Virus record (IMG/VR): IMGVR_UViG_3300020577_006051
Location: 26,245-90,244 of that record
Length of the DNA: 64,000 nt
Reading direction: 5' to 3' (one strand)
Source: a virus
Taxonomy: Duplodnaviria; Heunggongvirae; Uroviricota; Caudoviricetes
In this document: positions 1 through 64,000 of the stretch, piece by piece
Layout: each line of letters starts with the position of its first letter
How positions within the stretch are numbered: position 1 is the stretch's first letter
Notes under the pieces: model-generated
Told to the model about the DNA's origin: nothing
The model's input: only the letters and a program-made list of their open reading frames with translations
Databases searched by the model: none
Translations under genes and position numbers: made by a program

Positions 1-171
1 TGAAAAAGTCCATAGCTATCTGAGTATGTGATTTCTTAGTCATAGCGTTCGACCTTGTACTTGTTATTAAAATCGTGCCAACGTTTCTTGTAGTCATATA
101 TCATGTGCATGTAAGTATGTTCGTAAGAGACCTCGAACTTATCAAGCACAAATAAAAGACTGAACAAGCCG

Positions 172-375
172 TTAACCTTTTTGCGCATCGGCTTTTTCTT
201 TCAAGCTGTTCGCATAGTGAGCAAACAGCGGAATTCGACCAGACGGCAGAATGTCGTGGAACTCCTGCGATGCCTTGAGCAGCGACAAGAGATACAGCAA
301 GCCACCTACGTATCTTATTGGTCTGTATGATTGTTCGTCTGACATGTTGAGTTCCTCACGGTGTATTCTACCCAC
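172..375 (-). CDS. hypothetical protein
   Basis: 67-aa ORF in a short minus-strand block at the window start; no motifs. Confidence 0.3.
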   Translation of the reverse strand: MGRIHREELNMSDEQSYRPIRYVGGLLYLLSLLKASQEFHDILPSGRIPLFAHYANSLKEKADAQKG

Positions 376-608
376 CGTTCGTACTCATGTCTGAGCTGCA
401 TGAATTCTGGAAGGTTTTTGTAGATGTCCATCTGGTAGAGAATAGTAAGTAGCTTGAAGATGGTGGAGAACTTATCCATCGGAGAGATCAAGCCATGTTA
501 CGGCTCTTCTCCACTGTATGTAGTTAAAGTATGAACTTCTAATCTCCATGTAGCGAAGTATGAGTACTAAAGCATGGCAACTATGTTCCTGGTCGCGAAG
601 ATTTTTCA

Positions 609-881
609 TCAGTATGTAAAATCCCTGATCTCAGTCGAGACCAACGAGCCGAAGCCTCTGTCGAGGATACGTTCCCAGGAGCTATGGAATTCGATGCAGC
701 CAGAGAATTGACCGTGATGGTCCATGTTGATTTTGTATTCGCTATAGCCTAGTTTATTGCCTCTGCGGTTGGTATTGTAGCTTCGTCTATTGATTCTCAT
801 TTGTGCCTCATCGTGTGATCCACCGTTCAACATAGCCGTCGAACCATTCACCGGTCTCGCTAGGTTCTGTGTGTCGCACAC
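609..881 (-). CDS. hypothetical protein
   Basis: 90-aa minus-strand ORF; no motifs. Confidence 0.35.
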   Translation of the reverse strand: MCDTQNLARPVNGSTAMLNGGSHDEAQMRINRRSYNTNRRGNKLGYSEYKINMDHHGQFSGCIEFHSSWERILDRGFGSLVSTEIRDFTY

Positions 882-975
882 CTAACCATAGCAGCAACTG
901 TGCGAGATTGATCGCGCGTTGACGAATATGCATCTCTCGCAGTGCGATGGTGGTGCTTTTTGTTTGAATCATTGT

Positions 976-1257
976 TTAAATTTCATAGTTGATAACAATT
1001 TGACTTTGTGGAGAACCCGTGCTAATACTTGGTTGTGTGAAGTAATATTGACCAATTGTTTTAATAATGTTCATTTTTAATAGTAATTTCAATAAACATG
1101 TAGATGGCTGATTGTGCGGCAACAAATCACCTATAAAATCGAATTTTGATTTACATTTTGTCATAGCGTGAGCCCTCGTGAAAACTTCATATATGTATTT
1201 ATACGAAGAGTACCCGGTACCTAGTGAGCCTATTGGTTGTAAGGGTGGCCGGGGCAT
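976..1257 (-). CDS. hypothetical protein
   Basis: 93-aa minus-strand ORF ending next to the divergent HNH gene. Confidence 0.35.
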   Translation of the reverse strand: MPRPPLQPIGSLGTGYSSYKYIYEVFTRAHAMTKCKSKFDFIGDLLPHNQPSTCLLKLLLKMNIIKTIGQYYFTQPSISTGSPQSQIVINYEI

Positions 1258-1259
1258 AA

Positions 1260-1679
1260 ATGGGTATAATTATGCTTATGAAAAAATGTAATGTGTGCTC
1301 GATTGAAAAAAATGAATATGAATTTTATAAACACCCAAATTCTAAAGATGGTTTGGCCAATAGATGTAAAGCTTGTGTAAAAGAATGTGGGAATATTACA
1401 CGAATGAAATGGTTAGAAGATTGTAAAAATAAAGAAAAACACAGATTTAGAGGATCACTGAAGAAGAGACCCTATTTAAAGTATAGAGATAGTAAGTGTA
1501 GACGCTGTGGATTTATACCAGAAAATAATTGTCAACTAACAGTTGATCATATAGATAAAAATAGAAAAAATAATAATGTTGATAATTTGCAAACATTATG
1601 TCATAATTGTCATAATTTAAAAAGTTGGATTGAAACAGTAGAACCAGAAAAATTAAAAAATATGAATTTAATTCCATAA
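1260..1679 (+). CDS. HNH homing endonuclease
   Basis: Zn-finger CxxC pairs plus TVDHIDKNRKNNNVDNLQTLCHNCHNLKSW HNH motif; very AT-rich; paralog of 4440..4850. Confidence 0.8.
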   Translation: MGIIMLMKKCNVCSIEKNEYEFYKHPNSKDGLANRCKACVKECGNITRMKWLEDCKNKEKHRFRGSLKKRPYLKYRDSKCRRCGFIPENNCQLTVDHIDKNRKNNNVDNLQTLCHNCHNLKSWIETVEPEKLKNMNLIP

Positions 1680-1686
1680 GTTTAAC

Positions 1687-1710
1687 ATAAGGGATCCCTT
1701 ATGTTTTTAT
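1687..1710 (+). terminator. rho-independent terminator (16-nt perfect palindrome ATAAGGGATCCCTTAT + T5)
   Basis: perfect palindrome 1687-1702 followed by TTTTT just after the HNH stop. Confidence 0.6.
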
Positions 1711-1796
1711 TTAAAAAATAATATCTACAGAAAGCGGACGCGGGGAGTACCGGTTAGCAAATAGGGGTTCCCTTGATAAGCCGAGGCTAGTGGGCT

Positions 1797-2072
1797 GTGT
1801 CTAGATCAATCGTGGTCCTAGGGTTTGAAACCGAGCATAGCACTAGGCGAAAGATTAACTTGGAGGTCCTTATGAGAACACCGATGAGTCTTTGGTTCGA
1901 GCGATTGGAATCTAAGTGCTGGGATGTCTACGGTCTTGGAATCCACGGTCTTCCTAAGTTCAACTGGGCTGAGTGCTACCGCGATGGTCTGAGTGTGGAT
2001 GAGACGATCGCTTCGTTCGCTGACATGTATCCGACCTATACTAGGATGTACGCTACGAAGGAGGTTGTATGA
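1797..2072 (+). CDS. hypothetical protein
   Basis: 91-aa ORF in a GC-richer block. Confidence 0.5.
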   Translation: MSRSIVVLGFETEHSTRRKINLEVLMRTPMSLWFERLESKCWDVYGLGIHGLPKFNWAECYRDGLSVDETIASFADMYPTYTRMYATKEVV

Positions 2073-2331
2073 AGCGAGATGAGTTCGACCCGATAGGAAC
2101 GTTGGTTGGGATTCTGGTTCTAGTGTTCTGCATAGTATTCCTCTATAGATAAGGAGAATTGATATGGTAGTTTACTCACACGATTGGATCTTGGTTGGGT
2201 TAGGGATCTTCGCCTTAGTATGCTTCGCGGCTACGGTCGTGAACGGTTGGTTGGATGATGCTGAGTATCCAGCTGATTGATTAGTCCCGAAACTAGTATG
2301 CCATGACTCTCAACCAACTAAGGAGAATCAC

Positions 2332-2480
2332 ATGGATAAGAAACAACTAGTCAAGCTGATCATCGCTAACATGATCGCCGCTGGTCAGCAAGACATGATC
2401 CCCGTGGAATGGGTTGACTCGTGGTCGGATGAAGAGTGCGACTACATCATCGTCAACTACGGTCCTTATTACCTCAGCTG
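2332..2480 (+). CDS. hypothetical small protein (49 aa)
   Basis: unlisted ORF MDKKQLVKLIIANM... preceded by AAGGAG; fills a gap. Confidence 0.35.
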
Positions 2481-2508
2481 AGATACCTAGTGCTGCCCGC
2501 TAGTCGGG

Positions 2509-2523
2509 TGACACTGCTACGCC
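2509..2523 (+). promoter_or_regulatory. conserved intergenic box TGACACTGCTACGCC (copy 1)
   Basis: 15/16 match to the recurring 16-mer; followed 27 nt later by CTATATAG. Confidence 0.5.
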
Positions 2524-2601
2524 CGAGCACGGACCCGAGTCTATATAGTTATGTGAGCGACGAACGGTTGCTCAGAGTTCTGGATCCGATTCGAATCTAG
2601 T

Positions 2602-3177
2602 TTGTCAGTGAGTGTTAGTAACAACAACGTTTTAGGAGGTTCTATGACTACAAATACTACGGCTACTTCGACTATGACTCAAAAGGAAGCGGTTTACCAA
2701 GCGGTAACAACGATCCTCGACGAGAACGGCATCAAGTTCGAAGACGGTAACGATGTACGCGAAGTGTTGACGAGCGAGCTACGCGCGCAAGTTAAAGAGG
2801 TCCTGATCCAATCCTTCCTAGCTGGAATGGTTGCTATCGACGGCCAACGCGACGAGAAGTACATCAAGAGCTACGTGCCTGGCTTGATTACTAACCACAT
2901 CAGCAAGGATAAGCGTCTGAACGGTGGCGACAAGTACCAAGCTAAGAACCCTGGCTCACGCTTCGGCAGCAGCGACGACCAACTGAAAGCGCTCAAAGCT
3001 CTCAAGACTCAGCTCACTATGAACAACGCTGACGCAGAGGCTATCGCTGAGATTGAGCAACATATCGCTAACCGAACTAACGAGTTGAAAGCAGCTAAGC
3101 CAGTCAAAGCGAAGACAGTGAAAGTGAACTTCGAAGACCTTCCAGCTGAGTTGCAAGCTAAGTACAGCAACCAGTAA
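2602..3177 (+). CDS. conserved phage protein, family A (paralog of 16106..16705)
   Basis: C-terminus KVNFEDLPAELQAKYSNQ shared with the 16106 gene; likely start near 2644 (MTTNTT...). Confidence 0.7.
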   Translation: MSVSVSNNNVLGGSMTTNTTATSTMTQKEAVYQAVTTILDENGIKFEDGNDVREVLTSELRAQVKEVLIQSFLAGMVAIDGQRDEKYIKSYVPGLITNHISKDKRLNGGDKYQAKNPGSRFGSSDDQLKALKALKTQLTMNNADAEAIAEIEQHIANRTNELKAAKPVKAKTVKVNFEDLPAELQAKYSNQ

Positions 3178-3207
3178 TCAGACCCACTAAGATAAGCCCA
3201 CCACAAA

Positions 3208-3240
3208 GAGCCTGGCGCAAAGCCGGGCTCGACCCGTTTC
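3208..3240 (+). terminator. candidate terminator hairpin
   Basis: 9-bp stem GAGCCTGGC/GCCGGGCTC (one G-U) with GCAAA loop, weak T-tract. Confidence 0.35.
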
Positions 3241-3246
3241 AGCTAA

Positions 3247-3262
3247 CTGACACTGCTACGCC
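3247..3262 (+). promoter_or_regulatory. conserved intergenic box CTGACACTGCTACGCC (copy 2)
   Basis: exact 16-mer; GAGACTATATAGCTAT downstream mirrors copy 1. Confidence 0.5.
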
Positions 3263-3306
3263 GGATGGCCGAGACTATATAGCTATACCACTACAACGGA
3301 GGCACT

Positions 3307-3444
3307 ATGACTGTCAAAGAACTAATCGACATACTGAAACTCTCTGACCCGAATGCAAAGATAGTGTTCCCAGACGGACTGCCGCTGGTCTCGACCGAGG
3401 ACTACGGTGACGAAGTTGTCCTGTCTGATGCAGAACCAGAATAA
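3307..3444 (+). CDS. hypothetical small protein (45 aa)
   Basis: unlisted ORF MTVKELIDILKL...; AAGGAG-type SD. Confidence 0.35.
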   Translation: MTVKELIDILKLSDPNAKIVFPDGLPLVSTEDYGDEVVLSDAEPE

Positions 3445-3453
3445 GGAGCTGAT

Positions 3454-3609
3454 ATGTTTACTCTCGAAGAATTAGCACTGATAAGTGAGCAGCTGAAACT
3501 AGCAGTACGAAACAGAGAGCTGTACGGCGAGTGGAACGACGTCGCTAAGTCGGCCATCAAGAAGTGCAACGAGCTGTCCGAATCTACCAACGAGCAGGAG
3601 GAATCATGA
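3454..3609 (+). CDS. hypothetical small protein (51 aa)
   Basis: unlisted ORF; stop overlaps next start (ATGA). Confidence 0.35.
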   Translation: MFTLEELALISEQLKLAVRNRELYGEWNDVAKSAIKKCNELSESTNEQEES

Positions 3610-3851
3610 GACATATCACTAGAGCACAAATCATCCGTGAGCTAACTGAGATGTGGATGGACGCTCACCCTGATGAGATAGCAGCTGCGATCGCAGACAG
3701 CAACTGTTCGCCTAACTACAGCAAGTGGACAGACAGAGACCTGATCGACCTATATGAAGTGCTGACAGACACTAGACTGACGCCTGTGTTTCAAGTAGCT
3801 GAGTTTCAGCACTCTGACCCAGCCAGCGAAGGCATCAAGGCAGCTCGATGA
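3606..3851 (+). CDS. hypothetical protein
   Basis: in frame with listed ORF 3564..3851; internal ATG at 3606 gives ATGA coupling and an AGGAGG SD. Confidence 0.5.
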   Translation: MRHITRAQIIRELTEMWMDAHPDEIAAAIADSNCSPNYSKWTDRDLIDLYEVLTDTRLTPVFQVAEFQHSDPASEGIKAAR

Positions 3852-4177
3852 CTATTCGCTACTTCATCCACTTGCTCAACCGCTTCCTCCATCTTAAAGA
3901 TAGGGAACAGATTGAGCTATACTACCTACTGACCAATATGAAACGAAACCGAGACGACAATAGTTCGCCAACCAACAAAAAGGAATTCAATATGAGTAAG
4001 ATTAGTGATAAACAAATTAAAGAAATCGTTTTTTCGATAGCAGAAGAAATAGAAGAAATCATTGCCCAAGGGTTTGATGATGTTCTTGATGAATTGTCTG
4101 GGGATGAATTGTCTGAGGATGAAGCTGATGAGCTATACGAGCGTTACCACTCTATTCTTATTAAAGAACTCAGCTAA
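3848..4177 (+). CDS. hypothetical acidic protein
   Basis: 109-aa ORF, ATGA overlap with upstream gene, D/E-rich C-terminus. Confidence 0.5.
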   Translation: MTIRYFIHLLNRFLHLKDREQIELYYLLTNMKRNRDDNSSPTNKKEFNMSKISDKQIKEIVFSIAEEIEEIIAQGFDDVLDELSGDELSEDEADELYERYHSILIKELS

Positions 4178-4228
4178 AGAAAAGTTCTGTTCCGATTTCT
4201 AGTGAGACACGCCAATCCCATCCGACAA

Positions 4229-4243
4229 CTGACACTGCTACGC
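4229..4243 (+). promoter_or_regulatory. conserved intergenic box CTGACACTGCTACGC (copy 3)
   Basis: 15/16 match; upstream of small ORF 4288..4443. Confidence 0.45.
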
Positions 4244-4287
4244 ACAGCGCCCCGACCCTAGCCATACACATACGGAGGATACTACCA

Positions 4288-4443
4288 ATGCAGACTATCC
4301 TATATCTCAACACCAAGCAGACCGAAGTTCTAGACAAGGTCATCGAAGACCGACTCGCCCTACACAACGAACAAGAAGTAGCCCAACCAGATTCCCCGGA
4401 AGTATTAATCCTAAAAGAAATTCTCAGACAGCTGAGATCTTAA
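4288..4443 (+). CDS. hypothetical small protein (51 aa)
   Basis: unlisted ORF with GGAGG SD. Confidence 0.35.
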   Translation: MQTILYLNTKQTEVLDKVIEDRLALHNEQEVAQPDSPEVLILKEILRQLRS

Positions 4444-4850
4444 GATTGACGTTCATTCCAGCTTTTTAACCGATGACAGTTAGCGCACAAGGTCTGTAGG
4501 TTGGACTCATCGTTGTTGCTGTGGTTGCCATCAATATGGTCAACGTCCAACTGACATCTATGAACTGGGATAAAACCACAAAGCTCACAATGTTCTTTAC
4601 GATGGATAAGATAAGGCTTCTTGGCTGCTAACTTTTTAATGGGATTATTTCTAGCCCAAGTTTTAACCTTTTCAGATGAGCAGGACCGACAATAACTATT
4701 AAGAGAATCCTTAGAACGTTTATTCTTATGGAATTCAGTACAGGGCTTATCAATTTTACATCTAGCACAAGTCTTCATACATAGATTATACAAAAAGACC
4801 CTAGGGAAAGAGACGAAACCTCGCCGTGGGCGTTGCCCCAGCCCCAACAA
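4440..4850 (-). CDS. HNH homing endonuclease (paralog of 1260..1679)
   Basis: LCGFIPVHRCQLDVDHIDGNHSNNDESNLQTLCANCHRLKSW aligns residue-by-residue with the 1260 gene; opposite strand. Confidence 0.8.
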   Translation of the reverse strand: MLGLGQRPRRGFVSFPRVFLYNLCMKTCARCKIDKPCTEFHKNKRSKDSLNSYCRSCSSEKVKTWARNNPIKKLAAKKPYLIHRKEHCELCGFIPVHRCQLDVDHIDGNHSNNDESNLQTLCANCHRLKSWNERQS

Positions 4851-5058
4851 TGGTCAGAGTGGGCCTAGCAATATCTGCAACTTAGAATAAGTGTCCTGGA
4901 CCGAATATATCCCTCCCTAGGATACATACAAGCATTAGAACTTGTCTCCTTAGAATTGATCTTAATGAGTTCTAGGTATGTATTTGAGTGATTAAGAATA
5001 GTATTGATATTTCTTTTTAAGATAGCCCGAAGGTAGGGATTTACGTAAGTGAAATTGA

Positions 5059-5247
5059 TTGGAGGTAGCCATGCATAAGAAAGCCTTCTGCTGTAAAGAA
5101 CTGCATGCCAAAACTCTTGGTGATGATCCGACTATAAGAGTAGATGAAAAAGGTCAGATGTCATTTATAGTGAAGACCGGCATCTTAGCTGGTGGTAGCA
5201 CTGTATTTCGTTTCTGTCCGTGGTGTGGAAAGAAGAATAAGAAATAA
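5059..5247 (+). CDS. small zinc-ribbon protein
   Basis: CC...H early and CPWCGKK at C-terminus. Confidence 0.4.
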   Translation: MEVAMHKKAFCCKELHAKTLGDDPTIRVDEKGQMSFIVKTGILAGGSTVFRFCPWCGKKNKK

Positions 5248-5269
5248 GCTATTTTTTAGGAGTAATGGT

Positions 5270-5734
5270 ATGGATAATCGAGTTGCAGAATGTGAATATA
5301 AGTTTAAGAACGGTGATAAGGTCTACGTTCAGAACTCTTATGATTTAGATGTAGCCGTTGTAGTTACTTTCGGCAAAGGCAAGTCCATCAAAGTTCGTTA
5401 TCCTAACGGCTATGAGAGTCGAGTTCTTAAGACCAAGATTGCTCATCCGGATGAGAAAATAGCTGTGGTTGAGACTATTACTCTAGCTGGGAAATACTCT
5501 TACTGGCTGGATCGTAGTCACTATACTAAGTATCACTTCGCAGCTAAGAACTGGCCGTTTCAGGTCCGAGTCCATGAGGATTCACCTGGTGTGGAGAACG
5601 TGGCCATCAACCAATCGACCTTCAGCGTCAGAAGTTTAGCAAATCGAGAAGTTAGTCGCCAAGGCGTCAAAGACGTTCTATCTGGTATGAGTGGCGGAAT
5701 GGCTGACTATCTTAAATCTGCTTTTAAGTTATGA
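5270..5734 (+). CDS. hypothetical protein
   Basis: in frame with listed 5192..5734; ATG at 5270 has an AGGAG SD. Confidence 0.5.
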   Translation: MDNRVAECEYKFKNGDKVYVQNSYDLDVAVVVTFGKGKSIKVRYPNGYESRVLKTKIAHPDEKIAVVETITLAGKYSYWLDRSHYTKYHFAAKNWPFQVRVHEDSPGVENVAINQSTFSVRSLANREVSRQGVKDVLSGMSGGMADYLKSAFKL

Positions 5735-5870
5735 GGTAAGGTATGACACCTAGTTTACTTATTGATTGGACATTCGCGATTGTTGGAAGTGTAGGAATAA
5801 TATTCGTGCTGGGTGCTTTTATCTATGCTACTATTAAATTCCTAAAATGTCCATGACTTTGAGGTGAACT

Positions 5871-6164
5871 ATGAAACGTAGACTAGGAATCGATGACTGT
5901 CGCGAGCTTAGTCATTGCTCTGTTCTATGTCGCAACTACTCTGACGGCATCAAAGCCCTCGAGACCATGGGTCCTTGGGATGAGCTGTTCTTGGACCATG
6001 ACCTAGCATCCTATGTAGACGGAGTCGAGAAGACCGGCTATGATGTGATGCTATTCCTGGAGCAGAACCCGAACTTATTACCTGGTGAGATTATTCTGGT
6101 CACATCTAATCCGGTTGGTCGCCAACGCATGCAAGTCGTCATCGATCGACTATATAAGAAATGA
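5871..6164 (+). CDS. hypothetical protein
   Basis: 97-aa ORF. Confidence 0.5.
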   Translation: MKRRLGIDDCRELSHCSVLCRNYSDGIKALETMGPWDELFLDHDLASYVDGVEKTGYDVMLFLEQNPNLLPGEIILVTSNPVGRQRMQVVIDRLYKK

Positions 6165-6171
6165 GGTAACT

Positions 6172-6468
6172 GTGAGTAGACTATTTGATCTATCAATGGC
6201 TATCTATGAAGGTCTCAACGATGGTCGCAACGTTGACTTGATGGTTAAAGAACTGTTCTCTCAGCTAGATAAACTATACCCAGATCCAACTCCTGAGGAC
6301 TATGAGAGTGCTTGCGACTACTATGCTAACGGTGAATCGTTTGGTTCTCGAGACTTAGAATCCAAGTTGAAACTGTTCGCCGAATCAATCTATTACTGGT
6401 CAGATCGATGGTGCTACGAACGTTATTTTACAGCGCAACGTTACTGGGAAGACATCAAAGGAGATTGA
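6172..6468 (+). CDS. hypothetical protein
   Basis: in frame with listed 6085..6468; GTG at 6172 after GAGGT SD avoids a long overlap. Confidence 0.45.
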   Translation: MSRLFDLSMAIYEGLNDGRNVDLMVKELFSQLDKLYPDPTPEDYESACDYYANGESFGSRDLESKLKLFAESIYYWSDRWCYERYFTAQRYWEDIKGD

Positions 6469-6807
6469 ATGTCTATTCTATTAGCTATCGATGTATCTGG
6501 CTCTTGCAAGAATATTAAGCTCAGAACAAAGGCTATGGAAACACTCAGGAATCTGAATCGTGTATCGACTGTTGATGTAGTTCTATTTGACAGTGAACTA
6601 GTAAAGTTTATTTCTTCTGCTCACGCTAAGGAAAATGAGGTTGCTTATGCTTTGTTGTCTAGATATGGTGGCGGTGGAACATTACTAGAACCTGTTTGCG
6701 AGATGATGGGTTTAGCTAGTTATCATAATTGCTATGTGGTGACTGACAGCTGCCTCAATGTTCCATCCGACCTTAAAGACACAATAAGATTAGTGATTGT
6801 TGACTGA
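6469..6807 (+). CDS. hypothetical protein
   Basis: 112-aa ORF. Confidence 0.5.
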   Translation: MSILLAIDVSGSCKNIKLRTKAMETLRNLNRVSTVDVVLFDSELVKFISSAHAKENEVAYALLSRYGGGGTLLEPVCEMMGLASYHNCYVVTDSCLNVPSDLKDTIRLVIVD

Positions 6808-6824
6808 GATTGTGAGGTAGCACG

Positions 6825-7124
6825 ATGACAATAACATCGTCTGATTGTAAGAAATATTTTACTGCCATATTAAAGGCTAATAAATCAGTATACGATGCTT
6901 ATGCTAATCAAGATGATGATCCAAGAACCTATAGTAGCATCTGTGCGAGCAGCAAATGGAAACGAAATGCTAAAAATAAAATCCAAGATGGATATGAAAG
7001 AATCTTCGACCATGAAGATGCTTTTGGCCAAGACATTACAGTATTTGTCTATACAAAAGACAATGATACGGTGATAGATAAAGTTAGAATAGCTGTAAGA
7101 AACAATCCCGATTTTATGTTCTAA
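6825..7124 (+). CDS. hypothetical protein
   Basis: 99-aa ORF. Confidence 0.5.
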   Translation: MTITSSDCKKYFTAILKANKSVYDAYANQDDDPRTYSSICASSKWKRNAKNKIQDGYERIFDHEDAFGQDITVFVYTKDNDTVIDKVRIAVRNNPDFMF

Positions 7125-7133
7125 TGAAATTAA

Positions 7134-7331
7134 TTGATTGTTCAGGTGACTATGAAAGTTAAATGTATAAGTAAAGATTCTTTGCAATCATTAACTGTCG
7201 GTAAAGTATACGATGTAGTCAGTATCCAGACAAATGAGTTTGGCAATAAGTTTTATCAAGTTATGAATGACAACAATAAATTGTCAACATATTTTCCATA
7301 CAAATTCGAAATCTTAAAAGATAATGAATAG
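7134..7331 (+). CDS. hypothetical protein
   Basis: 65-aa ORF. Confidence 0.4.
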   Translation: MIVQVTMKVKCISKDSLQSLTVGKVYDVVSIQTNEFGNKFYQVMNDNNKLSTYFPYKFEILKDNE

Positions 7332-7530
7332 AGGTTTATATGTTTCTATGGCCATTAAATAACAACAACGAACAAAACAAGTGAGAAACATATGCTTAAT
7401 TTTATTGACTTTATAACATTCGTTGCAGTTAGTTCAATAATGTATTTGTACGCACCAACTTCAGTATATCTTCTAGGTTTAGGATTATTGGTTCTTAATA
7501 GTTTGACTGGTTATCAAAGAGGGATGAAAG

Positions 7531-7755
7531 ATGGTCTCGAAATTTCTAAATAAACTATTAAAAAATATTAAGAAATACTCCAGTAAGCCACCTGAATCTC
7601 TCAAAGATAAAGAGTTAGACAGACTAGAAAAGTTGTATTATGCCGCTAAAAATAAATCCGAGAAAAAAGAAGTATATGAACAGTGGCTCAGTCGGTTTCA
7701 TGAGTTGCACAGAGAGTTTTTATCCAAGGCTAAAATCGATTACACCGTTAATTGA
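7531..7755 (+). CDS. hypothetical protein
   Basis: 74-aa ORF, K/E-rich. Confidence 0.45.
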   Translation: MVSKFLNKLLKNIKKYSSKPPESLKDKELDRLEKLYYAAKNKSEKKEVYEQWLSRFHELHREFLSKAKIDYTVN

Positions 7756-7976
7756 GGTCTTATATCTATATGATTAAGTTGCCATTAGCTAGACCAAATA
7801 GAGAGCCAGACTTTTGTTTTACCCTTCCTAAGGGTAAAAGATTAGATTATTTCTTTGATGAGATGATAGTCAGTCTGGTTTATGAAACTTCAGATAATAG
7901 AACTCATCAGATGAAGTTAGTTAAAAGAAAAAAATACAATAGAGTATTACGACACCAACTCTCCTATAGGAACTAG
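7752..7976 (+). CDS. hypothetical protein
   Basis: 74-aa ORF, ATGA-coupled. Confidence 0.45.
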   Translation: MRSYIYMIKLPLARPNREPDFCFTLPKGKRLDYFFDEMIVSLVYETSDNRTHQMKLVKRKKYNRVLRHQLSYRN

Positions 7977-8385
7977 GTTGGCATTTCACCATACGGAAGT
8001 TGAATCATCTGTGTTAGAAGCCTATACAGATTATCTAATGGAGAACGTACTAGCGGAGCCACAATGATTAAACATGATACAGACAACTCATATAAGCTAG
8101 TAAAATTATTATGGTTGCTGCGACTTTCTAGTCTTGTTGAAGATGGTGTATTGCATGAGGATATTAGACAGTGGTTTACGGATAGACACGTTCAATATGA
8201 TACTCGCCATAGACGAGGTAACAGCTAACAATGTCAAAAGTAACTGATAAAAATGGTTGGCGATGTGATCGAAACTTGATGAGCTTTTTAAAAGCTTTGA
8301 TGATTATGAATATCGATCGTGATTCAGCTAATAAATGGCTAGGCAGTAACTACGATCATAAAAGAATTTAATCCGACACTAATAA

Positions 8386-8631
8386 GTGGTAGGAGGTACT
8401 GATATGAGTAAAACAATTACGATCACAGTGTTCCTGACCGATGATCAATATGAGCAATTACATGGCCATGCTGGTGAAAATTGGGGTATCAACGGTGACG
8501 AGTTTGCTCGCAACTCGGTATTAAAAGAGTTACAAAAAGTTATCAAATCTGAAGATGATTATATCGTTAGCTTGAACAGTGACTGTGATCATCCAATTGA
8601 AAACTATGGATTCGATCCTAGTTTTAACTAA
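8386..8631 (+). CDS. hypothetical protein
   Basis: 81-aa ORF with GGAGG SD. Confidence 0.5.
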   Translation: MVGGTDMSKTITITVFLTDDQYEQLHGHAGENWGINGDEFARNSVLKELQKVIKSEDDYIVSLNSDCDHPIENYGFDPSFN

Positions 8632-8642
8632 AAGGAGTTAAC

Positions 8643-8927
8643 ATGAAAGATCTTTTTCATGATGAGATTGTTATTACGAAACAAGATATGAAAAATGCTC
8701 TAGCTTTTTGGACAGCACTCAATATTCCTGTGCCGCATGCACTGAAAGCAGCTGCAGATAAGTTTGAATCAGATCCAACAGTAGAAAACCAAAATTGGTT
8801 TAAGTATCAATCGCTAAAAGCAATTGCGGAATCCAACCATCCAGAGTTTAATGATGAGATCTTTTCTAAGGTTAAGTTAGAGTGTGCCGAAAAAGCATTT
8901 CAAATGAGTCAAATGTACGGTGAATAA
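8643..8927 (+). CDS. conserved phage protein, family B (paralog of 40773..41117)
   Basis: AFWTALNIPVPHALKAAADKFESDPTVENQNWFKYQSLKAIAESNHPEF matches AFEFWPQFNVPPMEGLKEAFQQFQNDPTLENQNYLKYMVTKAIATTQHEAF. Confidence 0.6.
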   Translation: MKDLFHDEIVITKQDMKNALAFWTALNIPVPHALKAAADKFESDPTVENQNWFKYQSLKAIAESNHPEFNDEIFSKVKLECAEKAFQMSQMYGE

Positions 8928-9091
8928 AGATCAAATAGATAGTTTGTGGATCTTCATGAAGAAACTTCATGCATTGGAGATGTTCTTACTTAAGATGCGT
9001 GTTACCGAATATAAACCTGTTCGCGGTGATGTTTACTTAGGTACTCTAGCTCGCAAGAAGATTATTGATTGGAAATAATTGGGAGGTTTAG

Positions 9092-9268
9092 ATGGCAAAT
9101 CTTTATTTACCTGCTAACAATCTTAAAGAAGCGAATCACAATCTAAATATAGTTCTCAACAAGTACAAAGAAGATAGAAGCGCATGGAACAGACAATGGG
9201 TCAGAGAATGTTTGTGGTTGTGTCGTTATCATAAGAGTCGCAACCGACGTTTACCATTCATGATCTGA
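9092..9268 (+). CDS. hypothetical small protein (58 aa)
   Basis: unlisted ORF with GGGAGG SD; basic C-terminus. Confidence 0.4.
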   Translation: MANLYLPANNLKEANHNLNIVLNKYKEDRSAWNRQWVRECLWLCRYHKSRNRRLPFMI

Positions 9269-9275
9269 GGTCTAA

Positions 9276-9470
9276 ATGCCAAGAAAAGTAAGCAGTAACA
9301 AGATCGATCTAACTAATGACGACATAGAACTCCTCGCTTCTGTTCTTAAAGATAGGATTGAATATTTGAATGATGAGATTAAAGATCCAGATGTAGAGCA
9401 GAAACTTAAAGAAGATTATAAGCTTGAGATTAAAGAAATCAAAGCTTTAGCTAATAAGATTGGTCAATGA
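9276..9470 (+). CDS. hypothetical protein
   Basis: 64-aa ORF, coiled-coil-like. Confidence 0.45.
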   Translation: MPRKVSSNKIDLTNDDIELLASVLKDRIEYLNDEIKDPDVEQKLKEDYKLEIKEIKALANKIGQ

Positions 9471-9745
9471 ATATGTTTAAGCCACGCGGATCAACATATG
9501 ACAATCTATGGCCAACCATAATTACTATCCTTGCAGACAAGATGCTCAAAGATGTTGCTGATCTGAATGTGGAAGTTCCCGGTCCAATGGCTGATGCTTA
9601 TCTATTAGCATTAGATAATGACAAAGATGCTTTCTATTTATTGACTTGTCACTATTCTATGATTAGAGCTGCTCATGGACCTGATTGTGAGCAATGGAAA
9701 GAGTTTATTCAGAAGAGGTTGGTATGTTCTTCATATTTGCGTTGA
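9467..9745 (+). CDS. hypothetical protein
   Basis: 92-aa ORF, ATGA-coupled. Confidence 0.45.
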   Translation: MNMFKPRGSTYDNLWPTIITILADKMLKDVADLNVEVPGPMADAYLLALDNDKDAFYLLTCHYSMIRAAHGPDCEQWKEFIQKRLVCSSYLR

Positions 9746-9876
9746 TTGCCTTATGTATTGGATCTAGTTGGAAGTGGGTTGTTGGCTGGATCATCTTAGG
9801 TTTAATTACGAGTAGTAAATAATTAACCCGATATTAACTTTGTGTGAGTTTAAATCCCTATTAATAAGGAGCGAAT

Positions 9877-10167
9877 ATGTTTGATCAATCAACAATTGAC
9901 GAAGCGGCATCTTTATATTCTAAAGGTATTAAAGGTGGATGGAATAAGGTAGCAGAAGAGTTAACTGCTAAAGGTCATAAACCTTGGCATGGTACCTATA
10001 TTCATGGTCAAGCAATCTGCAGTGAAGTTTTAGCAGATCCACGGTATGCTCATCTCAGAAAGAATCGTCGCTTTGGAACTGGTGCACGCGATCTCATTGA
10101 GAAAGCTATACTAAACTCTGGTTATACACAAGCAGACGCTGACGCTATCCTTAAGAATATTCCATAA
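9877..10167 (+). CDS. hypothetical protein
   Basis: 96-aa ORF with AAGGAG SD. Confidence 0.5.
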   Translation: MFDQSTIDEAASLYSKGIKGGWNKVAEELTAKGHKPWHGTYIHGQAICSEVLADPRYAHLRKNRRFGTGARDLIEKAILNSGYTQADADAILKNIP

Positions 10168-10192
10168 GTTGACACAATATCAGCTTGCGTAG

Positions 10193-10208
10193 CTGACACT
10201 GCTACGCC
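10193..10208 (+). promoter_or_regulatory. conserved intergenic box CTGACACTGCTACGCC (copy 4)
   Basis: exact 16-mer between 9877..10167 and the GT2 gene; TTGACA-like hexamer 20 nt upstream. Confidence 0.5.
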
Positions 10209-10262
10209 CATCCGACACTATGTTAAGTACAATAAGATATCGAATATATTAGAGGTATCATT

Positions 10263-11507
10263 GTGATTGCTGTAATCTTAGCTGTATTTCATACATACTA
10301 TTTCTTTAGAGCAATCATGTGGATGTTCCTATGGTTGTCCTCATATGCTATGGGTAAAGTAACAGTTCGTTTGCATACACCAAATAAGCGATACTATCTG
10401 CTTTGTCCAATGTACAAAGAATCACAGATGGTTGAGCAGTTAGTCAACAACCTAAACAAGATTCAATATCCTCGCGATTTGCTACATGTTTGTCTTCTAC
10501 TAGAGCCAGATGATTTAAATACAATTGAAGCTGCTAAACAAATTACAGGTAGATTCGATGATTTAAAAGTCCATGTAATGATAGTTCCAGAATACTACCC
10601 AGGTCCGAAGACTAAACCCCGAGCAATGAATTACGCTCTAGAACAGATCAAAGATAACGATGGGTATGTTGTCGTCTACGATGCCGAAGATGAACCAGAG
10701 ATAGATCAGCTGTTGAAAGCTGTCACATGCTTCGACCGCAATCCTCAGATACATTGCTATCAAGCTGCATTAAACTATAAGAACTTCAAAGAGAACTGGC
10801 TTAGTCGCATGTTTACTATGGAGTATTCGTTCTGGTTCGACAATCTCATATTGGGGTTAGCAACAATCGAAGCTCCTATCCCATTAGGAGGAACATCTAA
10901 TCACTTTCGTATCCAATCGTTGCGTGATGTTGGTGGGTGGGATTCGTTCAATGTTACCGAAGACTGTGAACTTGGTCTACGCATGTACAAGAACAATATG
11001 AAAGTTGGAGTACTTAATTCTACTACCTGGGAAGAAGCATGTTGTCAGCCGTGGAACTGGATCAAGCAGAGAACTAGGTGGAGTATGGGATACATGTACA
11101 CTTGGGCTACTGTTAGTTCACCTAAGAACTGGCGAGGTCTACTAACATGGCACCTATTTGTATTAGGAACTCCGTTGGTTGCCTTGATAAATGTGTTTAT
11201 GCTAAGTGTGTTTGGCTTGTGGGTAACTGGTCACGATGTTAGTACGTTCTTTCCGACATTATTCTATTATAAGTTAGGAATATTATCGTTCGTAGTGGGT
11301 AATGGAACGTGCATCTTGTTGCCTGCTATTGCGTTCTGGGCTCGAGGTCACAAGAAGCGTGCATTACTATGTTTAACGTTACCGATTTATTGGTTATTGC
11401 ATTCAATCGCTGCGTATCGTGCTCTGTATCAGTATATTAAAAATCCCCATAAGTGGGAAAAGACTCAGCACGGTTTATCTAAACGAGATGATAGGGAGAA
11501 ACAATGA
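10263..11507 (+). CDS. membrane processive family-2 glycosyltransferase (PgaC/cellulose-synthase-like)
   Basis: N-terminal TMs, DAEDEPE (DxD), TED, QRTRWSMG (QxxRW) and C-terminal TM bundle. Confidence 0.8.
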   Translation: MIAVILAVFHTYYFFRAIMWMFLWLSSYAMGKVTVRLHTPNKRYYLLCPMYKESQMVEQLVNNLNKIQYPRDLLHVCLLLEPDDLNTIEAAKQITGRFDDLKVHVMIVPEYYPGPKTKPRAMNYALEQIKDNDGYVVVYDAEDEPEIDQLLKAVTCFDRNPQIHCYQAALNYKNFKENWLSRMFTMEYSFWFDNLILGLATIEAPIPLGGTSNHFRIQSLRDVGGWDSFNVTEDCELGLRMYKNNMKVGVLNSTTWEEACCQPWNWIKQRTRWSMGYMYTWATVSSPKNWRGLLTWHLFVLGTPLVALINVFMLSVFGLWVTGHDVSTFFPTLFYYKLGILSFVVGNGTCILLPAIAFWARGHKKRALLCLTLPIYWLLHSIAAYRALYQYIKNPHKWEKTQHGLSKRDDREKQ

Positions 11508-11842
11508 GAAGTTTATTATTGGCTTTGCTATTGCCTATTACAGCTTTTGCTGGTGAAGGTAAAGTTGGATTTGCTCCAATGTATTCTCTATCTCAAGATA
11601 AGCCTATCTATCGATTATGGATTGATACGACGTTAAATGTTCGTGATACGAGCGGAGTTGGTGCTTATGCTCAAACGGAGAGTAATGCTCGAATTGCGCC
11701 AAATTCAGGGTATTTAAAATTGTTCTTCTTCAAAGACTTTCATAGTATTCCTGCTCGTGCTACATTCTTTGCAGAAGATAACTATGGTGAAACTTATATT
11801 GAAAAACGTATTGGTGTATCGTTTGAGGCTAAGCTTTGGTAA
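11504..11842 (+). CDS. secreted protein, possible outer-membrane beta-barrel
   Basis: signal peptide MRSLLLALLLPITAFA; alternating hydrophobic pattern; C-terminal FEAKLW aromatic end; ATGA-coupled to the GT2 gene. Confidence 0.5.
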   Translation: MRSLLLALLLPITAFAGEGKVGFAPMYSLSQDKPIYRLWIDTTLNVRDTSGVGAYAQTESNARIAPNSGYLKLFFFKDFHSIPARATFFAEDNYGETYIEKRIGVSFEAKLW

Positions 11843-11868
11843 TACCCGATCATAAGTAGTAATGTGAG

Positions 11869-12120
11869 GTGAAAATGAAATCTGGTCTATATAAAAAATC
11901 GCAGATGGATCTAGTTGAAAAGAACACCGGCACAAAAGTATGGTCAAAGAGACCTGCTACTTTAACAAGAGAAGTTTATTCTTTTACTGGTTGTGAAATA
12001 TACGGAGTTGGATGTGAGGTCTTAATTGAGACTTGCTATAACGGTAGTTACACGATCTGGCATAAAGATATAACAATCCTCACAAATGCGAGGGAACACC
12101 ATGACTTTAAACTTGTTTGA
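11869..12120 (+). CDS. hypothetical protein
   Basis: 83-aa ORF. Confidence 0.45.
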   Translation: MKMKSGLYKKSQMDLVEKNTGTKVWSKRPATLTREVYSFTGCEIYGVGCEVLIETCYNGSYTIWHKDITILTNAREHHDFKLV

Positions 12121-12397
12121 TTACAATGTGGCTTTATCTATACTCATAATGAGTTGGGCTATCTTTGGTGGTCTAAATGCAATTATCTTTGCAAAGTTAA
12201 ATGATGAAATAACAACAGCAGATTTTGCGTTAGCTTTGCTACTTGGACCAGCTGGTTTACCTGGTGCTATTGGTTTACTTATTTATTACAAACCAGTTAT
12301 GATCTGGAAGAAGAAAACACCAGAACAGATAGAAGCTATCAAAGCTGAAAAAGAGAAGAAGAAATTAGAAAAGAAAAGTAAATCTAAGAAGAAGTGA
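12086..12397 (+). CDS. small 2-TM membrane protein with lysine-rich tail
   Basis: two hydrophobic helices then KKKLEKKSKSKKK. Confidence 0.45.
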   Translation: MRGNTMTLNLFDYNVALSILIMSWAIFGGLNAIIFAKLNDEITTADFALALLLGPAGLPGAIGLLIYYKPVMIWKKKTPEQIEAIKAEKEKKKLEKKSKSKKK

Positions 12398-12679
12398 TTA
12401 AGACTTCTTGGTTCTCTCTTCGAGACCAGGATTCTTGTCTGCAAATTGACTAGAGTTTGGAGTAGGAACTTTAGCTTTCATCTTGTTGTCTGAAGTTTGT
12501 TTCTGACTGCGAGATGGAACTCCATGCAGTTGTCCCTTAGTACCATGATCTACTGGTAATTGACCTTGTACTTTGAGAGAACGATACGAAAGATAGTCGT
12601 CATCGAGTGGACGATCATTCTCAGCGTTCTTCTCTAGTAATGTCCATTGCCCTAATGGGCTAAATACGAGTGTTTCCAT
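12398..12679 (-). CDS. hypothetical protein
   Basis: 93-aa minus-strand ORF exactly filling the gap between two plus-strand genes. Confidence 0.3.
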   Translation of the reverse strand: METLVFSPLGQWTLLEKNAENDRPLDDDYLSYRSLKVQGQLPVDHGTKGQLHGVPSRSQKQTSDNKMKAKVPTPNSSQFADKNPGLEERTKKS

Positions 12680-12987
12680 GTAGTTATTATAACACGAGGT
12701 TGAATATGGATGTTATGCTTGGTTTTGACTTTATTATCATGACTATTAAAAACGAACACAGAAGTCTAACTGAAATGTTAGCAATATTAGATGGTAAACG
12801 AATTGATGAACCTGATTTTGAATTAAATTTGCTGGAAAAATATCCAAAAGACTTTGAATTCATTACCTCAAAAGCTCAACATGGCAGATTCTTTTCAGAA
12901 CAACCTCAGCTCGATTTACGTGGATGGTCTTTTCAACTGACTGTTAAGAAAGAGTATACCGAGATCAAGATATCTGGAATTAAATAA
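12670..12987 (+). CDS. hypothetical protein
   Basis: 105-aa ORF (likely start MDVMLGF near 12706). Confidence 0.45.
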   Translation: MFPCSYYNTRLNMDVMLGFDFIIMTIKNEHRSLTEMLAILDGKRIDEPDFELNLLEKYPKDFEFITSKAQHGRFFSEQPQLDLRGWSFQLTVKKEYTEIKISGIK

Positions 12988-13004
12988 TCTTAAGGATTGT
13001 TAGT

Positions 13005-13586
13005 ATGAAGAAGTTAATCTTGTCAGCACTATTAATTAGTTTAATGGCTTGTGGCCAAAATGGCAAAGATGGTCTTCCAGGAACAGATGGTCAGAATGGT
13101 TCTGATGGTGCAAACGGAACTAATGGTACGAACGGTAAAAATGGAAAAGATGGCTCCAATGGAGCTAACGGAATAGATGGCAAAGATGGCAAAGATGGAT
13201 TAAATGGACAAGATGGTGTGTCGCCTACGTTACAAGTTGTAGTGACACAATCTATTACATGTTCTAATGGCGGTACTCAAGTTGTTCTACTAACTAATGG
13301 TGTACCGCAAGCATTTGAAATATGTAATGGTGAAGTTGGACAAACAGGCCCACAAGGTGCAAGTGGTGTTCCATTAGACATAGAGATCATTGACCCGTGC
13401 GGTGATGCAGCAGGAATATACGACGAAGTTCTCCTACGTTTACCTGATAAAACCCTCATCGCTTCTTTTAGTGCAAATGCAAATGGACAAAACACAAGAC
13501 TATCGGTTCTTACGCAAGGTAATTACATAACGACAGATGGATCTAACTGTAGATTTTCTGTAGATGCAAATGGAAATATAAATTGA
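13005..13586 (+). CDS. collagen-like repeat lipoprotein
   Basis: lipobox LISLMAC; about 17 Gly-X-Y triplets (GKDGLPGTDGQNGSDGANG...); globular C-domain. Confidence 0.8.
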   Translation: MKKLILSALLISLMACGQNGKDGLPGTDGQNGSDGANGTNGTNGKNGKDGSNGANGIDGKDGKDGLNGQDGVSPTLQVVVTQSITCSNGGTQVVLLTNGVPQAFEICNGEVGQTGPQGASGVPLDIEIIDPCGDAAGIYDEVLLRLPDKTLIASFSANANGQNTRLSVLTQGNYITTDGSNCRFSVDANGNIN

Positions 13587-13598
13587 GTCGGAGGTAGT

Positions 13599-14105
13599 AT
13601 GCTACTAATTGGACTTTTAGTTACTTATCAGATAAAGCACTTTATTTGCGACTACCCTCTGCAAAATGAATACATGTTGGGGAAGTTTAAACCAAAAAGT
13701 TGGGTAACACCACTCTTAGCTCACGTAAGTGTTCATGGTGTTGCAACCTTTATTATTGCTAGTTTATTTACAACTCCACTGATTGGGTTAGGTTTAGCGC
13801 TGTTTGACATGATAATTCACTTTATCATGGATCGAATAAAAGCAAGCCCTAAACTCTTAGGGAGATATAAGTCTCTATCTCCTGGTCAATATAATATGGC
13901 AAAGAATATGTCTCACGGATTAGGTGCAATTGACGGTAAACCTTTACCACACGAATTAGAACCTGAAACATTAGAAGCTTATAAAAACGCCGGCATTAAA
14001 GATTTGCGCGGTAATAAATTGTTTTGGTGGTGTCTTGGTCTAGATCAGATGGTTCATCATTTAACTCACTATGTAATCATTATCGTTATCTTGGCTCTAC
14101 AATGA
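13599..14105 (+). CDS. polytopic membrane protein (DUF3307-like HxxxDxxxQ)
   Basis: HFICDYPLQ motif plus several TM helices. Confidence 0.5.
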   Translation: MLLIGLLVTYQIKHFICDYPLQNEYMLGKFKPKSWVTPLLAHVSVHGVATFIIASLFTTPLIGLGLALFDMIIHFIMDRIKASPKLLGRYKSLSPGQYNMAKNMSHGLGAIDGKPLPHELEPETLEAYKNAGIKDLRGNKLFWWCLGLDQMVHHLTHYVIIIVILALQ

Positions 14106-14247
14106 GAACAGTGACGTGGCCTGAACTATATAAATGGATACGTTTTACTAAAAAATATGGTTCTATTGGTAATGGAGAGCCCATTAAAACTAAATGTCAA
14201 CTAAAGATGTTGTTTGTGTTAATAAGTTTAAATGTAATAAAGGATGA

Positions 14248-14445
14248 ATGATGAAAACTTTTCACGCTGTTTTTCTTATTTTGTTTGTGGTATTGTTGCC
14301 ATTAAATGTTGGATCAGCTGTTATTCACTATCGAACCGATAACAATACTGGTTTACTAGTCAGTATACTGGCAATTGGTTTGTGCGCATTCAACATTCAC
14401 CGTTCTTTCATGTTCCTCACGAAATCCACCGATTCGAATAAGTGA
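14248..14445 (+). CDS. small membrane protein
   Basis: 65 aa, two hydrophobic helices. Confidence 0.4.
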   Translation: MMKTFHAVFLILFVVLLPLNVGSAVIHYRTDNNTGLLVSILAIGLCAFNIHRSFMFLTKSTDSNK

Positions 14446-14460
14446 TAGGAGGAATATGAT

Positions 14461-14703
14461 ATGTCTAATGTACCGCGATTCTTTATGCAAGATGAAGAAG
14501 GTTCTTTGTATGGTTACTGGCGCACCGACATGTTGAAGTGCGATGTTGCATCATACTTTCGTCAGAACGGTAAATATCCTAAGTTAACTATCTTGCAGTC
14601 AGGCATTAGAACCATCTATGCTCCTTTAAGCATTGCTCAGTTAGAACAACTATCAGACGATTCTAAGCCTGTTTACGAGCGCGCTGAAGGTCGTGAGTTA
14701 TAA
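14461..14703 (+). CDS. hypothetical protein
   Basis: 80-aa ORF with GGAGG SD. Confidence 0.5.
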   Translation: MSNVPRFFMQDEEGSLYGYWRTDMLKCDVASYFRQNGKYPKLTILQSGIRTIYAPLSIAQLEQLSDDSKPVYERAEGREL

Positions 14704-14712
14704 GAGGTTCTT

Positions 14713-14994
14713 ATGAAGTGGTTAATTAAGTTAAAGAATTGGTTTAGTTCTAATAGAGATCTTTCTCTATGTAAGAACATTGTTTGGTTCTTCAATCATA
14801 AAGTAGATGCAGCAGCTAGTAAAGAATTGATGGATGAACTTGCTAAGTACGGAACATCTAGTTTTAACTATGATCTAGTTCGTAAGCTGTTTGCACGAGA
14901 TATTGTTAATCTAAATAAGATGCAACCATTTAGAGAAACACAACTACGATTCCTAGTTCGTCAAGCTGATTCTTTTTATAAGAAACAAATGTAA
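14713..14994 (+). CDS. hypothetical protein
   Basis: 93-aa ORF. Confidence 0.45.
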   Translation: MKWLIKLKNWFSSNRDLSLCKNIVWFFNHKVDAAASKELMDELAKYGTSSFNYDLVRKLFARDIVNLNKMQPFRETQLRFLVRQADSFYKKQM

Positions 14995-15100
14995 ATGTCA
15001 ACCTTAGATAAGATAATTATCGCATTGCAGATATGGTTTTATTATATCCCGATGTTAATTTTGTTTGGTTTTGTAATTTACTTTGCGTTGAGGTGTAGAG

Positions 15101-15574
15101 ATGCAGGACATCAGCAAGAAGAAACTAAGCATACTGATGGATCTGATAAGAACAAAACTATCAGACATAACTGAACTACATTTCGAATATAAGTCTCTAA
15201 AAGAACTTTTGCTCTTCTTTGAAGCTGAATATGATAAGAATCCAGCACCAAAGACACCAAAGAAGTCAACTATTGAGAAAGCTAGATGGTTAAAATTTAG
15301 AGATCAGTATCTGGCTCAGTTTACAGTATTGAGTTGTCATTATTGTAATGTGTCTCTAAAGTCTGATGCGCCAAGGATGCCATGTAAGACTAAAGATCAT
15401 ATCTTTAAGCGCAACAAATCTATTCCTAAGAATGAGCAGGCTACTATCGATCATGTGGTTCCACTCAGTAAAGGTGGAGCAGAATTTGATCCAGCTAACT
15501 TTGTAGTGGCTTGTCACAAATGCAATGGCAACAAAGCAGACAAAAGTTTAGAAGAATTTAAAGGTGACAAATGA
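15101..15574 (+). CDS. HNH endonuclease
   Basis: CHYC ... DHVVPLSKGGAEFDPANFVVACHKCNGNKAD HNH/Zn motif. Confidence 0.8.
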   Translation: MQDISKKKLSILMDLIRTKLSDITELHFEYKSLKELLLFFEAEYDKNPAPKTPKKSTIEKARWLKFRDQYLAQFTVLSCHYCNVSLKSDAPRMPCKTKDHIFKRNKSIPKNEQATIDHVVPLSKGGAEFDPANFVVACHKCNGNKADKSLEEFKGDK

Positions 15575-15646
15575 TTATTGGTGTCGATTTGTTGGTGATA
15601 ATTAGTTTAGGTTTATTGTGGAATGTTTTAACATAAAGGAGAAAAT

Positions 15647-16003
15647 ATGCAACAAGAAGTTATTGATTTGTGTGTAAACTTAAAAAGTAAAGGGTTAACG
15701 TGGCCTCAAATTGCTGCCTACATTGAAACAGAAACCCAGTATAGGGCTCCTACTGGAAAACCTTACCATAATGCTGTATTGGCCGCAACAACGTTAAATA
15801 GTCCAAGCGGAGCCTCTTTGCGTCAGCGTTCTTTTAAAAAGAAAAGCACAACTAAGGTGCAACCTGTATCTAATGGTAAAAAAGTTAAATCTAAACAAGG
15901 AAGACCTTCTAAAGTGTCTCAAGTAAAAGATATTATTGATATCTTAACAAAAGCTGGGGTAAGTTCAAAAACATTAGCAAAAGTGTTGAAGGAAATAGTA
16001 TGA
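15647..16003 (+). CDS. hypothetical protein
   Basis: 118-aa ORF; basic middle region. Confidence 0.5.
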   Translation: MQQEVIDLCVNLKSKGLTWPQIAAYIETETQYRAPTGKPYHNAVLAATTLNSPSGASLRQRSFKKKSTTKVQPVSNGKKVKSKQGRPSKVSQVKDIIDILTKAGVSSKTLAKVLKEIV

Positions 16004-16105
16004 AATTAACTATTATGGATGGCTTTAAGTTTGGTGTTGGGTTGTGTTTAGCTTACACCGTTTATAGTGCTATCGGTTATATCCTGTTAGGACTATTGGG
16101 TTTGT

Positions 16106-16705
16106 TTGCACGTGTCGGCGGTGGTATTTAATCCGAGACTAGTTAATCACGAACCAATGTTGGTTCATTTTTATGGGAGGTCGTTTATGACCAAAGTTAC
16201 ACAACGTGAAGCAGTTTTCACGGCAGTGAAGTCGGTTCTTACGCAAGCAGGAGTTAAGTTTGAAGAAGGTCAGAATGTTTCTGAGCTTATGACAGCTGAG
16301 CTTCGTGCACAAGTTAATGCTATCCTCGTTGAAGGCTTCAAAGCAAGCACGATCGAGTTGAAAGATACAGCAACTAATCGTGCTAAGTTAGAAGATGAAA
16401 CAGAATTAAAGAAGTATGTGTCCGGTCTTCAAAGCAACTGGTTGAACAAAGACAGTCGCTTGAATGGTGCAACTAAGTATGTTCCAAAGAATCCAGGCTC
16501 GCGTACAGGTTCGCAAGACCCACAGATCGCAGCTCTTCGTGGTCTCATGAAAACTAAAACAGAAGCAGATGAGATCGCTGAAATTCAAGGTTACATCGAC
16601 GAGCGTTTGGCTCAACTTGCTACTGCAAAAGTAAAAACAAAGCAAGTGAAAGTAAACTTCAGCGATTTACCTAAAGAGCTTCAAGCTAAGTACTCGAACC
16701 AGTAA
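16106..16705 (+). CDS. conserved phage protein, family A (paralog of 2602..3177)
   Basis: collinear with the 2602 gene; ends KVNFSDLPKELQAKYSNQ; likely start MTKVTQ at 16187. Confidence 0.7.
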   Translation: MHVSAVVFNPRLVNHEPMLVHFYGRSFMTKVTQREAVFTAVKSVLTQAGVKFEEGQNVSELMTAELRAQVNAILVEGFKASTIELKDTATNRAKLEDETELKKYVSGLQSNWLNKDSRLNGATKYVPKNPGSRTGSQDPQIAALRGLMKTKTEADEIAEIQGYIDERLAQLATAKVKTKQVKVNFSDLPKELQAKYSNQ

Positions 16706-16814
16706 GATCCATAAACTCCCGCCTTCCCGCCTAGTCAGTTGGTCCATTAAGTCTACGAACCCGCAATGGGTATAATTCCCACCGACCAACTGACATTCCT
16801 CTTCGTAGGAAATA

Positions 16815-17384
16815 ATGTATACTTATCCAAAATCCGGTATTTATAAAATTCTTAATAAGAAAAACAATAAAATTTATATTGGTTCTTCTGTTGATATTTA
16901 TGCAAGATGGGTCACACATAAACATCTTTTAAATAAAAACAAACATAGTTCTACACATCTGCAGAATGCATGGAATCTATATGGTGAACAAGAATTTGAA
17001 TTCACTATTGTGGAAGAAGTTGAAGTTGAAAATTTAATATTTCGTGAACAGTATTGGTTAGACTTATTAAAGACTTACACTCAAGAATGTGGGTATAATA
17101 TTTTAGAAAAAGCTGGTACAACTTTAGGTTTTAAACACACAGATGAAGCCAAAAGAAAAATAAGTGAACAATCTAAAGGTAAGTTAAAACCTAGAAATAA
17201 ACCAAAGAAACAAAAAGTAATAAAAGTTCGTGGAGCTAAATTAATTGGTAGAAAATATTCTGAAGAGCATAAAAGAAAAATAAGTCAAGCTAATAAGAAT
17301 AGAATTCTATCTGAAGAACATAAAGCAAAACTTAGAAAACCTAAAAATAAGGTCAAAAATGAAACAGATCATAGTAATTCGTAA
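16815..17384 (+). CDS. GIY-YIG homing endonuclease
   Basis: GIYKILNKKNNKIYIGSS ... R ... E ... N motifs; K-rich DNA-binding tail; AT-rich. Confidence 0.85.
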   Translation: MYTYPKSGIYKILNKKNNKIYIGSSVDIYARWVTHKHLLNKNKHSSTHLQNAWNLYGEQEFEFTIVEEVEVENLIFREQYWLDLLKTYTQECGYNILEKAGTTLGFKHTDEAKRKISEQSKGKLKPRNKPKKQKVIKVRGAKLIGRKYSEEHKRKISQANKNRILSEEHKAKLRKPKNKVKNETDHSNS

Positions 17385-17715
17385 GGATTTGCATATGAGA
17401 CGCGGAAAAGAAATCGCACAGGGTGCTCATGCATCCAATGCGGTTTTAATTGATTCTGTTAAGGCAGGAAAGATGGATTCTGACATCAAAGAATGGATAA
17501 TGAACGGATCAAAGAAGGTTTGTGTCCAGGTCTCATCAGAAGCAGAACTCCTCAAGGTGTATCAAGATGCATGTAAGGCAGGGCTATCAGCACACATCAT
17601 CAGGGATGCCGGTCATACTGAGTTTAATGGTGTACCTACGCTTACTGCATGTGCCATCGGTCCCAACGAAGACAGCGATATCGATGCGGTCACCGGCAGC
17701 TTGCAACTCTACTGA
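17359..17715 (+). CDS. peptidyl-tRNA hydrolase, PTH2 family
   Basis: MKQIIVIRKDLHMRRGKEIAQGAHAS and DAGHTEF...IGP...VTGSLQLY match the PTH2 signature end to end. Confidence 0.9.
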   Translation: MKQIIVIRKDLHMRRGKEIAQGAHASNAVLIDSVKAGKMDSDIKEWIMNGSKKVCVQVSSEAELLKVYQDACKAGLSAHIIRDAGHTEFNGVPTLTACAIGPNEDSDIDAVTGSLQLY

Positions 17716-17727
17716 CACTGCTACGCC
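17712..17727 (+). promoter_or_regulatory. conserved intergenic box CTGACACTGCTACGCC (copy 5)
   Basis: exact 16-mer; its TGA is the stop codon of the PTH2 gene. Confidence 0.5.
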
Positions 17728-17760
17728 CGACCGATCATAGGTCTGGCTAACGGAGAACAC

Positions 17761-18024
17761 ATGAGCGAATTAGAATATAAGAGAATCGCCGCAAATACTA
17801 AACTTATAAGAATCATCACACTCATTGCCGAGAAGAATCCTGCTCTGCGATTCTCTCAGATCGTAATGAACTTTGGGTTTGTAACAGTTAATCAAGGTGA
17901 TGACTATGATCCAAGGACCGTAGAGTACGATCCATGGGTGGAACCTCACGTCGTCTTAAAGCGAGTCATTAAATACCTTAAAGAGATTAGTTGGGATGAT
18001 ATCGTAAACGAGGTTAGCGAATGA
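17761..18024 (+). CDS. hypothetical protein
   Basis: 87-aa ORF. Confidence 0.5.
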   Translation: MSELEYKRIAANTKLIRIITLIAEKNPALRFSQIVMNFGFVTVNQGDDYDPRTVEYDPWVEPHVVLKRVIKYLKEISWDDIVNEVSE

Positions 18025-18515
18025 ATATCTTTGTGACATCCATGGATCCAATAGAGTCTGCCAAGAATCTAGACGATCAGCGTGTCGTCAAGATGATCGT
18101 TGAATCAGCTCAGATGTTGAGCACCAGTATGAATGTTCGTGGTCTCAATGGTCCTTATAAAACAACACACAAGAATCATCCGTGTACGGCAGCAGTGACT
18201 TATAACTATGAGAATTATAAGTGGTTACTGTCTCACTTTACTGCACTATTAGAAGAATACACATATCGCTACGGCAAGGTGCACAAATGTGCTGATTATC
18301 TGCCGATATTTCGAGCGCATGAACCACTAGACATTAATCCTCATATGTTACCTTACAAACTGTCGCTCCCAAATTGCTCCCTATTCAAAGATGAATCCGA
18401 TCTTATAACAGCATATCAAAAGACGATGATTGAAAAATGGAACACACAGAAGCGAAAACCAAGATGGACAAAACGAAATGGACCGACTACGTTCGAGCAC
18501 GTTCCACAAGAATAG
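18021..18515 (+). CDS. hypothetical protein; weak resemblance to pyrimidine-dimer DNA glycosylase (EndoV/Pyr_excise) N-terminus
   Basis: MNIFVTS...LDDQRVVKMIVESAQML resembles M-RINL..L.DQHL.AEYREL; weak. Confidence 0.3.
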   Translation: MNIFVTSMDPIESAKNLDDQRVVKMIVESAQMLSTSMNVRGLNGPYKTTHKNHPCTAAVTYNYENYKWLLSHFTALLEEYTYRYGKVHKCADYLPIFRAHEPLDINPHMLPYKLSLPNCSLFKDESDLITAYQKTMIEKWNTQKRKPRWTKRNGPTTFEHVPQE

Positions 18516-18603
18516 ATTTATTGAAAGTATTAGTACGACTGAATTCAGAGTTTTTTAAATTTCAAGATAAAGACATAGTTAAACTAACGCCTTCACTAAT
18601 AAA

Positions 18604-19077
18604 TTGGGTAGACAAGGGGTAAATATGAGTCAAGTAATCGTTCACGTTTATGATCGTCATGGACATATGCAGAACAAAGAGCAACGTAAAAGTACAGCTT
18701 TACATGCAGCGACTCGTTATACACTTGTTATGGAAGATCTACCTACGTACCAAGAAGCAATCGAGATGATCACCAGCGACTACTTCCATCTAGAAGTATC
18801 AGCAGGACTGTCATTGGTTCACTGGAAAGATGAGTTCTGTCGCAAGATTGGCGTTGATACAGCTATTCAGAACATGAACTCTCATATGTTTGTAGTAAGT
18901 AGCTTTGAAGTATTACCAGATCGAGTTATCTTACGTCTCCTAGTAGAAGAAGGCGAGTACTACGATAGCTTCATCTCCCTAGAGATCAACAAACAAGATA
19001 AACCATTCATTAACTATGATGGCATGCCGTATGACGGTCGTGTGCTTGCAAAGGCTTTGAAAGCAAATGAACTATAA
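18604..19077 (+). CDS. hypothetical protein
   Basis: 157-aa ORF. Confidence 0.5.
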   Translation: MGRQGVNMSQVIVHVYDRHGHMQNKEQRKSTALHAATRYTLVMEDLPTYQEAIEMITSDYFHLEVSAGLSLVHWKDEFCRKIGVDTAIQNMNSHMFVVSSFEVLPDRVILRLLVEEGEYYDSFISLEINKQDKPFINYDGMPYDGRVLAKALKANEL

Positions 19078-19205
19078 GAATTATAGTAATTGCCATAAGA
19101 CAAGTGCTGCATTTCTTAGGATGTTGGCTAGATTCGATATAAAAATCTATCTCTTAAGAAGAGAAAATCTTATAAATAGATGGATGTTTCATAGGGAAAA
19201 AGATT

Positions 19206-20078
19206 ATGCCGAAAATACTTATGTTGCGCGGATTGCCAGGTTCTGGAAAAAGCACTTTGGCAAGAAAACTAGTTGAAGAAAAGAGTTTTGTGAGGGTCAA
19301 TAAAGATGATCTTCGTGCTATGGCTCATAACTCTAAACATACTCCAAAACGTGAAGAATTCATTCTAACTCTGAGAGACATGATAATTTCTTCTGCCTTA
19401 GGTGAAGGTAAGAATGTGGTTGTAGATGATACAAACTTACACCCTAAACATGAGAAACGACTGCGTGAACTAGCAGATGCCCTTCACTGCGACTTTGAGG
19501 AAGACAATTCGTTGTTGCTAGTTCCAATCGAACAGTGTATAGAGCAAGATCTTAAGCGATTGAATTCTGTTGGTGAGCAGGTAATTCGTAAGATGCATAA
19601 AGAAGCTGTAAAGCATTATCCACACTTATTGCCTAAACCAGCTAAAGCACAACAACCTTATGTCGCAAAACCAGGCACACCAAAGACTATTATTTGTGAT
19701 TTAGATGGAACATTGGCATTGATGAATGGTAGAGATCCATTTGATGCTTCAACCTGTGAGAATGATTTGCTGAATAAGGTTGTGTACGACATAATCTCTG
19801 AATATCCACATAATGTCATATTTGTTAGTGGTCGAAGTGATAAATATAGAGAACAAACTAAACGTTGGTTAGGTAAATATGGTTTAGCTGGTTTTCCACT
19901 CTTTATGCGTAAAGAAAATGACTTTCGTAAAGATAGCATCGTGAAGCTTGAGATATTTGACAATCATATCCGAGACCATTACGATGTATCCTTTGTTCTA
20001 GACGATCGCAATCAAGTGGTTGAGATGTGGCGATCTCTAGGTTTAACTTGTTTGCAGGTTGCAGATGGAAATTTTTAA
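19206..20078 (+). CDS. pnk: polynucleotide 5'-kinase/3'-phosphatase (T4 PseT-like)
   Basis: Walker A GLPGSGKST; HAD motif ICDLDGTLA; C-terminus QVVEMWRSLGLTCLQVADGNF near-identical to T4 Pnk. Confidence 0.95.
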   Translation: MPKILMLRGLPGSGKSTLARKLVEEKSFVRVNKDDLRAMAHNSKHTPKREEFILTLRDMIISSALGEGKNVVVDDTNLHPKHEKRLRELADALHCDFEEDNSLLLVPIEQCIEQDLKRLNSVGEQVIRKMHKEAVKHYPHLLPKPAKAQQPYVAKPGTPKTIICDLDGTLALMNGRDPFDASTCENDLLNKVVYDIISEYPHNVIFVSGRSDKYREQTKRWLGKYGLAGFPLFMRKENDFRKDSIVKLEIFDNHIRDHYDVSFVLDDRNQVVEMWRSLGLTCLQVADGNF

Positions 20079-20289
20079 CTGCTTGGCATGTGATGGCGAT
20101 GGCATCTATAAGGTATTCCGCAACGAATGTTGTGGTAATTACAATGAAAACGGTAGTTGCTGTGGTTGGGAAGAGGAAATTGAATGCTATGAGAATTGTA
20201 GAGCTTGCAATGGTACAGGCACTAATCTTACCTATCAAAACTTAAGAATTTTTATGAAGAAGATTTTACTAAAACGGAGACTGAAATGA
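20059..20289 (+). CDS. DnaJ-type zinc-finger mini-protein
   Basis: two CxxCxGxG units (CLACDGDG, CRACNGTG) plus extra Cys pairs. Confidence 0.5.
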   Translation: MQMEIFNCLACDGDGIYKVFRNECCGNYNENGSCCGWEEEIECYENCRACNGTGTNLTYQNLRIFMKKILLKRRLK

Positions 20290-20504
20290 AACCAGAAACA
20301 CAAGACATCTTGGAAGAATTAGATCGCCGTTACGGCATTGCTTTATATGGCTTTACCAAAGAAGACTTGGAAAACATTAAATCTATGATTGATTTAGTGA
20401 TGGTGCTAGATGGTGATACTGTTGAAAACGAATCTGACATGGAAGAACTTCAAGGATATCAATACGGCGATGGTTCGCTTGTCGAATTCGATAATATCGA
20501 CTAA
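20286..20504 (+). CDS. hypothetical acidic protein
   Basis: 72-aa ORF. Confidence 0.45.
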   Translation: MKPETQDILEELDRRYGIALYGFTKEDLENIKSMIDLVMVLDGDTVENESDMEELQGYQYGDGSLVEFDNID

Positions 20505-20513
20505 GGAGTTGCT

Positions 20514-20774
20514 ATGTACGGTGTTTATGTGATCAATGCTGAAGGTTACGGTCGCTTAGTATTCGACGATAAAGACGAAGATCGTGCATTCTTAAATGCT
20601 TACAATAACATTGTCGTTCAGAAAGAGTTATACGCTATCGTTCAACTTGAATACCTTCCTGCCAGCATCTCCCATCTTGACATGCTTCGTTTGGCTGGTC
20701 AACGCAAAGCTCAGTATCTGATTAAAGAGCTAAGAGAAGCACGTAACGGTCCATTAAAATTCAAACCGAAATAA
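20514..20774 (+). CDS. hypothetical protein
   Basis: 86-aa ORF with AAGGAG SD. Confidence 0.5.
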   Translation: MYGVYVINAEGYGRLVFDDKDEDRAFLNAYNNIVVQKELYAIVQLEYLPASISHLDMLRLAGQRKAQYLIKELREARNGPLKFKPK

Positions 20775-20800
20775 ACATAAGGTATTGGAGGTTATGGATT

Positions 20801-20992
20801 ATGATGACTTGTTACTTCTGTAAGAAACAATATTCTAAGACAGTTACAGAGCGACTTAATAGCAAATCGAACGTAACTGTTTGTCAAGATTGTCGTAAAA
20901 AGATTGCAGATAAGAAAAATAGCAAAGAGAATGATATTGAGGCTATCTATGCTTACAGTCAGACAGCAAGAACTCGAGGAGTATCTCGCTAA
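20801..20992 (+). CDS. small zinc-ribbon protein
   Basis: CYFC ... CQDC. Confidence 0.4.
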   Translation: MMTCYFCKKQYSKTVTERLNSKSNVTVCQDCRKKIADKKNSKENDIEAIYAYSQTARTRGVSR

Positions 20993-21052
20993 GAATGTTC
21001 ACCAGGACAACTTGGTATTCTTGTTGGGTAAATTTAATATAGTTGAATTACC

Positions 21053-21436
21053 ATGGTTATCATGGCAATGGAAAACAAAGGATTAAATATGGTTTGGGTA
21101 GCATTAACAATCGCAGTTATCTCTTTATTCTGTAACTATCTATTATTAAAAGTGATTAGGTCTTTTCAAGAAGACTACAATCATCTACATGTCAAGACTC
21201 GCCATATCGAAGACACGAATTTTCAGAGCATGGTTGACAACACTAAACACACCAATGTTCGCTGTGATGCTCTAGCTAAGAAAATTGAAGAACTTAGAAT
21301 TGAAGTAATGAATCTACCAGGCCACAACTACATGAAACTAGTAGATTCTAAAGTAACAGAACTTCTAAAAGGTTTAGAAGCAAAGCAAATTAAACAAAAA
21401 CCTTTAGTGAAGACAACTAAAAAGAAAAAGAAATGA
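21053..21436 (+). CDS. membrane-anchored coiled-coil protein
   Basis: N-terminal TM then charged helix, KKKKK tail. Confidence 0.45.
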   Translation: MVIMAMENKGLNMVWVALTIAVISLFCNYLLLKVIRSFQEDYNHLHVKTRHIEDTNFQSMVDNTKHTNVRCDALAKKIEELRIEVMNLPGHNYMKLVDSKVTELLKGLEAKQIKQKPLVKTTKKKKK

Positions 21437-21765
21437 TTAAGTTTGATCATAAAATTTCTTCTAGAAGACCATGGGATGACGAGAATACAGAAACTGTCGT
21501 CACATTTAACGTTCCTGACCCAATAACTAAATCAAATTTCTTTGATTCTGTTAGCGACTTACATTATTATTTCGATGAGATGGTTGCAGTTAGATACGAA
21601 ATTAATACACGCAGAATCAATTATAAGATGGTATTAATGCCATGTCCAATTACAGGCTATTTACTGTTCTCTCCAGTAGAAGAATCAGATTCTTGGACAT
21701 TTGATACAGAAGAAGTTAATAGAGCTTATCAGAATTATTTATTTGAAGAAAGGTTTTTAAGATGA
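21433..21765 (+). CDS. hypothetical protein
   Basis: 110-aa ORF, ATGA-coupled. Confidence 0.5.
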   Translation: MIKFDHKISSRRPWDDENTETVVTFNVPDPITKSNFFDSVSDLHYYFDEMVAVRYEINTRRINYKMVLMPCPITGYLLFSPVEESDSWTFDTEEVNRAYQNYLFEERFLR

Positions 21766-22100
21766 ACATTGAAGGTGCATTAATTTTTGTTGCGGTTATG
21801 GTTGGTGTTATTTTTTTTATCTGGGGTATTTCACCAAAACAAAAGCCAGAACCTAAACTAGAACGTAAGTACAAACAGATGAAAGTCAAGATCGTCGATG
21901 AAACGGGCAGACATCATGTCCTAACAAAAAAACCTACATTTATGCATACGGAGTACGGTACTTTTGTTAGTGAACCATCGCCATCTTCTTTTATTGAAAA
22001 GAATCAACACTTCGTTAAAGTAGACGAAAAGACATATCTTCCTCGTGAGCGTATCATATCAATTGACTTCGAGATGGAGGACTACAATGAGTCTACATGA
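21762..22100 (+). CDS. membrane-anchored hypothetical protein
   Basis: N-terminal TM helix. Confidence 0.5.
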   Translation: MNIEGALIFVAVMVGVIFFIWGISPKQKPEPKLERKYKQMKVKIVDETGRHHVLTKKPTFMHTEYGTFVSEPSPSSFIEKNQHFVKVDEKTYLPRERIISIDFEMEDYNEST

Positions 22101-22220
22101 TGATAGAAAGTATGCAAACAAAGCTTATAGTTTGGCTTGGTTCTTGAACTGGATTGGTTCTATCTCTAAAGAAACTAGAGAAGAAGTATTCAATATAGCA
22201 ATTCATAAGGTAAAGAAGTT

Positions 22221-22433
22221 ATGAGCGATATTAAACGATACAGAGACTTACTACAACGACGTCATATAAGACATTGGTTCTCTTTTAAGATTGGTAGCAC
22301 TATGTGGTTCAGTGCCAGTAATCAGTATGGTATCGGTCGCCATGTGAATGTGCTAAGCGATGATTGGACATTAACTACATTTTCGTTTGGGCCATTTCAA
22401 CTGTTTAAGTTAAAAGAATTCAGCGATGAGTAA
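22221..22433 (+). CDS. hypothetical protein
   Basis: 70-aa ORF. Confidence 0.4.
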   Translation: MSDIKRYRDLLQRRHIRHWFSFKIGSTMWFSASNQYGIGRHVNVLSDDWTLTTFSFGPFQLFKLKEFSDE

Positions 22434-22752
22434 TCCTAATGTTTGGTTTGGCCAACACGACTGGATGTTTGTTACCTCTTGCAAAAGAGAATGTCGCATC
22501 TTTGTAACAGCAGAAGCTGGCGGTCCTGCACATAAAGGTGGAATGAAGATCGGTATAGGTAAGCCATGGATTAAGTTTGACGACGAAAAGGACTGGTATC
22601 CTTTGGATAGATATTCTATGAGACATGTAGATATCAGTAAAATGACAAAGTGGCAACTCATATTTGACAAAGGTAATTGCCATCAGTGGCATAGTTTACA
22701 TAATATGCTATACAGATTAGAGATAGCAGCTTCTGTTATACCATACGGGTGA
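22426..22752 (+). CDS. hypothetical protein
   Basis: 108-aa ORF; preferred over overlapping minus-strand ORFs. Confidence 0.45.
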   Translation: MSNPNVWFGQHDWMFVTSCKRECRIFVTAEAGGPAHKGGMKIGIGKPWIKFDDEKDWYPLDRYSMRHVDISKMTKWQLIFDKGNCHQWHSLHNMLYRLEIAASVIPYG

Positions 22753-22755
22753 AAC

Positions 22756-23016
22756 ATGATTGACTATTGGGATGAGGACAACTACTACGCTACGCCAGAC
22801 TACGATGATGCATACGAGTTTAGAGGTAAAACCAAGGCTCAACTTGAAGAAGAGATGAAAGCTAAAGTCTTAAAAGAACAAGAAGAACGTCTTGAACGAG
22901 CGCGTATCAGATTGGAGTACGAAAAGATGTTGCTTGGCTACAACTTAAAGAAACGTGACAGAGAGTACAAAACAGAGTACGAACGTTACTGTGCTCGATT
23001 GGCAAAGGCTTATTGA
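22756..23016 (+). CDS. hypothetical charged helical protein
   Basis: 86-aa ORF. Confidence 0.5.
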   Translation: MIDYWDEDNYYATPDYDDAYEFRGKTKAQLEEEMKAKVLKEQEERLERARIRLEYEKMLLGYNLKKRDREYKTEYERYCARLAKAY

Positions 23017-23139
23017 TGGATACTGTTGATAAAACATTGCTGGAAATGAATAGGTATAACGATCTTAAGTTTTTGTTGTTGAGATTATTAGGGTATCCAC
23101 AAACCAGTGATACTTATTTTGAGGTTAATAGGAGATTAC

Positions 23140-23394
23140 ATGACCAACTTGGTGTGTTTCCGGCACTCCGCGTCAGATACAAGAAAGTGGGCAACCGCAT
23201 GCACATCATGCGCGCAAGTGTTGGCTGCTAATGGCGAAACAGTTACAGACTCTCGTAAGTCTCCAGAATACTCTTACCAACCAGAACCAGATATCCCTTT
23301 AAACGAACGAATCGATCGTATTAAGAGTTCAATTAATAGAGTTAATCAGTTAATGGCAGAATTAAGAATGATGACACCATCGGCGGACAAATGA
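23140..23394 (+). CDS. hypothetical protein
   Basis: in frame with listed 23107..23394; ATG at 23140 follows an AGGAG SD. Confidence 0.4.
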   Translation: MTNLVCFRHSASDTRKWATACTSCAQVLAANGETVTDSRKSPEYSYQPEPDIPLNERIDRIKSSINRVNQLMAELRMMTPSADK

Positions 23395-23540
23395 ACTACA
23401 TAATTTCTCATATTATGGTCTGGGTTATCTGTATCATGCTAGCGTTCTTTAAGCTAAGCGACCCCATGAAGAGCGTCTTGGTTGCAGCTTTATCTATATC
23501 TTTTATTATGCAAACTTATTATCTGATTAAGGGAAAATGA
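23391..23540 (+). CDS. small membrane protein (49 aa)
   Basis: unlisted ORF MNYIISHIMVWVICIMLAFF..., ATGA-coupled on both sides. Confidence 0.4.
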   Translation: MNYIISHIMVWVICIMLAFFKLSDPMKSVLVAALSISFIMQTYYLIKGK

Positions 23541-23716
23541 TGAGCACAAAAGAAACCTATTATGGTAAGAGAGGTGTTAGATTTGATGACTTAACTGGTC
23601 AAAGATTTAATAGACTTACAATTATTTCTTTTGTAAAAATGAGCGCTCAACATAGGGCACAGTGGCTATGTAAATGTGATTGTGGTAAAGAGGTCAGAAT
23701 TTTTAGATTATGGTAG
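23537..23716 (+). pseudogene. truncated N-terminal remnant of a CxCDCG-family HNH homing endonuclease
   Basis: GQRFNRLTIISFVK...WLCKCDCGKEV matches the N-termini of 30395 and 52262, then stops after 59 aa with no HNH half. Confidence 0.6.
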
Positions 23717-23749
23717 AAAATATATATCAAAATATGTGGAGAAATTGCA

Positions 23750-24865
23750 ATGACTAATAAGTTTACAGTTAAAGTTGTTAAAATAGAATCAATTACAGAA
23801 ATCCCTGGTGCATTAAACTTAGAAATAGCCAATATTGCAGGTTGGCAGTGTGTAGTTAGAAAGAATTCACACCCTGTAGGAAGTCTAGCTATCTACATCC
23901 CAATTGATTCAGTGCTTCCCCATGAAGTAGAGTCCAAGTTGTTTGGACCTGACTCTAAAGTTAAATTACACAAGTCTCGTGTTAAGTCCATTAAGCTACG
24001 TGGTGCTGTGTCGCAGGGTATGTTAGCGCCATGCGAAGAGTTTAATGTTCCTGCTGAGGAAGGTTATGATTGCACTGAAGAACTTAAGATCACTAAGTAC
24101 GAACCACCTGAAGCTCCAGCAACTATGTCTGGTGGTCTACAAGTTAAGAAACTTAAGAAGAACCCACACTTCCCAGAATACGGTGGACTAGACAACTTCA
24201 AGAACTACCCTAAACTCTTTGAAGAAGGTGAGCAAGTTGTCATCACTGAGAAGATCCACGGAACAAACTTCCGTTGTGGTTGGGTTAAAGCTGCACCAGA
24301 TACTTTCTTCAAGCGAGTGCTACAATTCTTCCATTTATTACCTAAGTATGAGTTCGTGTATGGCTCAAATCGTGTTCAACTACAGAACAAGATGATCCAC
24401 AAAGGTTACTACGAGAAGAACGTTTATGCTGAAGCTGTTAAGAATTACAACCTTAAAGAGAACATGAAAGCATTCCCTGGAACACTCATCTATGGTGAGA
24501 TCTATGGTGATGGTATCCAGAAAGGATACAATTACGGTTGTGCTACTGGAGTACAGAAACTCGTTGCATTCGATGTGCACCAAGAAGATGATCAAGGCAA
24601 CAAGACATTCTTGAACCATGCTGTTGCTAAACGCTTCATCAAAGGTTTGGGCCTTGATATGGTTCCTGTACTTTATGAAGGTCCATACGATGCTAAAAAA
24701 GCTAAAGAATTGACTGTCGGTAATTCTGTTCTTGCCCCGACCCAAAAGGTGCGTGAAGGGGTTGTAATTCGCCCCGCTGAAGAAACTAAAGTATACATCG
24801 GTCGTAAAGTTTTGAAGTTAATTTCCGATGAATATCTGTTAGGAGACCAGTCGGACTTTCATTGA
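23750..24865 (+). CDS. ATP-dependent RNA ligase, Rnl2/Rnl5-like
   Basis: motif I TEKIHGTNF (same as T4 Rnl2 EKIHGTNF); ~165-aa N-terminal extension; no Rnl2 C-domain. Confidence 0.75.
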   Translation: MTNKFTVKVVKIESITEIPGALNLEIANIAGWQCVVRKNSHPVGSLAIYIPIDSVLPHEVESKLFGPDSKVKLHKSRVKSIKLRGAVSQGMLAPCEEFNVPAEEGYDCTEELKITKYEPPEAPATMSGGLQVKKLKKNPHFPEYGGLDNFKNYPKLFEEGEQVVITEKIHGTNFRCGWVKAAPDTFFKRVLQFFHLLPKYEFVYGSNRVQLQNKMIHKGYYEKNVYAEAVKNYNLKENMKAFPGTLIYGEIYGDGIQKGYNYGCATGVQKLVAFDVHQEDDQGNKTFLNHAVAKRFIKGLGLDMVPVLYEGPYDAKKAKELTVGNSVLAPTQKVREGVVIRPAEETKVYIGRKVLKLISDEYLLGDQSDFH

Positions 24866-24873
24866 GGTTGAAA

Positions 24874-25197
24874 ATGGCCAAACTAGCAATACCGAAGGGT
24901 AAGAAAGTTAAAGCTCCGTTGCGTGAACCAGATATGATTTCTAAACGTGGAGTTCCATATTTCTTTGCTCCTGAATGGGTCAGAATAACCAACGGCACAG
25001 TCAACCGTATTGCCCCTATCAAGAATAAGAACAATTCAGTTGATCTACATTCCGTATCTAAGGATGGCAACGTTCTTTATATCCAGGGCTCCATCCAAGT
25101 TGAGTTTCATACCTGGCATCAAGATAATCTGATCGACTGTATCTTGTTAGGTATGGACGAAGAAGAACTATTGGATACAAACTGGGAGTACGAATGA
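24874..25197 (+). CDS. hypothetical protein
   Basis: in frame with listed 24862..25197; ATG at 24874 has a GAGG SD. Confidence 0.5.
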   Translation: MAKLAIPKGKKVKAPLREPDMISKRGVPYFFAPEWVRITNGTVNRIAPIKNKNNSVDLHSVSKDGNVLYIQGSIQVEFHTWHQDNLIDCILLGMDEEELLDTNWEYE

Positions 25198-25688
25198 AAG
25201 GCAATATCTCCATCTCTGTTAGTTTGTTGAAGCAACTAAAAGCATTCGACATTGATCCTAATGAAGCAATTATTGGTTTCTTTTATATGGCACAGAAAAT
25301 GTTGTCGTGTCCAGGTAATTATAGAGAAGCTTATCAAAAAGCCAACGACGATCGAATTCACGTCCTCAGAGACTATTATCCAAATACTAAGTTCATGTTT
25401 AAGATGACTATTGTTAAGTTTGAGTACGAAGATTATAGTGAAGATGTTTCTATGACCAAACAAGGTTGCAATATTAAAGTTCGTTCTATTGATGCTGATT
25501 CTATCTCTAAATGGGGCTACAAGAAGAAAGGTGGCGCTCTTAAATTTGACATAGCAGACTTATCTAAAAAACTAGGCGACATGTCAGATGGAATGTTGTT
25601 GGAAAACAATTTCACTAAACTAAACTTATTACCTAAAGATTTTAAGATCAAGGCTCCCATGCGCATGTTCCCTAAGGGTTACAAGTAA
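25194..25688 (+). CDS. hypothetical protein
   Basis: 164-aa ORF, ATGA-coupled. Confidence 0.5.
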   Translation: MKGNISISVSLLKQLKAFDIDPNEAIIGFFYMAQKMLSCPGNYREAYQKANDDRIHVLRDYYPNTKFMFKMTIVKFEYEDYSEDVSMTKQGCNIKVRSIDADSISKWGYKKKGGALKFDIADLSKKLGDMSDGMLLENNFTKLNLLPKDFKIKAPMRMFPKGYK

Positions 25689-25724
25689 CCCGATTCAATA
25701 TAGTAATGTTCATAAGGAGGATCT

Positions 25725-25928
25725 ATGACAGTTATCGCTGTTGATTTTACAAAGAAAGCTAAGAAAAAAGAAGAAACACAAGATGATATCTTAGACCCTG
25801 TAAAGACAGAAACAGTAGAAACCTCATTCGAAGAAATTGCTCGTAAAAACAAAGAGCGCGCTGATCGCAAAGAAGAAGAGCGAAAGAAGGCAAACAAAGA
25901 TGTCCTCAGATCTTACAGAATTAAGTAA
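25725..25928 (+). CDS. hypothetical K/E-rich protein
   Basis: 67-aa ORF with AGGAGG SD. Confidence 0.45.
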   Translation: MTVIAVDFTKKAKKKEETQDDILDPVKTETVETSFEEIARKNKERADRKEEERKKANKDVLRSYRIK

Positions 25929-26056
25929 CATTGACATAATGATCTTTAGAAATTCTGTAATAACTAGTTTCTTAGTTAAGTTGCAGGTCGTAAAGTATGT
26001 CATGATACCGTCACCGTACCCAATTCGTGGCTTTGTTAGTGAAATTAGAGGCTACT

Positions 26057-26233
26057 ATGAAAGCGATAGATAGTCCAGAGATGGATAAATTAGTTTATCT
26101 ATTAAAATGTTTAGACATTAAAGCAACTAGAAATGTATTTATCTTGAACGGCACATCGTACGTAGCTCCTCGTTTTTATATGAATCAATCAACGTACGAT
26201 AGCTTAGTTAAAGCTTTTGGGAAAACAAAATGA
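26057..26233 (+). CDS. hypothetical protein
   Basis: in frame with listed 26027..26233; ATG at 26057. Confidence 0.4.
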   Translation: MKAIDSPEMDKLVYLLKCLDIKATRNVFILNGTSYVAPRFYMNQSTYDSLVKAFGKTK

Positions 26234-26460
26234 AAATTATTATGTTAGCTGTTTATGCTTTTGCTTTTATAGTTTTCGCTCTATCTAACAAAGGATTCTT
26301 TGCCTTTGTAGCGTTCATGTTGTTCCTAATGGTTGGAACACTAATTGGTACTTTAGGTGGTAAGAATAAGTCAACTGAAGATAATAATCGTGACTCGCAA
26401 AATCTAGAAGATCTGGCTACGATTGAACGAGCAAGATACTTCAGAAAGCCCTTAAACTGA
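26230..26460 (+). CDS. small membrane protein
   Basis: two TM helices. Confidence 0.45.
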   Translation: MKIIMLAVYAFAFIVFALSNKGFFAFVAFMLFLMVGTLIGTLGGKNKSTEDNNRDSQNLEDLATIERARYFRKPLN

Positions 26461-26593
26461 TGTTTAGATTAAATAATGATTTAAATAAATTGCTAGAAGA
26501 GATGAACGAAATTTCTAAAACAATAGATAAATCATTCAAGACATTAAAGTTGGTTCACTTTCTAAAGAAATTAAAATTAAAGGCACTTTACTA

Positions 26594-26785
26594 ATGTTCA
26601 GTCAACATTCGTTTAAACACTCATATGCTTGCAATAAAATCGATGAAGACATCGAAGATGAAAGGGCGAAGGCCAGATTAAAGAACTTTGTTACTTTGCT
26701 TATTCATGGTTATTATAAAAGGGTCGTATTTTCAACACAAATAGGCCCAAACGATCCGATTCAAATTATCTTTAAGAAAGACTGA
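26594..26785 (+). CDS. hypothetical protein
   Basis: 63-aa ORF. Confidence 0.35.
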   Translation: MFSQHSFKHSYACNKIDEDIEDERAKARLKNFVTLLIHGYYKRVVFSTQIGPNDPIQIIFKKD

Positions 26786-26809
26786 ACAAGTCGATCTTAG
26801 GAGGATTAA

Positions 26810-27529
26810 ATGTCTAAGTTTATCTCGATTCTTACCCACACGTCTATCGCAGCAGCAGTGGGATTTGGAGCATTCAAAGTAACCACTACTTACAACGGTC
26901 ATGCTAAGTCAGCAGAGATCTCCAAACTAGAGAACAATATCGCACTTCTAAAGTCTCAAGAGGAAGCAGATCGTCAGTTAGGTCAGTACGTGATCAACAT
27001 GATGTATCAAACATCTGCTGCAACTAAACTATCTGATGCTAAGAAACTCACTCTTGCTCGCTCAATCGTTCGCGTAGCTAACGATGTGTTCGAGACCACA
27101 GAGAACAAGAAGGCGTTCGTTGCACTATTAGCAATTGAGTCTGAGTTTCAACGCAATGCTCAAAGTCCTACAGGACCTAAAGGTCTCTCGCAGGTAGCCA
27201 AAGCTGCCTTCAAAGAAGGTCTCGAGAGTTGTGGGATCACGAATGTTAAGGAAGATGATGTTTGGGAAACAGACATCAATCTCTACGCAGGTGCGTGCTA
27301 CTTCCGCTCTTTACTTGATAAACATAATGGCGACCACTATATCGCGATCGTAGGTTATAACCAAGGTCCTTACAGCAAAGATGTTAAGTCATATGCTAAG
27401 CATGGCCGTGTTGAGAATGTAGAAGCTCTTAAGTATATCGCTCGCTTCACGTTCCTCAAACGCACAGTAACAGACGCTAAGAAACCTAATGTTGTGGCAA
27501 TGGATAAAGTAGAAGTTAAAGTTAAATGA
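26810..27529 (+). CDS. membrane-anchored lytic transglycosylase (SLT domain)
   Basis: N-terminal TM; LLAIESEFQRNAQSPTGPKGLSQV ... YNQG SLT motifs. Confidence 0.7.
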   Translation: MSKFISILTHTSIAAAVGFGAFKVTTTYNGHAKSAEISKLENNIALLKSQEEADRQLGQYVINMMYQTSAATKLSDAKKLTLARSIVRVANDVFETTENKKAFVALLAIESEFQRNAQSPTGPKGLSQVAKAAFKEGLESCGITNVKEDDVWETDINLYAGACYFRSLLDKHNGDHYIAIVGYNQGPYSKDVKSYAKHGRVENVEALKYIARFTFLKRTVTDAKKPNVVAMDKVEVKVK

Positions 27530-27696
27530 ATATATTTGAGATGACTACTCAAGATGAAATAGAGTTAAAAACATTCAGATTAACAGTTAACTTAAATAAG
27601 TTCTTGCAAAAACTTCAGTTAAAGACACAAGTGTACGGAAGTCCCAGCGGAAAAGGTCTCGAAGCTCTCCTAATGAAGGAGTATTTAAGGTTATGA
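27526..27696 (+). CDS. hypothetical small protein (56 aa)
   Basis: unlisted ORF ATGA-coupled to the SLT gene. Confidence 0.35.
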   Translation: MNIFEMTTQDEIELKTFRLTVNLNKFLQKLQLKTQVYGSPSGKGLEALLMKEYLRL

Positions 27697-27813
27697 AACA
27701 ATTCTATGTTGAATCTACAGATCTAGATGCATTTATTATCATTGGCCAAACATACCCATCTGCGACAATTGCTATTAAAAAACAGATTGGTAAAACAGTA
27801 GTAGTAACGGTTA

Positions 27814-28002
27814 TTGAAACATCAGATCTCGAGGACGAGAATGACTGACTTCACATCTGTTATGAACAGAGATCCTGGATCTCAGTGGATCTGGGAGCGC
27901 GATATCACAACCGTAAAACCAGAAGATAGTATGGGATGGGATATGGCATTCATTGATCTACTTCGTTACCAGATTATCTCTGGAAGATTAAAGGACACAT
28001 AA
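27814..28002 (+). CDS. hypothetical protein
   Basis: 62-aa ORF (probable start 27841). Confidence 0.4.
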   Translation: MKHQISRTRMTDFTSVMNRDPGSQWIWERDITTVKPEDSMGWDMAFIDLLRYQIISGRLKDT

Positions 28003-28003
28003 C

Positions 28004-28219
28004 ATGATTGGATTCATAGTTGGTTGTGCAATTGTAGCTTATCTATTTGGAGTCTTGATATCGTACGGTATATTAAAACCACTGGTATCGACGAAGAATG
28101 GTCCCATTATTGTTTATTTCTCATTCATTGGTCCAGTATTCTTATTAGGGTTTTTCATTGGGCTTCCATTGTGGGTGCTCATATCAACGATGTTTGGCAT
28201 AGAAAAGGTGCAATCATGA
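28004..28219 (+). CDS. small 2-TM membrane protein (holin-like topology)
   Basis: 71 aa, two hydrophobic helices. Confidence 0.45.
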   Translation: MIGFIVGCAIVAYLFGVLISYGILKPLVSTKNGPIIVYFSFIGPVFLLGFFIGLPLWVLISTMFGIEKVQS

Positions 28220-28458
28220 AAAGTTTAGTATTGGCTTTAGGCTTGTTATCCAGTGTAGCGTTTGCTCAAGTCGAAGTTCTTCCTACAGATAAGGAACAAA
28301 CTTGCGTTATCGTAGTTCGCGTTCTAACAGATGCTCAAGGCAAAATTAAAGCAACTGGACAACCAGGTTTAGACTGCGAAACATTTCGCGCTAAGTTGAA
28401 TCCAGCTCCAAAAGCTAAACCGACAGCTGTTCCACGCGTAGACAAATCGAAGCAGTAA
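28216..28458 (+). CDS. small secreted protein
   Basis: in frame with listed 28024..28458; ATG at 28216 gives signal peptide MKSLVLALGLLSSVAFAQ. Confidence 0.5.
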   Translation: MKSLVLALGLLSSVAFAQVEVLPTDKEQTCVIVVRVLTDAQGKIKATGQPGLDCETFRAKLNPAPKAKPTAVPRVDKSKQ

Positions 28459-28459
28459 T

Positions 28460-28966
28460 ATGCTGAACAAGAAGCACGTTCTAAACAACGGTAAGTCAAT
28501 AGATATTCGCGCTTTGTTTCCGACAAAGGATGTGAGTTCTGTTTCGTACTACGAAGTTGACTACGTTGGTGGTAACGTGCTTATCAGCTTTTACGATGAA
28601 TATGGCCAACAGATCAGTTCTTTACCAGATAAAGAGAAAGTTTATGTCACAGAAAGTACGGCACTATATTGTAGCTCAGTTACTACGGCTTGCTTTGATC
28701 GTGCAAAAAGTAACGTCGCAGCTCTCTTTCCTAATATAGATATCGAGCAGATTAAGTATCTAGAATTTGACAAATATAAAGATATCAAATCTAAGATAGA
28801 TGAAGAATATAGACAACAGTTATGTGCGCTATCTGTTTCTGACATGGAACTCATCATCAAGTGCCACGATAAAGGTAAGATCAACCGCGCGGATGTAACT
28901 ATTAGGGCACTAAAAGACGAGTTGGCTCGACGTTATATCTTTACGGAGGCAAATAAAGATGTTTAA
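28460..28966 (+). CDS. hypothetical protein
   Basis: 168-aa ORF. Confidence 0.5.
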   Translation: MLNKKHVLNNGKSIDIRALFPTKDVSSVSYYEVDYVGGNVLISFYDEYGQQISSLPDKEKVYVTESTALYCSSVTTACFDRAKSNVAALFPNIDIEQIKYLEFDKYKDIKSKIDEEYRQQLCALSVSDMELIIKCHDKGKINRADVTIRALKDELARRYIFTEANKDV

Positions 28967-29444
28967 ATTATTGTTAGCACCGATGTGCTTCATGCTTACC
29001 AGCTGCGGAACAACACCCAAAGATTTAATAGAACGTCGATTCCTTCCAGACCATCCAACAGACAAGAAGATTGATCCAGAATTCCAGAGTCACGTAGATC
29101 GCTTCTCCAAGTATCTTGGTCGCAAAGTAGAGATCCGTATTCAGTTCGAAGAGTTAGACGATGAGACAGTTGGTTTGTGTGCTATATACAGCGACGGCTA
29201 CCGCGAGATAGAGATCGACAGAGAATATTGGGACGATGCAGAAGAGTCCGTACGTGATGAACTTATCTTTCATGAGCTTGGTCACTGTATTTTAGATCTA
29301 GACCACGATGAGACATTAATCAACAAAGGTAACTACTACCAAATCCCCAACAGCATCATGTATCCTTTTACTTTTGGATACACATCTTACTATAAAGAAT
29401 TCATTGAAGAGTATCACCAAGAGCTTTTCACTCATGGAAAATAA
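28959..29444 (+). CDS. lipoprotein with HExxH zinc-metallopeptidase motif
   Basis: lipobox FMLTSCG; FHELGHCILDLDHDE. Confidence 0.6.
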   Translation: MFKLLLAPMCFMLTSCGTTPKDLIERRFLPDHPTDKKIDPEFQSHVDRFSKYLGRKVEIRIQFEELDDETVGLCAIYSDGYREIEIDREYWDDAEESVRDELIFHELGHCILDLDHDETLINKGNYYQIPNSIMYPFTFGYTSYYKEFIEEYHQELFTHGK

Positions 29445-29913
29445 GACTGACACTGCTTGGCTAGCGAGCGGCGAAAACCCAAATTTTCTTAAATATTGTT
29501 GGCTTATCTATACACGACATATATTATTTGAAGAATCTAATCGAAATGATGAGCAGCTAAAGTATCTAAAGCAGATAGAATACGACACCTTACAAAAGAA
29601 ACAACTGCCCGCTAAATATATTGGAATGAAACCTAGTGCAATAAAGTTTTTAAAACTCGAATTAGTTAAAAAGAATAAAGACATATTTCAGTATTTAATG
29701 AAACTAATGAAAGACAATGAAGAATTTATTAGGGCAGCAGATAACAATCTAGCGTATAGAGTTGCTTACGAAAAAGAAGACATATGGTTAGTACGACGAG
29801 CTATGGCTTCAATAGACTTACCATCAAAGATAAGTCCATCCGATATTAAAAAATATCATGATGAGTATGTCGCTCAACTGTGCATCGAAGAGATGCTGAA
29901 GGAACAAACATGA
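29434..29913 (+). CDS. hypothetical protein
   Basis: in frame with listed 29374..29913; ATG at 29434 overlaps the upstream stop. Confidence 0.45.
   Translation: MENKTDTAWLASGENPNFLKYCWLIYTRHILFEESNRNDEQLKYLKQIEYDTLQKKQLPAKYIGMKPSAIKFLKLELVKKNKDIFQYLMKLMKDNEEFIRAADNNLAYRVAYEKEDIWLVRRAMASIDLPSKISPSDIKKYHDEYVAQLCIEEMLKEQT
29447..29461 (+). promoter_or_regulatory. degenerate copy of the conserved box (CTGACACTGCTtggc)
   Basis: 11/16 match right after the stop of 28959..29444. Confidence 0.3.
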
Positions 29914-30386
29914 GATCGTTATTACTGGCAGCATTGGCGCTCTTACCTTTGACAGCGAAGGCAGAAGAGACATCAGTAGCTCCAAAGACAGCAAACGTTC
30001 AGCTACTGAACGTGGAATACTTCGACATCACCTACGCTAAGTTTCGCGAGAATCGCGATCCTTATACGCCAGAGTTCGATGGTCAATGGAAGTATCGTTT
30101 AGCAACCAACTTCCGCATCAGTCTTGGACATCTCATCTACTGGGATAACCAAGTGCATACAGAAGCTCTAACGAACGAAGTTAAAACCGTTGGCTGGCAT
30201 TATTTCGTAGGTATTCGCTTACACTCCAAGATTGACCTGTACTGGGAACATCACTCTCGCCACGTGATGGAAGAACAGCGTCCAAAAGATCCACTAGACA
30301 AAAGCAACGTGTTTCCTGTTGAGGATTCAGTTGGTATCCGATTCAAATTTATTGAAGATAACACTAAGAATAGTTTATTTAAATAA
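29910..30386 (+). CDS. secreted protein with signal peptide
   Basis: in frame with listed 29880..30386; MRSLLLAALALLPLTAKA nearly identical to the signal peptide of 11504..11842. Confidence 0.5.
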   Translation: MRSLLLAALALLPLTAKAEETSVAPKTANVQLLNVEYFDITYAKFRENRDPYTPEFDGQWKYRLATNFRISLGHLIYWDNQVHTEALTNEVKTVGWHYFVGIRLHSKIDLYWEHHSRHVMEEQRPKDPLDKSNVFPVEDSVGIRFKFIEDNTKNSLFK

Positions 30387-30394
30387 GGATAGTT

Positions 30395-31222
30395 ATGTCT
30401 TCTAAAAAGAGAAAAAATCTAATCAATAGAAGATTTAATAGACTTTTTGTTCTGAGTTTATATAAAACTATACAATACAAAAAGTCTAAAAAAGATTTAT
30501 ATTTATGTAAATGTGATTGTGGAAATTCTATTGTTACTAGAGGTGATTCACTTTTGAATGGTAGAACAAAGTCATGTGGATGCTTTTCTAAAGAAACAAT
30601 AATTAAAAACAACGTAAAAAGAAAAATACCCAATGGTGGGGCTGCTATTAATATGCTTTTTAATAAATATAAAGAGGGCGCGGTCGTAAGAAATTTAGAA
30701 TTTACAATTAACATGGCTTTTTTTAAAAAAATAACCAAACAAAATTGTACATACTGTGGATCAAAACCAAGTCAAATAGCTAAAACTAAATGTAGTTCAT
30801 ATAACTATAATGGAATTGATAGGCAAGATAATTTATTAGGTTATACAAAAGAAAATTGCAAACCTTGTTGCAAAATATGTAATCGTGCAAAAATGGATTT
30901 AAGTTGTACTGAATTCTTAAAATGGATAGAGCAAATAAAATCGATGACATCTATAAAGTGTTTTTATCTTAAAAGAATAAATGATGTTAGTGGAACTAGT
31001 GGAACAGGTATTGTCGCTATTGGTGGTATTTTACCATCAGGTAAATGTATTCTTGAATGGACTAGTTCTGAAATAACCGAAACCATCTTTGAAAGCATCG
31101 ATCAAATCGAAAGAATTCACGGTCATGGCGGCAAAACTCTAGTAATCATGGGGAACCCAAATGAGCAAGAAAAACCAAAAGCAAAAACAAAGTCCAAAAC
31201 AAAAGCAAAAGCCAAAAAGTAA
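30395..31222 (+). CDS. HNH homing endonuclease, CxCDCG/HNH_3 family
   Basis: RFNRLFVLS...LCKCDCGNSIV...SCGC and NGIDRQDNLLGYTKENCKPCCKICNRAK; about 28% GC. Confidence 0.8.
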   Translation: MSSKKRKNLINRRFNRLFVLSLYKTIQYKKSKKDLYLCKCDCGNSIVTRGDSLLNGRTKSCGCFSKETIIKNNVKRKIPNGGAAINMLFNKYKEGAVVRNLEFTINMAFFKKITKQNCTYCGSKPSQIAKTKCSSYNYNGIDRQDNLLGYTKENCKPCCKICNRAKMDLSCTEFLKWIEQIKSMTSIKCFYLKRINDVSGTSGTGIVAIGGILPSGKCILEWTSSEITETIFESIDQIERIHGHGGKTLVIMGNPNEQEKPKAKTKSKTKAKAKK

Positions 31223-31622
31223 GAAGATCGGAAGTGAAGTAACATTTACTTTATTACCATCTACAAATATTGCGGTTAAACCTTCTGAAGGTCGTGGTCG
31301 CGGTGTATTTGCAGTTAAAGATATTAAAGCAGGTGATGTAATTGAAGCTGCACCCACAATCGATATTCCTTCTAAAGAAATTGCTTTCGTTAATGCTTCA
31401 AGATTGGCTCACTATATGTTTGAGGGTGTGTTCTCCGGTGAAGGAGTTATTGCTCTGGGTTATGCAAGTCTATATAACCATGATAAAAAATCGAATGCTT
31501 CTTGGGAGATGAACGACGGATTGATCGTTATTTCTGCCGACAAGAATATCAAAGCAGGTCAAGAGATTTTCTTAGATTATGGTTGGGGCAAAGAAATGCT
31601 CAAAAAATTAGGCATCAAATAA
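31161..31622 (+). CDS. SET-domain protein methyltransferase with basic N-terminal tail
   Basis: GRGVFAVKDIKAGDVI, YNHDKKSNA (NHxC-like) and EIFLDYG motifs. Confidence 0.7.
   Translation: MSKKNQKQKQSPKQKQKPKSKKIGSEVTFTLLPSTNIAVKPSEGRGRGVFAVKDIKAGDVIEAAPTIDIPSKEIAFVNASRLAHYMFEGVFSGEGVIALGYASLYNHDKKSNASWEMNDGLIVISADKNIKAGQEIFLDYGWGKEMLKKLGIK
31172..31219. repeat. imperfect (CAAAAG)n low-complexity tract
   Basis: about 8 hexamer-like units; encodes K-rich tails in two frames. Confidence 0.6.
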
Positions 31623-31631
31623 GGAGTAAGT

Positions 31632-32381
31632 ATGAAACAATTTCTTTTACCATTATTGATCTTAGCTACAGGTTGTACAGTCGTTAGTCCTGGTGAACGT
31701 GGCATCGGCATCTCTCAAGGTGAGATCAATAAAGAAGTTCGCAAGCCAGGTACCTATCTTTGGATCCCTCACTTTCGCGGTAGCGCTGTCATGGATGTTC
31801 AGATCCAGAAGAGCGACATCGAGTCTGGTGCAGCTACAAAAGACCAACAAGAGCTTATGACTAAAGTTGCCGTCAACTGGCAAATTGAAGAAAGCAAAGT
31901 GGTAGAGATCTACGAGAACTTAGGTAACCTACGAGCTGTACTAACAAACGTAATCGAGCCTCAAGTTCACGAAGTAATGAAAGCTTGTGTTTCGAAGATG
32001 TCCGCAGAAGAAGTGTTGTCGAAGCGTCAAGAACTTAAAGAACAGATGGATGCTGCACTCAAAGCACGTCTATCTCCTTACGGAATCACTATTCGCGACG
32101 TGTCGATCATCAACTTCGAGTTCGGTAAAGAGTATAAGAATGCTATTGAACAGAAGCAAGTTGCAGAGCAAAAAGCTAAGCAAGCTGAGTATGAAGCGCA
32201 AAAAGCAGAGCAAGATGCTCGTGCTGCGATCAATACAGCTCGTGGACAAGCTGAATCGCAGAAGTTAGTACAACAGACATTGACACCACTAATGATTGAG
32301 TTGAAGAAGGTGGAAAAATGGGATGGCAAACTACCGACGACAATCTTGGGCAACACAACCCCAATGATCAATGTGAAGTAA
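31632..32381 (+). CDS. SPFH/band-7 (prohibitin-like) lipoprotein
   Basis: lipobox LATGC; VVSPGERGIG band-7 start; long Ala/Gln/Glu coiled coil. Confidence 0.75.
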   Translation: MKQFLLPLLILATGCTVVSPGERGIGISQGEINKEVRKPGTYLWIPHFRGSAVMDVQIQKSDIESGAATKDQQELMTKVAVNWQIEESKVVEIYENLGNLRAVLTNVIEPQVHEVMKACVSKMSAEEVLSKRQELKEQMDAALKARLSPYGITIRDVSIINFEFGKEYKNAIEQKQVAEQKAKQAEYEAQKAEQDARAAINTARGQAESQKLVQQTLTPLMIELKKVEKWDGKLPTTILGNTTPMINVK

Positions 32382-32598
32382 CAGTTTCAGATAGAACTGT
32401 TTTTTCTAGTTTTACTAAGTCTACTCGCTGGGCACACAATGAGCTTCATAAGAAGTGCATCATAAAAGATAACCTCATGTGTGTCCTTCACCAGCTCGAG
32501 TGCATAGATATTGAAACATACGCTAAGTTCATCGAACATAACGAACAGACTGTGTTCGAGATCATGTTCAGTACGGGTAATTTGTTCAAGGGAACTTT

Positions 32599-32997
32599 AT
32601 GAATCAGGTGGGTGAATACATAGGTTGGTTAGGTGCTTTGTGTCTAGCTATATGCAGCTTACCGCAAGTGATTTATACTATTCGATACAAGTCAGCAGAC
32701 GGCATATCATGGGGATTCATACTGCTGTGGTTCGGCGGTGAGATCTTTACTCTAGCTTATTTATTCATGACTGGTCTTGCGACTTATCAACTGATCTTTA
32801 ACTATGGGTTGAACCTGATAGGACTAGGGATAATTCTCTACTACAAGATCAAGGAACGGTACGACGAGAAACAGAGACATAAAGATTATATTATGAGTCT
32901 GAACCAAGATGCTGCTTTCCACAATCTAATGGAAATGTTATTTTGCTTTGGTTCGATATCTCATAAAACTTTTAGTCGATACCTAGATAGAAGGTAA
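32599..32997 (+). CDS. PQ-loop-like small membrane protein
   Basis: SLPQVIYTIRYKSADGISW plus 3-4 TM helices. Confidence 0.5.
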   Translation: MNQVGEYIGWLGALCLAICSLPQVIYTIRYKSADGISWGFILLWFGGEIFTLAYLFMTGLATYQLIFNYGLNLIGLGIILYYKIKERYDEKQRHKDYIMSLNQDAAFHNLMEMLFCFGSISHKTFSRYLDRR

Positions 32998-32998
32998 C

Positions 32999-33175
32999 AT
33001 GGAACAATTTAAATGTCTAGCTTGCAAACATGAGTATAAAGCTAACCCTGGTCCGACACAATGCCCTAAGTGCAAACATCTATTGATCGAATGGGTGAGT
33101 TATGAAGAAAAAGAAAAAGCCAAAGAAGCCGAAAGTAAGAATTCCAGTACCGCCACCAACGATTCGTCACAAGTC
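32999..33175 (+). CDS. zinc-ribbon small protein (58 aa)
   Basis: unlisted ORF with CLAC...CPKC. Confidence 0.45.
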
Positions 33176-33213
33176 TAAGAAAGATTACAAGCGAGTCAAG
33201 AAAGTAGTAGTGG

Positions 33214-33534
33214 TTGAGGATGAAACGGGTGGGTGATATAGAAACACACGCTCTACTTCGCAGATTGCGAATCACTTATGGACATGATAGCGTGTACAGG
33301 TTAATGTCTATCTTGCATAGTTTAAGAGTGTCTGATCAATGGATTGGAAGAGACAATTTAGATACTTATCTAAGAAACATGGAAAACTCTGCTATTAAAA
33401 GATCTTCAGGTTTTCGAAAACTTTGGCTTCTATCTCAACAGAAGTTTGTTGATTTGGTTGGTGAGGTTGAGAATCCGCTTTTATCTTATCTTCTGGGGAA
33501 AGTTGTCTGTTTACTTCACAGTATGCGCAGATAG
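33214..33534 (+). CDS. hypothetical protein
   Basis: 106-aa ORF; conflicts with minus ORF 33395..33610. Confidence 0.3.
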   Translation: MRMKRVGDIETHALLRRLRITYGHDSVYRLMSILHSLRVSDQWIGRDNLDTYLRNMENSAIKRSSGFRKLWLLSQQKFVDLVGEVENPLLSYLLGKVVCLLHSMRR

Positions 33535-33610
33535 GGCACTTAGTCCACCAGCGTAACTTCGGATGTGGGGTCATGTATCCCCAAGAACATTCTCGGCAGA
33601 TACTGAACAT

Positions 33611-33853
33611 TTAAGTAATCTTTCCTGGACCTGTGGAGGTCGTTACGATGGCTTGCGTTAGGAGTGCATTGATGATTGTCTTGGTAACAGCAGCAGCTAC
33701 GGCCTCAGCTAACTTACCCTGTGATCCTTCAGCGCTCGAAGCGAAGTCCGAACCACCTGCAGATACTGTAGATGAAAACTTACTCTTCATCTCAGCCTTA
33801 ACTGCTTCTACTGCTTGCATTGCTATAACGTCTGGAACTAGTGGCATACGCAC
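33611..33853 (-). CDS. hypothetical Ala-rich protein
   Basis: 80-aa minus-strand ORF in a locally GC-rich patch. Confidence 0.3.
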   Translation of the reverse strand: MRMPLVPDVIAMQAVEAVKAEMKSKFSSTVSAGGSDFASSAEGSQGKLAEAVAAAVTKTIINALLTQAIVTTSTGPGKIT

Positions 33854-34236
33854 CTCACTTTATAACTATTATACAACACTATGAAACAAACATACTTAAT
33901 AAACGAAGAAACTCGCATACAAGCCGCTGACAAGATGCTGGACCTGTTGTCCGATCTGAATATAAGGCATGCAACCGTCTTTGGGATACCTAAGATGTTG
34001 AATTGGTTGGAACAGTTTAATGTTAAAGTATAATGTAGCACGACTACGAGCCTTTAAATTATTTATATTATTGAGTAAATTAGAGTTAAATCTTGTTGGA
34101 AGCTTAAATGTTTATGACGATAGTCTGAGAGATTGGCTAGACATAATGGGTGAACAATGAATAATCATACAGCTAGTCTTGCTAACTTATTATTCTTACT
34201 TAAGATCCACAAGATGGAAACTGAAGACTTTCTTAC

Positions 34237-34680
34237 ATGGAGAAAACAATGTCTAAGCTTGAGATCTACTGCGACGGTTCATCAGAAGGTAACTCAACAG
34301 GCTGCGGCGGATATGGATATGTAATTGTTCTAGATGGTGAACCTATCGGTCAGGGTTCTGGACATCTTCCCCAAGCAACGAACAACACTGCTGAGTTGAC
34401 TGCAGCTGTTAAGGGTATGCACTGCGCATTAGGATTGATCTCCTTGATGGAAACAAAACCAGAGGAAGTAAGTCTTGTGTCTGATTCAAAACTCGTCCTA
34501 GGGTACGCGGATGGATCATATAGGTGCAAGGCATTACATCTTGCCCCTTTATGTATCGATCTTCGTAAAGCCTACACCTTACTCAAAGCTAAGACTCGCT
34601 GGGTGAAGGGACACAATGGCGATCGCTTTAATGAAATGTGCGATAAATTAGCAAAAAATGCAAAAGAAATTGAAGAATAA
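34237..34680 (+). CDS. ribonuclease H (RNase HI-like)
   Basis: YCDGS, TNNTAELTA, SDSKLV and GHNGDRFNEMCDKLA carboxylate motifs. Confidence 0.85.
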   Translation: MEKTMSKLEIYCDGSSEGNSTGCGGYGYVIVLDGEPIGQGSGHLPQATNNTAELTAAVKGMHCALGLISLMETKPEEVSLVSDSKLVLGYADGSYRCKALHLAPLCIDLRKAYTLLKAKTRWVKGHNGDRFNEMCDKLAKNAKEIEE

Positions 34681-35141
34681 TGAAAACTTGTACTAAATGC
34701 AAAAGTCAAAAACCTGTTACTGATTTTTGTAAAAGAAATCGCTCAAAAGATGGTTTAAATCATTGGTGTAAACAATGTGTAAACATAAATAATAAAATTG
34801 TTATTTCTAATAATTTAGAAAAATATAGACAATTAAGTAGAGAATGGGATAAGAAAAACAGACCAAGACGTTTTGAAAGTGAAATAAAACATAAATTCAA
34901 CATAACGGTTGAAATTTATAATGAAATGTTGCAAAAACAGGATAATGCATGTGGAATATGTAAAGTTAAAACAATAGACTTAAATAAACGTTTAGCGGTT
35001 GATCATTGTCATCTTACTAATAAAGTAAGAGGATTATTGTGCGGTAAATGCAATATGGCATTAGGTCTGTTTAATGATGATTTAAAAATACTTAAAACTG
35101 CAATTAACTATTTAGGTCAAAATGACAGTGATCAAATATAA
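34680..35141 (+). CDS. recombination endonuclease VII-like
   Basis: CGICK ... VDHCHLTNKVRGLLCGKCNMALG aligns with T4 gp49 HxDHDH...RGLLCxxCN. Confidence 0.75.
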   Translation: MKTCTKCKSQKPVTDFCKRNRSKDGLNHWCKQCVNINNKIVISNNLEKYRQLSREWDKKNRPRRFESEIKHKFNITVEIYNEMLQKQDNACGICKVKTIDLNKRLAVDHCHLTNKVRGLLCGKCNMALGLFNDDLKILKTAINYLGQNDSDQI

Positions 35142-35696
35142 ACGAACTACTACATTTCGATGGGAAATGCAAGATTACGAAGTTTGCATAGATGATCACA
35201 TTAAAGTAAATATCTTATGCGATTTATTGCTAGCTTTCAGAATTGACTCTGCAGATCTACATTACACAAACATGATGAAGTTTATTATAAGGATGAGGAT
35301 GTGTTAGTGATTGGGCCACAGAAACATAACTTTGACTCTAAAGGACGATACATAACTGTTCGTAATATCGTTAGAGTCTACGTAAACAATTCTGCCAAAT
35401 TTGATCACGTAATGAGTTTAACAACCTTGCTTATGTTTCTTAACTTAAAAAGTTACGATCTTTATCACAACGATATCTGCAGGTTTTTGATTCGCAGAGG
35501 TTGCAAATGATAGTTGAATATTTAACGGCGCCAAAAACGAAACGTGATCAAATGCATCATTCAAGCTACGTTTTATGGCGTACTTTAATACTTCTTAAAG
35601 TTTTCCATATAAAATATGATCACGATTCTAGATCAGAGAGGTGGAGATGGGCTTCTAAGCTCATAGAAACTAGAAGCCCTGTTCTTACTATTAAAA

Positions 35697-37484
35697 TTAC
35701 TTTTTCTTAACGAAACTAACTTCACAAGATCCAGTTGCACAGTCATCTACTTCAGCTGCTTCAACTTTATACTGCTCGTTGAACTTAGCTTTACCTTCTT
35801 CAAGGCTCAGAGCTTTAAGTGGTGGTTCATGGATGACGCCTTTATCGTCTACGTATCCACGACTGTTCTCACGATAGAACGTTGTTCCTTTAAGCGAAGG
35901 CAGATATTCCAACCATAGGTCGTTCATCTCTTCGATAGGATAGTCTTCGGCGATGTTGATCGTCTTAGATACTGCGTTGTCAACATGCTTCTGAATGATA
36001 CGTTGAACTTCCATGTGATCGCGAACAGAGATATCGCGTGCGCCAACGAAGTGATCAACAGACTTACCTTCCTTCATGAACTGAACGAACAATGGGTGTA
36101 AGCAAAGCTCAACCTTACGCTCATCCTTGTCCCAGTAGCGACGCTCATAAGCTGGAGCAAACATCGGCTCGATGCCAGAGCTACAGTTACCAGAGAGAAT
36201 CGATACTGTTCCTGTAGGTGCCTGAGTTAGGATCGCGCAGTTGCGGATACCGTGTTCAGCAACCAATGAGCGAACTTTAGGTCCCATGCGCTTCATGAAG
36301 CCGGACTCAACGTGTTTGTCAGGTTGGCAGAGCGGAAACGCTCCCTTCTCCATAGCGAGCATTACAGAAGCTTCGTATGAAGTCTTAGCGATGAACTTAT
36401 AGAGCTTGTCGATAAACTTGTTACCATCTTCTGAACCGTAGCGAACACCGAGCATAGCAAGCATGTCAGCAAGCCCAGTTGTTCCTAGACCAATGCGACG
36501 CAAGCTGTGTGACTTAGCCTTCATCTCAGGAAGTGGGTAAGTGTTAACAGTTAGAACGTTGTCCAAGAAGCGAACTGCAGTGCGAATGGTATCGCCCAGA
36601 GTAGCATAGTCGATGTCGCCGTCTTTGACGAAGCGAGTCAACACCAGATGTCCTAGGCAGCAGCAGTCGTAAGCGCTCAACGCGATCTCACCGCATGGGT
36701 TTGTAGTTACTAAAGGTTCGATGTAAGAAATGTTACTTTCACTCTCAACTAATTCCCAGTTCAAGAAACCAGGTTCAGCAGAGTTGTAAGCGTTAGTTAC
36801 GATGGTGTTCCAAAGCTCTTTAGCCTTGACCACGCGCTTGTACTTACCTTTCCACGACAGTTCCCAATCACCGTCTTCTTTGACTGCTTTGATGAATGCC
36901 TTCGTGTCTTTACTGCGAACAGATACGTTAGCATGGGTAAGCTCACCTTTGACCAACTTAGCGTTCAAGAACTCTTCGATATCTGGATGGTCGAGGTCTA
37001 GACTAAACATGAGAGCGACGCGACGTTGTCCACCGTTCTTAACTGGCTTAGCGCAAGAGTCGATTAAGCGCATCAATTCAACTGCGCCAGGTGCAACACC
37101 TTTCTGGTCAGAGATCATTGCACCTTTAGGACGGATGTCGCTGAAGTCGTCTCCGCAACCGCCACCAGTCATGGACGTAACGATCATGTTGTGAGCGGAC
37201 TTGCCCCAACCTTCTTTAGAATCTTTGTTTGGATCGAGAACGAAACAGTTCAAAAGCTGTGGATTAGTGCGGCCGGAGTTGTACCAGATGCGTCCACCAG
37301 GAACAAACATATTGTTCGATAAGATGTCGAAGAATCTTTGCTCGTACTGTTTTTGTTTTTCAGGGTATTCAGCGAGAGCCATCTGACGAGCCACGCGCTG
37401 GCAAGCTTCGGACCAACTTTCCTCTGGCGTGAATGCGTAACGGTCTTTAAAGATCTTTAGGGAAAAGTCTTCTGGATTAAACAA
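35697..37484 (-). CDS. ribonucleotide reductase catalytic subunit, class II-like
   Basis: LLNCFVL and TNPCGEIAL active-site Cys/Glu, C-terminal CATGSC pair, no ATP cone; 595 aa; no nrdB in window. Confidence 0.65.
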   Translation of the reverse strand: MFNPEDFSLKIFKDRYAFTPEESWSEACQRVARQMALAEYPEKQKQYEQRFFDILSNNMFVPGGRIWYNSGRTNPQLLNCFVLDPNKDSKEGWGKSAHNMIVTSMTGGGCGDDFSDIRPKGAMISDQKGVAPGAVELMRLIDSCAKPVKNGGQRRVALMFSLDLDHPDIEEFLNAKLVKGELTHANVSVRSKDTKAFIKAVKEDGDWELSWKGKYKRVVKAKELWNTIVTNAYNSAEPGFLNWELVESESNISYIEPLVTTNPCGEIALSAYDCCCLGHLVLTRFVKDGDIDYATLGDTIRTAVRFLDNVLTVNTYPLPEMKAKSHSLRRIGLGTTGLADMLAMLGVRYGSEDGNKFIDKLYKFIAKTSYEASVMLAMEKGAFPLCQPDKHVESGFMKRMGPKVRSLVAEHGIRNCAILTQAPTGTVSILSGNCSSGIEPMFAPAYERRYWDKDERKVELCLHPLFVQFMKEGKSVDHFVGARDISVRDHMEVQRIIQKHVDNAVSKTINIAEDYPIEEMNDLWLEYLPSLKGTTFYRENSRGYVDDKGVIHEPPLKALSLEEGKAKFNEQYKVEAAEVDDCATGSCEVSFVKKK

Positions 37485-37661
37485 CTTGATCTCCTTGTAG
37501 TTTAATGTAGCAGTGTCATAGTTAAATTGTTAAGCGGAAATATAAGTCTGGTAAGAGTTCGATTGTGTGTTGTAGGTTTTACGGATGTATCTCATATTCG
37601 TCCTCACAATCAAATTGGTGTATGTCTTATACTCAATTGGTAGAATAAAATTATAACATAA

Positions 37662-38168
37662 ATGAGAGCAAAACAAATGCCAGTAATTTACTTTTTAGCT
37701 AGCCTTATCATACATATAGGGCTAATTTTAGGTATTGCCTCTATTCAGCAAACTCAACAAAAACAACAGGCAGAACAGAAACAAGGTCAAGGCCAACCGC
37801 CGCGAGAATCTGTCAAAGTAAAAATCATCGAGAAACCAAAAGAAGAAAATAAAGTTAAGATGAAGATCGCAACTAAGAAAGAACCTAGTAAGACTAAAGT
37901 AGCTGAACCAGAAGTTAAGAACGAAGAGAAATGTCCACAGTTCTACTACGGAATTGGTATCTATACGGATCCAAGCTTGTGTGTCGTGACTAAAGTTTAT
38001 CCAGGTTACTCAGCCGATCGTTCTGGAATAAAACCAGGCGATATGATTTTGATCCCTAACTGTGGATCGATTCGCGGTACAAGAGAAGAGGAATTCGATA
38101 TGACATTGATCCGCCAAGGCGAGATCATTAATTTAAAGATTAATAGGGAGAAAATCTGTGAAGGTTGA
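37662..38168 (+). CDS. membrane-anchored PDZ-domain protein
   Basis: N-terminal TM, Q/K-rich linker, then GIGIYTD...YSADRSGIKPGDMIL PDZ. Confidence 0.55.
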   Translation: MRAKQMPVIYFLASLIIHIGLILGIASIQQTQQKQQAEQKQGQGQPPRESVKVKIIEKPKEENKVKMKIATKKEPSKTKVAEPEVKNEEKCPQFYYGIGIYTDPSLCVVTKVYPGYSADRSGIKPGDMILIPNCGSIRGTREEEFDMTLIRQGEIINLKINREKICEG

Positions 38169-39396
38169 AGATTTTGCTAGAAAAAATACAGTATCTACAA
38201 AAGCAGGTGGAACCCAAAGATGGGAAGTATATGATTCAGCTAAATTAGAGGAATATTTGGCTATTTTTAATTATAAAATTGGACCATTAGCAACCAAACT
38301 AAACCAATCTTACTCCATGATTAGAAGATTGGTAACTTCTAGTGGATTAAAAGAAAAGTGTGATATAAAGCAGCAATCTATAAAAGGCGGAAGACCAAGA
38401 TCTACTAATATTGATAAATTTGGATATGTTTATGCTGAACCAGAACATGACTATATAGATCAAAATGGAGATAAAAAAAGAAAACATTTACATCTAGTTA
38501 TTGCTGAAAAAAAACTTGGACGACCATTAAATGCAAATGAAGTTGTTCATCATATAAATTTAGATAAAGAAGATAATAGACCTGAAAATCTCTATATATG
38601 TGATCAATCTACACACCGCAAGGTACATCAAAATTTGGAACATTTAGCTGCTAGATTAGCCCAAATAGGACAAATAGAATTTGTTCCTGAATTGCAAGAA
38701 TATGTTTTGGTTCAAAATCCACTTAAGTTACAAAAACATATACAAGGTGGTTTTGTTAAAGTAGTCGATGTTCTTGGATCTGACGCAACTGTTGTTAATT
38801 CTGCAAGAGTTTCATTTGGCAAATCAGTTTCTAACATTCGAGATCAAGATAAAAAGCTATTAGATTATTTAGCAAAAAATGGCCATACAAGTCCATTTAG
38901 ACATTGTTATGTTCAGTTACATGTAAAGGCACCAGAGTTTGTTGCTAGACAATGGTATAAACACATAGTCGGTACAGAGTATTCATTTAAAGATCAACCA
39001 TGGAATGAAATTTCTGGACGATATGTTGAGTATGATTTTTCTACTTGGGAACCAGAACATTTACGAAAGCAATCAGCAGATAAAAAACAAGGATCTTCTG
39101 ATGAATATGTTGAACATGAAGCGGAATTAATTGAGCAATATAAAAAGTTTACAAATGACGCTTTTAAATTTTATGAATACTTAATAAGTCAAGGTGTTTG
39201 TAAGGAGCAAGCTAGAACAGTTTTGCCTTTAAATTTTTATACAGAATGGTATTGGACTGCAAGTCTACAATCAATTCAACATTTTGTTAAATTAAGGACA
39301 GACCTACATGCTCAAATTGAAATACAAGATTTTGCATGGGCAGTTAACGAAATGATGGGGCAAATATTTCCAAATGCATGGAAAGCTTTAAGTTAA
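38158..39396 (+). CDS. thyX: HNH endonuclease fused in frame to a flavin-dependent thymidylate synthase (ThyX) domain with non-canonical RHR motif
   Basis: aa 120-160 HNH (VVHHINLDKEDNRPENLYICDQSTHRKVH); aa ~196-412 collinear with T. maritima ThyX; RHR replaced by KHI plus 8-aa insertion. Confidence 0.75.
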   Translation: MKVEDFARKNTVSTKAGGTQRWEVYDSAKLEEYLAIFNYKIGPLATKLNQSYSMIRRLVTSSGLKEKCDIKQQSIKGGRPRSTNIDKFGYVYAEPEHDYIDQNGDKKRKHLHLVIAEKKLGRPLNANEVVHHINLDKEDNRPENLYICDQSTHRKVHQNLEHLAARLAQIGQIEFVPELQEYVLVQNPLKLQKHIQGGFVKVVDVLGSDATVVNSARVSFGKSVSNIRDQDKKLLDYLAKNGHTSPFRHCYVQLHVKAPEFVARQWYKHIVGTEYSFKDQPWNEISGRYVEYDFSTWEPEHLRKQSADKKQGSSDEYVEHEAELIEQYKKFTNDAFKFYEYLISQGVCKEQARTVLPLNFYTEWYWTASLQSIQHFVKLRTDLHAQIEIQDFAWAVNEMMGQIFPNAWKALS

Positions 39397-39574
39397 TACT
39401 TTTTTAAAGAAATTTTTTAAATTATGTTGTTGGATTTTTAACAACCTTAAGTTTAGTATTGGCTTTAGGTTTGTTTGTTTTATGTTTATCACTACCGGGA
39501 CCACGAAGACCAGCAGCATGCAAGGCCATGGGCCGCGCAGCGAACGTTAGAGAGAGTAGGACTTTTGAACTGGA

Positions 39575-39964
39575 TTACGCGCTTGCAATAATATTGTATT
39601 TTAGGAGAACATCGGGGTCATCTTTTAACATTTCAATCATACGCAGTGCTGGGCCACTTGGTACGTTTTTACCTGATTCCCAGGCTTCGACAGTCTTGAG
39701 AGAAACCCCTAGAGACATCGCAAAAAGAGCTTGTGAAAAATCAAGAGACATTCGTATTTTTCTAATTTCATTTGGAGGGAATAATTGAACGGGGTTCACA
39801 TGAGGTTTTCTAACTCTCACGCCTTTTACGTTCTCCCCTTTCTCATACGAAATAGCTTGATTTAAGCCACGCATGAGGCTTTCAAAGGCTTCACTTCTTT
39901 TTGGTTGTTGTTTTTCTTTTTTCATCTCTTTGAAAGACTTGATTAAGGACTCTAATTTGCTCAT
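39575..39964 (-). CDS. XRE-family HTH regulator, MqsA-like C-terminal domain
   Basis: IRKIRMSLDFSQALFAMSLGVSLKTVEAWESGKNVPSGPALRMIEML matches the MqsA/XRE HTH; no Zn finger; minus strand. Confidence 0.7.
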   Translation of the reverse strand: MSKLESLIKSFKEMKKEKQQPKRSEAFESLMRGLNQAISYEKGENVKGVRVRKPHVNPVQLFPPNEIRKIRMSLDFSQALFAMSLGVSLKTVEAWESGKNVPSGPALRMIEMLKDDPDVLLKYNIIASA

Positions 39965-40071
39965 GATTTTGATCTCCGTTACTTATATTCTACCACGATA
40001 TGCACTATTCAACATGCATTGAGTATAATAGCATTTGTCCCGAAAAGATTAATGTTTAAAAGGGGATACCC

Positions 40072-40776
40072 ATGGAAACGATGCCTCTCATTCTACCAAA
40101 AAGCGAAAGTGACGAGATCTGGGTCACAGAGTTTAATCCGCAATCTGCTCAAGAATTTAGAGACCGAGTCTTGGAAGAAGCCAAGAAAGGTCCAGATCGC
40201 CCTATCGTTATCTACATCGACAGCTACGGTGGTCAAGTTGATTCCTTGGCCAAGATGATTGCTACACTAGATGAAGTATCGAATCCTATCGTTACTTGCT
40301 GCATGGGCAAAGCAATGAGCTGTGGTGCTATGTTGTTAGCTCATGGCGATGTCCGTTTCTGTGATAGTCATAGCCGAATTATGGTTCATAAAGTTAGTGC
40401 AATGGCAATGGGTAACGTAGACGATATCGTCACAGACACGGAAGAGATTTCTCGTCTAAATGAATATTGGATGAATGTATTGGCAACGGACTGCGGAATC
40501 AAGGGTGGATATCAGGAATTAAGTGAGATCTTACGTTCTAAGGATGGTCATGAACGTTATTTCACACCGCAAGAAGCTAAGACATTTGGTCTCATCGACA
40601 TTATTGGATTACCAAAGGTTGTTGCTGATACGGTCTACGATGTGGCTACTATTCCTGTCAAAACATCTCCATATAAAGAAAGCAAGTGGCGGGCAAAATA
40701 TAGATCAGAACCCGAAAAGAAAGCACCCCAAACGAAAACTCTTAAAAAGAGTAAAACAAAAGGAGCTAAGAAATGA
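40072..40776 (+). CDS. ClpP-family serine protease
   Basis: IVIYIDSYGGQVDS ... CMGKAMSCGAMLLA ... IMVHKVS; K-rich tail. Confidence 0.8.
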   Translation: METMPLILPKSESDEIWVTEFNPQSAQEFRDRVLEEAKKGPDRPIVIYIDSYGGQVDSLAKMIATLDEVSNPIVTCCMGKAMSCGAMLLAHGDVRFCDSHSRIMVHKVSAMAMGNVDDIVTDTEEISRLNEYWMNVLATDCGIKGGYQELSEILRSKDGHERYFTPQEAKTFGLIDIIGLPKVVADTVYDVATIPVKTSPYKESKWRAKYRSEPEKKAPQTKTLKKSKTKGAKK

Positions 40777-41117
40777 GTGATGATGTTAAGAACCAAGAAG
40801 AGAAAGTTCGCAGCCACAATCTAAAAGAAGTTGTGATTTCTCCAGATGATGCTAAGGCAGCATTTGAATTCTGGCCTCAGTTTAACGTTCCACCTATGGA
40901 AGGCTTAAAAGAAGCTTTTCAACAGTTTCAGAACGATCCAACACTTGAGAATCAAAATTATCTCAAGTACATGGTCACTAAAGCTATCGCAACAACGCAG
41001 CACGAAGCATTCCTAGATCCAACCTTTGAGAAAGTTCGCTCTGAGTGCGCTGATGTAAGTTACGAGATGGCGTTCGACCGTGACTTCCAAAACATCATCG
41101 GCGAGGATAAAACCTAA
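40773..41117 (+). CDS. conserved phage protein, family B (paralog of 8643..8927)
   Basis: see 8643..8927. Confidence 0.6.
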   Translation: MSDDVKNQEEKVRSHNLKEVVISPDDAKAAFEFWPQFNVPPMEGLKEAFQQFQNDPTLENQNYLKYMVTKAIATTQHEAFLDPTFEKVRSECADVSYEMAFDRDFQNIIGEDKT

Positions 41118-41315
41118 ATGGGATTTCACGAAGACGACAGAATTCGCAATAAGAACCGTGCTGCGAATGCCGCTTATGCTAAGTATCAAGAGTATAAAGA
41201 TAAGAAGTTGTCTGACTCTGATATTCTTCAAGAATTAGAGAAGACAGAAAACTCTAACTATGCGGTGGTACATGAAATTCGTAAGATCGTTGCTGCAAAA
41301 AGCGGCCAAAAGTAA
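41118..41315 (+). CDS. hypothetical protein
   Basis: 65-aa ORF. Confidence 0.4.
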   Translation: MGFHEDDRIRNKNRAANAAYAKYQEYKDKKLSDSDILQELEKTENSNYAVVHEIRKIVAAKSGQK

Positions 41316-42045
41316 ATTAGCTAAAGCAGCTTTGATTGGGTTATCTGTATTTGGATACATTACATTTACATTAAGAGCTCAAGAGTTACACGACAACTAC
41401 TTATTCTCTTATGTAGGTACGAGCGTATACTTTGTTATGTCACCCCAAGTTCAAGGTGGTGGAAGTGCTTTCACTTTGAGATATAAAGGTAAAACTTACG
41501 GTATAACCAATGCACATGTATGTAGAGCGTTAGCTGGTAAACCTCTAGTACTGATAAGTGACTTTTACGGAACATATATCACTTCGCAGAAGTTGATCTC
41601 TAAGAAATATGACCTATGCTTGATCGAAGCACCACAGGACGATCATGGTTTGTCAGTTTCTACTGACATCTCACAGAATCAAACTGTGTGGGCTGTCGGT
41701 CATCCGCAAGGTTGGCCACTAACAGTATCTAATCCTGGTCATGTCATCATGGCTAAAACATGGGAAATACCTGCTATCCAAGGTCCGTGTCCAGATACCT
41801 TAGATAAATCTGTCTATCAAACTAGACAAAATCAGTTTGGTCAAGTGTGCACGCTTACTTCGAACTATGTTCAAACAACAGTATTCATCGATTTTGGAAG
41901 TTCTGGATCACCTATGGTAGATTTTTACGGAAACGTAGTTGGTGTTAATACCATAAAAGATGGGTTTAACTACGCTAATTTTATTACATCTGAAGATGTA
42001 GTTAATTTCTTAGAAGAAGAGGTTTTAAATGTCCCTACCAAATAA
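41260..42045 (+). CDS. membrane-anchored trypsin-like serine protease
   Basis: TNAHVC (His), DLCLIE (Asp), GSSGSPMVD (Ser); N-terminal TM. Confidence 0.6.
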   Translation: MRWYMKFVRSLLQKAAKSKLAKAALIGLSVFGYITFTLRAQELHDNYLFSYVGTSVYFVMSPQVQGGGSAFTLRYKGKTYGITNAHVCRALAGKPLVLISDFYGTYITSQKLISKKYDLCLIEAPQDDHGLSVSTDISQNQTVWAVGHPQGWPLTVSNPGHVIMAKTWEIPAIQGPCPDTLDKSVYQTRQNQFGQVCTLTSNYVQTTVFIDFGSSGSPMVDFYGNVVGVNTIKDGFNYANFITSEDVVNFLEEEVLNVPTK

Positions 42046-42478
42046 AAGTATTAAACCAGCACTCATTATCACTGGCGTATTCTTTACAACGGTGTTTTTA
42101 GCAGCATGGAAAGTAGTTGACTTGTTTTATGCTCTATTCACGGCCACAATGTGTCCTTAAACGAAGAAGATCAGAAACAGTTAGAATGCATATATAAAGA
42201 AATCAACGACCAAAAGTTAATAAAGAAATTACGACTTAGGGGTCATAAGATTGCTTTACTTGAACTTCTTCATGATTTAGAATTAACAACAATAATGCCT
42301 TACTTTTTATGGTTTTCAGATTTGGAGTAAGTCATGTTGAGTAGCACCAGGCGATTTCAAAGACAAAAATTATCACTATTTAGTTTACTGTTTAAATTCA
42401 AGATCGCGCAACCTGGTGGACCCGATTGGAATTACGCAAATGAATTGCATCAAGATGTAATAAAATGGATGAGCAAAC

Positions 42479-43390
42479 ATGATTACTAAACCTATGCTTT
42501 CTGGATCTCTTGAGGATGTTAGTAAGTTAAAGTTTCCGGTATTAGCTTCTGCTAAGCTGGACGGTATCCGCTGTCTGATGGTTGGTGGCAAATGCCTCAG
42601 CCGAACATTCAAACCAATTCCTAATAAGTTCATTAGAGAGTGGATGGAAGCAAACATCCCAGACGGATTCGACGGTGAGCTAGTGTCTCGCAACGCTGAC
42701 GGTTCAATGCGGACCTTCAACGAGATCCAAGGCGACGTCATGCGAGAAGAGAATGAACCTAACTTTGAATTCCAAGCATTCGACCGCGTCACAGATTCAT
42801 TGACTGAACCTTTCGAGAAACGCTTTGATAAGTTACGTTTCCTAGTTAAAACTATCAATCTGAAACATCTAGTATTGGCAGAGCACGTTCTGATCAATAA
42901 CATAGAAGAATTGGATGCTTACGAAGAGAAGTGTCTTGCTGAAGGCTACGAAGGCATCATGGTTCGCTCTCTGTCTGGTCCGTACAAGTGTGGACGAGCT
43001 ACTGAGAAGGAAGGAACTCTACTTAAAGTTAAGAGATTCTTAGACTCTGAAGCTGTCATCTTAGGTTTTGAAGAACAACTAGAGAACACCAACGAAGCTG
43101 AAAAAGATGCTTTCGGTCGGACCAAGCGTTCTAGTCACCAAGATGGAATGGTCGGTAAAGGAACGTTAGGTAAGTTCCTGGTTCGTGAGATCGGTTCCAC
43201 TCCGTGGAAAGATCGTGAGTTCGCCATCGGAACCGGCGAAGGTTTAACCCAAGTCCTACGACAAGAGATCTGGGACAACAGGGAAGCTTACGTAGGTAAG
43301 ATCGTCACTTACAAGTATCAAATGCATGGAATTAAATCATTGCCCAGATTGCCGATTTGGAAAGGTTTTAGAGATGAACGAGATATGTAA
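42479..43390 (+). CDS. ATP-dependent DNA ligase (small T7/PBCV-type)
   Basis: motif I AKLDGIRC, III FDGELV, IV EGYEGIMVR, V LLKVKRF. Confidence 0.85.
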   Translation: MITKPMLSGSLEDVSKLKFPVLASAKLDGIRCLMVGGKCLSRTFKPIPNKFIREWMEANIPDGFDGELVSRNADGSMRTFNEIQGDVMREENEPNFEFQAFDRVTDSLTEPFEKRFDKLRFLVKTINLKHLVLAEHVLINNIEELDAYEEKCLAEGYEGIMVRSLSGPYKCGRATEKEGTLLKVKRFLDSEAVILGFEEQLENTNEAEKDAFGRTKRSSHQDGMVGKGTLGKFLVREIGSTPWKDREFAIGTGEGLTQVLRQEIWDNREAYVGKIVTYKYQMHGIKSLPRLPIWKGFRDERDM

Positions 43391-43414
43391 TTCTTATGGT
43401 TTAAAGGAAAAAGA

Positions 43415-43627
43415 TTGTTGATGGAACCAGGTAAGAAGTATAAAGCAAATCTTATCTATAGAGAAAAAGAAGAGCATCTTGATAACTTGAGAATTCTATT
43501 GACGTCTTTATTTAAAGGTCGAGAACTTGACCTATTTGATAGACAAGCAATAGTTCGAGATTACGATAAACACGGTTTTGTACATAGAATAACTGGACTT
43601 CACTACTACATAGAGGATGATCTATGA
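43415..43627 (+). CDS. hypothetical protein
   Basis: 70-aa ORF. Confidence 0.45.
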   Translation: MLMEPGKKYKANLIYREKEEHLDNLRILLTSLFKGRELDLFDRQAIVRDYDKHGFVHRITGLHYYIEDDL

Positions 43628-43902
43628 TGTTTCCGGAGCAGCGTCAGAAAGCGATCAGACATCTAGGTCAGATCTATCAACAGCACTTAAATAATAACCA
43701 CTACGAAACACAGCGCAAGTTTAACGATTGGATGTTTACTGGATTTGCGGGTGTTGGTTCATTTTCAGATAGCAAAATCATTAAAGAACTTAACTGTTTT
43801 GCCCATGCACAAAGAGAAGGTAGAGCTGGTGCATACTACCACCAGATGTATGAAGTTGAGCAATTGTTAGTTGATATTGAAATAGATAGGATGTTAACAT
43901 GA
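43624..43902 (+). CDS. hypothetical protein
   Basis: 92-aa ORF, ATGA-coupled. Confidence 0.5.
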   Translation: MMFPEQRQKAIRHLGQIYQQHLNNNHYETQRKFNDWMFTGFAGVGSFSDSKIIKELNCFAHAQREGRAGAYYHQMYEVEQLLVDIEIDRMLT

Positions 43903-44468
43903 GTGAAGCAGTGTACGTGGTTTTTGACAACGAAACAGGCGGCTTAACTAAAGACTGTTCACTATTGACAAGTCACTTCTTCATCTGCGACAAAGATCTA
44001 GAGATCATCGACGAGCTTGGTCTAGCTATCAAGCCTAACGATCATCAACCGTATCGTGTGCAAGCGACAGCTCTAGCCGTTAACAAGATCGACCTGATCG
44101 AACACGACAAGATCGCCATCACTCAGTCTGAAGCTGCTCAAAAGCTGTTCTTATTCCTTAAAAAACATTCAGACAGCGGCAAGATTAAGTTGATTCCTGT
44201 CGGCCACAACGTGAGCTTCGACATTGAATCTGTCAACGAACATTTGATCAGTAAGCCAAACTGGGACCAATTCGTTTCCTACAGGAAGTTAGATACTGGG
44301 ACGATCATGCAGTACCTAAAGCTCAAAGGTACAGTTCCAAACGATAAGAGTAGCTCTCTAGGTTCAAGTGCAGAATATTTTGGGGTAACATTTGAGGGTG
44401 AAGCGCACACAGCCCGAGCTGATGCGTTGATGTGCATTAAACTCTTGAAGAAAATGAAGGCTGTATGA
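43899..44468 (+). CDS. DnaQ-like 3'-5' exonuclease (DEDDh)
   Basis: VVFDNETGGL (Exo I), HNVSFDIES (Exo II), HTARADALM (Exo III). Confidence 0.7.
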   Translation: MSEAVYVVFDNETGGLTKDCSLLTSHFFICDKDLEIIDELGLAIKPNDHQPYRVQATALAVNKIDLIEHDKIAITQSEAAQKLFLFLKKHSDSGKIKLIPVGHNVSFDIESVNEHLISKPNWDQFVSYRKLDTGTIMQYLKLKGTVPNDKSSSLGSSAEYFGVTFEGEAHTARADALMCIKLLKKMKAV

Positions 44469-44767
44469 TCTCTGGCAAATTCTCCAAACAGATCGAATGT
44501 CTCAAGCGTCTAAGTGAGCTTACAACTTCAATGGATGAAATCTTAGACTTCTTGTTCACTGAAAAGGTCGCTACTAAAGATGAGTGTTCTGCTGTCAAGA
44601 GATCAACAAACCAACACAAAGAACTAGTGATATTATTACAAACTCTTAAGGCTAACGATAAATTCCAACTATTAGAATACGAGTGGACAATACTTCCCGT
44701 AGAGAGAATTTGTATAACAATTGTAACAGATAAAACTCGAAAAGAATTCGATTATTCATCATACTGA
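44465..44767 (+). CDS. hypothetical protein
   Basis: 100-aa ORF. Confidence 0.5.
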   Translation: MISGKFSKQIECLKRLSELTTSMDEILDFLFTEKVATKDECSAVKRSTNQHKELVILLQTLKANDKFQLLEYEWTILPVERICITIVTDKTRKEFDYSSY

Positions 44768-44774
44768 GGTCTAG

Positions 44775-44978
44775 ATGCGCTGGAAAGACGGTTGTTTAAA
44801 TCACGGACAGATCAATCATTTTATAAAAGATACTTGGAGAGTTTCAAAGCATTTAGAACATTTCTCAAATGAGTGCTTAACTATCATAGATAAGAGATCT
44901 AGAATTCGCACTGGAAATCAAAAACAGGCAGGTTTAACTTTCAAGACCAATTGGCTATTCAATCATTACGGAACATAA
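44775..44978 (+). CDS. hypothetical protein
   Basis: 67-aa ORF. Confidence 0.4.
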   Translation: MRWKDGCLNHGQINHFIKDTWRVSKHLEHFSNECLTIIDKRSRIRTGNQKQAGLTFKTNWLFNHYGT

Positions 44979-45045
44979 CAGCTTTTGCAATGAATCCGAA
45001 AAGATAAACAGTAATCGATAGAATTCAACAGATTGGAGCATACTA

Positions 45046-46056
45046 ATGGAAAATCCAAAAGGTCATTTTACAGTAAAGAAGATTACGAATTTTGCTGATC
45101 TAAAAGAAGGCCAACAAATCACGCTTCCTGAGAGCGATCTATGCTTTCAAGACGGCAACAAGATCTTCCAGTTCGAATATGTCGAACCAGAAGTTAAAGA
45201 AAAAGTTCAAGTTGAGCCAGGTGTGTTTGCTTTTGTTGAAACAAATGCTGGATTGCGACTCAACCAAATGGAATTGAAGAAACGTGATCTTCTTATGGAT
45301 CTAGTTAATACAGAAAAGATCGTTAATGAAGCTAAGAAGTTCTTCAGTCGCTTACATATCTATGACAAACATAAGCGTCCAAAACGTCGCGGCGTACTTC
45401 TGTATTCTCCTCCAGGAATGGGAAAATCTGCTGCCATCGAGCAAGTATCTCAAGATCTTATAAAAGAAGATCCAGGTACGGTCATCATTAACTGGTCCAC
45501 TTCAGAGATCGAGCCAGACTCTGTTCATCGCTTCTTCAGTCAAGTATCTGAATACGATGAAAAAGTTACTCGCGTAGTGCTGATCATGGAAGATATCGGT
45601 GGCGGATCACGTCCTGGCTCTCATGGTCCAAGCGCTATCCCATCTGGCTTACTTAACTTGCTGGACGGTATCGGTGATGTATTCAAAAAGCCAACGTTCA
45701 TCGTATCAACTACGAATCACCCAGAGAATCTATTGGCAGAACTTGGTAATCGCCCTGGTCGCTTTCACATCAAGATTAAGTTAGAAGCACCAAACGAGAA
45801 AGATCGTATTCGCCTATTGGAGTTCATCAGTCACCGCGAGATCACAGACGATGAAAAGAAAGCGATTACCTGCAAAGGCACTGAAGAGTTTAGTATCGCC
45901 CATATCGAGGAAGTAGTTATTCGTGCAGATCTCGATGACAAGACCTATCAGCAAGTAGTAGACGAACTTATCGCCGAAACTAAAGAGTTTAAGGGTGGAT
46001 TCGAAGGTAAGAACAAATCAAGTATGGGATTCGACAGTCACGACGACGATTATTAA
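45046..46056 (+). CDS. AAA+ ATPase
   Basis: Walker A LLYSPPGMGKSAA; Walker B VVLIMEDIGG. Confidence 0.7.
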   Translation: MENPKGHFTVKKITNFADLKEGQQITLPESDLCFQDGNKIFQFEYVEPEVKEKVQVEPGVFAFVETNAGLRLNQMELKKRDLLMDLVNTEKIVNEAKKFFSRLHIYDKHKRPKRRGVLLYSPPGMGKSAAIEQVSQDLIKEDPGTVIINWSTSEIEPDSVHRFFSQVSEYDEKVTRVVLIMEDIGGGSRPGSHGPSAIPSGLLNLLDGIGDVFKKPTFIVSTTNHPENLLAELGNRPGRFHIKIKLEAPNEKDRIRLLEFISHREITDDEKKAITCKGTEEFSIAHIEEVVIRADLDDKTYQQVVDELIAETKEFKGGFEGKNKSSMGFDSHDDDY

Positions 46057-46065
46057 GGAGGATTT

Positions 46066-46308
46066 ATGGGGCTACAGTATCGCATCAATACAACTTATGC
46101 TAATTCATTAAGTATCGATGCGTTCCACATCAAGAATATCGTCAGTAATAAGGTTACTGTTATCGTTGTTCATGATAAAGAAACTGGTAAGTTTTTAACA
46201 GAGTTGGATGCCGCAGAAGTTATTGCCAATGCCCAACATCGTTTGATCCGCAATCCTAAGACAGGTAAGTTGCAGATTTCTAAGTACAGGGTTTATCACT
46301 GGGGGTGA
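46066..46308 (+). CDS. hypothetical protein
   Basis: 80-aa ORF with AGGAGG SD. Confidence 0.5.
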   Translation: MGLQYRINTTYANSLSIDAFHIKNIVSNKVTVIVVHDKETGKFLTELDAAEVIANAQHRLIRNPKTGKLQISKYRVYHWG

Positions 46309-46529
46309 TCATGTTTATGTCAAATGAAGTGTATCTGTTCAACGCTTTCGATTGCGATGATATCACTACAACTCTTGTCTTCGTAAATAAAAAGAAGGCT
46401 CTGGAACATATTGCTAAGAACTACTTCCACTTCAATCTCAAGGGTGAGAACAAAGAAGAAGACATCATGTTCTGGGAAAAGAACCAAGGTGAAGGTTTGA
46501 CTCTTGAAAAAGTTCGTCTGATGAAGTGA
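46305..46529 (+). CDS. hypothetical protein
   Basis: 74-aa ORF. Confidence 0.45.
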   Translation: MIMFMSNEVYLFNAFDCDDITTTLVFVNKKKALEHIAKNYFHFNLKGENKEEDIMFWEKNQGEGLTLEKVRLMK

Positions 46530-46532
46530 TCT

Positions 46533-46718
46533 ATGTACAGATATCAAGACCATCAATTAAGACAGATAGAACGAGTAACTACTCTATACAGCTTATTGAC
46601 TTTTATTTACTGCGTCAATCGTGCAACTTCTAAATACGAGAGTGCATTCATTGGTGTTGATTATCGCAGATACATGAGCGACTTTGAGATGAATTATCTC
46701 GCAAAGAAGATCAGATGA
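46533..46718 (+). CDS. hypothetical protein
   Basis: 61-aa ORF. Confidence 0.4.
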   Translation: MYRYQDHQLRQIERVTTLYSLLTFIYCVNRATSKYESAFIGVDYRRYMSDFEMNYLAKKIR

Positions 46719-46969
46719 AGAAGAGATTCGCGGCCGAAGCTTGGCTAATTAAATTGTTAGACCAATTATTAGATAAAAGAATGGATTCCTTCACCATGAA
46801 TGATTACGACAAATACTCCACATTCGTAAGAACTCTACGCAATGGAACTTAATATATTTTTAATAAAACTAAAAGCATTAAATGCCATGCTTGATTTGGT
46901 ACAAGAACTTACATTAATAACAATTGATATCGACAGTAACAAAGCATTGATATACGTAGGGAGATATGG

Positions 46970-47389
46970 ATGAACAAAAACAACACCACTATCTTATTCA
47001 ATGAATTTCCAAACCTGTACGCAGATCGCAATAAAGGCTACGATAAGACTCAAATGCAGAGTTTTGCAGTTGATGATGGTTGGTTTGACATCATCTATTC
47101 ACTATCTCAAAAACTTGAGCATGAGATAATTAAGTATAAGAGGGATAACCCAAACGCGAGTGCGGACGATATTCCAAGAGCTTTTCAAGTCAAAGAAAAA
47201 TTCGGCGGTTTACGCTTTTACATGGACGGTAAAAGTACAAAAGAAATGAATGAAGCTATCTCAGAAGCAGAACAGAAAGCAGATAAGACCTGTGAAAGAT
47301 GCTCTAGTGGTGGACAAATCGTCAAGAATGGTCGTGGTTGGGTTAAAACATTATGTTCAAACTGTCATAACAAATGGAGACAAATATGA
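46970..47389 (+). CDS. hypothetical protein with C-terminal Cys cluster
   Basis: CERCSSGG...CSNCHNKW. Confidence 0.5.
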   Translation: MNKNNTTILFNEFPNLYADRNKGYDKTQMQSFAVDDGWFDIIYSLSQKLEHEIIKYKRDNPNASADDIPRAFQVKEKFGGLRFYMDGKSTKEMNEAISEAEQKADKTCERCSSGGQIVKNGRGWVKTLCSNCHNKWRQI

Positions 47390-47646
47390 CAAATTTCAGT
47401 ACTAAGGCTTACACTTTAAACGTGTTGATTTCGGAAGTCCAAAGTTTGGACGTCGTTACAGTCAACAATTTCCGCACTTTTGCTCGTGCTATCAGTCCTC
47501 GTGCTGGTGTTAAGAGCACAAAAGTTAAAGTGTTGAACTACTTCTTGAACGGTAAATTGCGTTCAATCGTAAACAACAGCTTCAACGGTAGCGACATTAA
47601 AGACCGCTTATTGGTTGCTTTGAAGGCTCGTAAAAACGCTCGTTAA
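47374..47646 (+). CDS. hypothetical protein
   Basis: 90-aa ORF. Confidence 0.5.
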   Translation: METNMTNFSTKAYTLNVLISEVQSLDVVTVNNFRTFARAISPRAGVKSTKVKVLNYFLNGKLRSIVNNSFNGSDIKDRLLVALKARKNAR

Positions 47647-48575
47647 TCGTTAAAAGCAGCTACGACTGGTTCCGCCAGCTGGACGCCTTGTTCAGCTGGT
47701 TTTTCTTTTTGCTCTTCTTTGATCTCTTTTTCTACAAAAACCTTAGAGTCGAACTTCTCGTGAGGAGTGTGGATCTCGATTTTGGTTGGCAACTTAGATT
47801 CGTTGATGCGACTATAAATCTTTCTTACAACTTTAGCAAGTTCAGCCTTATCTACTTCCTTATTGAGTAAAGCAATACGCATACGACGAAGATTACCGCG
47901 CTTCTTAGGTTCTATGATCTTGTCTGCTAAACCTAGTTGAACTACTTCTTCTGCGCTCAAATAACAGTCACGTTTGACGATTACATTATAGAATTCTTCT
48001 GGCATGCGAGAGTTGTCTGCATATAGCTTATTAAGCATCTTCTGCATACGCTCTTCTTCTTCGTAGTCGATCTTATTGTCTGTTAATTTGATAGGCTTAT
48101 TATTTTCTTCTGCAAAAGATGGGCTGTCGTGAAGGAGAACGATTGTGTTCTTATGTAAGAATCGCTCGTCACATACTGCCATTACCCAAGTTGCAGCAGA
48201 CATGATTCGACCAGAGCCGATGAACTTGAACTGACATGGAGAATGTTCAATAATATCAACAAGACGAAGCATGTCGTAAGGGTCACCGCCGGAAGACGAC
48301 ATATGCAGTTCAATTGGCTTAGTTGGAGCTTCAGTTTCTAAGATGTGGATAGCTCTGATCATTTTCTCGACAGACTTCCAGTCAAAGCCTCCACCACCCT
48401 CATCATCAGGGCCAAAGTAGAGCTTTCTTCCTTTTAGGTCTATTCCAGAATTAATCCAGGAATCTAACTGGTTTGAATCAATGGCCATTGTGCTTCCTAA
48501 ATAAATGATAAAATAGGCTAAGGCAATTATACCAACTAAGATGGTCGACCGTGTATCCAAAAGAGATAGTATCAC
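47643..48575 (-). CDS. membrane-anchored ClpP/S49-fold serine peptidase
   Basis: IELHMSSSGGDPYDM ... GRIMSAATWV ... VLLHD ... LGLADKII; N-terminal TM; minus strand. Confidence 0.7.
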   Translation of the reverse strand: MILSLLDTRSTILVGIIALAYFIIYLGSTMAIDSNQLDSWINSGIDLKGRKLYFGPDDEGGGGFDWKSVEKMIRAIHILETEAPTKPIELHMSSSGGDPYDMLRLVDIIEHSPCQFKFIGSGRIMSAATWVMAVCDERFLHKNTIVLLHDSPSFAEENNKPIKLTDNKIDYEEEERMQKMLNKLYADNSRMPEEFYNVIVKRDCYLSAEEVVQLGLADKIIEPKKRGNLRRMRIALLNKEVDKAELAKVVRKIYSRINESKLPTKIEIHTPHEKFDSKVFVEKEIKEEQKEKPAEQGVQLAEPVVAAFND

Positions 48576-49003
48576 TAATACTGGACGTTATGATAAAACG
48601 TTTTAAAGATAACCCTGAGTGTTTTAGAATACTTAGTTATAATGATTTATCTCTCATGATATGGGAAAATAAGATCGAAGTCGACGACAAGATGGTGCCA
48701 GATCCCAACGATAGTCGAACAGCTATGAGTGTAACTGTTGCTCGCTATAGTCACTTAACTTGGACTATAACTGTAAGCTCTTACCGCGACCATCTAGAAG
48801 TAAAAGAAGACATCTTCTATATTCTCAATAAGAAACCCGAGACAACTGTAGAATATTCGGTATCTGTATTGAATATCTTCAGTAGCCATCTAAGAAAAAC
48901 AAAGCTACTGCGAAAACTTATTAAGAACAAAGACAACATACTTGCTCTAAAAAGAATGAGTAAAATCTTTCCTGACATATTGGATTCCAAGATATTTAAA
49001 TAA
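48551..49003 (+). CDS. hypothetical protein
   Basis: 150-aa ORF. Confidence 0.45.
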   Translation: MYPKEIVSLILDVMIKRFKDNPECFRILSYNDLSLMIWENKIEVDDKMVPDPNDSRTAMSVTVARYSHLTWTITVSSYRDHLEVKEDIFYILNKKPETTVEYSVSVLNIFSSHLRKTKLLRKLIKNKDNILALKRMSKIFPDILDSKIFK

Positions 49004-49009
49004 ATCCGA

Positions 49010-49017
49010 TATAAATA
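49010..49017 (+). promoter_or_regulatory. TATAAATA box (T4-late-promoter-like)
   Basis: TATAAATA 18 nt upstream of the 49035 ATG; a gp55-like sigma is encoded at 57866. Confidence 0.25.
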
Positions 49018-49034
49018 ACATTTATGGAGGATAT

Positions 49035-49319
49035 ATGAAAGTTGAAACGATCGAAGAGTTCTTAGCTCGCGGTGGTAAACCAGAGATCATTCCGTATCAG
49101 GATCCGAAGAATGTTAAAGATCTTGCATTCAGTACTCGCACTAACTTAAATTCCCCACCTTCCAACAACTTCATCTCATTTGGTGAAGCTGATCTCTTCC
49201 ATGGTGAGATCCGTAAAGGTTCTAAGCCAAAGAAGCAAAAACCCGAAACAAAAATCGATGTCAGCATGTTACCAGAAGCGCTACGCAAAAAATATTGCCA
49301 GGGGTTGTTAGATGAATGA
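49035..49319 (+). CDS. hypothetical protein
   Basis: 94-aa ORF with GGAGG SD. Confidence 0.5.
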   Translation: MKVETIEEFLARGGKPEIIPYQDPKNVKDLAFSTRTNLNSPPSNNFISFGEADLFHGEIRKGSKPKKQKPETKIDVSMLPEALRKKYCQGLLDE

Positions 49320-49563
49320 TATTCCACCGTACAAAGAAGGTTTTGTAACGATCCAACTTCACAAGAAGGATCTTGAGACATTGATCGAGCTGTTGAATGT
49401 TACTACACAGACATATCAGAACGTTATCGCTAGTGCTCGTGACTTGAATGATGCTAAGTCAGTTGACACTTACACAGTTCGCGCTAAGTTGTCTTCTATG
49501 TTCTGTGAAGTGTTGAGTGAACAAACTGTCATTGCTGAACCAGAATCACGCGAATCTCATTAA
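49312..49563 (+). CDS. hypothetical protein
   Basis: 83-aa ORF. Confidence 0.5.
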   Translation: MNDIPPYKEGFVTIQLHKKDLETLIELLNVTTQTYQNVIASARDLNDAKSVDTYTVRAKLSSMFCEVLSEQTVIAEPESRESH

Positions 49564-49611
49564 TAATCCGAAACAATAAACGTCAGAAATAAAATACACC
49601 AAGGAGGAAAG

Positions 49612-50739
49612 ATGAAACCGTCTCACATTTTGAAAGTTTTAGATGTCGCTAAGAAAGCCCGCGCAATCGGTCAAGTATTTAACCCAATGTTTACAGGTGA
49701 TGCTGGCCTTGGTAAATCGCAGATCGTTCAGCAATGGGTTAAAGAACAACAGAAGACAAATCCAAACTTCGGATTCGTTGACCTTCGCATCGCATACATG
49801 GAAGCACCTGACTTGATCGGTCTTCCAGAAACTGAGATGGGCAAAGACGGTATCGTTCGCAGTAAGCACCGTTTACCTGAGTTCTTCCCTACAGATCCAG
49901 ACAGCGAAGGCCTACTCTTCCTTGAAGAACCAAACCGCGGCACGACAGGTGTTCTTAACTGTCTCATGCAAATCTTGACAGACCGTAAGATTCATAACTA
50001 CGAACTTCCAAAAGGTTGGATCATCGCAGCTGCAGTTAACCCAGACTCTTCTGAGTACGACGTTAATACAATGGATGCTGCTCTTAAAGACCGTTTCGAA
50101 TCTTTCGAAGTTGAATACGATGCTATGACATTCATGGACTTCATGGACAAAGCACAGTGGGACGACAAGGTTCAACGTTTCATCAGCTCAGGTATCTGGG
50201 TTTACAAGACTCCTGGCAATTTAGGTAAAGATGCTCAATACATCTCGCCTCGTACTTGGTCTAAAGTAAACGCAGTTGAGAAAGCTGGTGTTCACGAGAA
50301 TCGTCAATTACATCGTCTAACTGTTCTTTCGATCTTAGGCAAAGATATCGGCAATGAATACCACAAGTATTGCTACGACCAAGCTCCTGTTACTGCTGAA
50401 GACATCTTGAAGAATCAAAAAGACGCATTCAAGAAACTCAAAGAGCAATCAGACACAAACACCTATAAAGGCGACATGATCGCTGCAACAGTTGAGTCTA
50501 TCGTTAAGAACTACGGTGGAGATGCTAAGAACTGTAAGCCAAATCAGATCAGCGAAGATGTCATGGCTGAAGTTGCTAAGATCATCCCAGCTGACCACGC
50601 AGTTAACTTGATCAAGGAATGTGGTTTCAAATCTTCGAAGGGTCAGATCTCGAGCTTCTTCCAAGAGTTTGTTAAGCGTCACCCAGAGCTTGTAAAAGTT
50701 CTCAAGGACAATATCAAGATCACGCGCGCGATCAAGTAA
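49612..50739 (+). CDS. MoxR/CbbQ-type AAA+ ATPase
   Basis: Walker A FTGDAGLGKSQIVQ; Walker B/sensor LLFLEEPNRGTTGVLNCLMQILTDRKI. Confidence 0.75.
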   Translation: MKPSHILKVLDVAKKARAIGQVFNPMFTGDAGLGKSQIVQQWVKEQQKTNPNFGFVDLRIAYMEAPDLIGLPETEMGKDGIVRSKHRLPEFFPTDPDSEGLLFLEEPNRGTTGVLNCLMQILTDRKIHNYELPKGWIIAAAVNPDSSEYDVNTMDAALKDRFESFEVEYDAMTFMDFMDKAQWDDKVQRFISSGIWVYKTPGNLGKDAQYISPRTWSKVNAVEKAGVHENRQLHRLTVLSILGKDIGNEYHKYCYDQAPVTAEDILKNQKDAFKKLKEQSDTNTYKGDMIAATVESIVKNYGGDAKNCKPNQISEDVMAEVAKIIPADHAVNLIKECGFKSSKGQISSFFQEFVKRHPELVKVLKDNIKITRAIK

Positions 50740-50760
50740 TAAGCAAGTCTCACTCACTAA

Positions 50761-50793
50761 AAGGTGACCAACTCGGTCACCTTATTTTTTATT
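50761..50793 (+). terminator. rho-independent terminator
   Basis: 9-bp stem AAGGTGACC/GGTCACCTT with AACTC loop, then ATTTTTTATT. Confidence 0.8.
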
Positions 50794-50855
50794 AAAAGTA
50801 CAATTAAGTTAAGATTTATCCGAAATTAACGGATGGTACGGAGGATACATACCTT

Positions 50856-52265
50856 ATGAGTTCAAAAATTCGTTCTAATTCAGAGATCAACAAGAATCTA
50901 TTAGACAAAGAATTTGTAGAAGTAGAAGAAAAAAGTCGTTGTTTGGCTACCACTATCTTCAATACCGTTAAGTACCATCCATTTATGGGTTCAGTTCTTC
51001 AGTGCTTGAACATCAGCTACAGCCACGCTTTACCAACAGCTGGCATCATGTTCAACACAGACCATAAACGCTGGGATATGCTCGTCAATCCTTATTTCTT
51101 CTGTAAGAAATTAAACGACGCACAACGTAAAGCCGTATTCATCCACGAGCTCAGTCACATCACGCATAAACATCCAATGCGCGTTCCTTTCTTAAAGATC
51201 AGTCCACGCAAGCGCATGCTCATGAATATTGCTGCAGACATGGCAATCAATCAATTCATCCAAGATCTTCCTAATGGTTGTCCACAATGTCCACCAATTC
51301 ATCAACCAGCTAAGTGCACCAACGAGATGTGTCCCGGTCGATGTATCGATGTCAAAGATTACTTCGATCAAGATGAGAACGGCACCAAGACTGCTTGGAG
51401 TCGTAATCAGACGATGGAATATTACTATGACAAATTAGTAAAACGTTTGGACGATCCAAACGACGACAGTGGGGACGGCGAAGGTGAAGGTAGTGGAAAT
51501 GCAGGTGGCGGAGCTAACACTAGTGATCTACCAGACACCATCGATGAGCATATGTGGGATGGAGCATCTGAAGAGAAAGAAATGCTCGATGCTACAGAAG
51601 AACTTATGAAACGTGCGATGGTTAAAGCTCGTCTATCCTACGACGATCTACCAGGACACATTAAAGATCTATTGGAAGACATTAAGACTCGTCGCGCTGA
51701 ACTAAACTACAAAGCGTTGATCATGTCCGCTCTCAAACGCCATGCAAGCGGTCACGATCGCAAGTCAACATGGACACGCAAGTCTAAACGGTTCGGCTTC
51801 AAAGCACCTGGCACAAAGATCGGTGATCTACCTAAGTTACGTGTCTACTGCGACACTTCAGGTTCGATTTCCGTTGAAGAGTTAAATGAGTTCTTGCAGA
51901 TTGTAGATAACTTCTTGAAAGTAGGATCGCGTAAGTGTGAGATCTCTTTCTTTCACACTAAGAACTACGGACATCAACAATACAAACTTGGCTACAAGAT
52001 CGACCGCAAAGAAATTCAATCAGGTGGTACAGAACTTACACCAGTGATGGAAGACATCTTGCGCAAAAAAGCAGATTTCAACGTGATCATCACGGACGGT
52101 TGCTACGATGACGTTAAAGTAGATGAGAAGATGCGACCTGGACAAAAGTTCCCTCAGACTCTATTCATCATCAGTAAAGGGGGCGTCGCAGATCATCCTT
52201 TACAGAGATATGGTGAAACAGTCAAGGTACCTGATTCTGAATCTGGAAAAGGTCGCAAACGTTGA
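50856..52265 (+). CDS. VWA-domain protein with N-terminal HExxH metallopeptidase-like region (DUF2201-like MoxR partner)
   Basis: FIHELSHITHKH; MIDAS LRVYCDTSGSIS; adjacent to MoxR ATPase. Confidence 0.6.
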   Translation: MSSKIRSNSEINKNLLDKEFVEVEEKSRCLATTIFNTVKYHPFMGSVLQCLNISYSHALPTAGIMFNTDHKRWDMLVNPYFFCKKLNDAQRKAVFIHELSHITHKHPMRVPFLKISPRKRMLMNIAADMAINQFIQDLPNGCPQCPPIHQPAKCTNEMCPGRCIDVKDYFDQDENGTKTAWSRNQTMEYYYDKLVKRLDDPNDDSGDGEGEGSGNAGGGANTSDLPDTIDEHMWDGASEEKEMLDATEELMKRAMVKARLSYDDLPGHIKDLLEDIKTRRAELNYKALIMSALKRHASGHDRKSTWTRKSKRFGFKAPGTKIGDLPKLRVYCDTSGSISVEELNEFLQIVDNFLKVGSRKCEISFFHTKNYGHQQYKLGYKIDRKEIQSGGTELTPVMEDILRKKADFNVIITDGCYDDVKVDEKMRPGQKFPQTLFIISKGGVADHPLQRYGETVKVPDSESGKGRKR

Positions 52266-52897
52266 GCAATTTAACTATAGAAAAATTAAATAATTTGGTT
52301 GGCAAAAAGATTAGAATGTTGACTATAGTTAAATTCTCTCATACAACTAATGTCACACATAAAGATAGAATTAGAGTTAAATATTTTTATGAATGTAAAT
52401 GTGATTGCGGAAACATAACCATCGTTAACAGACAACATTTACTTCAAAAACTTGGCAAGTTAACTTATTCTTGCGGTTGCTATCAAAAAGAACAAAGCAA
52501 GATTGGACATGAAAAGCAAAAAGGCGTTGCAAGACCACATGTTCAAAAACCAAATGGAATCTCTGTCTCTCATACTATGTTTCTTGGATATAAAGCTGGC
52601 GCCAATAGAAGAAATATTAATTTTGATATAACAGAACACGAATTTGAAACAATAACAACTCAAAATTGTTTCTACTGCAATCAAGAACCTGTTGAAAAGA
52701 AAAAGAACAAAAGTGAACATGCAGTAAGAAAAATGAACGGTATCGATAGAATTAACTCTAATGTTGGTTATACAGTAAGCAATTGTGTGCCTTGTTGCAA
52801 AATATGTAATTACATGAAGCAAGAACTATCAACTTCTGAATTTTACGATCACTTATTAAAGATTGTACAATTCAAATCGTTGGGAGATAATAAATGA
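52262..52897 (+). CDS. HNH homing endonuclease, CxCDCG/HNH_3 family
   Basis: IRMLTIV...YECKCDCGNITIV...SCGC and NGIDRINSNVGYTVSNCVPCCKICNYMK; AT-rich. Confidence 0.8.
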   Translation: MSNLTIEKLNNLVGKKIRMLTIVKFSHTTNVTHKDRIRVKYFYECKCDCGNITIVNRQHLLQKLGKLTYSCGCYQKEQSKIGHEKQKGVARPHVQKPNGISVSHTMFLGYKAGANRRNINFDITEHEFETITTQNCFYCNQEPVEKKKNKSEHAVRKMNGIDRINSNVGYTVSNCVPCCKICNYMKQELSTSEFYDHLLKIVQFKSLGDNK

Positions 52898-53325
52898 GAA
52901 CCTACAACATCGCATCGATGACTTACGACTATAATCTTATGTATCTTATCCAGCAAACCACTGGTCAGGCTACAGAGGATATAGTCTCGTATCTATATGA
53001 AGTATCGAATGGAACGATCATTGAATCTCTCAAGACTACTAAAGCGCAGCGTCTAAGCAAGTGCATTAAGTATTTCTATCCCAACACACATATTCCAATC
53101 AAAATTAAACTTGATTCTCTACCATTCGCTTGGGGTGGAACTGTCCACTGTACGATTCACATCGAATTCTGCAACCAGCATCAGAAACTAACTTCAGAAG
53201 AACTTCAGTATCTTGCTCAAGCAAATCTAGAGAAGAACTTAGGCTTAAGTGAAGGTGTTAAGTTAGATAAAGTTGAGAAGATGAAGCTTAAAATTCCAAT
53301 CACGGCTAGAGAAATCATCAAATGA
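52894..53325 (+). CDS. conserved phage protein, family C (paralog of 54032..54514)
   Basis: shared MYLIQQTTG / VYLIQQQTK and FYPNTHIPIKIKLD / FFPGTDIPFSIEVD. Confidence 0.55.
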   Translation: MRTYNIASMTYDYNLMYLIQQTTGQATEDIVSYLYEVSNGTIIESLKTTKAQRLSKCIKYFYPNTHIPIKIKLDSLPFAWGGTVHCTIHIEFCNQHQKLTSEELQYLAQANLEKNLGLSEGVKLDKVEKMKLKIPITAREIIK

Positions 53326-53786
53326 TACAAGATGTTCTTAACAACATTTCAACAGTAGATCTAGTAAGTTTCTATCTTCCTAAGATCATCATAGCTACAA
53401 TCTGTGGCGGTGTCGTAGGTATTGAACGAGAGTTGAAACATAAAGTTGCAGGCATCAAGACCAACATCATAATCTGCGTTGGATCAACTTTATTTGCAGC
53501 TACTGCTTTCTTGCTGTATAGCTTAAATCCCAACATCGATCCAACTCGCATCATCTCCTACATCGTTAGCGGAATCGGTTTCTTAGGTGCTGGAGCTATC
53601 TTCCGCGGTGTTGAGAAGGTACAAGGACTTACGTCTGCTGCTTTGATTTGGATCTTGGCAGCCATCGGTATTCTCATTGCATCAGGTGGATACACCATCT
53701 CATTCTTAATCACTATTGGCTTAGTTGCTTTGATTTTAATATCTTCTCGAGTAGAAAAGAAATTGTTTCCAGAGGAGCATAAATGA
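53322..53786 (+). CDS. MgtC/SapB-family membrane protein
   Basis: IIATICGGVVGIERELKHKVAGIKTNIIICVGSTLF plus four TM helices. Confidence 0.7.
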   Translation: MIQDVLNNISTVDLVSFYLPKIIIATICGGVVGIERELKHKVAGIKTNIIICVGSTLFAATAFLLYSLNPNIDPTRIISYIVSGIGFLGAGAIFRGVEKVQGLTSAALIWILAAIGILIASGGYTISFLITIGLVALILISSRVEKKLFPEEHK

Positions 53787-54031
53787 TTGGTCTATTTCGC
53801 AAACAAACTAATCCATTTGATATCTTAAATAAAGAACTTCGTAGATGCCATAAGCAACTATCGAATTCTGATTCATCTCAAGATGCTGCGGTTTGGTTAA
53901 ACCGAATCAAAGATTTACATGAGATCTTGCGCGAACATGTTCAAAATATATCAGTAGAAAATGCTTCACTCAACAAGAAGATGGATGAGGTGAAGCAGAT
54001 GATCAAAGAATCTATGGAGTTTGGAGCTTAA
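53783..54031 (+). CDS. hypothetical protein
   Basis: 82-aa ORF, ATGA-coupled. Confidence 0.5.
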   Translation: MIGLFRKQTNPFDILNKELRRCHKQLSNSDSSQDAAVWLNRIKDLHEILREHVQNISVENASLNKKMDEVKQMIKESMEFGA

Positions 54032-54514
54032 ATGGCTTTCACTATCGACCGCATCGACAACTCGAATATCAGAATCAATCAAGGTTTGGTCTATCTTATT
54101 CAGCAGCAGACTAAACTATCTAGCGCCCAGATCCTTGGGTTTTTTAGCGATCTAGCTGGAGACATCATCAAGATCGGTGCAGAATACATGGTTGAAAAAG
54201 GTACTCGCAGCATGAAGAAGAAACTAGAAGACTTCTTCCCAGGAACTGATATTCCGTTCTCGATCGAGGTTGATGGTTCTCGCTGGCACTATTCTGGATT
54301 AGATATTCCTAACTCTTATGCCTTAACTTGCACCACAATGGTTGGATTCTCAACTGGCACAGACTACCAAGAGATCAAGAAGATCGAAGAAGCAGTAATG
54401 GAAACAATGCTGCTTGGTGCAGATTCTTTACCGCTATTCGAACGTCCCAAAACAAAAACCCCTAAACTTTACAAAGACTTAATGGAACAGATTAGAAAGA
54501 AACGTATGATATAA
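54032..54514 (+). CDS. conserved phage protein, family C (paralog of 52894..53325)
   Basis: see 52894..53325. Confidence 0.55.
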   Translation: MAFTIDRIDNSNIRINQGLVYLIQQQTKLSSAQILGFFSDLAGDIIKIGAEYMVEKGTRSMKKKLEDFFPGTDIPFSIEVDGSRWHYSGLDIPNSYALTCTTMVGFSTGTDYQEIKKIEEAVMETMLLGADSLPLFERPKTKTPKLYKDLMEQIRKKRMI

Positions 54515-54547
54515 TTAGTCTATCAACTTTCTAGCAGAGAGAAGTCA

Positions 54548-55159
54548 ATGGAAGAATTTATCACGTCAGAAGAAGTCGAATCACTCTCTAAGAGTGAGAT
54601 TGAAGAAATCGAAGAACTCGCTAAGAAATGTCCACGCTGTGGAGGCAAGTCTGCCAATCCCGGAAATCCTGCAGGTCGCTGCAGAGCTCATCTAAATAAA
54701 CTAGCAAAAGATAAGAAGACACCTGGTCACTGGCAACGTGCTCAAACCAAAGCCGATGATGCATTGCGTCGTCAGGATGGTAAGAACGGCACAGCTAGTC
54801 ATAAGTCAAGTGGACGCGGTTCACGCGAATCCATCGTTAAACAAACACAAGCAGCAGAGAAAAAGCACGGCCAAAAACTAAGTCCAGATCGTAAGGATAA
54901 CAGTAAAGGTTACGCTGCTAAGAACACGCGCATGGTTCCAGAGAAGCTGAATCGTGGTCGCCATACCGTAGATCCCAAAAAATTAAAAGCATGGAAGAGC
55001 CGCTTAAAGAAGTCTGAGATCAGCAATGAGTTGTTCTATACTTCCTTACTGGCTAAGGCTGCACAAGAAGACAATGAAGAGTTATTGACACTGCTACAGA
55101 CACTAACACCGGACGAAGCTGTCGAGCTTGTTGATTCACTGGAGATTCTGGACTCGTAA
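54548..55159 (+). CDS. zinc-ribbon protein with degenerate HNH_3-like C-terminal module (cysteines lost)
   Basis: CPRCGG...CRAH; LSPDRKDNSKGYAAKNTRMVPEKLNRGRH follows the IDRxDNxxGYTxxNxxPCCxxCN pattern with C replaced. Confidence 0.5.
   Translation: MEEFITSEEVESLSKSEIEEIEELAKKCPRCGGKSANPGNPAGRCRAHLNKLAKDKKTPGHWQRAQTKADDALRRQDGKNGTASHKSSGRGSRESIVKQTQAAEKKHGQKLSPDRKDNSKGYAAKNTRMVPEKLNRGRHTVDPKKLKAWKSRLKKSEISNELFYTSLLAKAAQEDNEELLTLLQTLTPDEAVELVDSLEILDS
55085..55099 (+). promoter_or_regulatory. intragenic near-copy of the conserved box (TTGACACTGCTACag)
   Basis: 13/15 match at the 3' end of 54548..55159, ~75 nt upstream of the next gene. Confidence 0.3.
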
Positions 55160-55169
55160 AGGAGCTAGA

Positions 55170-55622
55170 TTGGGTACTAAAGCTGATTTCTATATCAAAC
55201 GTGGCGAAGAATTAGAATGGCGTGGAAGCATCGAATGGGACGGACAAGAAGATAAAATACCTGAGAACATACTAAGAGCTACTAACGAACAAGAATTTCA
55301 AGAAAATCTGGATGCTTTCTTCAAGAGAAAGCCTGACTCTGTTGGTCCAGACAAGCCATGGCCATGGCACTACGACTCATCTAAGTTTACAGACTTCTGC
55401 TACATCATGTGGGAAGAGAAGGGTAAACTCGTAATCTCGCACTTCAACAGCCAAACGTACACTATCTATCAATATAGAAAGTATATGGAACGTATGAAAG
55501 CGGATAAGGATAACATGGAGAACTTCGATTCTTACTTGAAGAAAGTGGGCGATTTCAGACCAGTGTTTCCTATCATGAACAAACTTATGGCTGCTCTTAA
55601 GCAGAACACCGAAAAGAAATAA
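55170..55622 (+). CDS. hypothetical protein
   Basis: in frame with listed 55128..55622; TTG at 55170 sits 5 nt after a perfect AAAGGAG SD. Confidence 0.45.
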   Translation: MGTKADFYIKRGEELEWRGSIEWDGQEDKIPENILRATNEQEFQENLDAFFKRKPDSVGPDKPWPWHYDSSKFTDFCYIMWEEKGKLVISHFNSQTYTIYQYRKYMERMKADKDNMENFDSYLKKVGDFRPVFPIMNKLMAALKQNTEKK

Positions 55623-55662
55623 GATCGTACAATAACAATATCTGAGAATCAAGAGGAACATC

Positions 55663-56178
55663 ATGACTGTGTTGCTATTCGTTTATGTGTTTGTAATGGG
55701 TTTCGCGATGGGATTTTTAGTACAAAACCTTATCGAATACTATCGTGCAAAGCAACGTAAGAAAGCAGTCACTAAGTTAATAGATGCTATTAAAAAATAC
55801 GCGTCTAACGTAACAGACAACATTCCTGAATCAGTTCTTGAGCGCCTTAAGCGAGCACAGAAGATCGAGTCAGAACAGCTAGAGATGGCGTATGCAAACG
55901 AAGGTCCCCAGCGCGGTATCTTAGACGGTCGCAGCCGCAACCAGATCTCTGGTCAGATTAAGAAGCTGTCAGAAGAAAAATTAGAACTATTACAATCTAT
56001 CTTGAGAGAAGGTCACGATCCGTCGATTACCGTAATGAACGAAGGTAAACGCGAGAACATGAAACTTTCTGAGTACATGAAATTGAACAACAAGGTATAT
56101 TCTGAAGATACGGCCGAAGAAAAACCCGTAGAGAAACCAAAGACTAAGTTAACCCTCGTTAAGAATAAGGATGAGTGA
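55663..56178 (+). CDS. membrane-anchored hypothetical protein
   Basis: N-terminal TM helix then charged helical region. Confidence 0.5.
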   Translation: MTVLLFVYVFVMGFAMGFLVQNLIEYYRAKQRKKAVTKLIDAIKKYASNVTDNIPESVLERLKRAQKIESEQLEMAYANEGPQRGILDGRSRNQISGQIKKLSEEKLELLQSILREGHDPSITVMNEGKRENMKLSEYMKLNNKVYSEDTAEEKPVEKPKTKLTLVKNKDE

Positions 56179-56645
56179 TGCCAAATACTGTAGCCATCGT
56201 CACTAGTCGATGTTTCGTACTAGCAAAAGCAATCAACAATATCGTGATTCGCCCAAACATGGATCACTACGGTAGCAAACCAGTAATGTTCTACGACATC
56301 CATATCGACTATATTCCAGAAGATCATGGTAATCAAAACAACAGCCATCGTAACGGCGAAGGTCAAAATGTTGTAGTTGTTCGTGTTCGCGGTGAACAAT
56401 CTGCTCTAAAGTTATTCAAAGAGTTGGTTCAACAGATGCGCGAGCAGATGCCAGATCAAGTTTATCTAGATAAGATGGTCGAGAACATCTTAGACGGTAA
56501 GAAAGATATCTTTGACGCTGCAGAAGAACAAGAGAAAGTTAAGGTTCGTCTTCGTAAAGACATCGATAAAGCACTCAGGAAACTTGGTAAATCTAAACCC
56601 ACCAAGAAGAAAACTGTCAAGAAAAAAGCTAAAAAGAAAAAATAA
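56175..56645 (+). CDS. hypothetical protein with lysine-rich tail
   Basis: ends KSKPTKKKTVKKKAKKKK. Confidence 0.5.
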   Translation: MMPNTVAIVTSRCFVLAKAINNIVIRPNMDHYGSKPVMFYDIHIDYIPEDHGNQNNSHRNGEGQNVVVVRVRGEQSALKLFKELVQQMREQMPDQVYLDKMVENILDGKKDIFDAAEEQEKVKVRLRKDIDKALRKLGKSKPTKKKTVKKKAKKKK

Positions 56646-56678
56646 TCCGATCGTATCCCTTCTATGGAGGGATATCAG

Positions 56679-57407
56679 ATGTCAGTTTTCCAAGATAAAA
56701 TTTACAAACAGATGGATTGGCTCTCTCAAGCAACAGAGCCATATCAACTTAAGATAATCACTGCACTAGCAGAATTACCAGAAGTAGTTGAATTATCATA
56801 TAAAGATATCATGATGCTGGTGTCTAAAAACTACAGTTCAGAACTCAATCCACATAATGTAATATCAAAAATGTTCCCTGAAATTTCAGCTCGCTTTAAC
56901 TTTGATGAAAGAGTTATGTTTCGAAATGTTACAAAATGCTTCAATGTTGGCATGAGCGAAGGTGCATACTTGGACTTTGAGGAGGGTAAGTTACACGGTT
57001 CGGTTACCATTATCAAGATAAAAGATCACTTTACGGATATGGAATGTAGAGAACTGATAGCCAGTGAATGTTTAGATAAATTGTCTCTACTAGATCCTAC
57101 TTTAGCAAAAGCAGGCAGAATGAAAGCCGTTCTTGAAATCATAGGAATTCCTGTGGTTGCAGACGACTTTGAGCCAGATCAAAAAGAATCGCCATACGTT
57201 ATCAGATCTATCTTGTCAAAGAAGATGAGAACTCTAATTCTAGAAGATAAGATTCGCTTTAGAACTTTACAAGCAGCTAACACTTTCATGGATAACGTAC
57301 GAGGATACGTAAATGAGATGAAAGAGTCTAGTCTAGCTAACATAATGAAAGTAGTTATAATAGCTAGAAACAATCAGCCTATATACATAGGAGATGAAGA
57401 TGTATAA
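56679..57407 (+). CDS. hypothetical protein
   Basis: in frame with listed 56664..57407; ATG at 56679 follows a GGAGGG SD. Confidence 0.5.
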   Translation: MSVFQDKIYKQMDWLSQATEPYQLKIITALAELPEVVELSYKDIMMLVSKNYSSELNPHNVISKMFPEISARFNFDERVMFRNVTKCFNVGMSEGAYLDFEEGKLHGSVTIIKIKDHFTDMECRELIASECLDKLSLLDPTLAKAGRMKAVLEIIGIPVVADDFEPDQKESPYVIRSILSKKMRTLILEDKIRFRTLQAANTFMDNVRGYVNEMKESSLANIMKVVIIARNNQPIYIGDEDV

Positions 57408-57912
57408 CGAATTTATCGCTTATCTTGAAGGGTTTAAGCCTGTCTCTAAGAGAGTGCTACTGATTAAGTCAGATGTAGATAGTGTGTCTCTTCAGCTTGA
57501 AAATTCAAACGTTATGAATCCAAATCCACCAAACGAGATCTTTGATGAGCTGTTGTCTAACTATCGTAAGTATGCTAGTTTATTGCCATCTAAGCAAAAG
57601 GTTGTATTCAGCTATGAGCACATAGTCTCTTCTATGACTCAAGATATATTTAAACAGTTCGTTAGCATCTGGTGTAGAGTCAATAATAAGAAGGAGTTCT
57701 ATCGCACAAATACAGGTAAAAATTCAAGACAGATCGAGAATCTTTCTGAAAAAATACTTGGATTATACTTTAAAAATCATACCGAAGGTATATTGACACG
57801 ATACAAGCTCGGATCAAATCCACAATTAGACAAACAACTCTCCAAACAATTTGAGGACATGGTAAATGGTAACAAACAAAACCGGTCGCGTTCTAACAGA
57901 TCAAGATATTAA
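57394..57912 (+). CDS. hypothetical protein
   Basis: 172-aa ORF. Confidence 0.5.
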   Translation: MKMYNEFIAYLEGFKPVSKRVLLIKSDVDSVSLQLENSNVMNPNPPNEIFDELLSNYRKYASLLPSKQKVVFSYEHIVSSMTQDIFKQFVSIWCRVNNKKEFYRTNTGKNSRQIENLSEKILGLYFKNHTEGILTRYKLGSNPQLDKQLSKQFEDMVNGNKQNRSRSNRSRY

Positions 57913-58264
57913 GAAATATGAGCCGATGATCGAACGTTACATCCGTGATTACGTCATCAAGAATTGGAAAGAAGCAAAAGCGGGCAAGAACAACGGTGAG
58001 ATCAGTCTGGGTAACACCGGCATGACTGTCAACGATATTCGTCAACATCTCAAGGCTGAACTCTGTATTGCCCTCTACAACTTCAATCCTAATTATGTAA
58101 CCAAAGAAGGTCGCACAGTTAAAGAGTCGACTTTTGTATATCGTCACATCTTCAACCGTATCGGTCAAACATTGAAGCGTTTGACTAAGAAACGTTACGG
58201 TTACGGCGTTCGAACAGCAAACATCGATGACATTCTCAATGAGAATTACGGAGATGAAGTGTGA
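57866..58264 (+). CDS. candidate late sigma factor (T4 gp55-like)
   Basis: ALYNFNPNYVTKEGRTVKESTFVYRHIFNRIGQTLKRLTKKRY resembles gp55 [34 protein letters not shown]. Confidence 0.4.
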   Translation: MVTNKTGRVLTDQDIKKYEPMIERYIRDYVIKNWKEAKAGKNNGEISLGNTGMTVNDIRQHLKAELCIALYNFNPNYVTKEGRTVKESTFVYRHIFNRIGQTLKRLTKKRYGYGVRTANIDDILNENYGDEV

Positions 58265-58983
58265 GTGGCAAACTATCGCTAGCTATCATGAATGATCAAG
58301 AACCAATTGCCTACAATGCAGAAGTGGTTTTTAAAAATGTAATGGGTCAGATAGCTAGTGGTATTTTGTTGCAGGACGATAGTTGGTGTGATGTTCATGA
58401 ATTTGAAGTAGTTTCTTACAATAGTAGTTCAGTATTCTTCCCAAAGAAAGGTGAAATCATAGCTGGTTCAGCAGTTAGTTCCACCTGGTCCAATTTGTCG
58501 CCTTCAGACATGGATGTGTATTTCAATACCTACGATCAAATCGTTGAATTTGTAAGGGCTAATGAAGGTCGCAATCTTTTAGATACAGAAATACAAGCTC
58601 TAAATAAAAGCAAAAATGTTCACATAAGTTTCGGTCGCACAGTCATTAATGCAATACTTTATGACTTTAAGTCTGAAATCGACATCATCAGCAAGTTCGA
58701 CATCAGAGCTTCGTCCATGGCATTCAATCCACAAACTAGTAAATTATTCACTATCAATAGTGCAATAGAAGACGCTATGGCTAGAAGAATAGTATTCAAT
58801 CCATTCCCTAATCGGACTTCATTGTGCAGGTTATTGAAGTATATTCAGAAAGGTTACGAGATCGACAGATATCAAATGGCGGTCTTTACAGAACTTATCA
58901 AGAATCCAACAATACATAACGCAACAGTAGAACTAACTACTGGCCAATATGGAGCAATCACAGACGATGAAATCCCATTCTAA
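58261..58983 (+). CDS. hypothetical protein
   Basis: 240-aa ORF upstream of dCMP hydroxymethylase. Confidence 0.5.
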   Translation: MSGKLSLAIMNDQEPIAYNAEVVFKNVMGQIASGILLQDDSWCDVHEFEVVSYNSSSVFFPKKGEIIAGSAVSSTWSNLSPSDMDVYFNTYDQIVEFVRANEGRNLLDTEIQALNKSKNVHISFGRTVINAILYDFKSEIDIISKFDIRASSMAFNPQTSKLFTINSAIEDAMARRIVFNPFPNRTSLCRLLKYIQKGYEIDRYQMAVFTELIKNPTIHNATVELTTGQYGAITDDEIPF

Positions 58984-59740
58984 TGTTCATGAGGCATATC
59001 TCAGCACCCTAAAAGACGTCTGGTTCAATCCTGAACACAAATCTGCACCACGTGGTTTGGCAATCAGAGAATGTCTCGATTATTCTTTTAGGATCACGAA
59101 TCCTGTGGCAGAACCAATCGTCACGAACGATCTTGAGCGCAATAAGACTATCGCAGAGTACACAGCAAAAGAAGTAGCGTTATATGACAGCTGCTCCAAT
59201 AAAGTAGAAGATTTTGCCAAAGCTAGTAAGTTCTGGAACCAGATCGCTAATCCAGATGGCACGATCAACTCTGCTTATGGTTATCTGATCTGGAAAAATC
59301 GCAGCTGCGGCAATGCTTATTACCAATTTAGCGGCAACGGTGGACCAACGTTGATACCTGCAGAATTTAACATCGGTATGCATACTCCATGGGAGTGGGC
59401 TAAGCAAAGTCTTATCAAGGATAAAGATACTCGTCAAGCTATCTTGCGCTTCAGCTTACCTGAACATCAGTGGGAAGGCGTTAAGGACTTTACCTGTACC
59501 ATGTATGGCAACTTCTTAATAAGAGATGATAAATTACATTTTAGTGTCTTTATGAGAAGCAACGATATGGTAAAAGGTTTCACATACGATGTTCCGTGGT
59601 TTATTAGCTTAATGGATCGAATGATCGAAGAATTAAAACCTACATATCCAGATCTAACTAAAGGTAACTATACTCACACTGCAAATAGTATTCATGTGTA
59701 TGAAAAAGACGAACAAATTGTTTTAAAGATGTTAGGTTGA
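58949..59740 (+). CDS. dCMP hydroxymethylase (T4 gp42-like, thymidylate-synthase fold)
   Basis: FWNQIANPDGTINSAYGYLIW, DFTCTMYGNFLIRDDKL (Cys183), FMRSNDMVKGFTYDVPWF with Asp214; C-to-D spacing 31 as in T4 gp42. Confidence 0.8.
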   Translation: MEQSQTMKSHSNVHEAYLSTLKDVWFNPEHKSAPRGLAIRECLDYSFRITNPVAEPIVTNDLERNKTIAEYTAKEVALYDSCSNKVEDFAKASKFWNQIANPDGTINSAYGYLIWKNRSCGNAYYQFSGNGGPTLIPAEFNIGMHTPWEWAKQSLIKDKDTRQAILRFSLPEHQWEGVKDFTCTMYGNFLIRDDKLHFSVFMRSNDMVKGFTYDVPWFISLMDRMIEELKPTYPDLTKGNYTHTANSIHVYEKDEQIVLKMLG

Positions 59741-60180
59741 TAATGACTAGAGGTAAACCAAGAAATTACATTTGTGAAGTATGCAGCAAAGAATTTGTAG
59801 CTCATAGAAGTGATAAAAGATACTGTGGACACAACTGTATGCGGAATAGTGTTCAAAACAAAAAATATCTTGCTAATTTTGCCAGAAATAGTGGTGGGAA
59901 ATGGGCTGCAATCAAACATAAAGCAAGTAAATTCAATGTTCCGCTAACTCTAACTTTAGAAGAATGTAAAATACTATGGTTAAAACCTTGTGAATATTGT
60001 GGTAAAGAAATTAATTCTACTGGCGTAAGTTTAGATCGTTTAGATAATAGTGGTGGTTACACAAAAGACAATGTAGTTCCTTGTTGTGGGCCATGCAATA
60101 AAATTAAAAATATTTACTTAACCCACGACGAAATGAAAGCTGCAATGGAAGCTGTTTTAAAATTAAGAGGTAATCAATGA
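59737..60180 (+). CDS. HNH homing endonuclease, HNH_3 family
   Basis: Zn ribbon CEVC...CGHNC; CEYCGKE...SLDRLDNSGGYTKDNVVPCCGPCNKIKN; AT-rich. Confidence 0.8.
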   Translation: MIMTRGKPRNYICEVCSKEFVAHRSDKRYCGHNCMRNSVQNKKYLANFARNSGGKWAAIKHKASKFNVPLTLTLEECKILWLKPCEYCGKEINSTGVSLDRLDNSGGYTKDNVVPCCGPCNKIKNIYLTHDEMKAAMEAVLKLRGNQ

Positions 60181-60494
60181 AAATCTTTGTTTGTTCACCT
60201 TATCGTGGTGATGTTAAAAACAACGTTAAGAACGCGCAAGATTATTGCAAATGGGTCGTTAAGCAAGGCCACATTCCATTCGCTCCTCACCTTATCTATC
60301 CGCAGTTTCTAGATGACAATGTTGAATCAGAACGTAACGCCGGTATTCAAGCTGGTAAAACTTTCATGCTTGACTGTGATGCTGTGTGGGTTTTTGGCAG
60401 CAAGATGACTTCTGGAATGAAGCACGAAGTTAACTATGCTCAAGAGAATGACATCGAAGTTCGTTTCTTTCATGATGAGGAACTTAGTTTATGA
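60177..60494 (+). CDS. DUF4406 / nucleoside 2-deoxyribosyltransferase-fold protein
   Basis: MKIFVCSPYRGD ... LDCDAVWVFGSKMTSGMKHEVNYAQENDIEV matches the DxCDAVxxLxGWxxSxGAxxE pattern. Confidence 0.55.
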   Translation: MKIFVCSPYRGDVKNNVKNAQDYCKWVVKQGHIPFAPHLIYPQFLDDNVESERNAGIQAGKTFMLDCDAVWVFGSKMTSGMKHEVNYAQENDIEVRFFHDEELSL

Positions 60495-61012
60495 GTTTGT
60501 GGGAACAACTATTTGGATCCAAAATAGAAGATAATTCTCAGCAGCAGTTAACTACTAGCACACAAGGTACACAATTGCAAATAACTACACCAAACTACAG
60601 TACCCCCAACATGCAAATTCCTGGTGGTTTCGTAATCAACAGAGATCCACCAAGAACACCACAAGAGATCGAAGATCTTAAGAACAGTTACGCAACAGAT
60701 CGCAATAACGTATTTAAGGCGTTACCGTCAAGTGCTAGAGAGCTGTTGATCAATAAAGCAACAATTAAAAATGCCAAACATAAACTTGCTCAATTAGAGC
60801 GATCTCATGAATGGCAGCGTTATCAAAAAGAACAGCAGTGGGAAATGTTTGGCAGAATGTCTGGCAAATCACCCATTGACTTTTTCCATAATGGATACTC
60901 TTCAATGATTGGATATCCACTTTCAGTTGACGAGTATGATCTTGGATTCTCTTTAGAAGAGATGATAAAACTACACACAGAAGCCACAGTAGAAGAAAAT
61001 TTAATGGGTTAA
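60491..61012 (+). CDS. hypothetical protein
   Basis: 173-aa ORF. Confidence 0.5.
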   Translation: MSLWEQLFGSKIEDNSQQQLTTSTQGTQLQITTPNYSTPNMQIPGGFVINRDPPRTPQEIEDLKNSYATDRNNVFKALPSSARELLINKATIKNAKHKLAQLERSHEWQRYQKEQQWEMFGRMSGKSPIDFFHNGYSSMIGYPLSVDEYDLGFSLEEMIKLHTEATVEENLMG

Positions 61013-61014
61013 TA

Positions 61015-61887
61015 ATGACTATATCTGAAACAACTAAACATAAACTAGACTTAATTAAGCAGGTTATGAAGGATCAGTTTGATCGTGATCCTAAAAACCA
61101 AAAACTATTATTAAAGTGGGCTGCTCAATATAGTGGACTTAAAGTTGGGGATATTTTAGTTGCTAAATCAGGCAATCTTGAAATTCAAAACACAAATAAA
61201 GCTGTCAGAAAATTTAAAGTATTAGATATAGATCAAGATACTGAAATCTTATTAGCTGGCGAAATCATCATCCCCAACAAAATAGGAACAGTATTTCCGC
61301 TATTTTATTATGACACAGACAGTCTTACTTACGGTGGATGGACAGGTTTTCCACGAATGTTGACTTACTATATTTCTTTCAAAGATCAAGATGGGGTGTA
61401 TTCTTACAAGAACCACTGTCAACTTACATTTGAATTAGATAGTGGTGCTGTATTTCACACCATCTTAGATCAAGAAGGCACTTATGATGCCCTTGAGAAA
61501 AATAAGAGAAACAATGATATCGCAAAAGAAATTAAAGCCTACAACAAAGAAAATCGCATAGTTGATCCAGATCATAAAGCTTCGAGCATTCACACATACT
61601 TAACTAAAGCAGCTCCTGGCGAAGTTATGTGGCGAAGTGCTAAGAATAAATTAACTATTAAAACAATAAAGAAAATTCCTGTTAGCCCCAACAATAGACA
61701 CTCTTGGTATTACATGGATAGAGTATTCGACGAAAACAAGGGAAAATATATCAACACTTGGTTCGCACCAAATGATTTTGAAATCACATTCGAAGAGAAT
61801 GATGAAACTTGGATCATAGAAGATTTTCACAATAAAAATCTATTTAGGAATCCACCTCGCTCTCGAAAAGAAATACCAAACGAATAA
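61015..61887 (+). CDS. hypothetical protein
   Basis: 290-aa ORF. Confidence 0.55.
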   Translation: MTISETTKHKLDLIKQVMKDQFDRDPKNQKLLLKWAAQYSGLKVGDILVAKSGNLEIQNTNKAVRKFKVLDIDQDTEILLAGEIIIPNKIGTVFPLFYYDTDSLTYGGWTGFPRMLTYYISFKDQDGVYSYKNHCQLTFELDSGAVFHTILDQEGTYDALEKNKRNNDIAKEIKAYNKENRIVDPDHKASSIHTYLTKAAPGEVMWRSAKNKLTIKTIKKIPVSPNNRHSWYYMDRVFDENKGKYINTWFAPNDFEITFEENDETWIIEDFHNKNLFRNPPRSRKEIPNE

Positions 61888-61920
61888 ATCCGATTCGATC
61901 GATCCCTAAACGGAGGACAC

Positions 61921-62457
61921 ATGGCTAAGAAAGCAAAAACAAGTACGGCGGTTACACCTGTTCCGGTAGTGCCAGTACAAGCACCATTATCTAGTTTACC
62001 GGTTCGCGAAGATGAAGATTTTATTGCTGAGATCGAAACAATGGATCTTAGCGAACTCAAAGACAAAACTTACCTTGTCTCTGTTAACAGAGAAGATCGC
62101 AATAAGGGTTTGTTTCTCTGTACTACGGTTCGTGGACCTTACACCTTCGAAGAGATGTGTGAAGAAGTTGGCCATATGTGGGAAACACAGCAACACCATG
62201 CAAAAGTAGTTATCTGTGAAAAAGATCGCAAAAAACCAATCAAAACCTTAGATGAGAATACTGTAGACTATATTGAAGCTCACTACGCAGACATCATCAC
62301 TGAATCTATGCTAGAAGGTGTATTTGACTCTCAGAAAGAATATACTTGTCGCGCTGGGATCAAGGAACAAGATCTTAAAGAAGAACCTAAGAAGGTTGCT
62401 GAAGTGAAGGCTCTTGGCGAGAAAACTGACATCGACGACGAAGATGAGGACTTTTAA
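61921..62457 (+). CDS. hypothetical acidic protein
   Basis: 178-aa ORF with GGAGG SD. Confidence 0.55.
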   Translation: MAKKAKTSTAVTPVPVVPVQAPLSSLPVREDEDFIAEIETMDLSELKDKTYLVSVNREDRNKGLFLCTTVRGPYTFEEMCEEVGHMWETQQHHAKVVICEKDRKKPIKTLDENTVDYIEAHYADIITESMLEGVFDSQKEYTCRAGIKEQDLKEEPKKVAEVKALGEKTDIDDEDEDF

Positions 62458-62459
62458 TC

Positions 62460-62963
62460 ATGGGTGCCGACATTCATCTCTACATCGAAACTAGATTATC
62501 TCCTAACGATGAGTGGAGCACAGACAACTTTCACAGTCTAGAATCAAGCACGGAAGAAGACGATGAAGGTGAAGAGTATCAAGACACATATCTGATCCCC
62601 AAACACAGCAAGTATCACTATTCCTACGGTGGTCGTAACTATGAGATGTTTGGAATTCTGGCAGATGTTAGAGGTAAAGGTTGTCTCTATCAACCAAGAG
62701 GCATACCTAAAGACGTAGCTAAAAGCACTAAGAAAGAGATCGACCGGATGGATTCAGACGGTCATAGCCATAGCTATTTATCTCTAAAAGAGTTTAAAGA
62801 ATGTCTAAATGTTTACACAAAGGCAACTGATTATCGCGATACAGAATATGAAGCCATATACGACATAGCTTTAGAATGGCTCAACATGGAACAAGCAGAA
62901 GCTAAAATATTAGAAACCGGATTTGAACCTGAAATTAGATTCGTGTTCTTCTTTGATAATTGA
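62460..62963 (+). CDS. hypothetical protein
   Basis: 167-aa ORF. Confidence 0.55.
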   Translation: MGADIHLYIETRLSPNDEWSTDNFHSLESSTEEDDEGEEYQDTYLIPKHSKYHYSYGGRNYEMFGILADVRGKGCLYQPRGIPKDVAKSTKKEIDRMDSDGHSHSYLSLKEFKECLNVYTKATDYRDTEYEAIYDIALEWLNMEQAEAKILETGFEPEIRFVFFFDN

Positions 62964-62970
62964 GGTCCCA

Positions 62971-63324
62971 ATGACAACGTTCGACGACATCGTAAAGAAA
63001 GTTCTAGCAAATAAGAACCCACCTGTCGTAGCAACTATTGACACAACGGTTCCTCCACCTGTTCGTCTTAAAAAAGCTAAGAAGCCTAAACCAAAATCAG
63101 AATTGGTTGGCGAATTTACAGATCAAGATTACCCAATTCAAGAACTAGCACCAGATACAGATCCATGCCAAGTGTGTGGGAAACCCTCCAAAGTTGGAGC
63201 TCACGGAATTCGCGAAGGTAAAGTATATAGTGAATACTACTGTTTTGCACATTACAATGCAAAACCAGGCACAACCTTAACAAGAGAAAGCGAAGAACCA
63301 GATGAACAAGCTCCCAGTACTTGA
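62971..63324 (+). CDS. hypothetical protein with CxxC ... C ... H cluster
   Basis: in frame with listed 62923..63324; ATG at 62971 follows a GAGGT SD. Confidence 0.45.
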   Translation: MTTFDDIVKKVLANKNPPVVATIDTTVPPPVRLKKAKKPKPKSELVGEFTDQDYPIQELAPDTDPCQVCGKPSKVGAHGIREGKVYSEYYCFAHYNAKPGTTLTRESEEPDEQAPST

Positions 63325-63829
63325 TGATGGTTACGTAACACTACTCTCCAGTACGATCCCAAACAAAAAATACAAAGATGTCTTAGATAACTTCTTTCAA
63401 GCAACGCCAACAGAGTCATTGCGTCAAGCGTGTTTCTTAGTTATGGCTATTCGCTGTCCTATATTCGTTCAGCTAATATTTGCACAGCACGGTTTAACTC
63501 TGATCTCAACTAGAGACAACAAGTTAACCACCTATAGACCTAACGCTGGTGAAATCGGCGGTTCAGATCACGCCAACAATAAGATGATCGCAGAAGATAT
63601 TGCAGCAACTTCAGAAGCTCTAACTGTCAACCCAAATGCTTATCAAGCTGATGGATGTGACAAATTCATATCACAGATTATTCTCCCTATCAGCACTTAC
63701 TCTACATTTATCGTGAGTGGTACATTAGACAAGTGGCAAAAATTCTATACAAATCAGAATGTGCCTGCGCCAATTAAGAGTTATGCTATGGTTATTGAAC
63801 AAGTAGTGAGAGCAGAATACAATGTCTAA
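63302..63829 (+). CDS. divergent ThyX-fold protein lacking the catalytic RHR..S motif
   Basis: LPVLDDGYVTLL / DILDKGFVELV; RCPIFVQLIFAQHGLTLIS aligns to KAPIFVARQWFRHRIAS with no RHR; ILPISTYSTFIVS matches VLPLNLYTRFFWT. Confidence 0.55.
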   Translation: MNKLPVLDDGYVTLLSSTIPNKKYKDVLDNFFQATPTESLRQACFLVMAIRCPIFVQLIFAQHGLTLISTRDNKLTTYRPNAGEIGGSDHANNKMIAEDIAATSEALTVNPNAYQADGCDKFISQIILPISTYSTFIVSGTLDKWQKFYTNQNVPAPIKSYAMVIEQVVRAEYNV

Positions 63830-64000
63830 GAAAAAGAACACCGGTATTAAAATTCCAACTGAAAACATGGTTGAAGAAATCTCATACAGAGATGTAGAGT
63901 TCGTTTGTCCAGTTCGTGGCAAAGTAACTCAAAAGGTCAAAGTAGTTAAGCTAAAACCATACATTCCTAGCACCAAGGATGTAACTATGACTAGCGATCC
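63822..64000 (+). CDS. hypothetical protein (5' partial, runs off window)
   Basis: ATG at 63822 overlapping the upstream stop; open to window end. Confidence 0.45.
   Translation, partial: MSKKKNTGIKIPTENMVEEISYRDVEFVCPVRGKVTQKVKVVKLKPYIPSTKDVTMTSD

What the first reader, a model, noticed from the sequence alone, without database searches (positions are those of the whole stretch)
38158..39396. HNH nuclease fused in frame to a ThyX whose RHR motif is KHI plus an 8-residue insertion
Residues ~196-412 align collinearly with T. maritima ThyX (VVDVLGSDATVVNSARVSFGK, HTSPFRHCYVQLHVKAPEFVARQW, NEISGRYVEY, VLPLNFYTEWYWTAS, LRTDLHAQIEIQDFAWAV). The substrate-binding RHR is K268-H269-I270 (38959-38967) and 8 residues are inserted before the conserved Ser. 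The first ~190 residues are a complete HNH endonuclease with no stop or start between the domains. This may be a homing endonuclease that lost its stop, with ThyX translated as a fusion or from an internal TTG near 38707. The altered motif raises the question of whether it still makes dTMP. A second, more degenerate ThyX-fold gene sits at 63302.
Basis: partly seen in the sequence, partly recalled or inferred. Interest (0 to 1): 0.65.

Follow-up and report, generated by a model that had tools for sequence, protein, structure and literature searches.

The report
HNH nuclease fused to phage ThyX
An uncultured phage makes its flavin-dependent thymidylate synthase (ThyX) only as the tail of a homing-type HNH nuclease, a fusion kept in about 20 diverged relatives, while the odd "KHI" motif is the normal signature of a large ThyX subfamily.

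Summary
ORF 38158..39396 (+) is one 412-aa frame with a complete HTH+HNH_3 nuclease (residues 1-186), an 11-residue linker and a complete ThyX (198-412). RHR is replaced by K268-H269-I270, and 8 residues are inserted before the conserved Ser.

Two points change the interpretation.

1. The KH[I/V] motif plus insertion is not a defect of this gene. All 117 of the top 120 homologues that could be scored have it, fused or not, as do chromosomal ThyX genes in 275 GTDB species. It always co-occurs with Glu to Arg at the T. maritima E58 position. The protein passes the NCBIfam thyX equivalog cutoff, so nothing argues against dTMP synthesis.

2. The fusion is old and selected, not a recent stop-codon loss. 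Nineteen 90%-identity clusters share the architecture at 50-75% identity. Synonymous sites are saturated, HNH catalytic residues are invariant, and no internal start is conserved.

Free-standing relatives of the same HNH end exactly at the junction. Two of them sit directly upstream of other thyX-type genes. One relative (P0018) has lost the HNH by an in-frame deletion but keeps the HNH's start and first 18 codons.

Best reading: a thyX-associated homing-type nuclease has become translationally welded to thyX. This is a new variant of a known kind, of moderate interest.

The parts
38145..38150 (+). Shine-Dalgarno-like AGGGAG, 7 nt upstream of the GTG start. The same GGGAG-N7-GTG arrangement is kept in the HNH-less relative L001.
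   Evidence: Sequence read; upstream regions compared.
38158..39396 (+). Single ORF of 412 aa plus stop: the HNH-ThyX fusion gene.
   Evidence: Nineteen homologous clusters have the same two Pfam domains.
38158..38340 (+). Residues 1-61: N-terminal beta-hairpin plus a three-helix HTH-like DNA-binding region of the HNH module. The first 18 codons (MKxxDFAxK...SGG) are shared with free-standing HNH relatives and are retained in the HNH-less derivative P0018.
   Evidence: AF2 model: E7-12, E19-24, H27-36, H41-47, H52-61, block pLDDT 85-90. N-termini of P0161, P0191, P0214 and P0018.
38443..38715 (+). Residues 96-186: HNH_3 nuclease core (Pfam match 109-148) and C-terminal beta-hairpin. H131, H132, N134, D139, N140, N144 and H157 are invariant in 18 fused proteins. 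Free-standing relatives P0149, P0148 and P0161 end within a few residues of this point.
38707..38709 (+). It has no SD and is not conserved in homologues.
38716..38748 (+). Residues 187-197: poorly conserved linker (mean pairwise identity 0.28) joining the HNH C-terminus to the first ThyX strand.
38749..39393 (+). Residues 198-412: complete ThyX (flavin-dependent thymidylate synthase) domain of the KH-type subfamily.
   Evidence: Pfam Thy1 1.4e-43. TIGR02170 145.9 bits against 87.9. PDB 6j61 1e-46. Foldseek versus T. maritima ThyX E about 2e-14, TM(target) 0.66-0.72.
38899..38901 (+). R248, at the position of T. maritima E58 (SPFRH versus TPFEH). It covaries with the KHx motif and may compensate for the lost third Arg of RHR (inference).
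   Evidence: Alignment. Covariation table: 207 KHx/R, 2 KHx/G, 8 RHR-or-THR/E.
38959..38967 (+). K268-H269-I270, in place of the RHR of the ThyX motif.
38977..39000 (+). About residues 274-281 (EYSFKDQP): the 8-residue insertion between the KHI motif and the conserved NEISGRY (S286, R288, Y289).
   Evidence: gap in the PDB alignments; conserved as G[ST][ED]Y[ST]FKDxxW in close relatives, 1-14 residues long across the subfamily.

Best explanation
The gene encodes one polypeptide in which a complete homing-type HNH_3 endonuclease (HTH + HNH, residues 1-186) is welded through a short linker to a complete, probably fully functional ThyX of the 'KH-type' subfamily.

Shown:
- Translation can only start at the HNH's own GTG/SD. 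No conserved start exists at the junction, so ThyX is made as the C-terminal part of the fusion.
- Both halves are under purifying selection and have co-diverged.
- Close free-standing relatives of the HNH lie immediately upstream of other thyX-type genes.
- The HNH can be lost only in frame, as in P0018, which keeps the HNH's initiation region.

Inferred:
- The ThyX part tetramerises, binds FAD and methylates dUMP to dTMP like other ThyX. The RHR to KH(I/V) change is offset by Arg at the E58 position.
- The HNH part is still an active site-specific nuclease. It descends from a free-standing homing endonuclease that targets the 5' end of thyX, and it probably still cuts HNH-less thyX alleles of competing phages, so that the HNH-thyX cassette is copied in.
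- The fusion makes expression of a useful gene depend on the selfish one. That would explain why the arrangement has survived far longer than homing endonuclease genes usually do.
For: - One uninterrupted ORF with an SD and GTG start.
- Nineteen clusters carry PF13392+PF02511 at 50-75% identity and 72-100% coverage. HNH catalytic residues are invariant.
- The HNH module has pN 0.25-0.44 against saturated pS 0.56-0.88.
- HNH and ThyX distances correlate: Mantel r = 0.62, 0 of 2000 permutations as high.
- No conserved in-frame start or SD exists at the junction in 7 genes.
- P0018 (245 aa, 13 contigs, same RNR|thyX|ClpP synteny) lacks residues about 19-186. It keeps GGGAG-N7-GTG and MKLSDFAKKEHKESKSGG and nests inside the fused clade. 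A 7-nt repeat TGGTGGC flanks the module in its closest fused relative, L005.
- Free-standing relatives P0148, P0161 and P0191 match at 33-50% over the full length. P0148 overlaps the start of a Thy1-family gene. P0161 is followed by TTG-LRVKLISITPDAEKTI at the contig end. They interleave with fused modules in the HNH tree.
- Other HNH types occupy the same spot: P0024 (EndoVII/HNH type, fused), L115 and Kuravirus HNH-AP2.
- ThyX side: TIGR02170 is passed. H243, S245, R264, Q265, S286, R288, Y289, R353 and R380 are conserved. KH-type ThyX occurs in 275 GTDB species.
- The only other thymidylate-synthase-like gene in the window is closest to (d)CMP hydroxymethylases, not ThyA.
Against: - No biochemical data exist for any KH-type ThyX or for this HNH.
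- No cleavage site is known.
- Synonymous sites are saturated, so recent lateral spread of the cassette relative to its flanks could not be shown. Four-fold-site identity is only slightly higher in HNH-thyX than in flanking genes, on small n.
- Long vertical co-divergence of HNH and ThyX fits domestication as well as continued homing.
- Bootstrap support for free-standing HNHs nesting among fused ones is moderate (51-83%).
- The AF2 model is uncertain in the motif/insertion loop (pLDDT <50 at 274-289), so the compensation by R248 is untested.
- I did not verify that KH-type ThyX is the sole thymidylate synthase in any complete cellular genome.
Confidence: 0.6

Rival explanations
1. Domesticated bifunctional enzyme. 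The HNH is no longer a selfish homing nuclease. It has been recruited for a phage function, for example degrading host DNA to feed nucleotide pools, excluding competing phages, or tethering ThyX to DNA. The ThyX tetramer would serve as a scaffold.
For: The fusion persists across saturated synonymous divergence. The HNH is under purifying selection and co-diverges with ThyX. Homing endonuclease genes normally decay once fixed. The gene sits among nucleotide-metabolism genes: NrdJ, RNase H, ligase and a hydroxymethylase-like gene.
Against: The HNH is dispensable in at least one lineage seen on 13 contigs (P0018). It has been displaced by another HNH-type ORF in L115. Free-standing relatives sit at the 5' end of unrelated thyX subtypes, which is typical of target-associated homing genes.
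Confidence: 0.25
2. Two proteins from one ORF. ThyX is translated on its own from an internal start (TTG 38707 or similar), or is released by proteolysis. The continuous frame would be incidental.
For: An in-frame TTG exists at 38707. P0014 has ATG preceded by AGGA at the junction. The phage encodes ClpP and trypsin-like proteases nearby.
Against: There is no SD before TTG 38707 and no start codon conserved at the junction in 7 genes. The frame stays open in 19 diverged clusters, whereas free-standing relatives carry a stop there. The HNH-less P0018 uses the HNH's start and leader rather than an internal one. No internal promoter-like site was found above chance.
Confidence: 0.1
3. Neofunctionalised ThyX. 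Because RHR is KHI and the loop is longer, the domain no longer makes dTMP. It might methylate another nucleotide (as PolB does with UMP) or act in DNA hypermodification.
For: The motif deviates from RHRX7S. T. maritima R165 is Gln here. The same phage has a hydroxymethylase-like ThyA homologue and a second ThyX-fold ORF, which hints at modified DNA. No KH-type enzyme has been characterised, and none has a solved structure.
Against: The same motif, insertion and E58R swap are found in chromosomal ThyX of 275 species across Vampirovibrionales, Ignavibacteria, Holophagaceae, Nitrosopumilales and Planctomycetota. The protein scores 58 bits above the thyX equivalog cutoff. All dUMP-contact residues are conserved. 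PolB (4p5a) is a far weaker match (2e-16) than bona fide ThyX (1e-46).
Confidence: 0.07
4. The HNH segment is an intein or an intron-encoded ORF that is removed from the product after transcription or translation.
For: thyX genes do carry inteins in mycobacteriophages. In Vibrio phage 1.097.O thyX is split around an HNH gene.
Against: No Hint/intein domain was found. The segment starts at the initiator codon. The junction is ...VLVQN|PLK with no Cys/Ser/Thr nucleophile. No Rfam intron family occurs anywhere in the window. The whole segment is conserved protein-coding sequence, with no room for a ribozyme core.
Confidence: 0.01

Closest known systems
Free-standing HNH homing endonuclease genes placed next to their target gene in phages; specifically the HNH(-AP2) gene that overlaps the start of thyX in Kuravirus coliphages such as Ptacy1532
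   Same: An HNH_3-class nuclease lies immediately 5' of thyX on the same strand, and the Kuravirus ThyX is also KH-type (KHQ, TPFRH). HEG signatures described for phages apply here: variable presence, in-frame deletions, and position next to essential genes (PMC10448857).
   Different: In Kuravirus the two genes are in different frames with their own stop and start. Here there is one frame, no ThyX start, and a different DNA-binding module (N-terminal HTH instead of C-terminal AP2). No deposited phage record covers 80% or more of the fusion.
Free-standing members of the same HNH lineage (P0148, P0161, P0191; metagenomic)
   Same: They are 33-50% identical over the whole 186-residue module, including the MKxxDFA N-terminus. 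P0148, and probably P0161, sit directly upstream of Thy1-family genes.
   Different: They have their own stop codon. The downstream thyX is of another subtype (THR/RHR-like, no insertion) and starts in another frame with an 8-12 nt overlap.
Mobile elements inside thymidylate synthase genes: ThyX inteins of mycobacteriophages; thyX interrupted by an HNH gene in Vibrio phage 1.097.O; the T4 td group I intron with I-TevI (the last from my own knowledge)
   Same: Thymidylate synthase genes are recurrent targets of homing elements. The nuclease ORF is embedded in the reading context of the host gene.
   Different: Those elements are removed by protein or RNA splicing, or they split the gene. Here nothing is removed and the nuclease stays attached to the enzyme.
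In-frame fusions of homing endonuclease ORFs to mitochondrial host genes (e.g. rps3-LAGLIDADG, atp6-ORF fusions in fungi; from my own knowledge, not checked here)
   Same: A selfish nuclease ORF shares a reading frame with a host gene without splicing.
   Different: The nuclease families differ (LAGLIDADG/GIY-YIG). Those fusions are usually at the 3' end or internal, in organelles rather than phages, and do not involve ThyX.
Canonical ThyX (T. maritima TM0449, T. thermophilus Thy1; PDB 1kq4, 6j61)
   Same: The match is collinear over the full length, about 40% identity in the aligned region by my reading of the alignment, with the same fold. H53, R74, Q75, S88, R90, Y91, R147, R174 and H178 equivalents are conserved.
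   Different: R78K, R80I, E58R and R165Q substitutions, an 8-residue insertion before the Ser loop, and a 197-residue N-terminal extension.

Membership tests
ThyX / flavin-dependent thymidylate synthase (Pfam Thy1, NCBIfam TIGR02170) | Scores above the curated family thresholds over the full domain | tested here: met
   PF02511 149.3 bits against 24.8, profile positions 2-191 of 191. TIGR02170 equivalog 145.9 bits against 87.9.
ThyX / flavin-dependent thymidylate synthase | Literal ThyX signature RHRX7S (Myllykallio 2002, as quoted in PMC2826268) | tested here: not met
   The sequence is K268-H269-I270-X15-S286. The same deviation is shared by every one of 209 unique KHx motif contexts collected, including chromosomal genes of 275 species. 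The signature as written therefore excludes a whole subfamily rather than marking this gene as aberrant.
ThyX / flavin-dependent thymidylate synthase | Residues that contact dUMP and shield the reaction (Mtb R87, S105, R107, Y108, R199 = Tm R74, S88, R90, Y91, R174; PMC6514825), plus Tm H53 and R147 | tested here: met
   R264, S286, R288, Y289, R380, H243 and R353 are aligned and invariant in 18 fused proteins.
ThyX / flavin-dependent thymidylate synthase | ThyX fold | tested here: met
   AF2 model against PDB by Foldseek: the top 50 hits are all ThyX, E about 2e-14, TM(target) 0.57-0.72. The motif loop itself is low-confidence.
ThyX / flavin-dependent thymidylate synthase | FAD binding and dUMP to dTMP activity; homotetramer | not testable with these tools
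   Needs expression, thyA complementation and an enzyme assay.
HNH_3 endonucleases (beta-beta-alpha-metal nucleases) | Pfam threshold and conserved His/Asn catalytic motif | tested here: met
   PF13392 39.5 bits against 24.8. Sixteen PHROG families matched, thirteen of them annotated 'HNH endonuclease'. VHHxNLDKxDNxxxNL...H is invariant (H131, H132, N134, D139, N140, N144, H157). The model shows two strands (128-132, 145-149) followed by helix 150-169, block pLDDT 89-93.
Homing endonuclease gene (free-standing type) | Presence/absence polymorphism at the same locus among related genomes | tested here: met
   L001-L004 (P0018) lack the HNH in the same RNR|thyX|ClpP synteny as the window, L005, L199 and L200. 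P0018 nests within the fused clade. Here the absence arose by deletion and is not an ancestral empty site.
Homing endonuclease gene (free-standing type) | Consistent association with one conserved target gene across unrelated backgrounds | tested here: met
   The fused gene occurs in at least three genomic contexts (window type, L116, L201). Free-standing relatives lie next to other thyX subtypes. Other HNH types sit at the same junction.
Homing endonuclease gene (free-standing type) | More recent common ancestry of the element (plus co-converted flank) than of the surrounding genome | tested here: inconclusive
   ThyX is 81-84% identical between relatives, against 45-61% for ClpP, ligase and RNase H. 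Four-fold-site identity is near the random expectation everywhere: 0.35-0.51 against 0.15-0.43, with 0.33 expected. The gene is the most AT-rich 1.2-kb stretch but one in the window (0.3 percentile) and lies 1-7 GC points below its flanks in 6 of 6 fused loci.
Homing endonuclease gene (free-standing type) | Site-specific cleavage of the element-less allele and gene conversion | not testable with these tools
   Needs cleavage assays and co-infection or population data.
Intein | Hint domain blocks; Cys/Ser/Thr at the first intein residue and at the +1 extein residue; internal position in the host protein | tested here: not met
   There is no Hint or intein Pfam match. The segment begins at the start codon. 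The junction reads ...EYVLVQN-PLKLQK with no nucleophile.
Group I/II intron-encoded endonuclease | Ribozyme core flanking the ORF | tested here: not met
   Rfam 15 finds no family at gathering threshold anywhere in the window. The whole segment is conserved coding sequence.

The most novel reading that the evidence does not exclude
The fusion is an 'addiction' strategy for a selfish gene. A homing-type HNH nuclease has taken over the only translation-initiation signals of a useful phage gene (thyX). Nonsense or frameshift decay of the nuclease would then also abolish ThyX, and only rare precise in-frame deletions can remove it. As a by-product, the nuclease is displayed four-fold on the ThyX tetramer, which could turn a nicking HNH into a double-strand cutter. 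If so, this is an intein-like persistence solution that needs no splicing chemistry. It would explain an unusually long-lived homing endonuclease lineage.
Probability: 0.3. Interest if true: 0.65.

Novelty: new variant of a known kind. Interest (0 to 1): 0.4.

Why it matters
Homing endonuclease genes are expected to cycle through invasion, fixation, decay and loss. Here one lineage has stayed intact across saturated synonymous divergence while fused to the gene it is associated with. If the fusion itself protects the nuclease from decay, it is a third route to persistence for selfish nucleases, beside introns and inteins, and it can be tested with simple constructs.

On the practical side, the work shows that the textbook ThyX signature RHRX7S misses a large, taxonomically wide subfamily. 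That subfamily has KH[I/V], a longer loop and Arg at the E58 position. It has no solved structure or characterised member, which matters for annotation filters and for ThyX inhibitor or mechanism work that assumes RHR-mediated FAD binding.

For the finding as written, the main message is deflationary. The motif change is ordinary for this subfamily.

Tried and rejected
- DNA similarity to deposited phages gave no match. The protein search of the same collection found no record covering 80% or more of the fusion, and no close KH-type match to the motif region.
- IMG/VR scan: 23 ThyX loci, none fused.
- JGI metagenome scan: only three fused or partial loci.
- The word-indexed search with the HNH module alone returned only 8 proteins and missed the known fused ones. 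The exhaustive HMMER search was needed.
- The listing of cluster members gave no organism names.
- Intron and intein readings were rejected.
- A synonymous-site test for recent transfer of the cassette was inconclusive because of saturation.
- The apparent in-frame HNH-ThyX tblastn match in Kuravirus (query residues 134-411) proved to be two overlapping genes in different frames.
- L168, which looked like HNH+ThyX with an insert, is an ordinary thyX with an unrelated HNH downstream.
- hhalign of ORF 63302 against a ThyX profile was uninformative (probability 5.9%). The fold search was what supported the ThyX fold.
- Literature searches found no description of an HNH-ThyX fusion or of KH-type ThyX biochemistry in the held library.
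- The promoter/terminator scan showed nothing above chance.
- The first tree script timed out.
Full report
**1. What is there**

The window holds one open reading frame at 38158..39396 on the + strand, 412 codons plus stop. It starts at GTG 38158, seven nucleotides after AGGGAG (38145-38150). It overlaps the stop codon of the upstream PDZ-domain ORF (37662..38168) by 11 nt.

Pfam finds HNH_3 at residues 109-148 (4e-10) and a full-length Thy1 domain at 202-406 (1.4e-43). PHROGs gives the thymidylate synthase family phrog_85 plus many 'HNH endonuclease' families. NCBIfam's thyX equivalog model scores 145.9 bits against a cutoff of 87.9.

The HMMER alignment to solved ThyX structures (T. thermophilus 6j61, 1e-46; T. 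maritima 1kq4, 5e-40) is collinear from residue 195 to 411. It places K268-H269-I270 opposite R78-H79-R80, with eight extra residues (about 274-281) before NEISGRY.

**2. The KHI motif is a subfamily signature, not a lesion**

Of the 120 best homologues in a 5.8-billion-protein search, 117 could be scored. All 117 carry KH followed by a non-Arg residue (mostly I or V) and an insertion of 8-13 residues, whether or not they are fused to an HNH.

A scan of one genome per GTDB species with two subfamily peptides found 275 species with such a gene. They include Vampirovibrionales/Melainabacteria (among them Vampirovibrio chlorellavorus NCIMB 11383), Ignavibacteria, Holophagaceae, Thaumarchaeota/Nitrosopumilales and Planctomycetota. 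Many of these genes lie on megabase contigs. NCBI annotates members simply as FAD-dependent thymidylate synthase. Kuravirus coliphages also have a KH-type ThyX (KHQ, one-residue insertion).

Across 219 distinct motif contexts collected here, the KHx motif co-occurs with Arg at the position of T. maritima Glu58 (207 R, 2 G). The eight RHR/THR sequences all have Glu there. The sample is biased toward KH-type sequences, but both PDB references fit the pattern.

A review of ThyX structures states that the RHR residues H-bond the FAD phosphates and ribityl. The first Arg additionally contacts the flavin ring and dUMP (PMC6514825). In this protein the first Arg is a conservative Lys. All other listed dUMP contacts and the Tyr lid are conserved: R264, S286, R288, Y289 and R380, plus H243 and R353.

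My inference is that the guanidinium lost at position 80 is supplied from position 58 (R248). This is untested, because the AF2 model is unreliable in that loop. No KH-type enzyme has a solved structure, and I found no biochemical study of one.

The other thymidylate-synthase-like gene in the window (58949..59740) is much closer to CMP/dCMP hydroxymethylases (4e-18, 9e-18) than to ThyA (7e-6). It fails all NCBIfam thymidylate synthase cutoffs. ThyX is therefore the phage's only plausible dTMP synthase.

**3. The fusion is conserved and selected**

Nineteen clusters (P0001-P0017, P0019, P0020) carry both Pfam domains at 50-75% identity. Seventeen of them cover 99-100% of the query; P0016 and P0020 are truncated. 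They come from Logan, ENA, JGI and NCBI metagenome assemblies.

Several loci share the synteny RNR(-)|HNH-thyX|...|ClpP|trypsin-like|ligase with the window (L005, L199, L200). Others (L116, L201) sit in different contexts.

In an 18-sequence alignment the HNH signature residues are invariant (H131, H132, N134, D139, N140, N144, H157). Mean pairwise identity by region is as follows:

| Region | Mean pairwise identity |
|---|---|
| HTH part | 0.40 |
| HNH core | 0.62 |
| Linker | 0.28 |
| ThyX | 0.67 |

Between six genes with DNA in hand, synonymous differences are saturated (pS 0.56-0.88). Non-synonymous differences are 0.25-0.44 in the HNH module and 0.11-0.28 in ThyX. The HNH is thus under purifying selection and is not a decaying leader. 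HNH and ThyX distances are correlated (Mantel r = 0.62; 0 of 2000 permutations reach it).

No start codon or SD is conserved at the junction. The window's TTG 38707 has no counterpart in most relatives. No promoter-like site stands out.

**4. Where the HNH came from and how it is lost**

An exhaustive HMMER search with residues 1-190 finds 16,391 HNH_3 relatives at E<=1e-3. Only three reach E<=1e-30: two representatives of the fused family and a free-standing 196-aa protein, P0161. Together with P0148 (190 aa) and P0191 (200 aa), these free-standing proteins match the module from the MKxxDFA N-terminus onward. The more distant P0149 ends ...EYVLVEG* exactly at the junction. P0148 and P0161 end a few residues past it; P0191 runs about 14 residues further.

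P0148 overlaps by 8 nt the start of a Thy1-family gene of another subtype, with THR in place of RHR and no insertion (Pfam 1.2e-15). P0161 is followed, after an AAGGAGG, by TTG-LRVKLISITPDAEKTI at the contig end. To my eye this looks like a ThyX N-terminus, but 16 residues are weak evidence.

In a neighbour-joining tree of the module, the free-standing proteins fall among the fused ones, with bootstraps of 51-83%.

P0018 is seen on 13 contigs up to 149 kb, in the same synteny. It is a 245-aa ThyX that is 81% identical to the window's. It begins with the same GGGAG-N7-GTG and MKLSDFAKKEHKESKSGG, then continues directly with QGPKLDHRIGDGFV. Because that N-terminus belongs to the HNH family, and P0018 nests inside the fused clade, it is an in-frame deletion of the HNH rather than an ancestral empty site. 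In L005, its closest fused relative, the module is flanked by the 7-nt repeat TGGTGGC.

Two other loci show different EndoVII/HNH-type ORFs at the same junction:
- P0024 is fused in frame to a KH-type ThyX.
- L115 has a 94-aa ORF overlapping a thyX that still carries the vestigial C-terminus of the first HNH.

In deposited phages, Kuravirus has an HNH-AP2 gene overlapping the thyX start. Vibrio phage 1.097.O has thyX split around an HNH gene. Mycobacteriophage ThyX carries inteins. The 5' edge of thyX is evidently a recurrent landing site for nuclease genes.

**5. Mechanism proposed**

Shown:
- ThyX here can only be translated from the HNH's start, as a 47-kDa fusion.
- Both parts are maintained by selection.
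- The HNH belongs to a lineage that is physically associated with thyX genes and is variably present.

Inferred:
- The ThyX part works as an ordinary FAD-dependent thymidylate synthase.
- The HNH part remains an active, sequence-specific nuclease of homing type.
- The fusion protects the nuclease gene from the usual decay, because most inactivating mutations would also remove ThyX. Only in-frame deletions such as P0018 escape.

The main rival is that the nuclease has been domesticated for a phage function. It fits the long co-divergence equally well and cannot be excluded without cleavage data.

A test for recent lateral spread of the cassette was inconclusive. ThyX is far more similar between relatives (81-84%) than the flanking genes (45-61%), but four-fold sites are near random for all genes. 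The gene is unusually AT-rich: 31.7% GC against 39% for the window (0.3 percentile), and below its flanks in all six fused loci. This is compatible with foreign origin but does not prove it.

Intein and intron readings are rejected.

**6. Comparison and novelty**

The parts are known: ThyX, HNH_3 homing-type nucleases, and nuclease genes abutting or interrupting thymidylate synthase genes.

What I did not find is an in-frame, unspliced HNH-ThyX fusion conserved as a family. It is absent from 50,697 deposited phage records (no record covers 80% or more of the protein), from IMG/VR and from the searchable literature. I file it as a new variant of a known kind.

The motif question that motivated the finding is answered in the ordinary direction.

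**7. Side observations**

- ORF 63302..63829 is a ThyX-fold protein without any ThyX motif.
- A hydroxymethylase-like ThyA homologue lies at 58949..59740, followed by an EndoVII/HNH ORF.
- A related contig carries dCMP deaminase and UDG-family genes just beyond the homologue of ORF 63302.
- Together these suggest that the phage modifies its pyrimidines.
- NrdJ next to the fusion is a GC-rich island (47-50%), and the RNR class differs among syntenic relatives.

Noticed in passing
window 58949..59740 (+): A 263-aa ThyA-superfamily protein (Pfam PF00303, 44 bits) that fails all NCBIfam thymidylate synthase cutoffs. It is closest to CMP 5-hydroxymethylase MilA (5jnh, 4e-18) and T4 dCMP hydroxymethylase (1b49, 9e-18); ThyA scores only 7e-6. 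It is probably a pyrimidine hydroxymethylase, so the phage may carry modified cytosine or uracil in its DNA.
   Followed up: partly
window 59737..60180 (+): An EndoVII/HNH-type ORF (phrog_1035 2e-16; weak Pfam HNH_5) overlapping the end of the hydroxymethylase-like gene by 4 nt. It matches the same PHROG families as the N-terminal domain fused to ThyX in P0024. Both thymidylate-synthase-superfamily genes of this phage therefore have a nuclease ORF attached or abutting.
   Followed up: partly
[not shown]
   Followed up: partly
L202 9878..11297 (related contig that carries an identical copy of the 63302 ORF, so this lies beyond the window's 3' end): A dCMP deaminase-like gene (337 aa, with a MafB19-deaminase domain) and a UDG-family gene (137 aa) lie 1-2.5 kb downstream of the ThyX-fold ORF. 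With the hydroxymethylase-like gene, this resembles a T4-style pyrimidine-modification and dUMP-supply module.
   Followed up: no
window 35697..37484 (-): Class II (B12-dependent) ribonucleotide reductase NrdJ (TIGR02504, 468 bits). Its GC content is 47-50% against 39% for the window, a compositional island directly beside the AT-rich HNH-thyX gene. Syntenic relatives carry different RNRs at this position (class I alpha+beta in L199), and the RNRs are only 25-38% identical between relatives.
   Followed up: partly
window 37662..38168 (+): A 168-aa ORF with a hydrophobic N-terminus, a Q/K/E-rich low-complexity stretch and a C-terminal PDZ domain (2.7e-5). Its stop overlaps the GTG start of the fusion, which suggests translational coupling. 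It is conserved upstream of thyX in L001 (41% identity) but absent in L005, L199 and L200.
   Followed up: no
window 39575..39964 (-): An HTH_3 / MqsA-antitoxin-like ORF (129 aa) on the opposite strand, between thyX and clpP. This slot holds different genes in each syntenic relative: 367-aa and 189-aa ORFs in L001, 133-aa and 395-aa ORFs in L005, and a FlgM-like ORF in L200. It is a variable region next to the nuclease gene.
   Followed up: no
L007 2206..3334 (Escherichia phage Ptacy1532, Kuravirus): Cultured coliphages of this genus have a KH-type ThyX (TPFRH...QKHQVGFSWNEMSRRY: KHQ, one-residue insertion). An HNH-AP2 gene overlaps its start in another frame. These phages are a tractable system for testing whether KH-type ThyX is active.
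   Followed up: partly
L115 127..1168 and L118 737..2026: A second, unrelated EndoVII/HNH-type nuclease occupies the same thyX 5' junction. In L118 (P0024) it is fused in frame. In L115 it is a 94-aa ORF overlapping a thyX that still encodes the vestigial C-terminus (VEYVPELEEYVYVG) of the first HNH family. This is evidence of successive nuclease-gene replacement at one site.
   Followed up: partly
window 1..64000: No tRNA gene and no Rfam family at gathering threshold in 64 kb. Almost all ORFs are on the + strand. An identical copy of one window protein (P0154) is on record from a 96.8-kb JGI contig, so the phage genome is at least that long.
   Followed up: no

Follow-up and report, generated by a model that had tools for sequence, protein, structure and literature searches.

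A predicted T4-type dCMP hydroxymethylase and its gene neighborhood in an uncultured phage lineage

The phage DNA analyzed here, a stretch of 64 kb referred to below as the window, encodes a thymidylate synthase (TS)-fold protein that is reasonably likely to be a T4-type deoxycytidylate 5-hydroxymethyltransferase whose modified nucleotide enters the phage DNA. Because this protein bears the active-site signature of T4 dCMP hydroxymethylase, the phage DNA probably contains 5-hydroxymethylcytosine (5hmC). The fold, the signature and its conservation, a separate ThyX, and a conserved neighborhood are all observed features of the sequence (Table 1). The original prediction was of 5hmC-containing DNA produced by a hydroxymethylation module; the signature and its conservation back the predicted hydroxymethylase, but the neighboring genes that had been put forward as new chemistry are mostly not conserved.

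Table 1. Features of the predicted hydroxymethylase locus and related genes (window coordinates unless a contig is named)
Feature	Coordinates	Strand	Evidence or remark
Membrane GT2	10263..11507		Sole glycosyltransferase found in 67 kb
Ribonucleotide reductase (RNR) large subunit	35697..37484	-	Deoxynucleotide supply; Pfam Ribonuc_red_lgC 1.4e-93
Genuine flavin-dependent ThyX with N-terminal HNH_3 domain	38158..39396	+	Pfam Thy1 1.1e-42, HNH_3 1e-9; PHROG 85 2e-53
p132, highly conserved, upstream of module	57866..58264	+	Up to 69% identity, 36 loci
Gad2-like protein, directly upstream of TS-fold ORF	58261..58983	+	Pfam PF26128; PHROGs of unknown function
TS-fold dCMP C5-hydroxymethylase homologue (predicted 5hmdCMP synthase)	58949..59740	+	Pfam, PHROG, and PDB searches
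Asp180 codon	59486..59488	+	E. coli ThyA L143, T4 D145
Cys183 codon (TGT), catalytic nucleophile	59495..59497	+	E. coli C146, T4 C148
Arg203-Ser204-Asn205-Asp206	59555..59566	+	E. coli R166-S167-C168-D169; identical to T4 RSND
Asp214 codon (GAT), cytosine-specificity residue	59588..59590	+	E. coli N177, T4 D179
HNH homing-endonuclease-like ORF, inserted between TS-fold gene and DUF7768	59737..60180	+	PHROG 1035/3322/3118
DUF7768/nucleoside 2-deoxyribosyltransferase (NDT)-like protein, 105 aa, accessory gene	60177..60494	+	DUF7768 3e-40
p173	60491..61012	+	Among 86 loci, in this genome only
p290	61015..61887	+	Weak paralogue of 243-aa gene preceding dCMP deaminase
p178, conserved	61921..62457	+	Between TS homologue and ThyX-like gene in 33 loci
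p167	62460..62963	+	PHROG 10141 (unknown function); 16 loci, variable positions
p133, 117 aa with the called start at 62971	62923..63324	+	Among 86 loci, in this genome only
ThyX-fold pseudoenzyme, 175 aa, downstream of TS homologue in lineage	63302..63829	+	Profile and structure evidence
Zinc-ribbon-like ORF, 80 aa (start; cut by window end)	63822..64000	+	Contig L002
dCMP deaminase	L002 9878..10891		Contig identical to window; just past window end
UDG-family gene, minimal protein	L002 10884..11297		Contig identical to window

The open reading frame (ORF) encodes 263 aa, or 257 aa from the start at 58967 chosen by gene callers, which is likely the true one. It matched Pfam Thymidylat_synt (PF00303) with an E value of 1.6e-11 and 44.3 bits (cut-off, 24.3 bits) and PHROG 160 at 6e-33. 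PDB matches spanned 245 residues, consistent with a ThyA fold, and were led by the CMP hydroxymethylase MilA (4.3e-18) and T4 dCMP hydroxymethylase (8.6e-18); the highest-scoring true thymidylate synthase followed at 6.9e-6, placing hydroxymethylases ahead by 12 orders of magnitude. The family has at least 1210 metagenomic homologues, and members carry the JGI label thymidylate synthase.

Residues were placed by HMMER alignment and by MAFFT alignment with T4 gp42 and E. coli ThyA, and both alignments, together with the PDB match, bear out the proposed correspondence to T4 gene 42. As predicted from the DNA at the outset, the nucleophile Cys183 and Asp214 fall on T4 C148 and D179 with the T4 spacing of 31 residues, and the specificity position holds Asp rather than the Asn of thymidylate synthases, as it does in every homologue examined. 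All three positions diagnostic of the T4 5hmdCMP-synthase type match, with Asp at L143, D169, and N177 (E. coli numbering). The hallmarks of canonical ThyA, namely, Asn177, a hydrophobic residue at L143, and a closing segment at the C terminus, are missing: Asp214 and Asp180 occupy the first two positions, and in the alignment with E. coli ThyA the protein ends 13 residues past the HxY motif. The signature D180/C183/R203-S204-N205-D206/D214 was without variation in 21 aligned homologues and was present in 75 of the 80 IMG/VR metagenomic homologues examined. According to residue rules that are correlative and mostly derived from Straboviridae, an acidic residue at the L143 position goes with hydroxymethyl rather than methyl products and admits water (PMC13326640).

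That position bears directly on whether the product could instead be 5-methyl-dCMP, made by an Xp12-type dCMP methyltransferase and giving phage DNA with 5mC rather than 5hmC. Asp at N177 alone turns a thymidylate synthase into a dCMP methylase (mutagenesis, cited in PMC13326640), and Xanthomonas phage Xp15 has a homologue with 30% identity. We nevertheless regard a methyltransferase as improbable, given that our protein shares with T4 gp42 and MilA an Asp, and not a bulky hydrophobic residue, at the L143 equivalent, that the TS C-terminal segment is absent, and that hydroxymethylases lead the PDB ranking.

The RSND motif addresses a flavin-dependent 5-hydroxy-dCMP synthase, whose 5-hydroxycytosine would be glycosylated later in the DNA. 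RB69 gp48 and DLP3 gp80 resemble the protein studied here in being TS-fold phage enzymes for dCMP that have N177D and an acidic residue at L143, but they use flavin and O2 and carry D169N (PMC13326640), the mark of 5-hydroxy-dCMP synthases such as that of RB69 (PMC13326640). Our protein retains Asp206, invariant in its family, in a motif like that of T4, whereas RB69 gp48 aligned here reads RSQN; further, Pfam and PHROG scans found no glycosyltransferase or NDP-sugar genes nearby. An enzyme of this type is thus very unlikely.

The genomic context is one of deoxynucleotide metabolism. Besides RNR and a genuine ThyX, a dCMP deaminase whose HAE/PCxxC motifs are intact is encoded about 5 kb downstream of the TS-fold ORF, and together these make the TS-fold enzyme dispensable for dTMP. 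Hence, although JGI names family members thymidylate synthase and a dCMP deaminase could be the source of dUMP for an enzyme of that kind (PMC8989533), the protein is hardly credible as a dUMP hydroxymethylase of an hmU pathway or as an ordinary thymidylate synthase: the specificity residue is consistently Asp and not Asn, ThyX already covers dTMP synthesis, and true thymidylate synthases reach only 7e-6 in the PDB search. The deaminase gene is kept downstream in about 30 of the roughly 35 loci sharing this lineage's gene order. TS and dCMP deaminase domains also co-occur on cytosine-modified contigs of uncultured viruses (MetaGPA, PMC8670742), but a carbamoyltransferase and a PRA-PH/MazG-type pyrophosphohydrolase domain are frequent additions on those contigs (PMC8670742), and neither was seen here.

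For the T4-type pathway that we favor, we infer what the enzyme makes, that this enters the DNA, and how much cytosine it replaces, as follows. Cys183 would attack C6 of dCMP, while Asp214 would read and protonate the N3/N4 face of cytosine and exclude dUMP; the one-carbon unit would come from methylene-tetrahydrofolate. In the open acidic pocket (Asp180), water would add to the exocyclic methylene, yielding 5-hydroxymethyl-dCMP and no methyl group. The dCMP deaminase of the same gene block would provide dUMP for the ThyX that the phage itself encodes. The phage polymerase would incorporate the hydroxymethyl nucleotide once it had been phosphorylated, such that some or all C would become 5hmC.

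Pfam and PHROG scans detected no dNMP kinase, dCTPase/MazG, or dUTPase, and no match to DNA glycosyltransferase or carbamoyltransferase families, in the 67 kb covered (the window plus 3 kb; about one-third of the source contig, which is 96.8 kb long, lies outside, as probably does more of the genome); therefore, the steps taking hmdCMP into DNA and excluding dCTP are unseen. The missing kinase and dCTPase, MilA as the top PDB match, an NDT-superfamily gene two genes downstream, and the conserved deaminase would all fit a route in which the hydroxymethylated cytosine nucleotide does not replace cytosine in bulk DNA but, for example, yields a MilA/MilB-like free base via DUF7768, serves as a dCMP sink, or is deaminated to hmdUMP. 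We consider this doubtful. The DUF7768 gene adjoins a TS homologue in only 1 of the 86 loci compared, that of this genome, and any pairing is therefore not the function of the TS family, whereas in 34 other loci, from other lineages, the same family adjoins a dNMP kinase resembling thymidylate kinase, which is the enzyme expected to act next in a pre-replicative pathway. MilA (PDB 5JNH) shares Asp at the L143 and N177 positions, but it acts on a ribonucleotide in mildiomycin biosynthesis (Streptomyces) and is paired with the N-glycosidase MilB, whereas here the neighbor with the NDT fold is unconserved and the setting is the deoxynucleotide metabolism of a phage. Because MilA, a CMP enzyme, scores as well as T4 gp42, sequence alone would fit a preference for either ribose or deoxyribose.

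The likeness to T4 gp42 (PDB 1B5E/1B49) extends to the TS fold, the nucleophilic Cys, the RSND phosphate/folate motif, the specificity Asp, the acidic residue three positions before Cys, and the short C terminus, and a phage dCMP deaminase accompanies the enzyme in both systems. The two proteins differ in sequence (about 29% identity) and by a 25-residue insertion after the Y110 region. Thymidylate here comes from ThyX and not from a ThyA-type td; gp56 dCTPase, gp1 dNMP kinase, and alpha/beta-glucosyltransferase were not seen in the 67 kb; and the phage belongs to an unrelated, uncultured lineage.

From 57000 to 64000, neither terminators nor an excess of promoters was found, which fits one transcription unit. 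The TS-fold gene closes a block of early/middle genes that are tightly packed and share one orientation. The Gad2-like gene occupies the same position in nine loci, and p132 had no Pfam or PHROG match. Downstream, the gene order first read from the DNA (an NDT-like gene, five ORFs, and the ThyX-fold gene) holds, with the HNH ORF as an addition. Members of this HNH family recur at 1260..1679, 30395..31222, and 52262..52897 and at the N terminus of the dCMP deaminase ORF. Past the zinc-ribbon-like ORF, contig L002 continues with a 243-aa ORF, the dCMP deaminase gene, and the gene for the UDG-family glycosylase.

The NDT-like gene had been labeled a DUF4406/NDT-fold protein. Its membership in an NDT-like family stands, with a match to PHROG 355, "nucleoside 2-deoxyribosyltransferase" (2e-28), in agreement with NDT/DNPH1/MilB superfamily profiles, but DUF4406 was sub-threshold (0.028) and DUF7768 takes its place. 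That it might replace the T4 dCTPase finds no support in its singular co-location with a TS homologue. The proposal that the five ORFs at 60491..63324 further modify hmC fares no better: three of them are absent or nearly so from relatives (two singletons and one in 3 loci). The conserved p178 is a fold-orphan.

The ThyX-fold gene is a different case. It matched nothing by sequence in Pfam, BLASTP, or PDB searches and fell below the Pfam Thy1 threshold; profile and structure evidence confirmed the ThyX fold, and the degeneracy noticed initially is complete, every catalytic motif being lost. In an alignment with four ThyX sequences, the FAD/dUMP-binding motifs and the Arg and His residues are all replaced or deleted across the family; the HETPFEH helix, the RHR and SxRY motifs, and the Arg equivalents of T. 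maritima R147 and R174 are gone, and the protein is shorter than ThyX (about 220 aa). Even so, the gene has kept its place next to the hydroxymethylase gene in about 35 loci, and neither it nor p132 had a match in the phage records searched. This conserved pseudoenzyme is the sole unusual piece of the module. It is conceivable, if unlikely, that the hydroxymethylase and lineage-specific partners (the pseudoenzyme, p178, and the minimal UDG-family protein) replace or extend the T4 set. On one such reading, the ThyX-derived protein would serve a dNTP-synthesis complex as a nucleotide-binding or regulatory subunit, or would have a new activity on hmdCMP; on another, the UDG-like enzyme would distinguish pyrimidines in DNA that are modified from those that are not. 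Either reading, if true, would give a pathway for hmC or a derivative with components new to description.

The TS-fold enzyme itself is an additional case of the known T4-type pathway, and the gain is incremental because that pathway is textbook knowledge and modified environmental contigs bearing TS/deaminase pairs have already been published. If our reading is true, a widespread, wholly uncultured group of 100- to 180-kb phages makes cytosine-modified DNA. The group comprises more than 1200 protein clusters, every named one of which is labeled "thymidylate synthase," and a systematic misannotation would thus be corrected, with a bearing on sequencing, restriction-based methods, and host defense. 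Of all the pieces, only the ThyX-fold protein without catalytic motifs could lead to something new.

The TS-fold protein had been aligned with the T4 dCMP hydroxymethylase, and Pfam, PHROG, the ranking of solved structures, and a residue alignment all confirmed this observation. The protein exceeds the Pfam thymidylate synthase threshold and matches PHROG 160 (6e-33); its closest solved structures (PDB) are the CMP hydroxymethylase MilA (4e-18) and the dCMP hydroxymethylase T4 gp42 (9e-18), whereas the best true thymidylate synthase reaches only 7e-6. Its active-site residues, with those aligned in E. coli ThyA and T4 gp42 in parentheses, are E75 (E58 and E60), D180 (L143 and D145), C183 (C146 and C148), R203-S204-N205-D206 (R166-S167-C168-D169 and RSND), and D214 (N177 and D179), and the placement of the Cys183 and Asp214 codons at 59495-59497 and 59588-59590 in the original prediction proved exact in this alignment. 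According to work published by the Weigele and Peters groups in 2026, dCMP-acting phage ThyA homologues form classes separable by active-site residues: N177D makes them specific for dCMP, an acidic residue in place of L143 accompanies non-methyl (hydroxymethyl) products, and D169N is the mark of 5-hydroxy-dCMP synthases that depend on flavin, RB69 gp48 among them (PMC13326640). In our alignment, RB69 gp48 has RSQN at the site where both the window protein and T4 have RSND, and the window protein therefore carries the full T4-type signature, which is invariant in an alignment of 21 relatives and was recovered by pattern search in 75 of 80 IMG/VR homologues. Since these residue rules are correlative, the product is one that we infer, 5hmdCMP being a well-grounded prediction.

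The nucleotide metabolism genes of this phage are consistent with such a role. Its genuine ThyX (Thy1, 1.1e-42) is a single 412-aa ORF with a fused N-terminal HNH_3 endonuclease domain, and the window also encodes a ribonucleotide reductase, so that dTMP synthesis does not depend on the TS-fold enzyme. The dCMP deaminase encoded downstream carries HAE and PCxxC motifs and would supply ThyX with dUMP, like the cd gene in T4. In MetaGPA, TS and dCMP deaminase domains were linked with cytosine-modified viral contigs (PMC8670742). Pfam and PHROG scans of the window, which covers about two-thirds of the 96.8-kb source contig and probably a smaller share of the genome, detected no dNMP kinase, dCTPase/MazG, dUTPase, or DNA glycosyltransferase. 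The best-supported reading is a cytosine C5-hydroxymethylation enzyme, from which 5hmC-type DNA is predicted, and we hold this reading to be moderately probable; the main doubts are that the kinase and dCTPase steps were unseen and that the residue rules are correlative. The ribonucleotide reductase gene, among the very few on the minus strand, sits in the second most GC-rich 2-kb patch of the window (0.449 versus about 0.38), which suggests a recent acquisition.

Features of the window and of compared loci, with the number of the 86 loci in which each was found
Feature	Sequence	Coordinates	Strand	Loci
HNH family copy	window	1260..1679
Paralogous unknown pair 1	window	2602..3177 and 16106..16705
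Paralogous unknown pair 2	window	8643..8927 and 40773..41117
PTH2 peptidyl-tRNA hydrolase	window	17359..17715
Polynucleotide kinase-phosphatase	window	19206..20078
RNA ligase	window	23750..24865
HNH family copy	window	30395..31222
Ribonucleotide reductase	window	35697..37484	-
Genuine ThyX	window	38158..39396	+
HNH family copy	window	52262..52897
p132	window	57866..58264	+	36
Gad2-like	window	58261..58983	+	9
TS-fold protein	window	58949..59740	+
HNH ORF (family copy)	window	59737..60180		8
DUF7768	window	60177..60494		1
p173	window	60491..61012		1
p290	window	61015..61887		3
p178	window	61921..62457		33
p167	window	62460..62963		16
p133	window	62923..63324		1
ThyX-like	window	63302..63829		33
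p243	L002	9157..9888		17
HNH family copy	L002	9878..10450
dCMP deaminase	L002			45
UDG-like	L002	10884..11297		28
SLOG/DprA-like	L005	14383..14742
ORF with UDG-like motifs	L046	9106..10050

The window is made up of small phage genes in a one-directional array, and in 57866..64000 the ORFs abut or overlap, with no terminator-like sites and with fewer promoter-like sites than in shuffled sequence. Neither Rfam nor a tRNA scan gave a match in the window. An 11.9-kb Logan contig (L002), 100% identical to window positions 55071..64000, reaches 2.9 kb beyond the window end, where it encodes an 80-aa zinc-ribbon ORF, a 57-aa ORF, the 243-aa p243, a 337-aa HNH-plus-dCMP-deaminase ORF, and a 137-aa UDG-superfamily ORF, beyond which gene direction reverses. 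One HNH homing-endonuclease family (PHROG 1035/3118/3322) is present in at least five copies, and one copy is continuous with the dCMP deaminase, by fusion or read-through, in an ORF of 337 aa compared with 150 aa in relatives. Unknown proteins form two paralogous pairs in the window, the first pair with 49% identity over 174 residues and with both members ending in LQAKYSNQ. The peptidyl-tRNA hydrolase, polynucleotide kinase-phosphatase, and RNA ligase genes, all within 8 kb, look like a tRNA-repair or anti-anticodon-nuclease set.

We compared 86 loci carrying a TS homologue (4 found by looking up the exact protein, 80 by scanning IMG/VR, the best phage-database match, and L002). About 35 of them have the gene order p247, p132, (Gad2-like), TS, p178, ThyX-like, p243, dCMP deaminase, and UDG-like. 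The low locus counts of the DUF7768 gene and of most of the five unannotated ORFs indicate that these are variable filler amid conserved genes. Neither the proposal that the NDT-fold gene takes the place of a dCTPase nor that of the unannotated ORFs as hmC hypermodifiers found support in conservation, domains, or folds; a PDB sequence search with the DUF7768 protein was uninformative, and a literature search on DUF4406/DUF7768 returned nothing relevant. The p132 protein, always encoded just upstream of the TS gene, is as conserved as the hydroxymethylase (up to 69% identity) and had no Pfam, PHROG, or phage-database match. The Gad2-like gene, at the same position wherever it was found, lies directly upstream of the hydroxymethylase gene and overlaps its start; its precomputed Pfam assignment is Gad2 (anti-Gabija, PF26128), and our local Pfam copy gave no match. 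The p290 and p243 proteins resemble paralogues with an N-terminal domain in common, and one relative (L003) has three copies of this type around its ThyX-like gene.

The ThyX-like ORF gave no match to Pfam, to PDB sequences, or, by BLASTP, to the genuine ThyX of the window; its fold is visible by profile and structure only. A profile built from seven homologues retrieved 111 cluster representatives from a library of 1.8 billion proteins, and its weakest significant matches (E values of 2e-5 to 8e-4) are genuine Thy1 proteins. When 72 family members were aligned with ThyX sequences (MAFFT), the two aligned end to end, with the HETPFEH helix deleted and RHR, SxRY, and both downstream Arg motifs lost from the family. 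The description of this gene as a degenerate ThyX was therefore right: it encodes a ThyX-fold pseudoenzyme or neofunctionalized paralogue, and the phage holds a real ThyX and a degenerate one 24 kb apart. The retained residues are mainly structural, which favors a binding or scaffold role. The conserved Cys119 was considered as a new nucleophile and rejected, as the closest homologues have Ala there. A literature search on ThyX with hmC phages found nothing relevant.

In 34 loci of other lineages, the same TS family adjoins a thymidylate-kinase-like dNMP kinase, the next enzyme required by a pre-replicative modification pathway. The neighbors of the Asp-type TS are complementary, with the kinase in 34 loci, the ThyX-fold pseudoenzyme in 33, and both in 0 of the 86. 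We considered reading this pattern as a replacement of the kinase by the pseudoenzyme and rejected that argument as unsupported, since loci with the one and loci with the other belong to different phage lineages, so simple shared ancestry can explain the complementarity, which is probably a lineage effect.

The minimal UDG-superfamily gene starts about 1.95 kb beyond the window end, directly after the dCMP deaminase gene. The GSNPS and PHPSG motifs of its product are invariant among 20 distinct homologues, and a PDB sequence search gave no match. At the site that it occupies in most relatives, L005 has a 119-aa SLOG/DprA-like gene after the dCMP deaminase gene, and the locus yielded no UDG-like gene. 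In another lineage (L045 to L049), an ORF that precedes the TS homologue by about 0.9 kb clusters with dNMP kinases; in L046 it had no Pfam match and has UDG-like motifs (FFVGDQ and HPSW) in its C-terminal part, so that UDG-like domains would be associated with the TS family in two independent cases.

The TS family comprises at least 1,210 clusters at 90% identity, on contigs of up to 178 kb, and its members carry the JGI label "thymidylate synthase." Neither megablast of 56000..64000 against GenBank phages nor tblastn against phage records with the ThyX-like and p132 proteins gave a match, which indicates a lineage without a cultured relative of known DNA chemistry. The locus of the best phage-database match (L001, from LR756500.1; 41% identity) has only the TS gene in common and no synteny. 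The predicted enzyme belongs to a known pathway type, in an uncultured lineage whose neighboring genes are without match among the phage records searched, and the most notable features of this lineage are its conserved pseudoenzyme of the ThyX fold and its minimal gene of the UDG family, the invariant motifs of the latter included.
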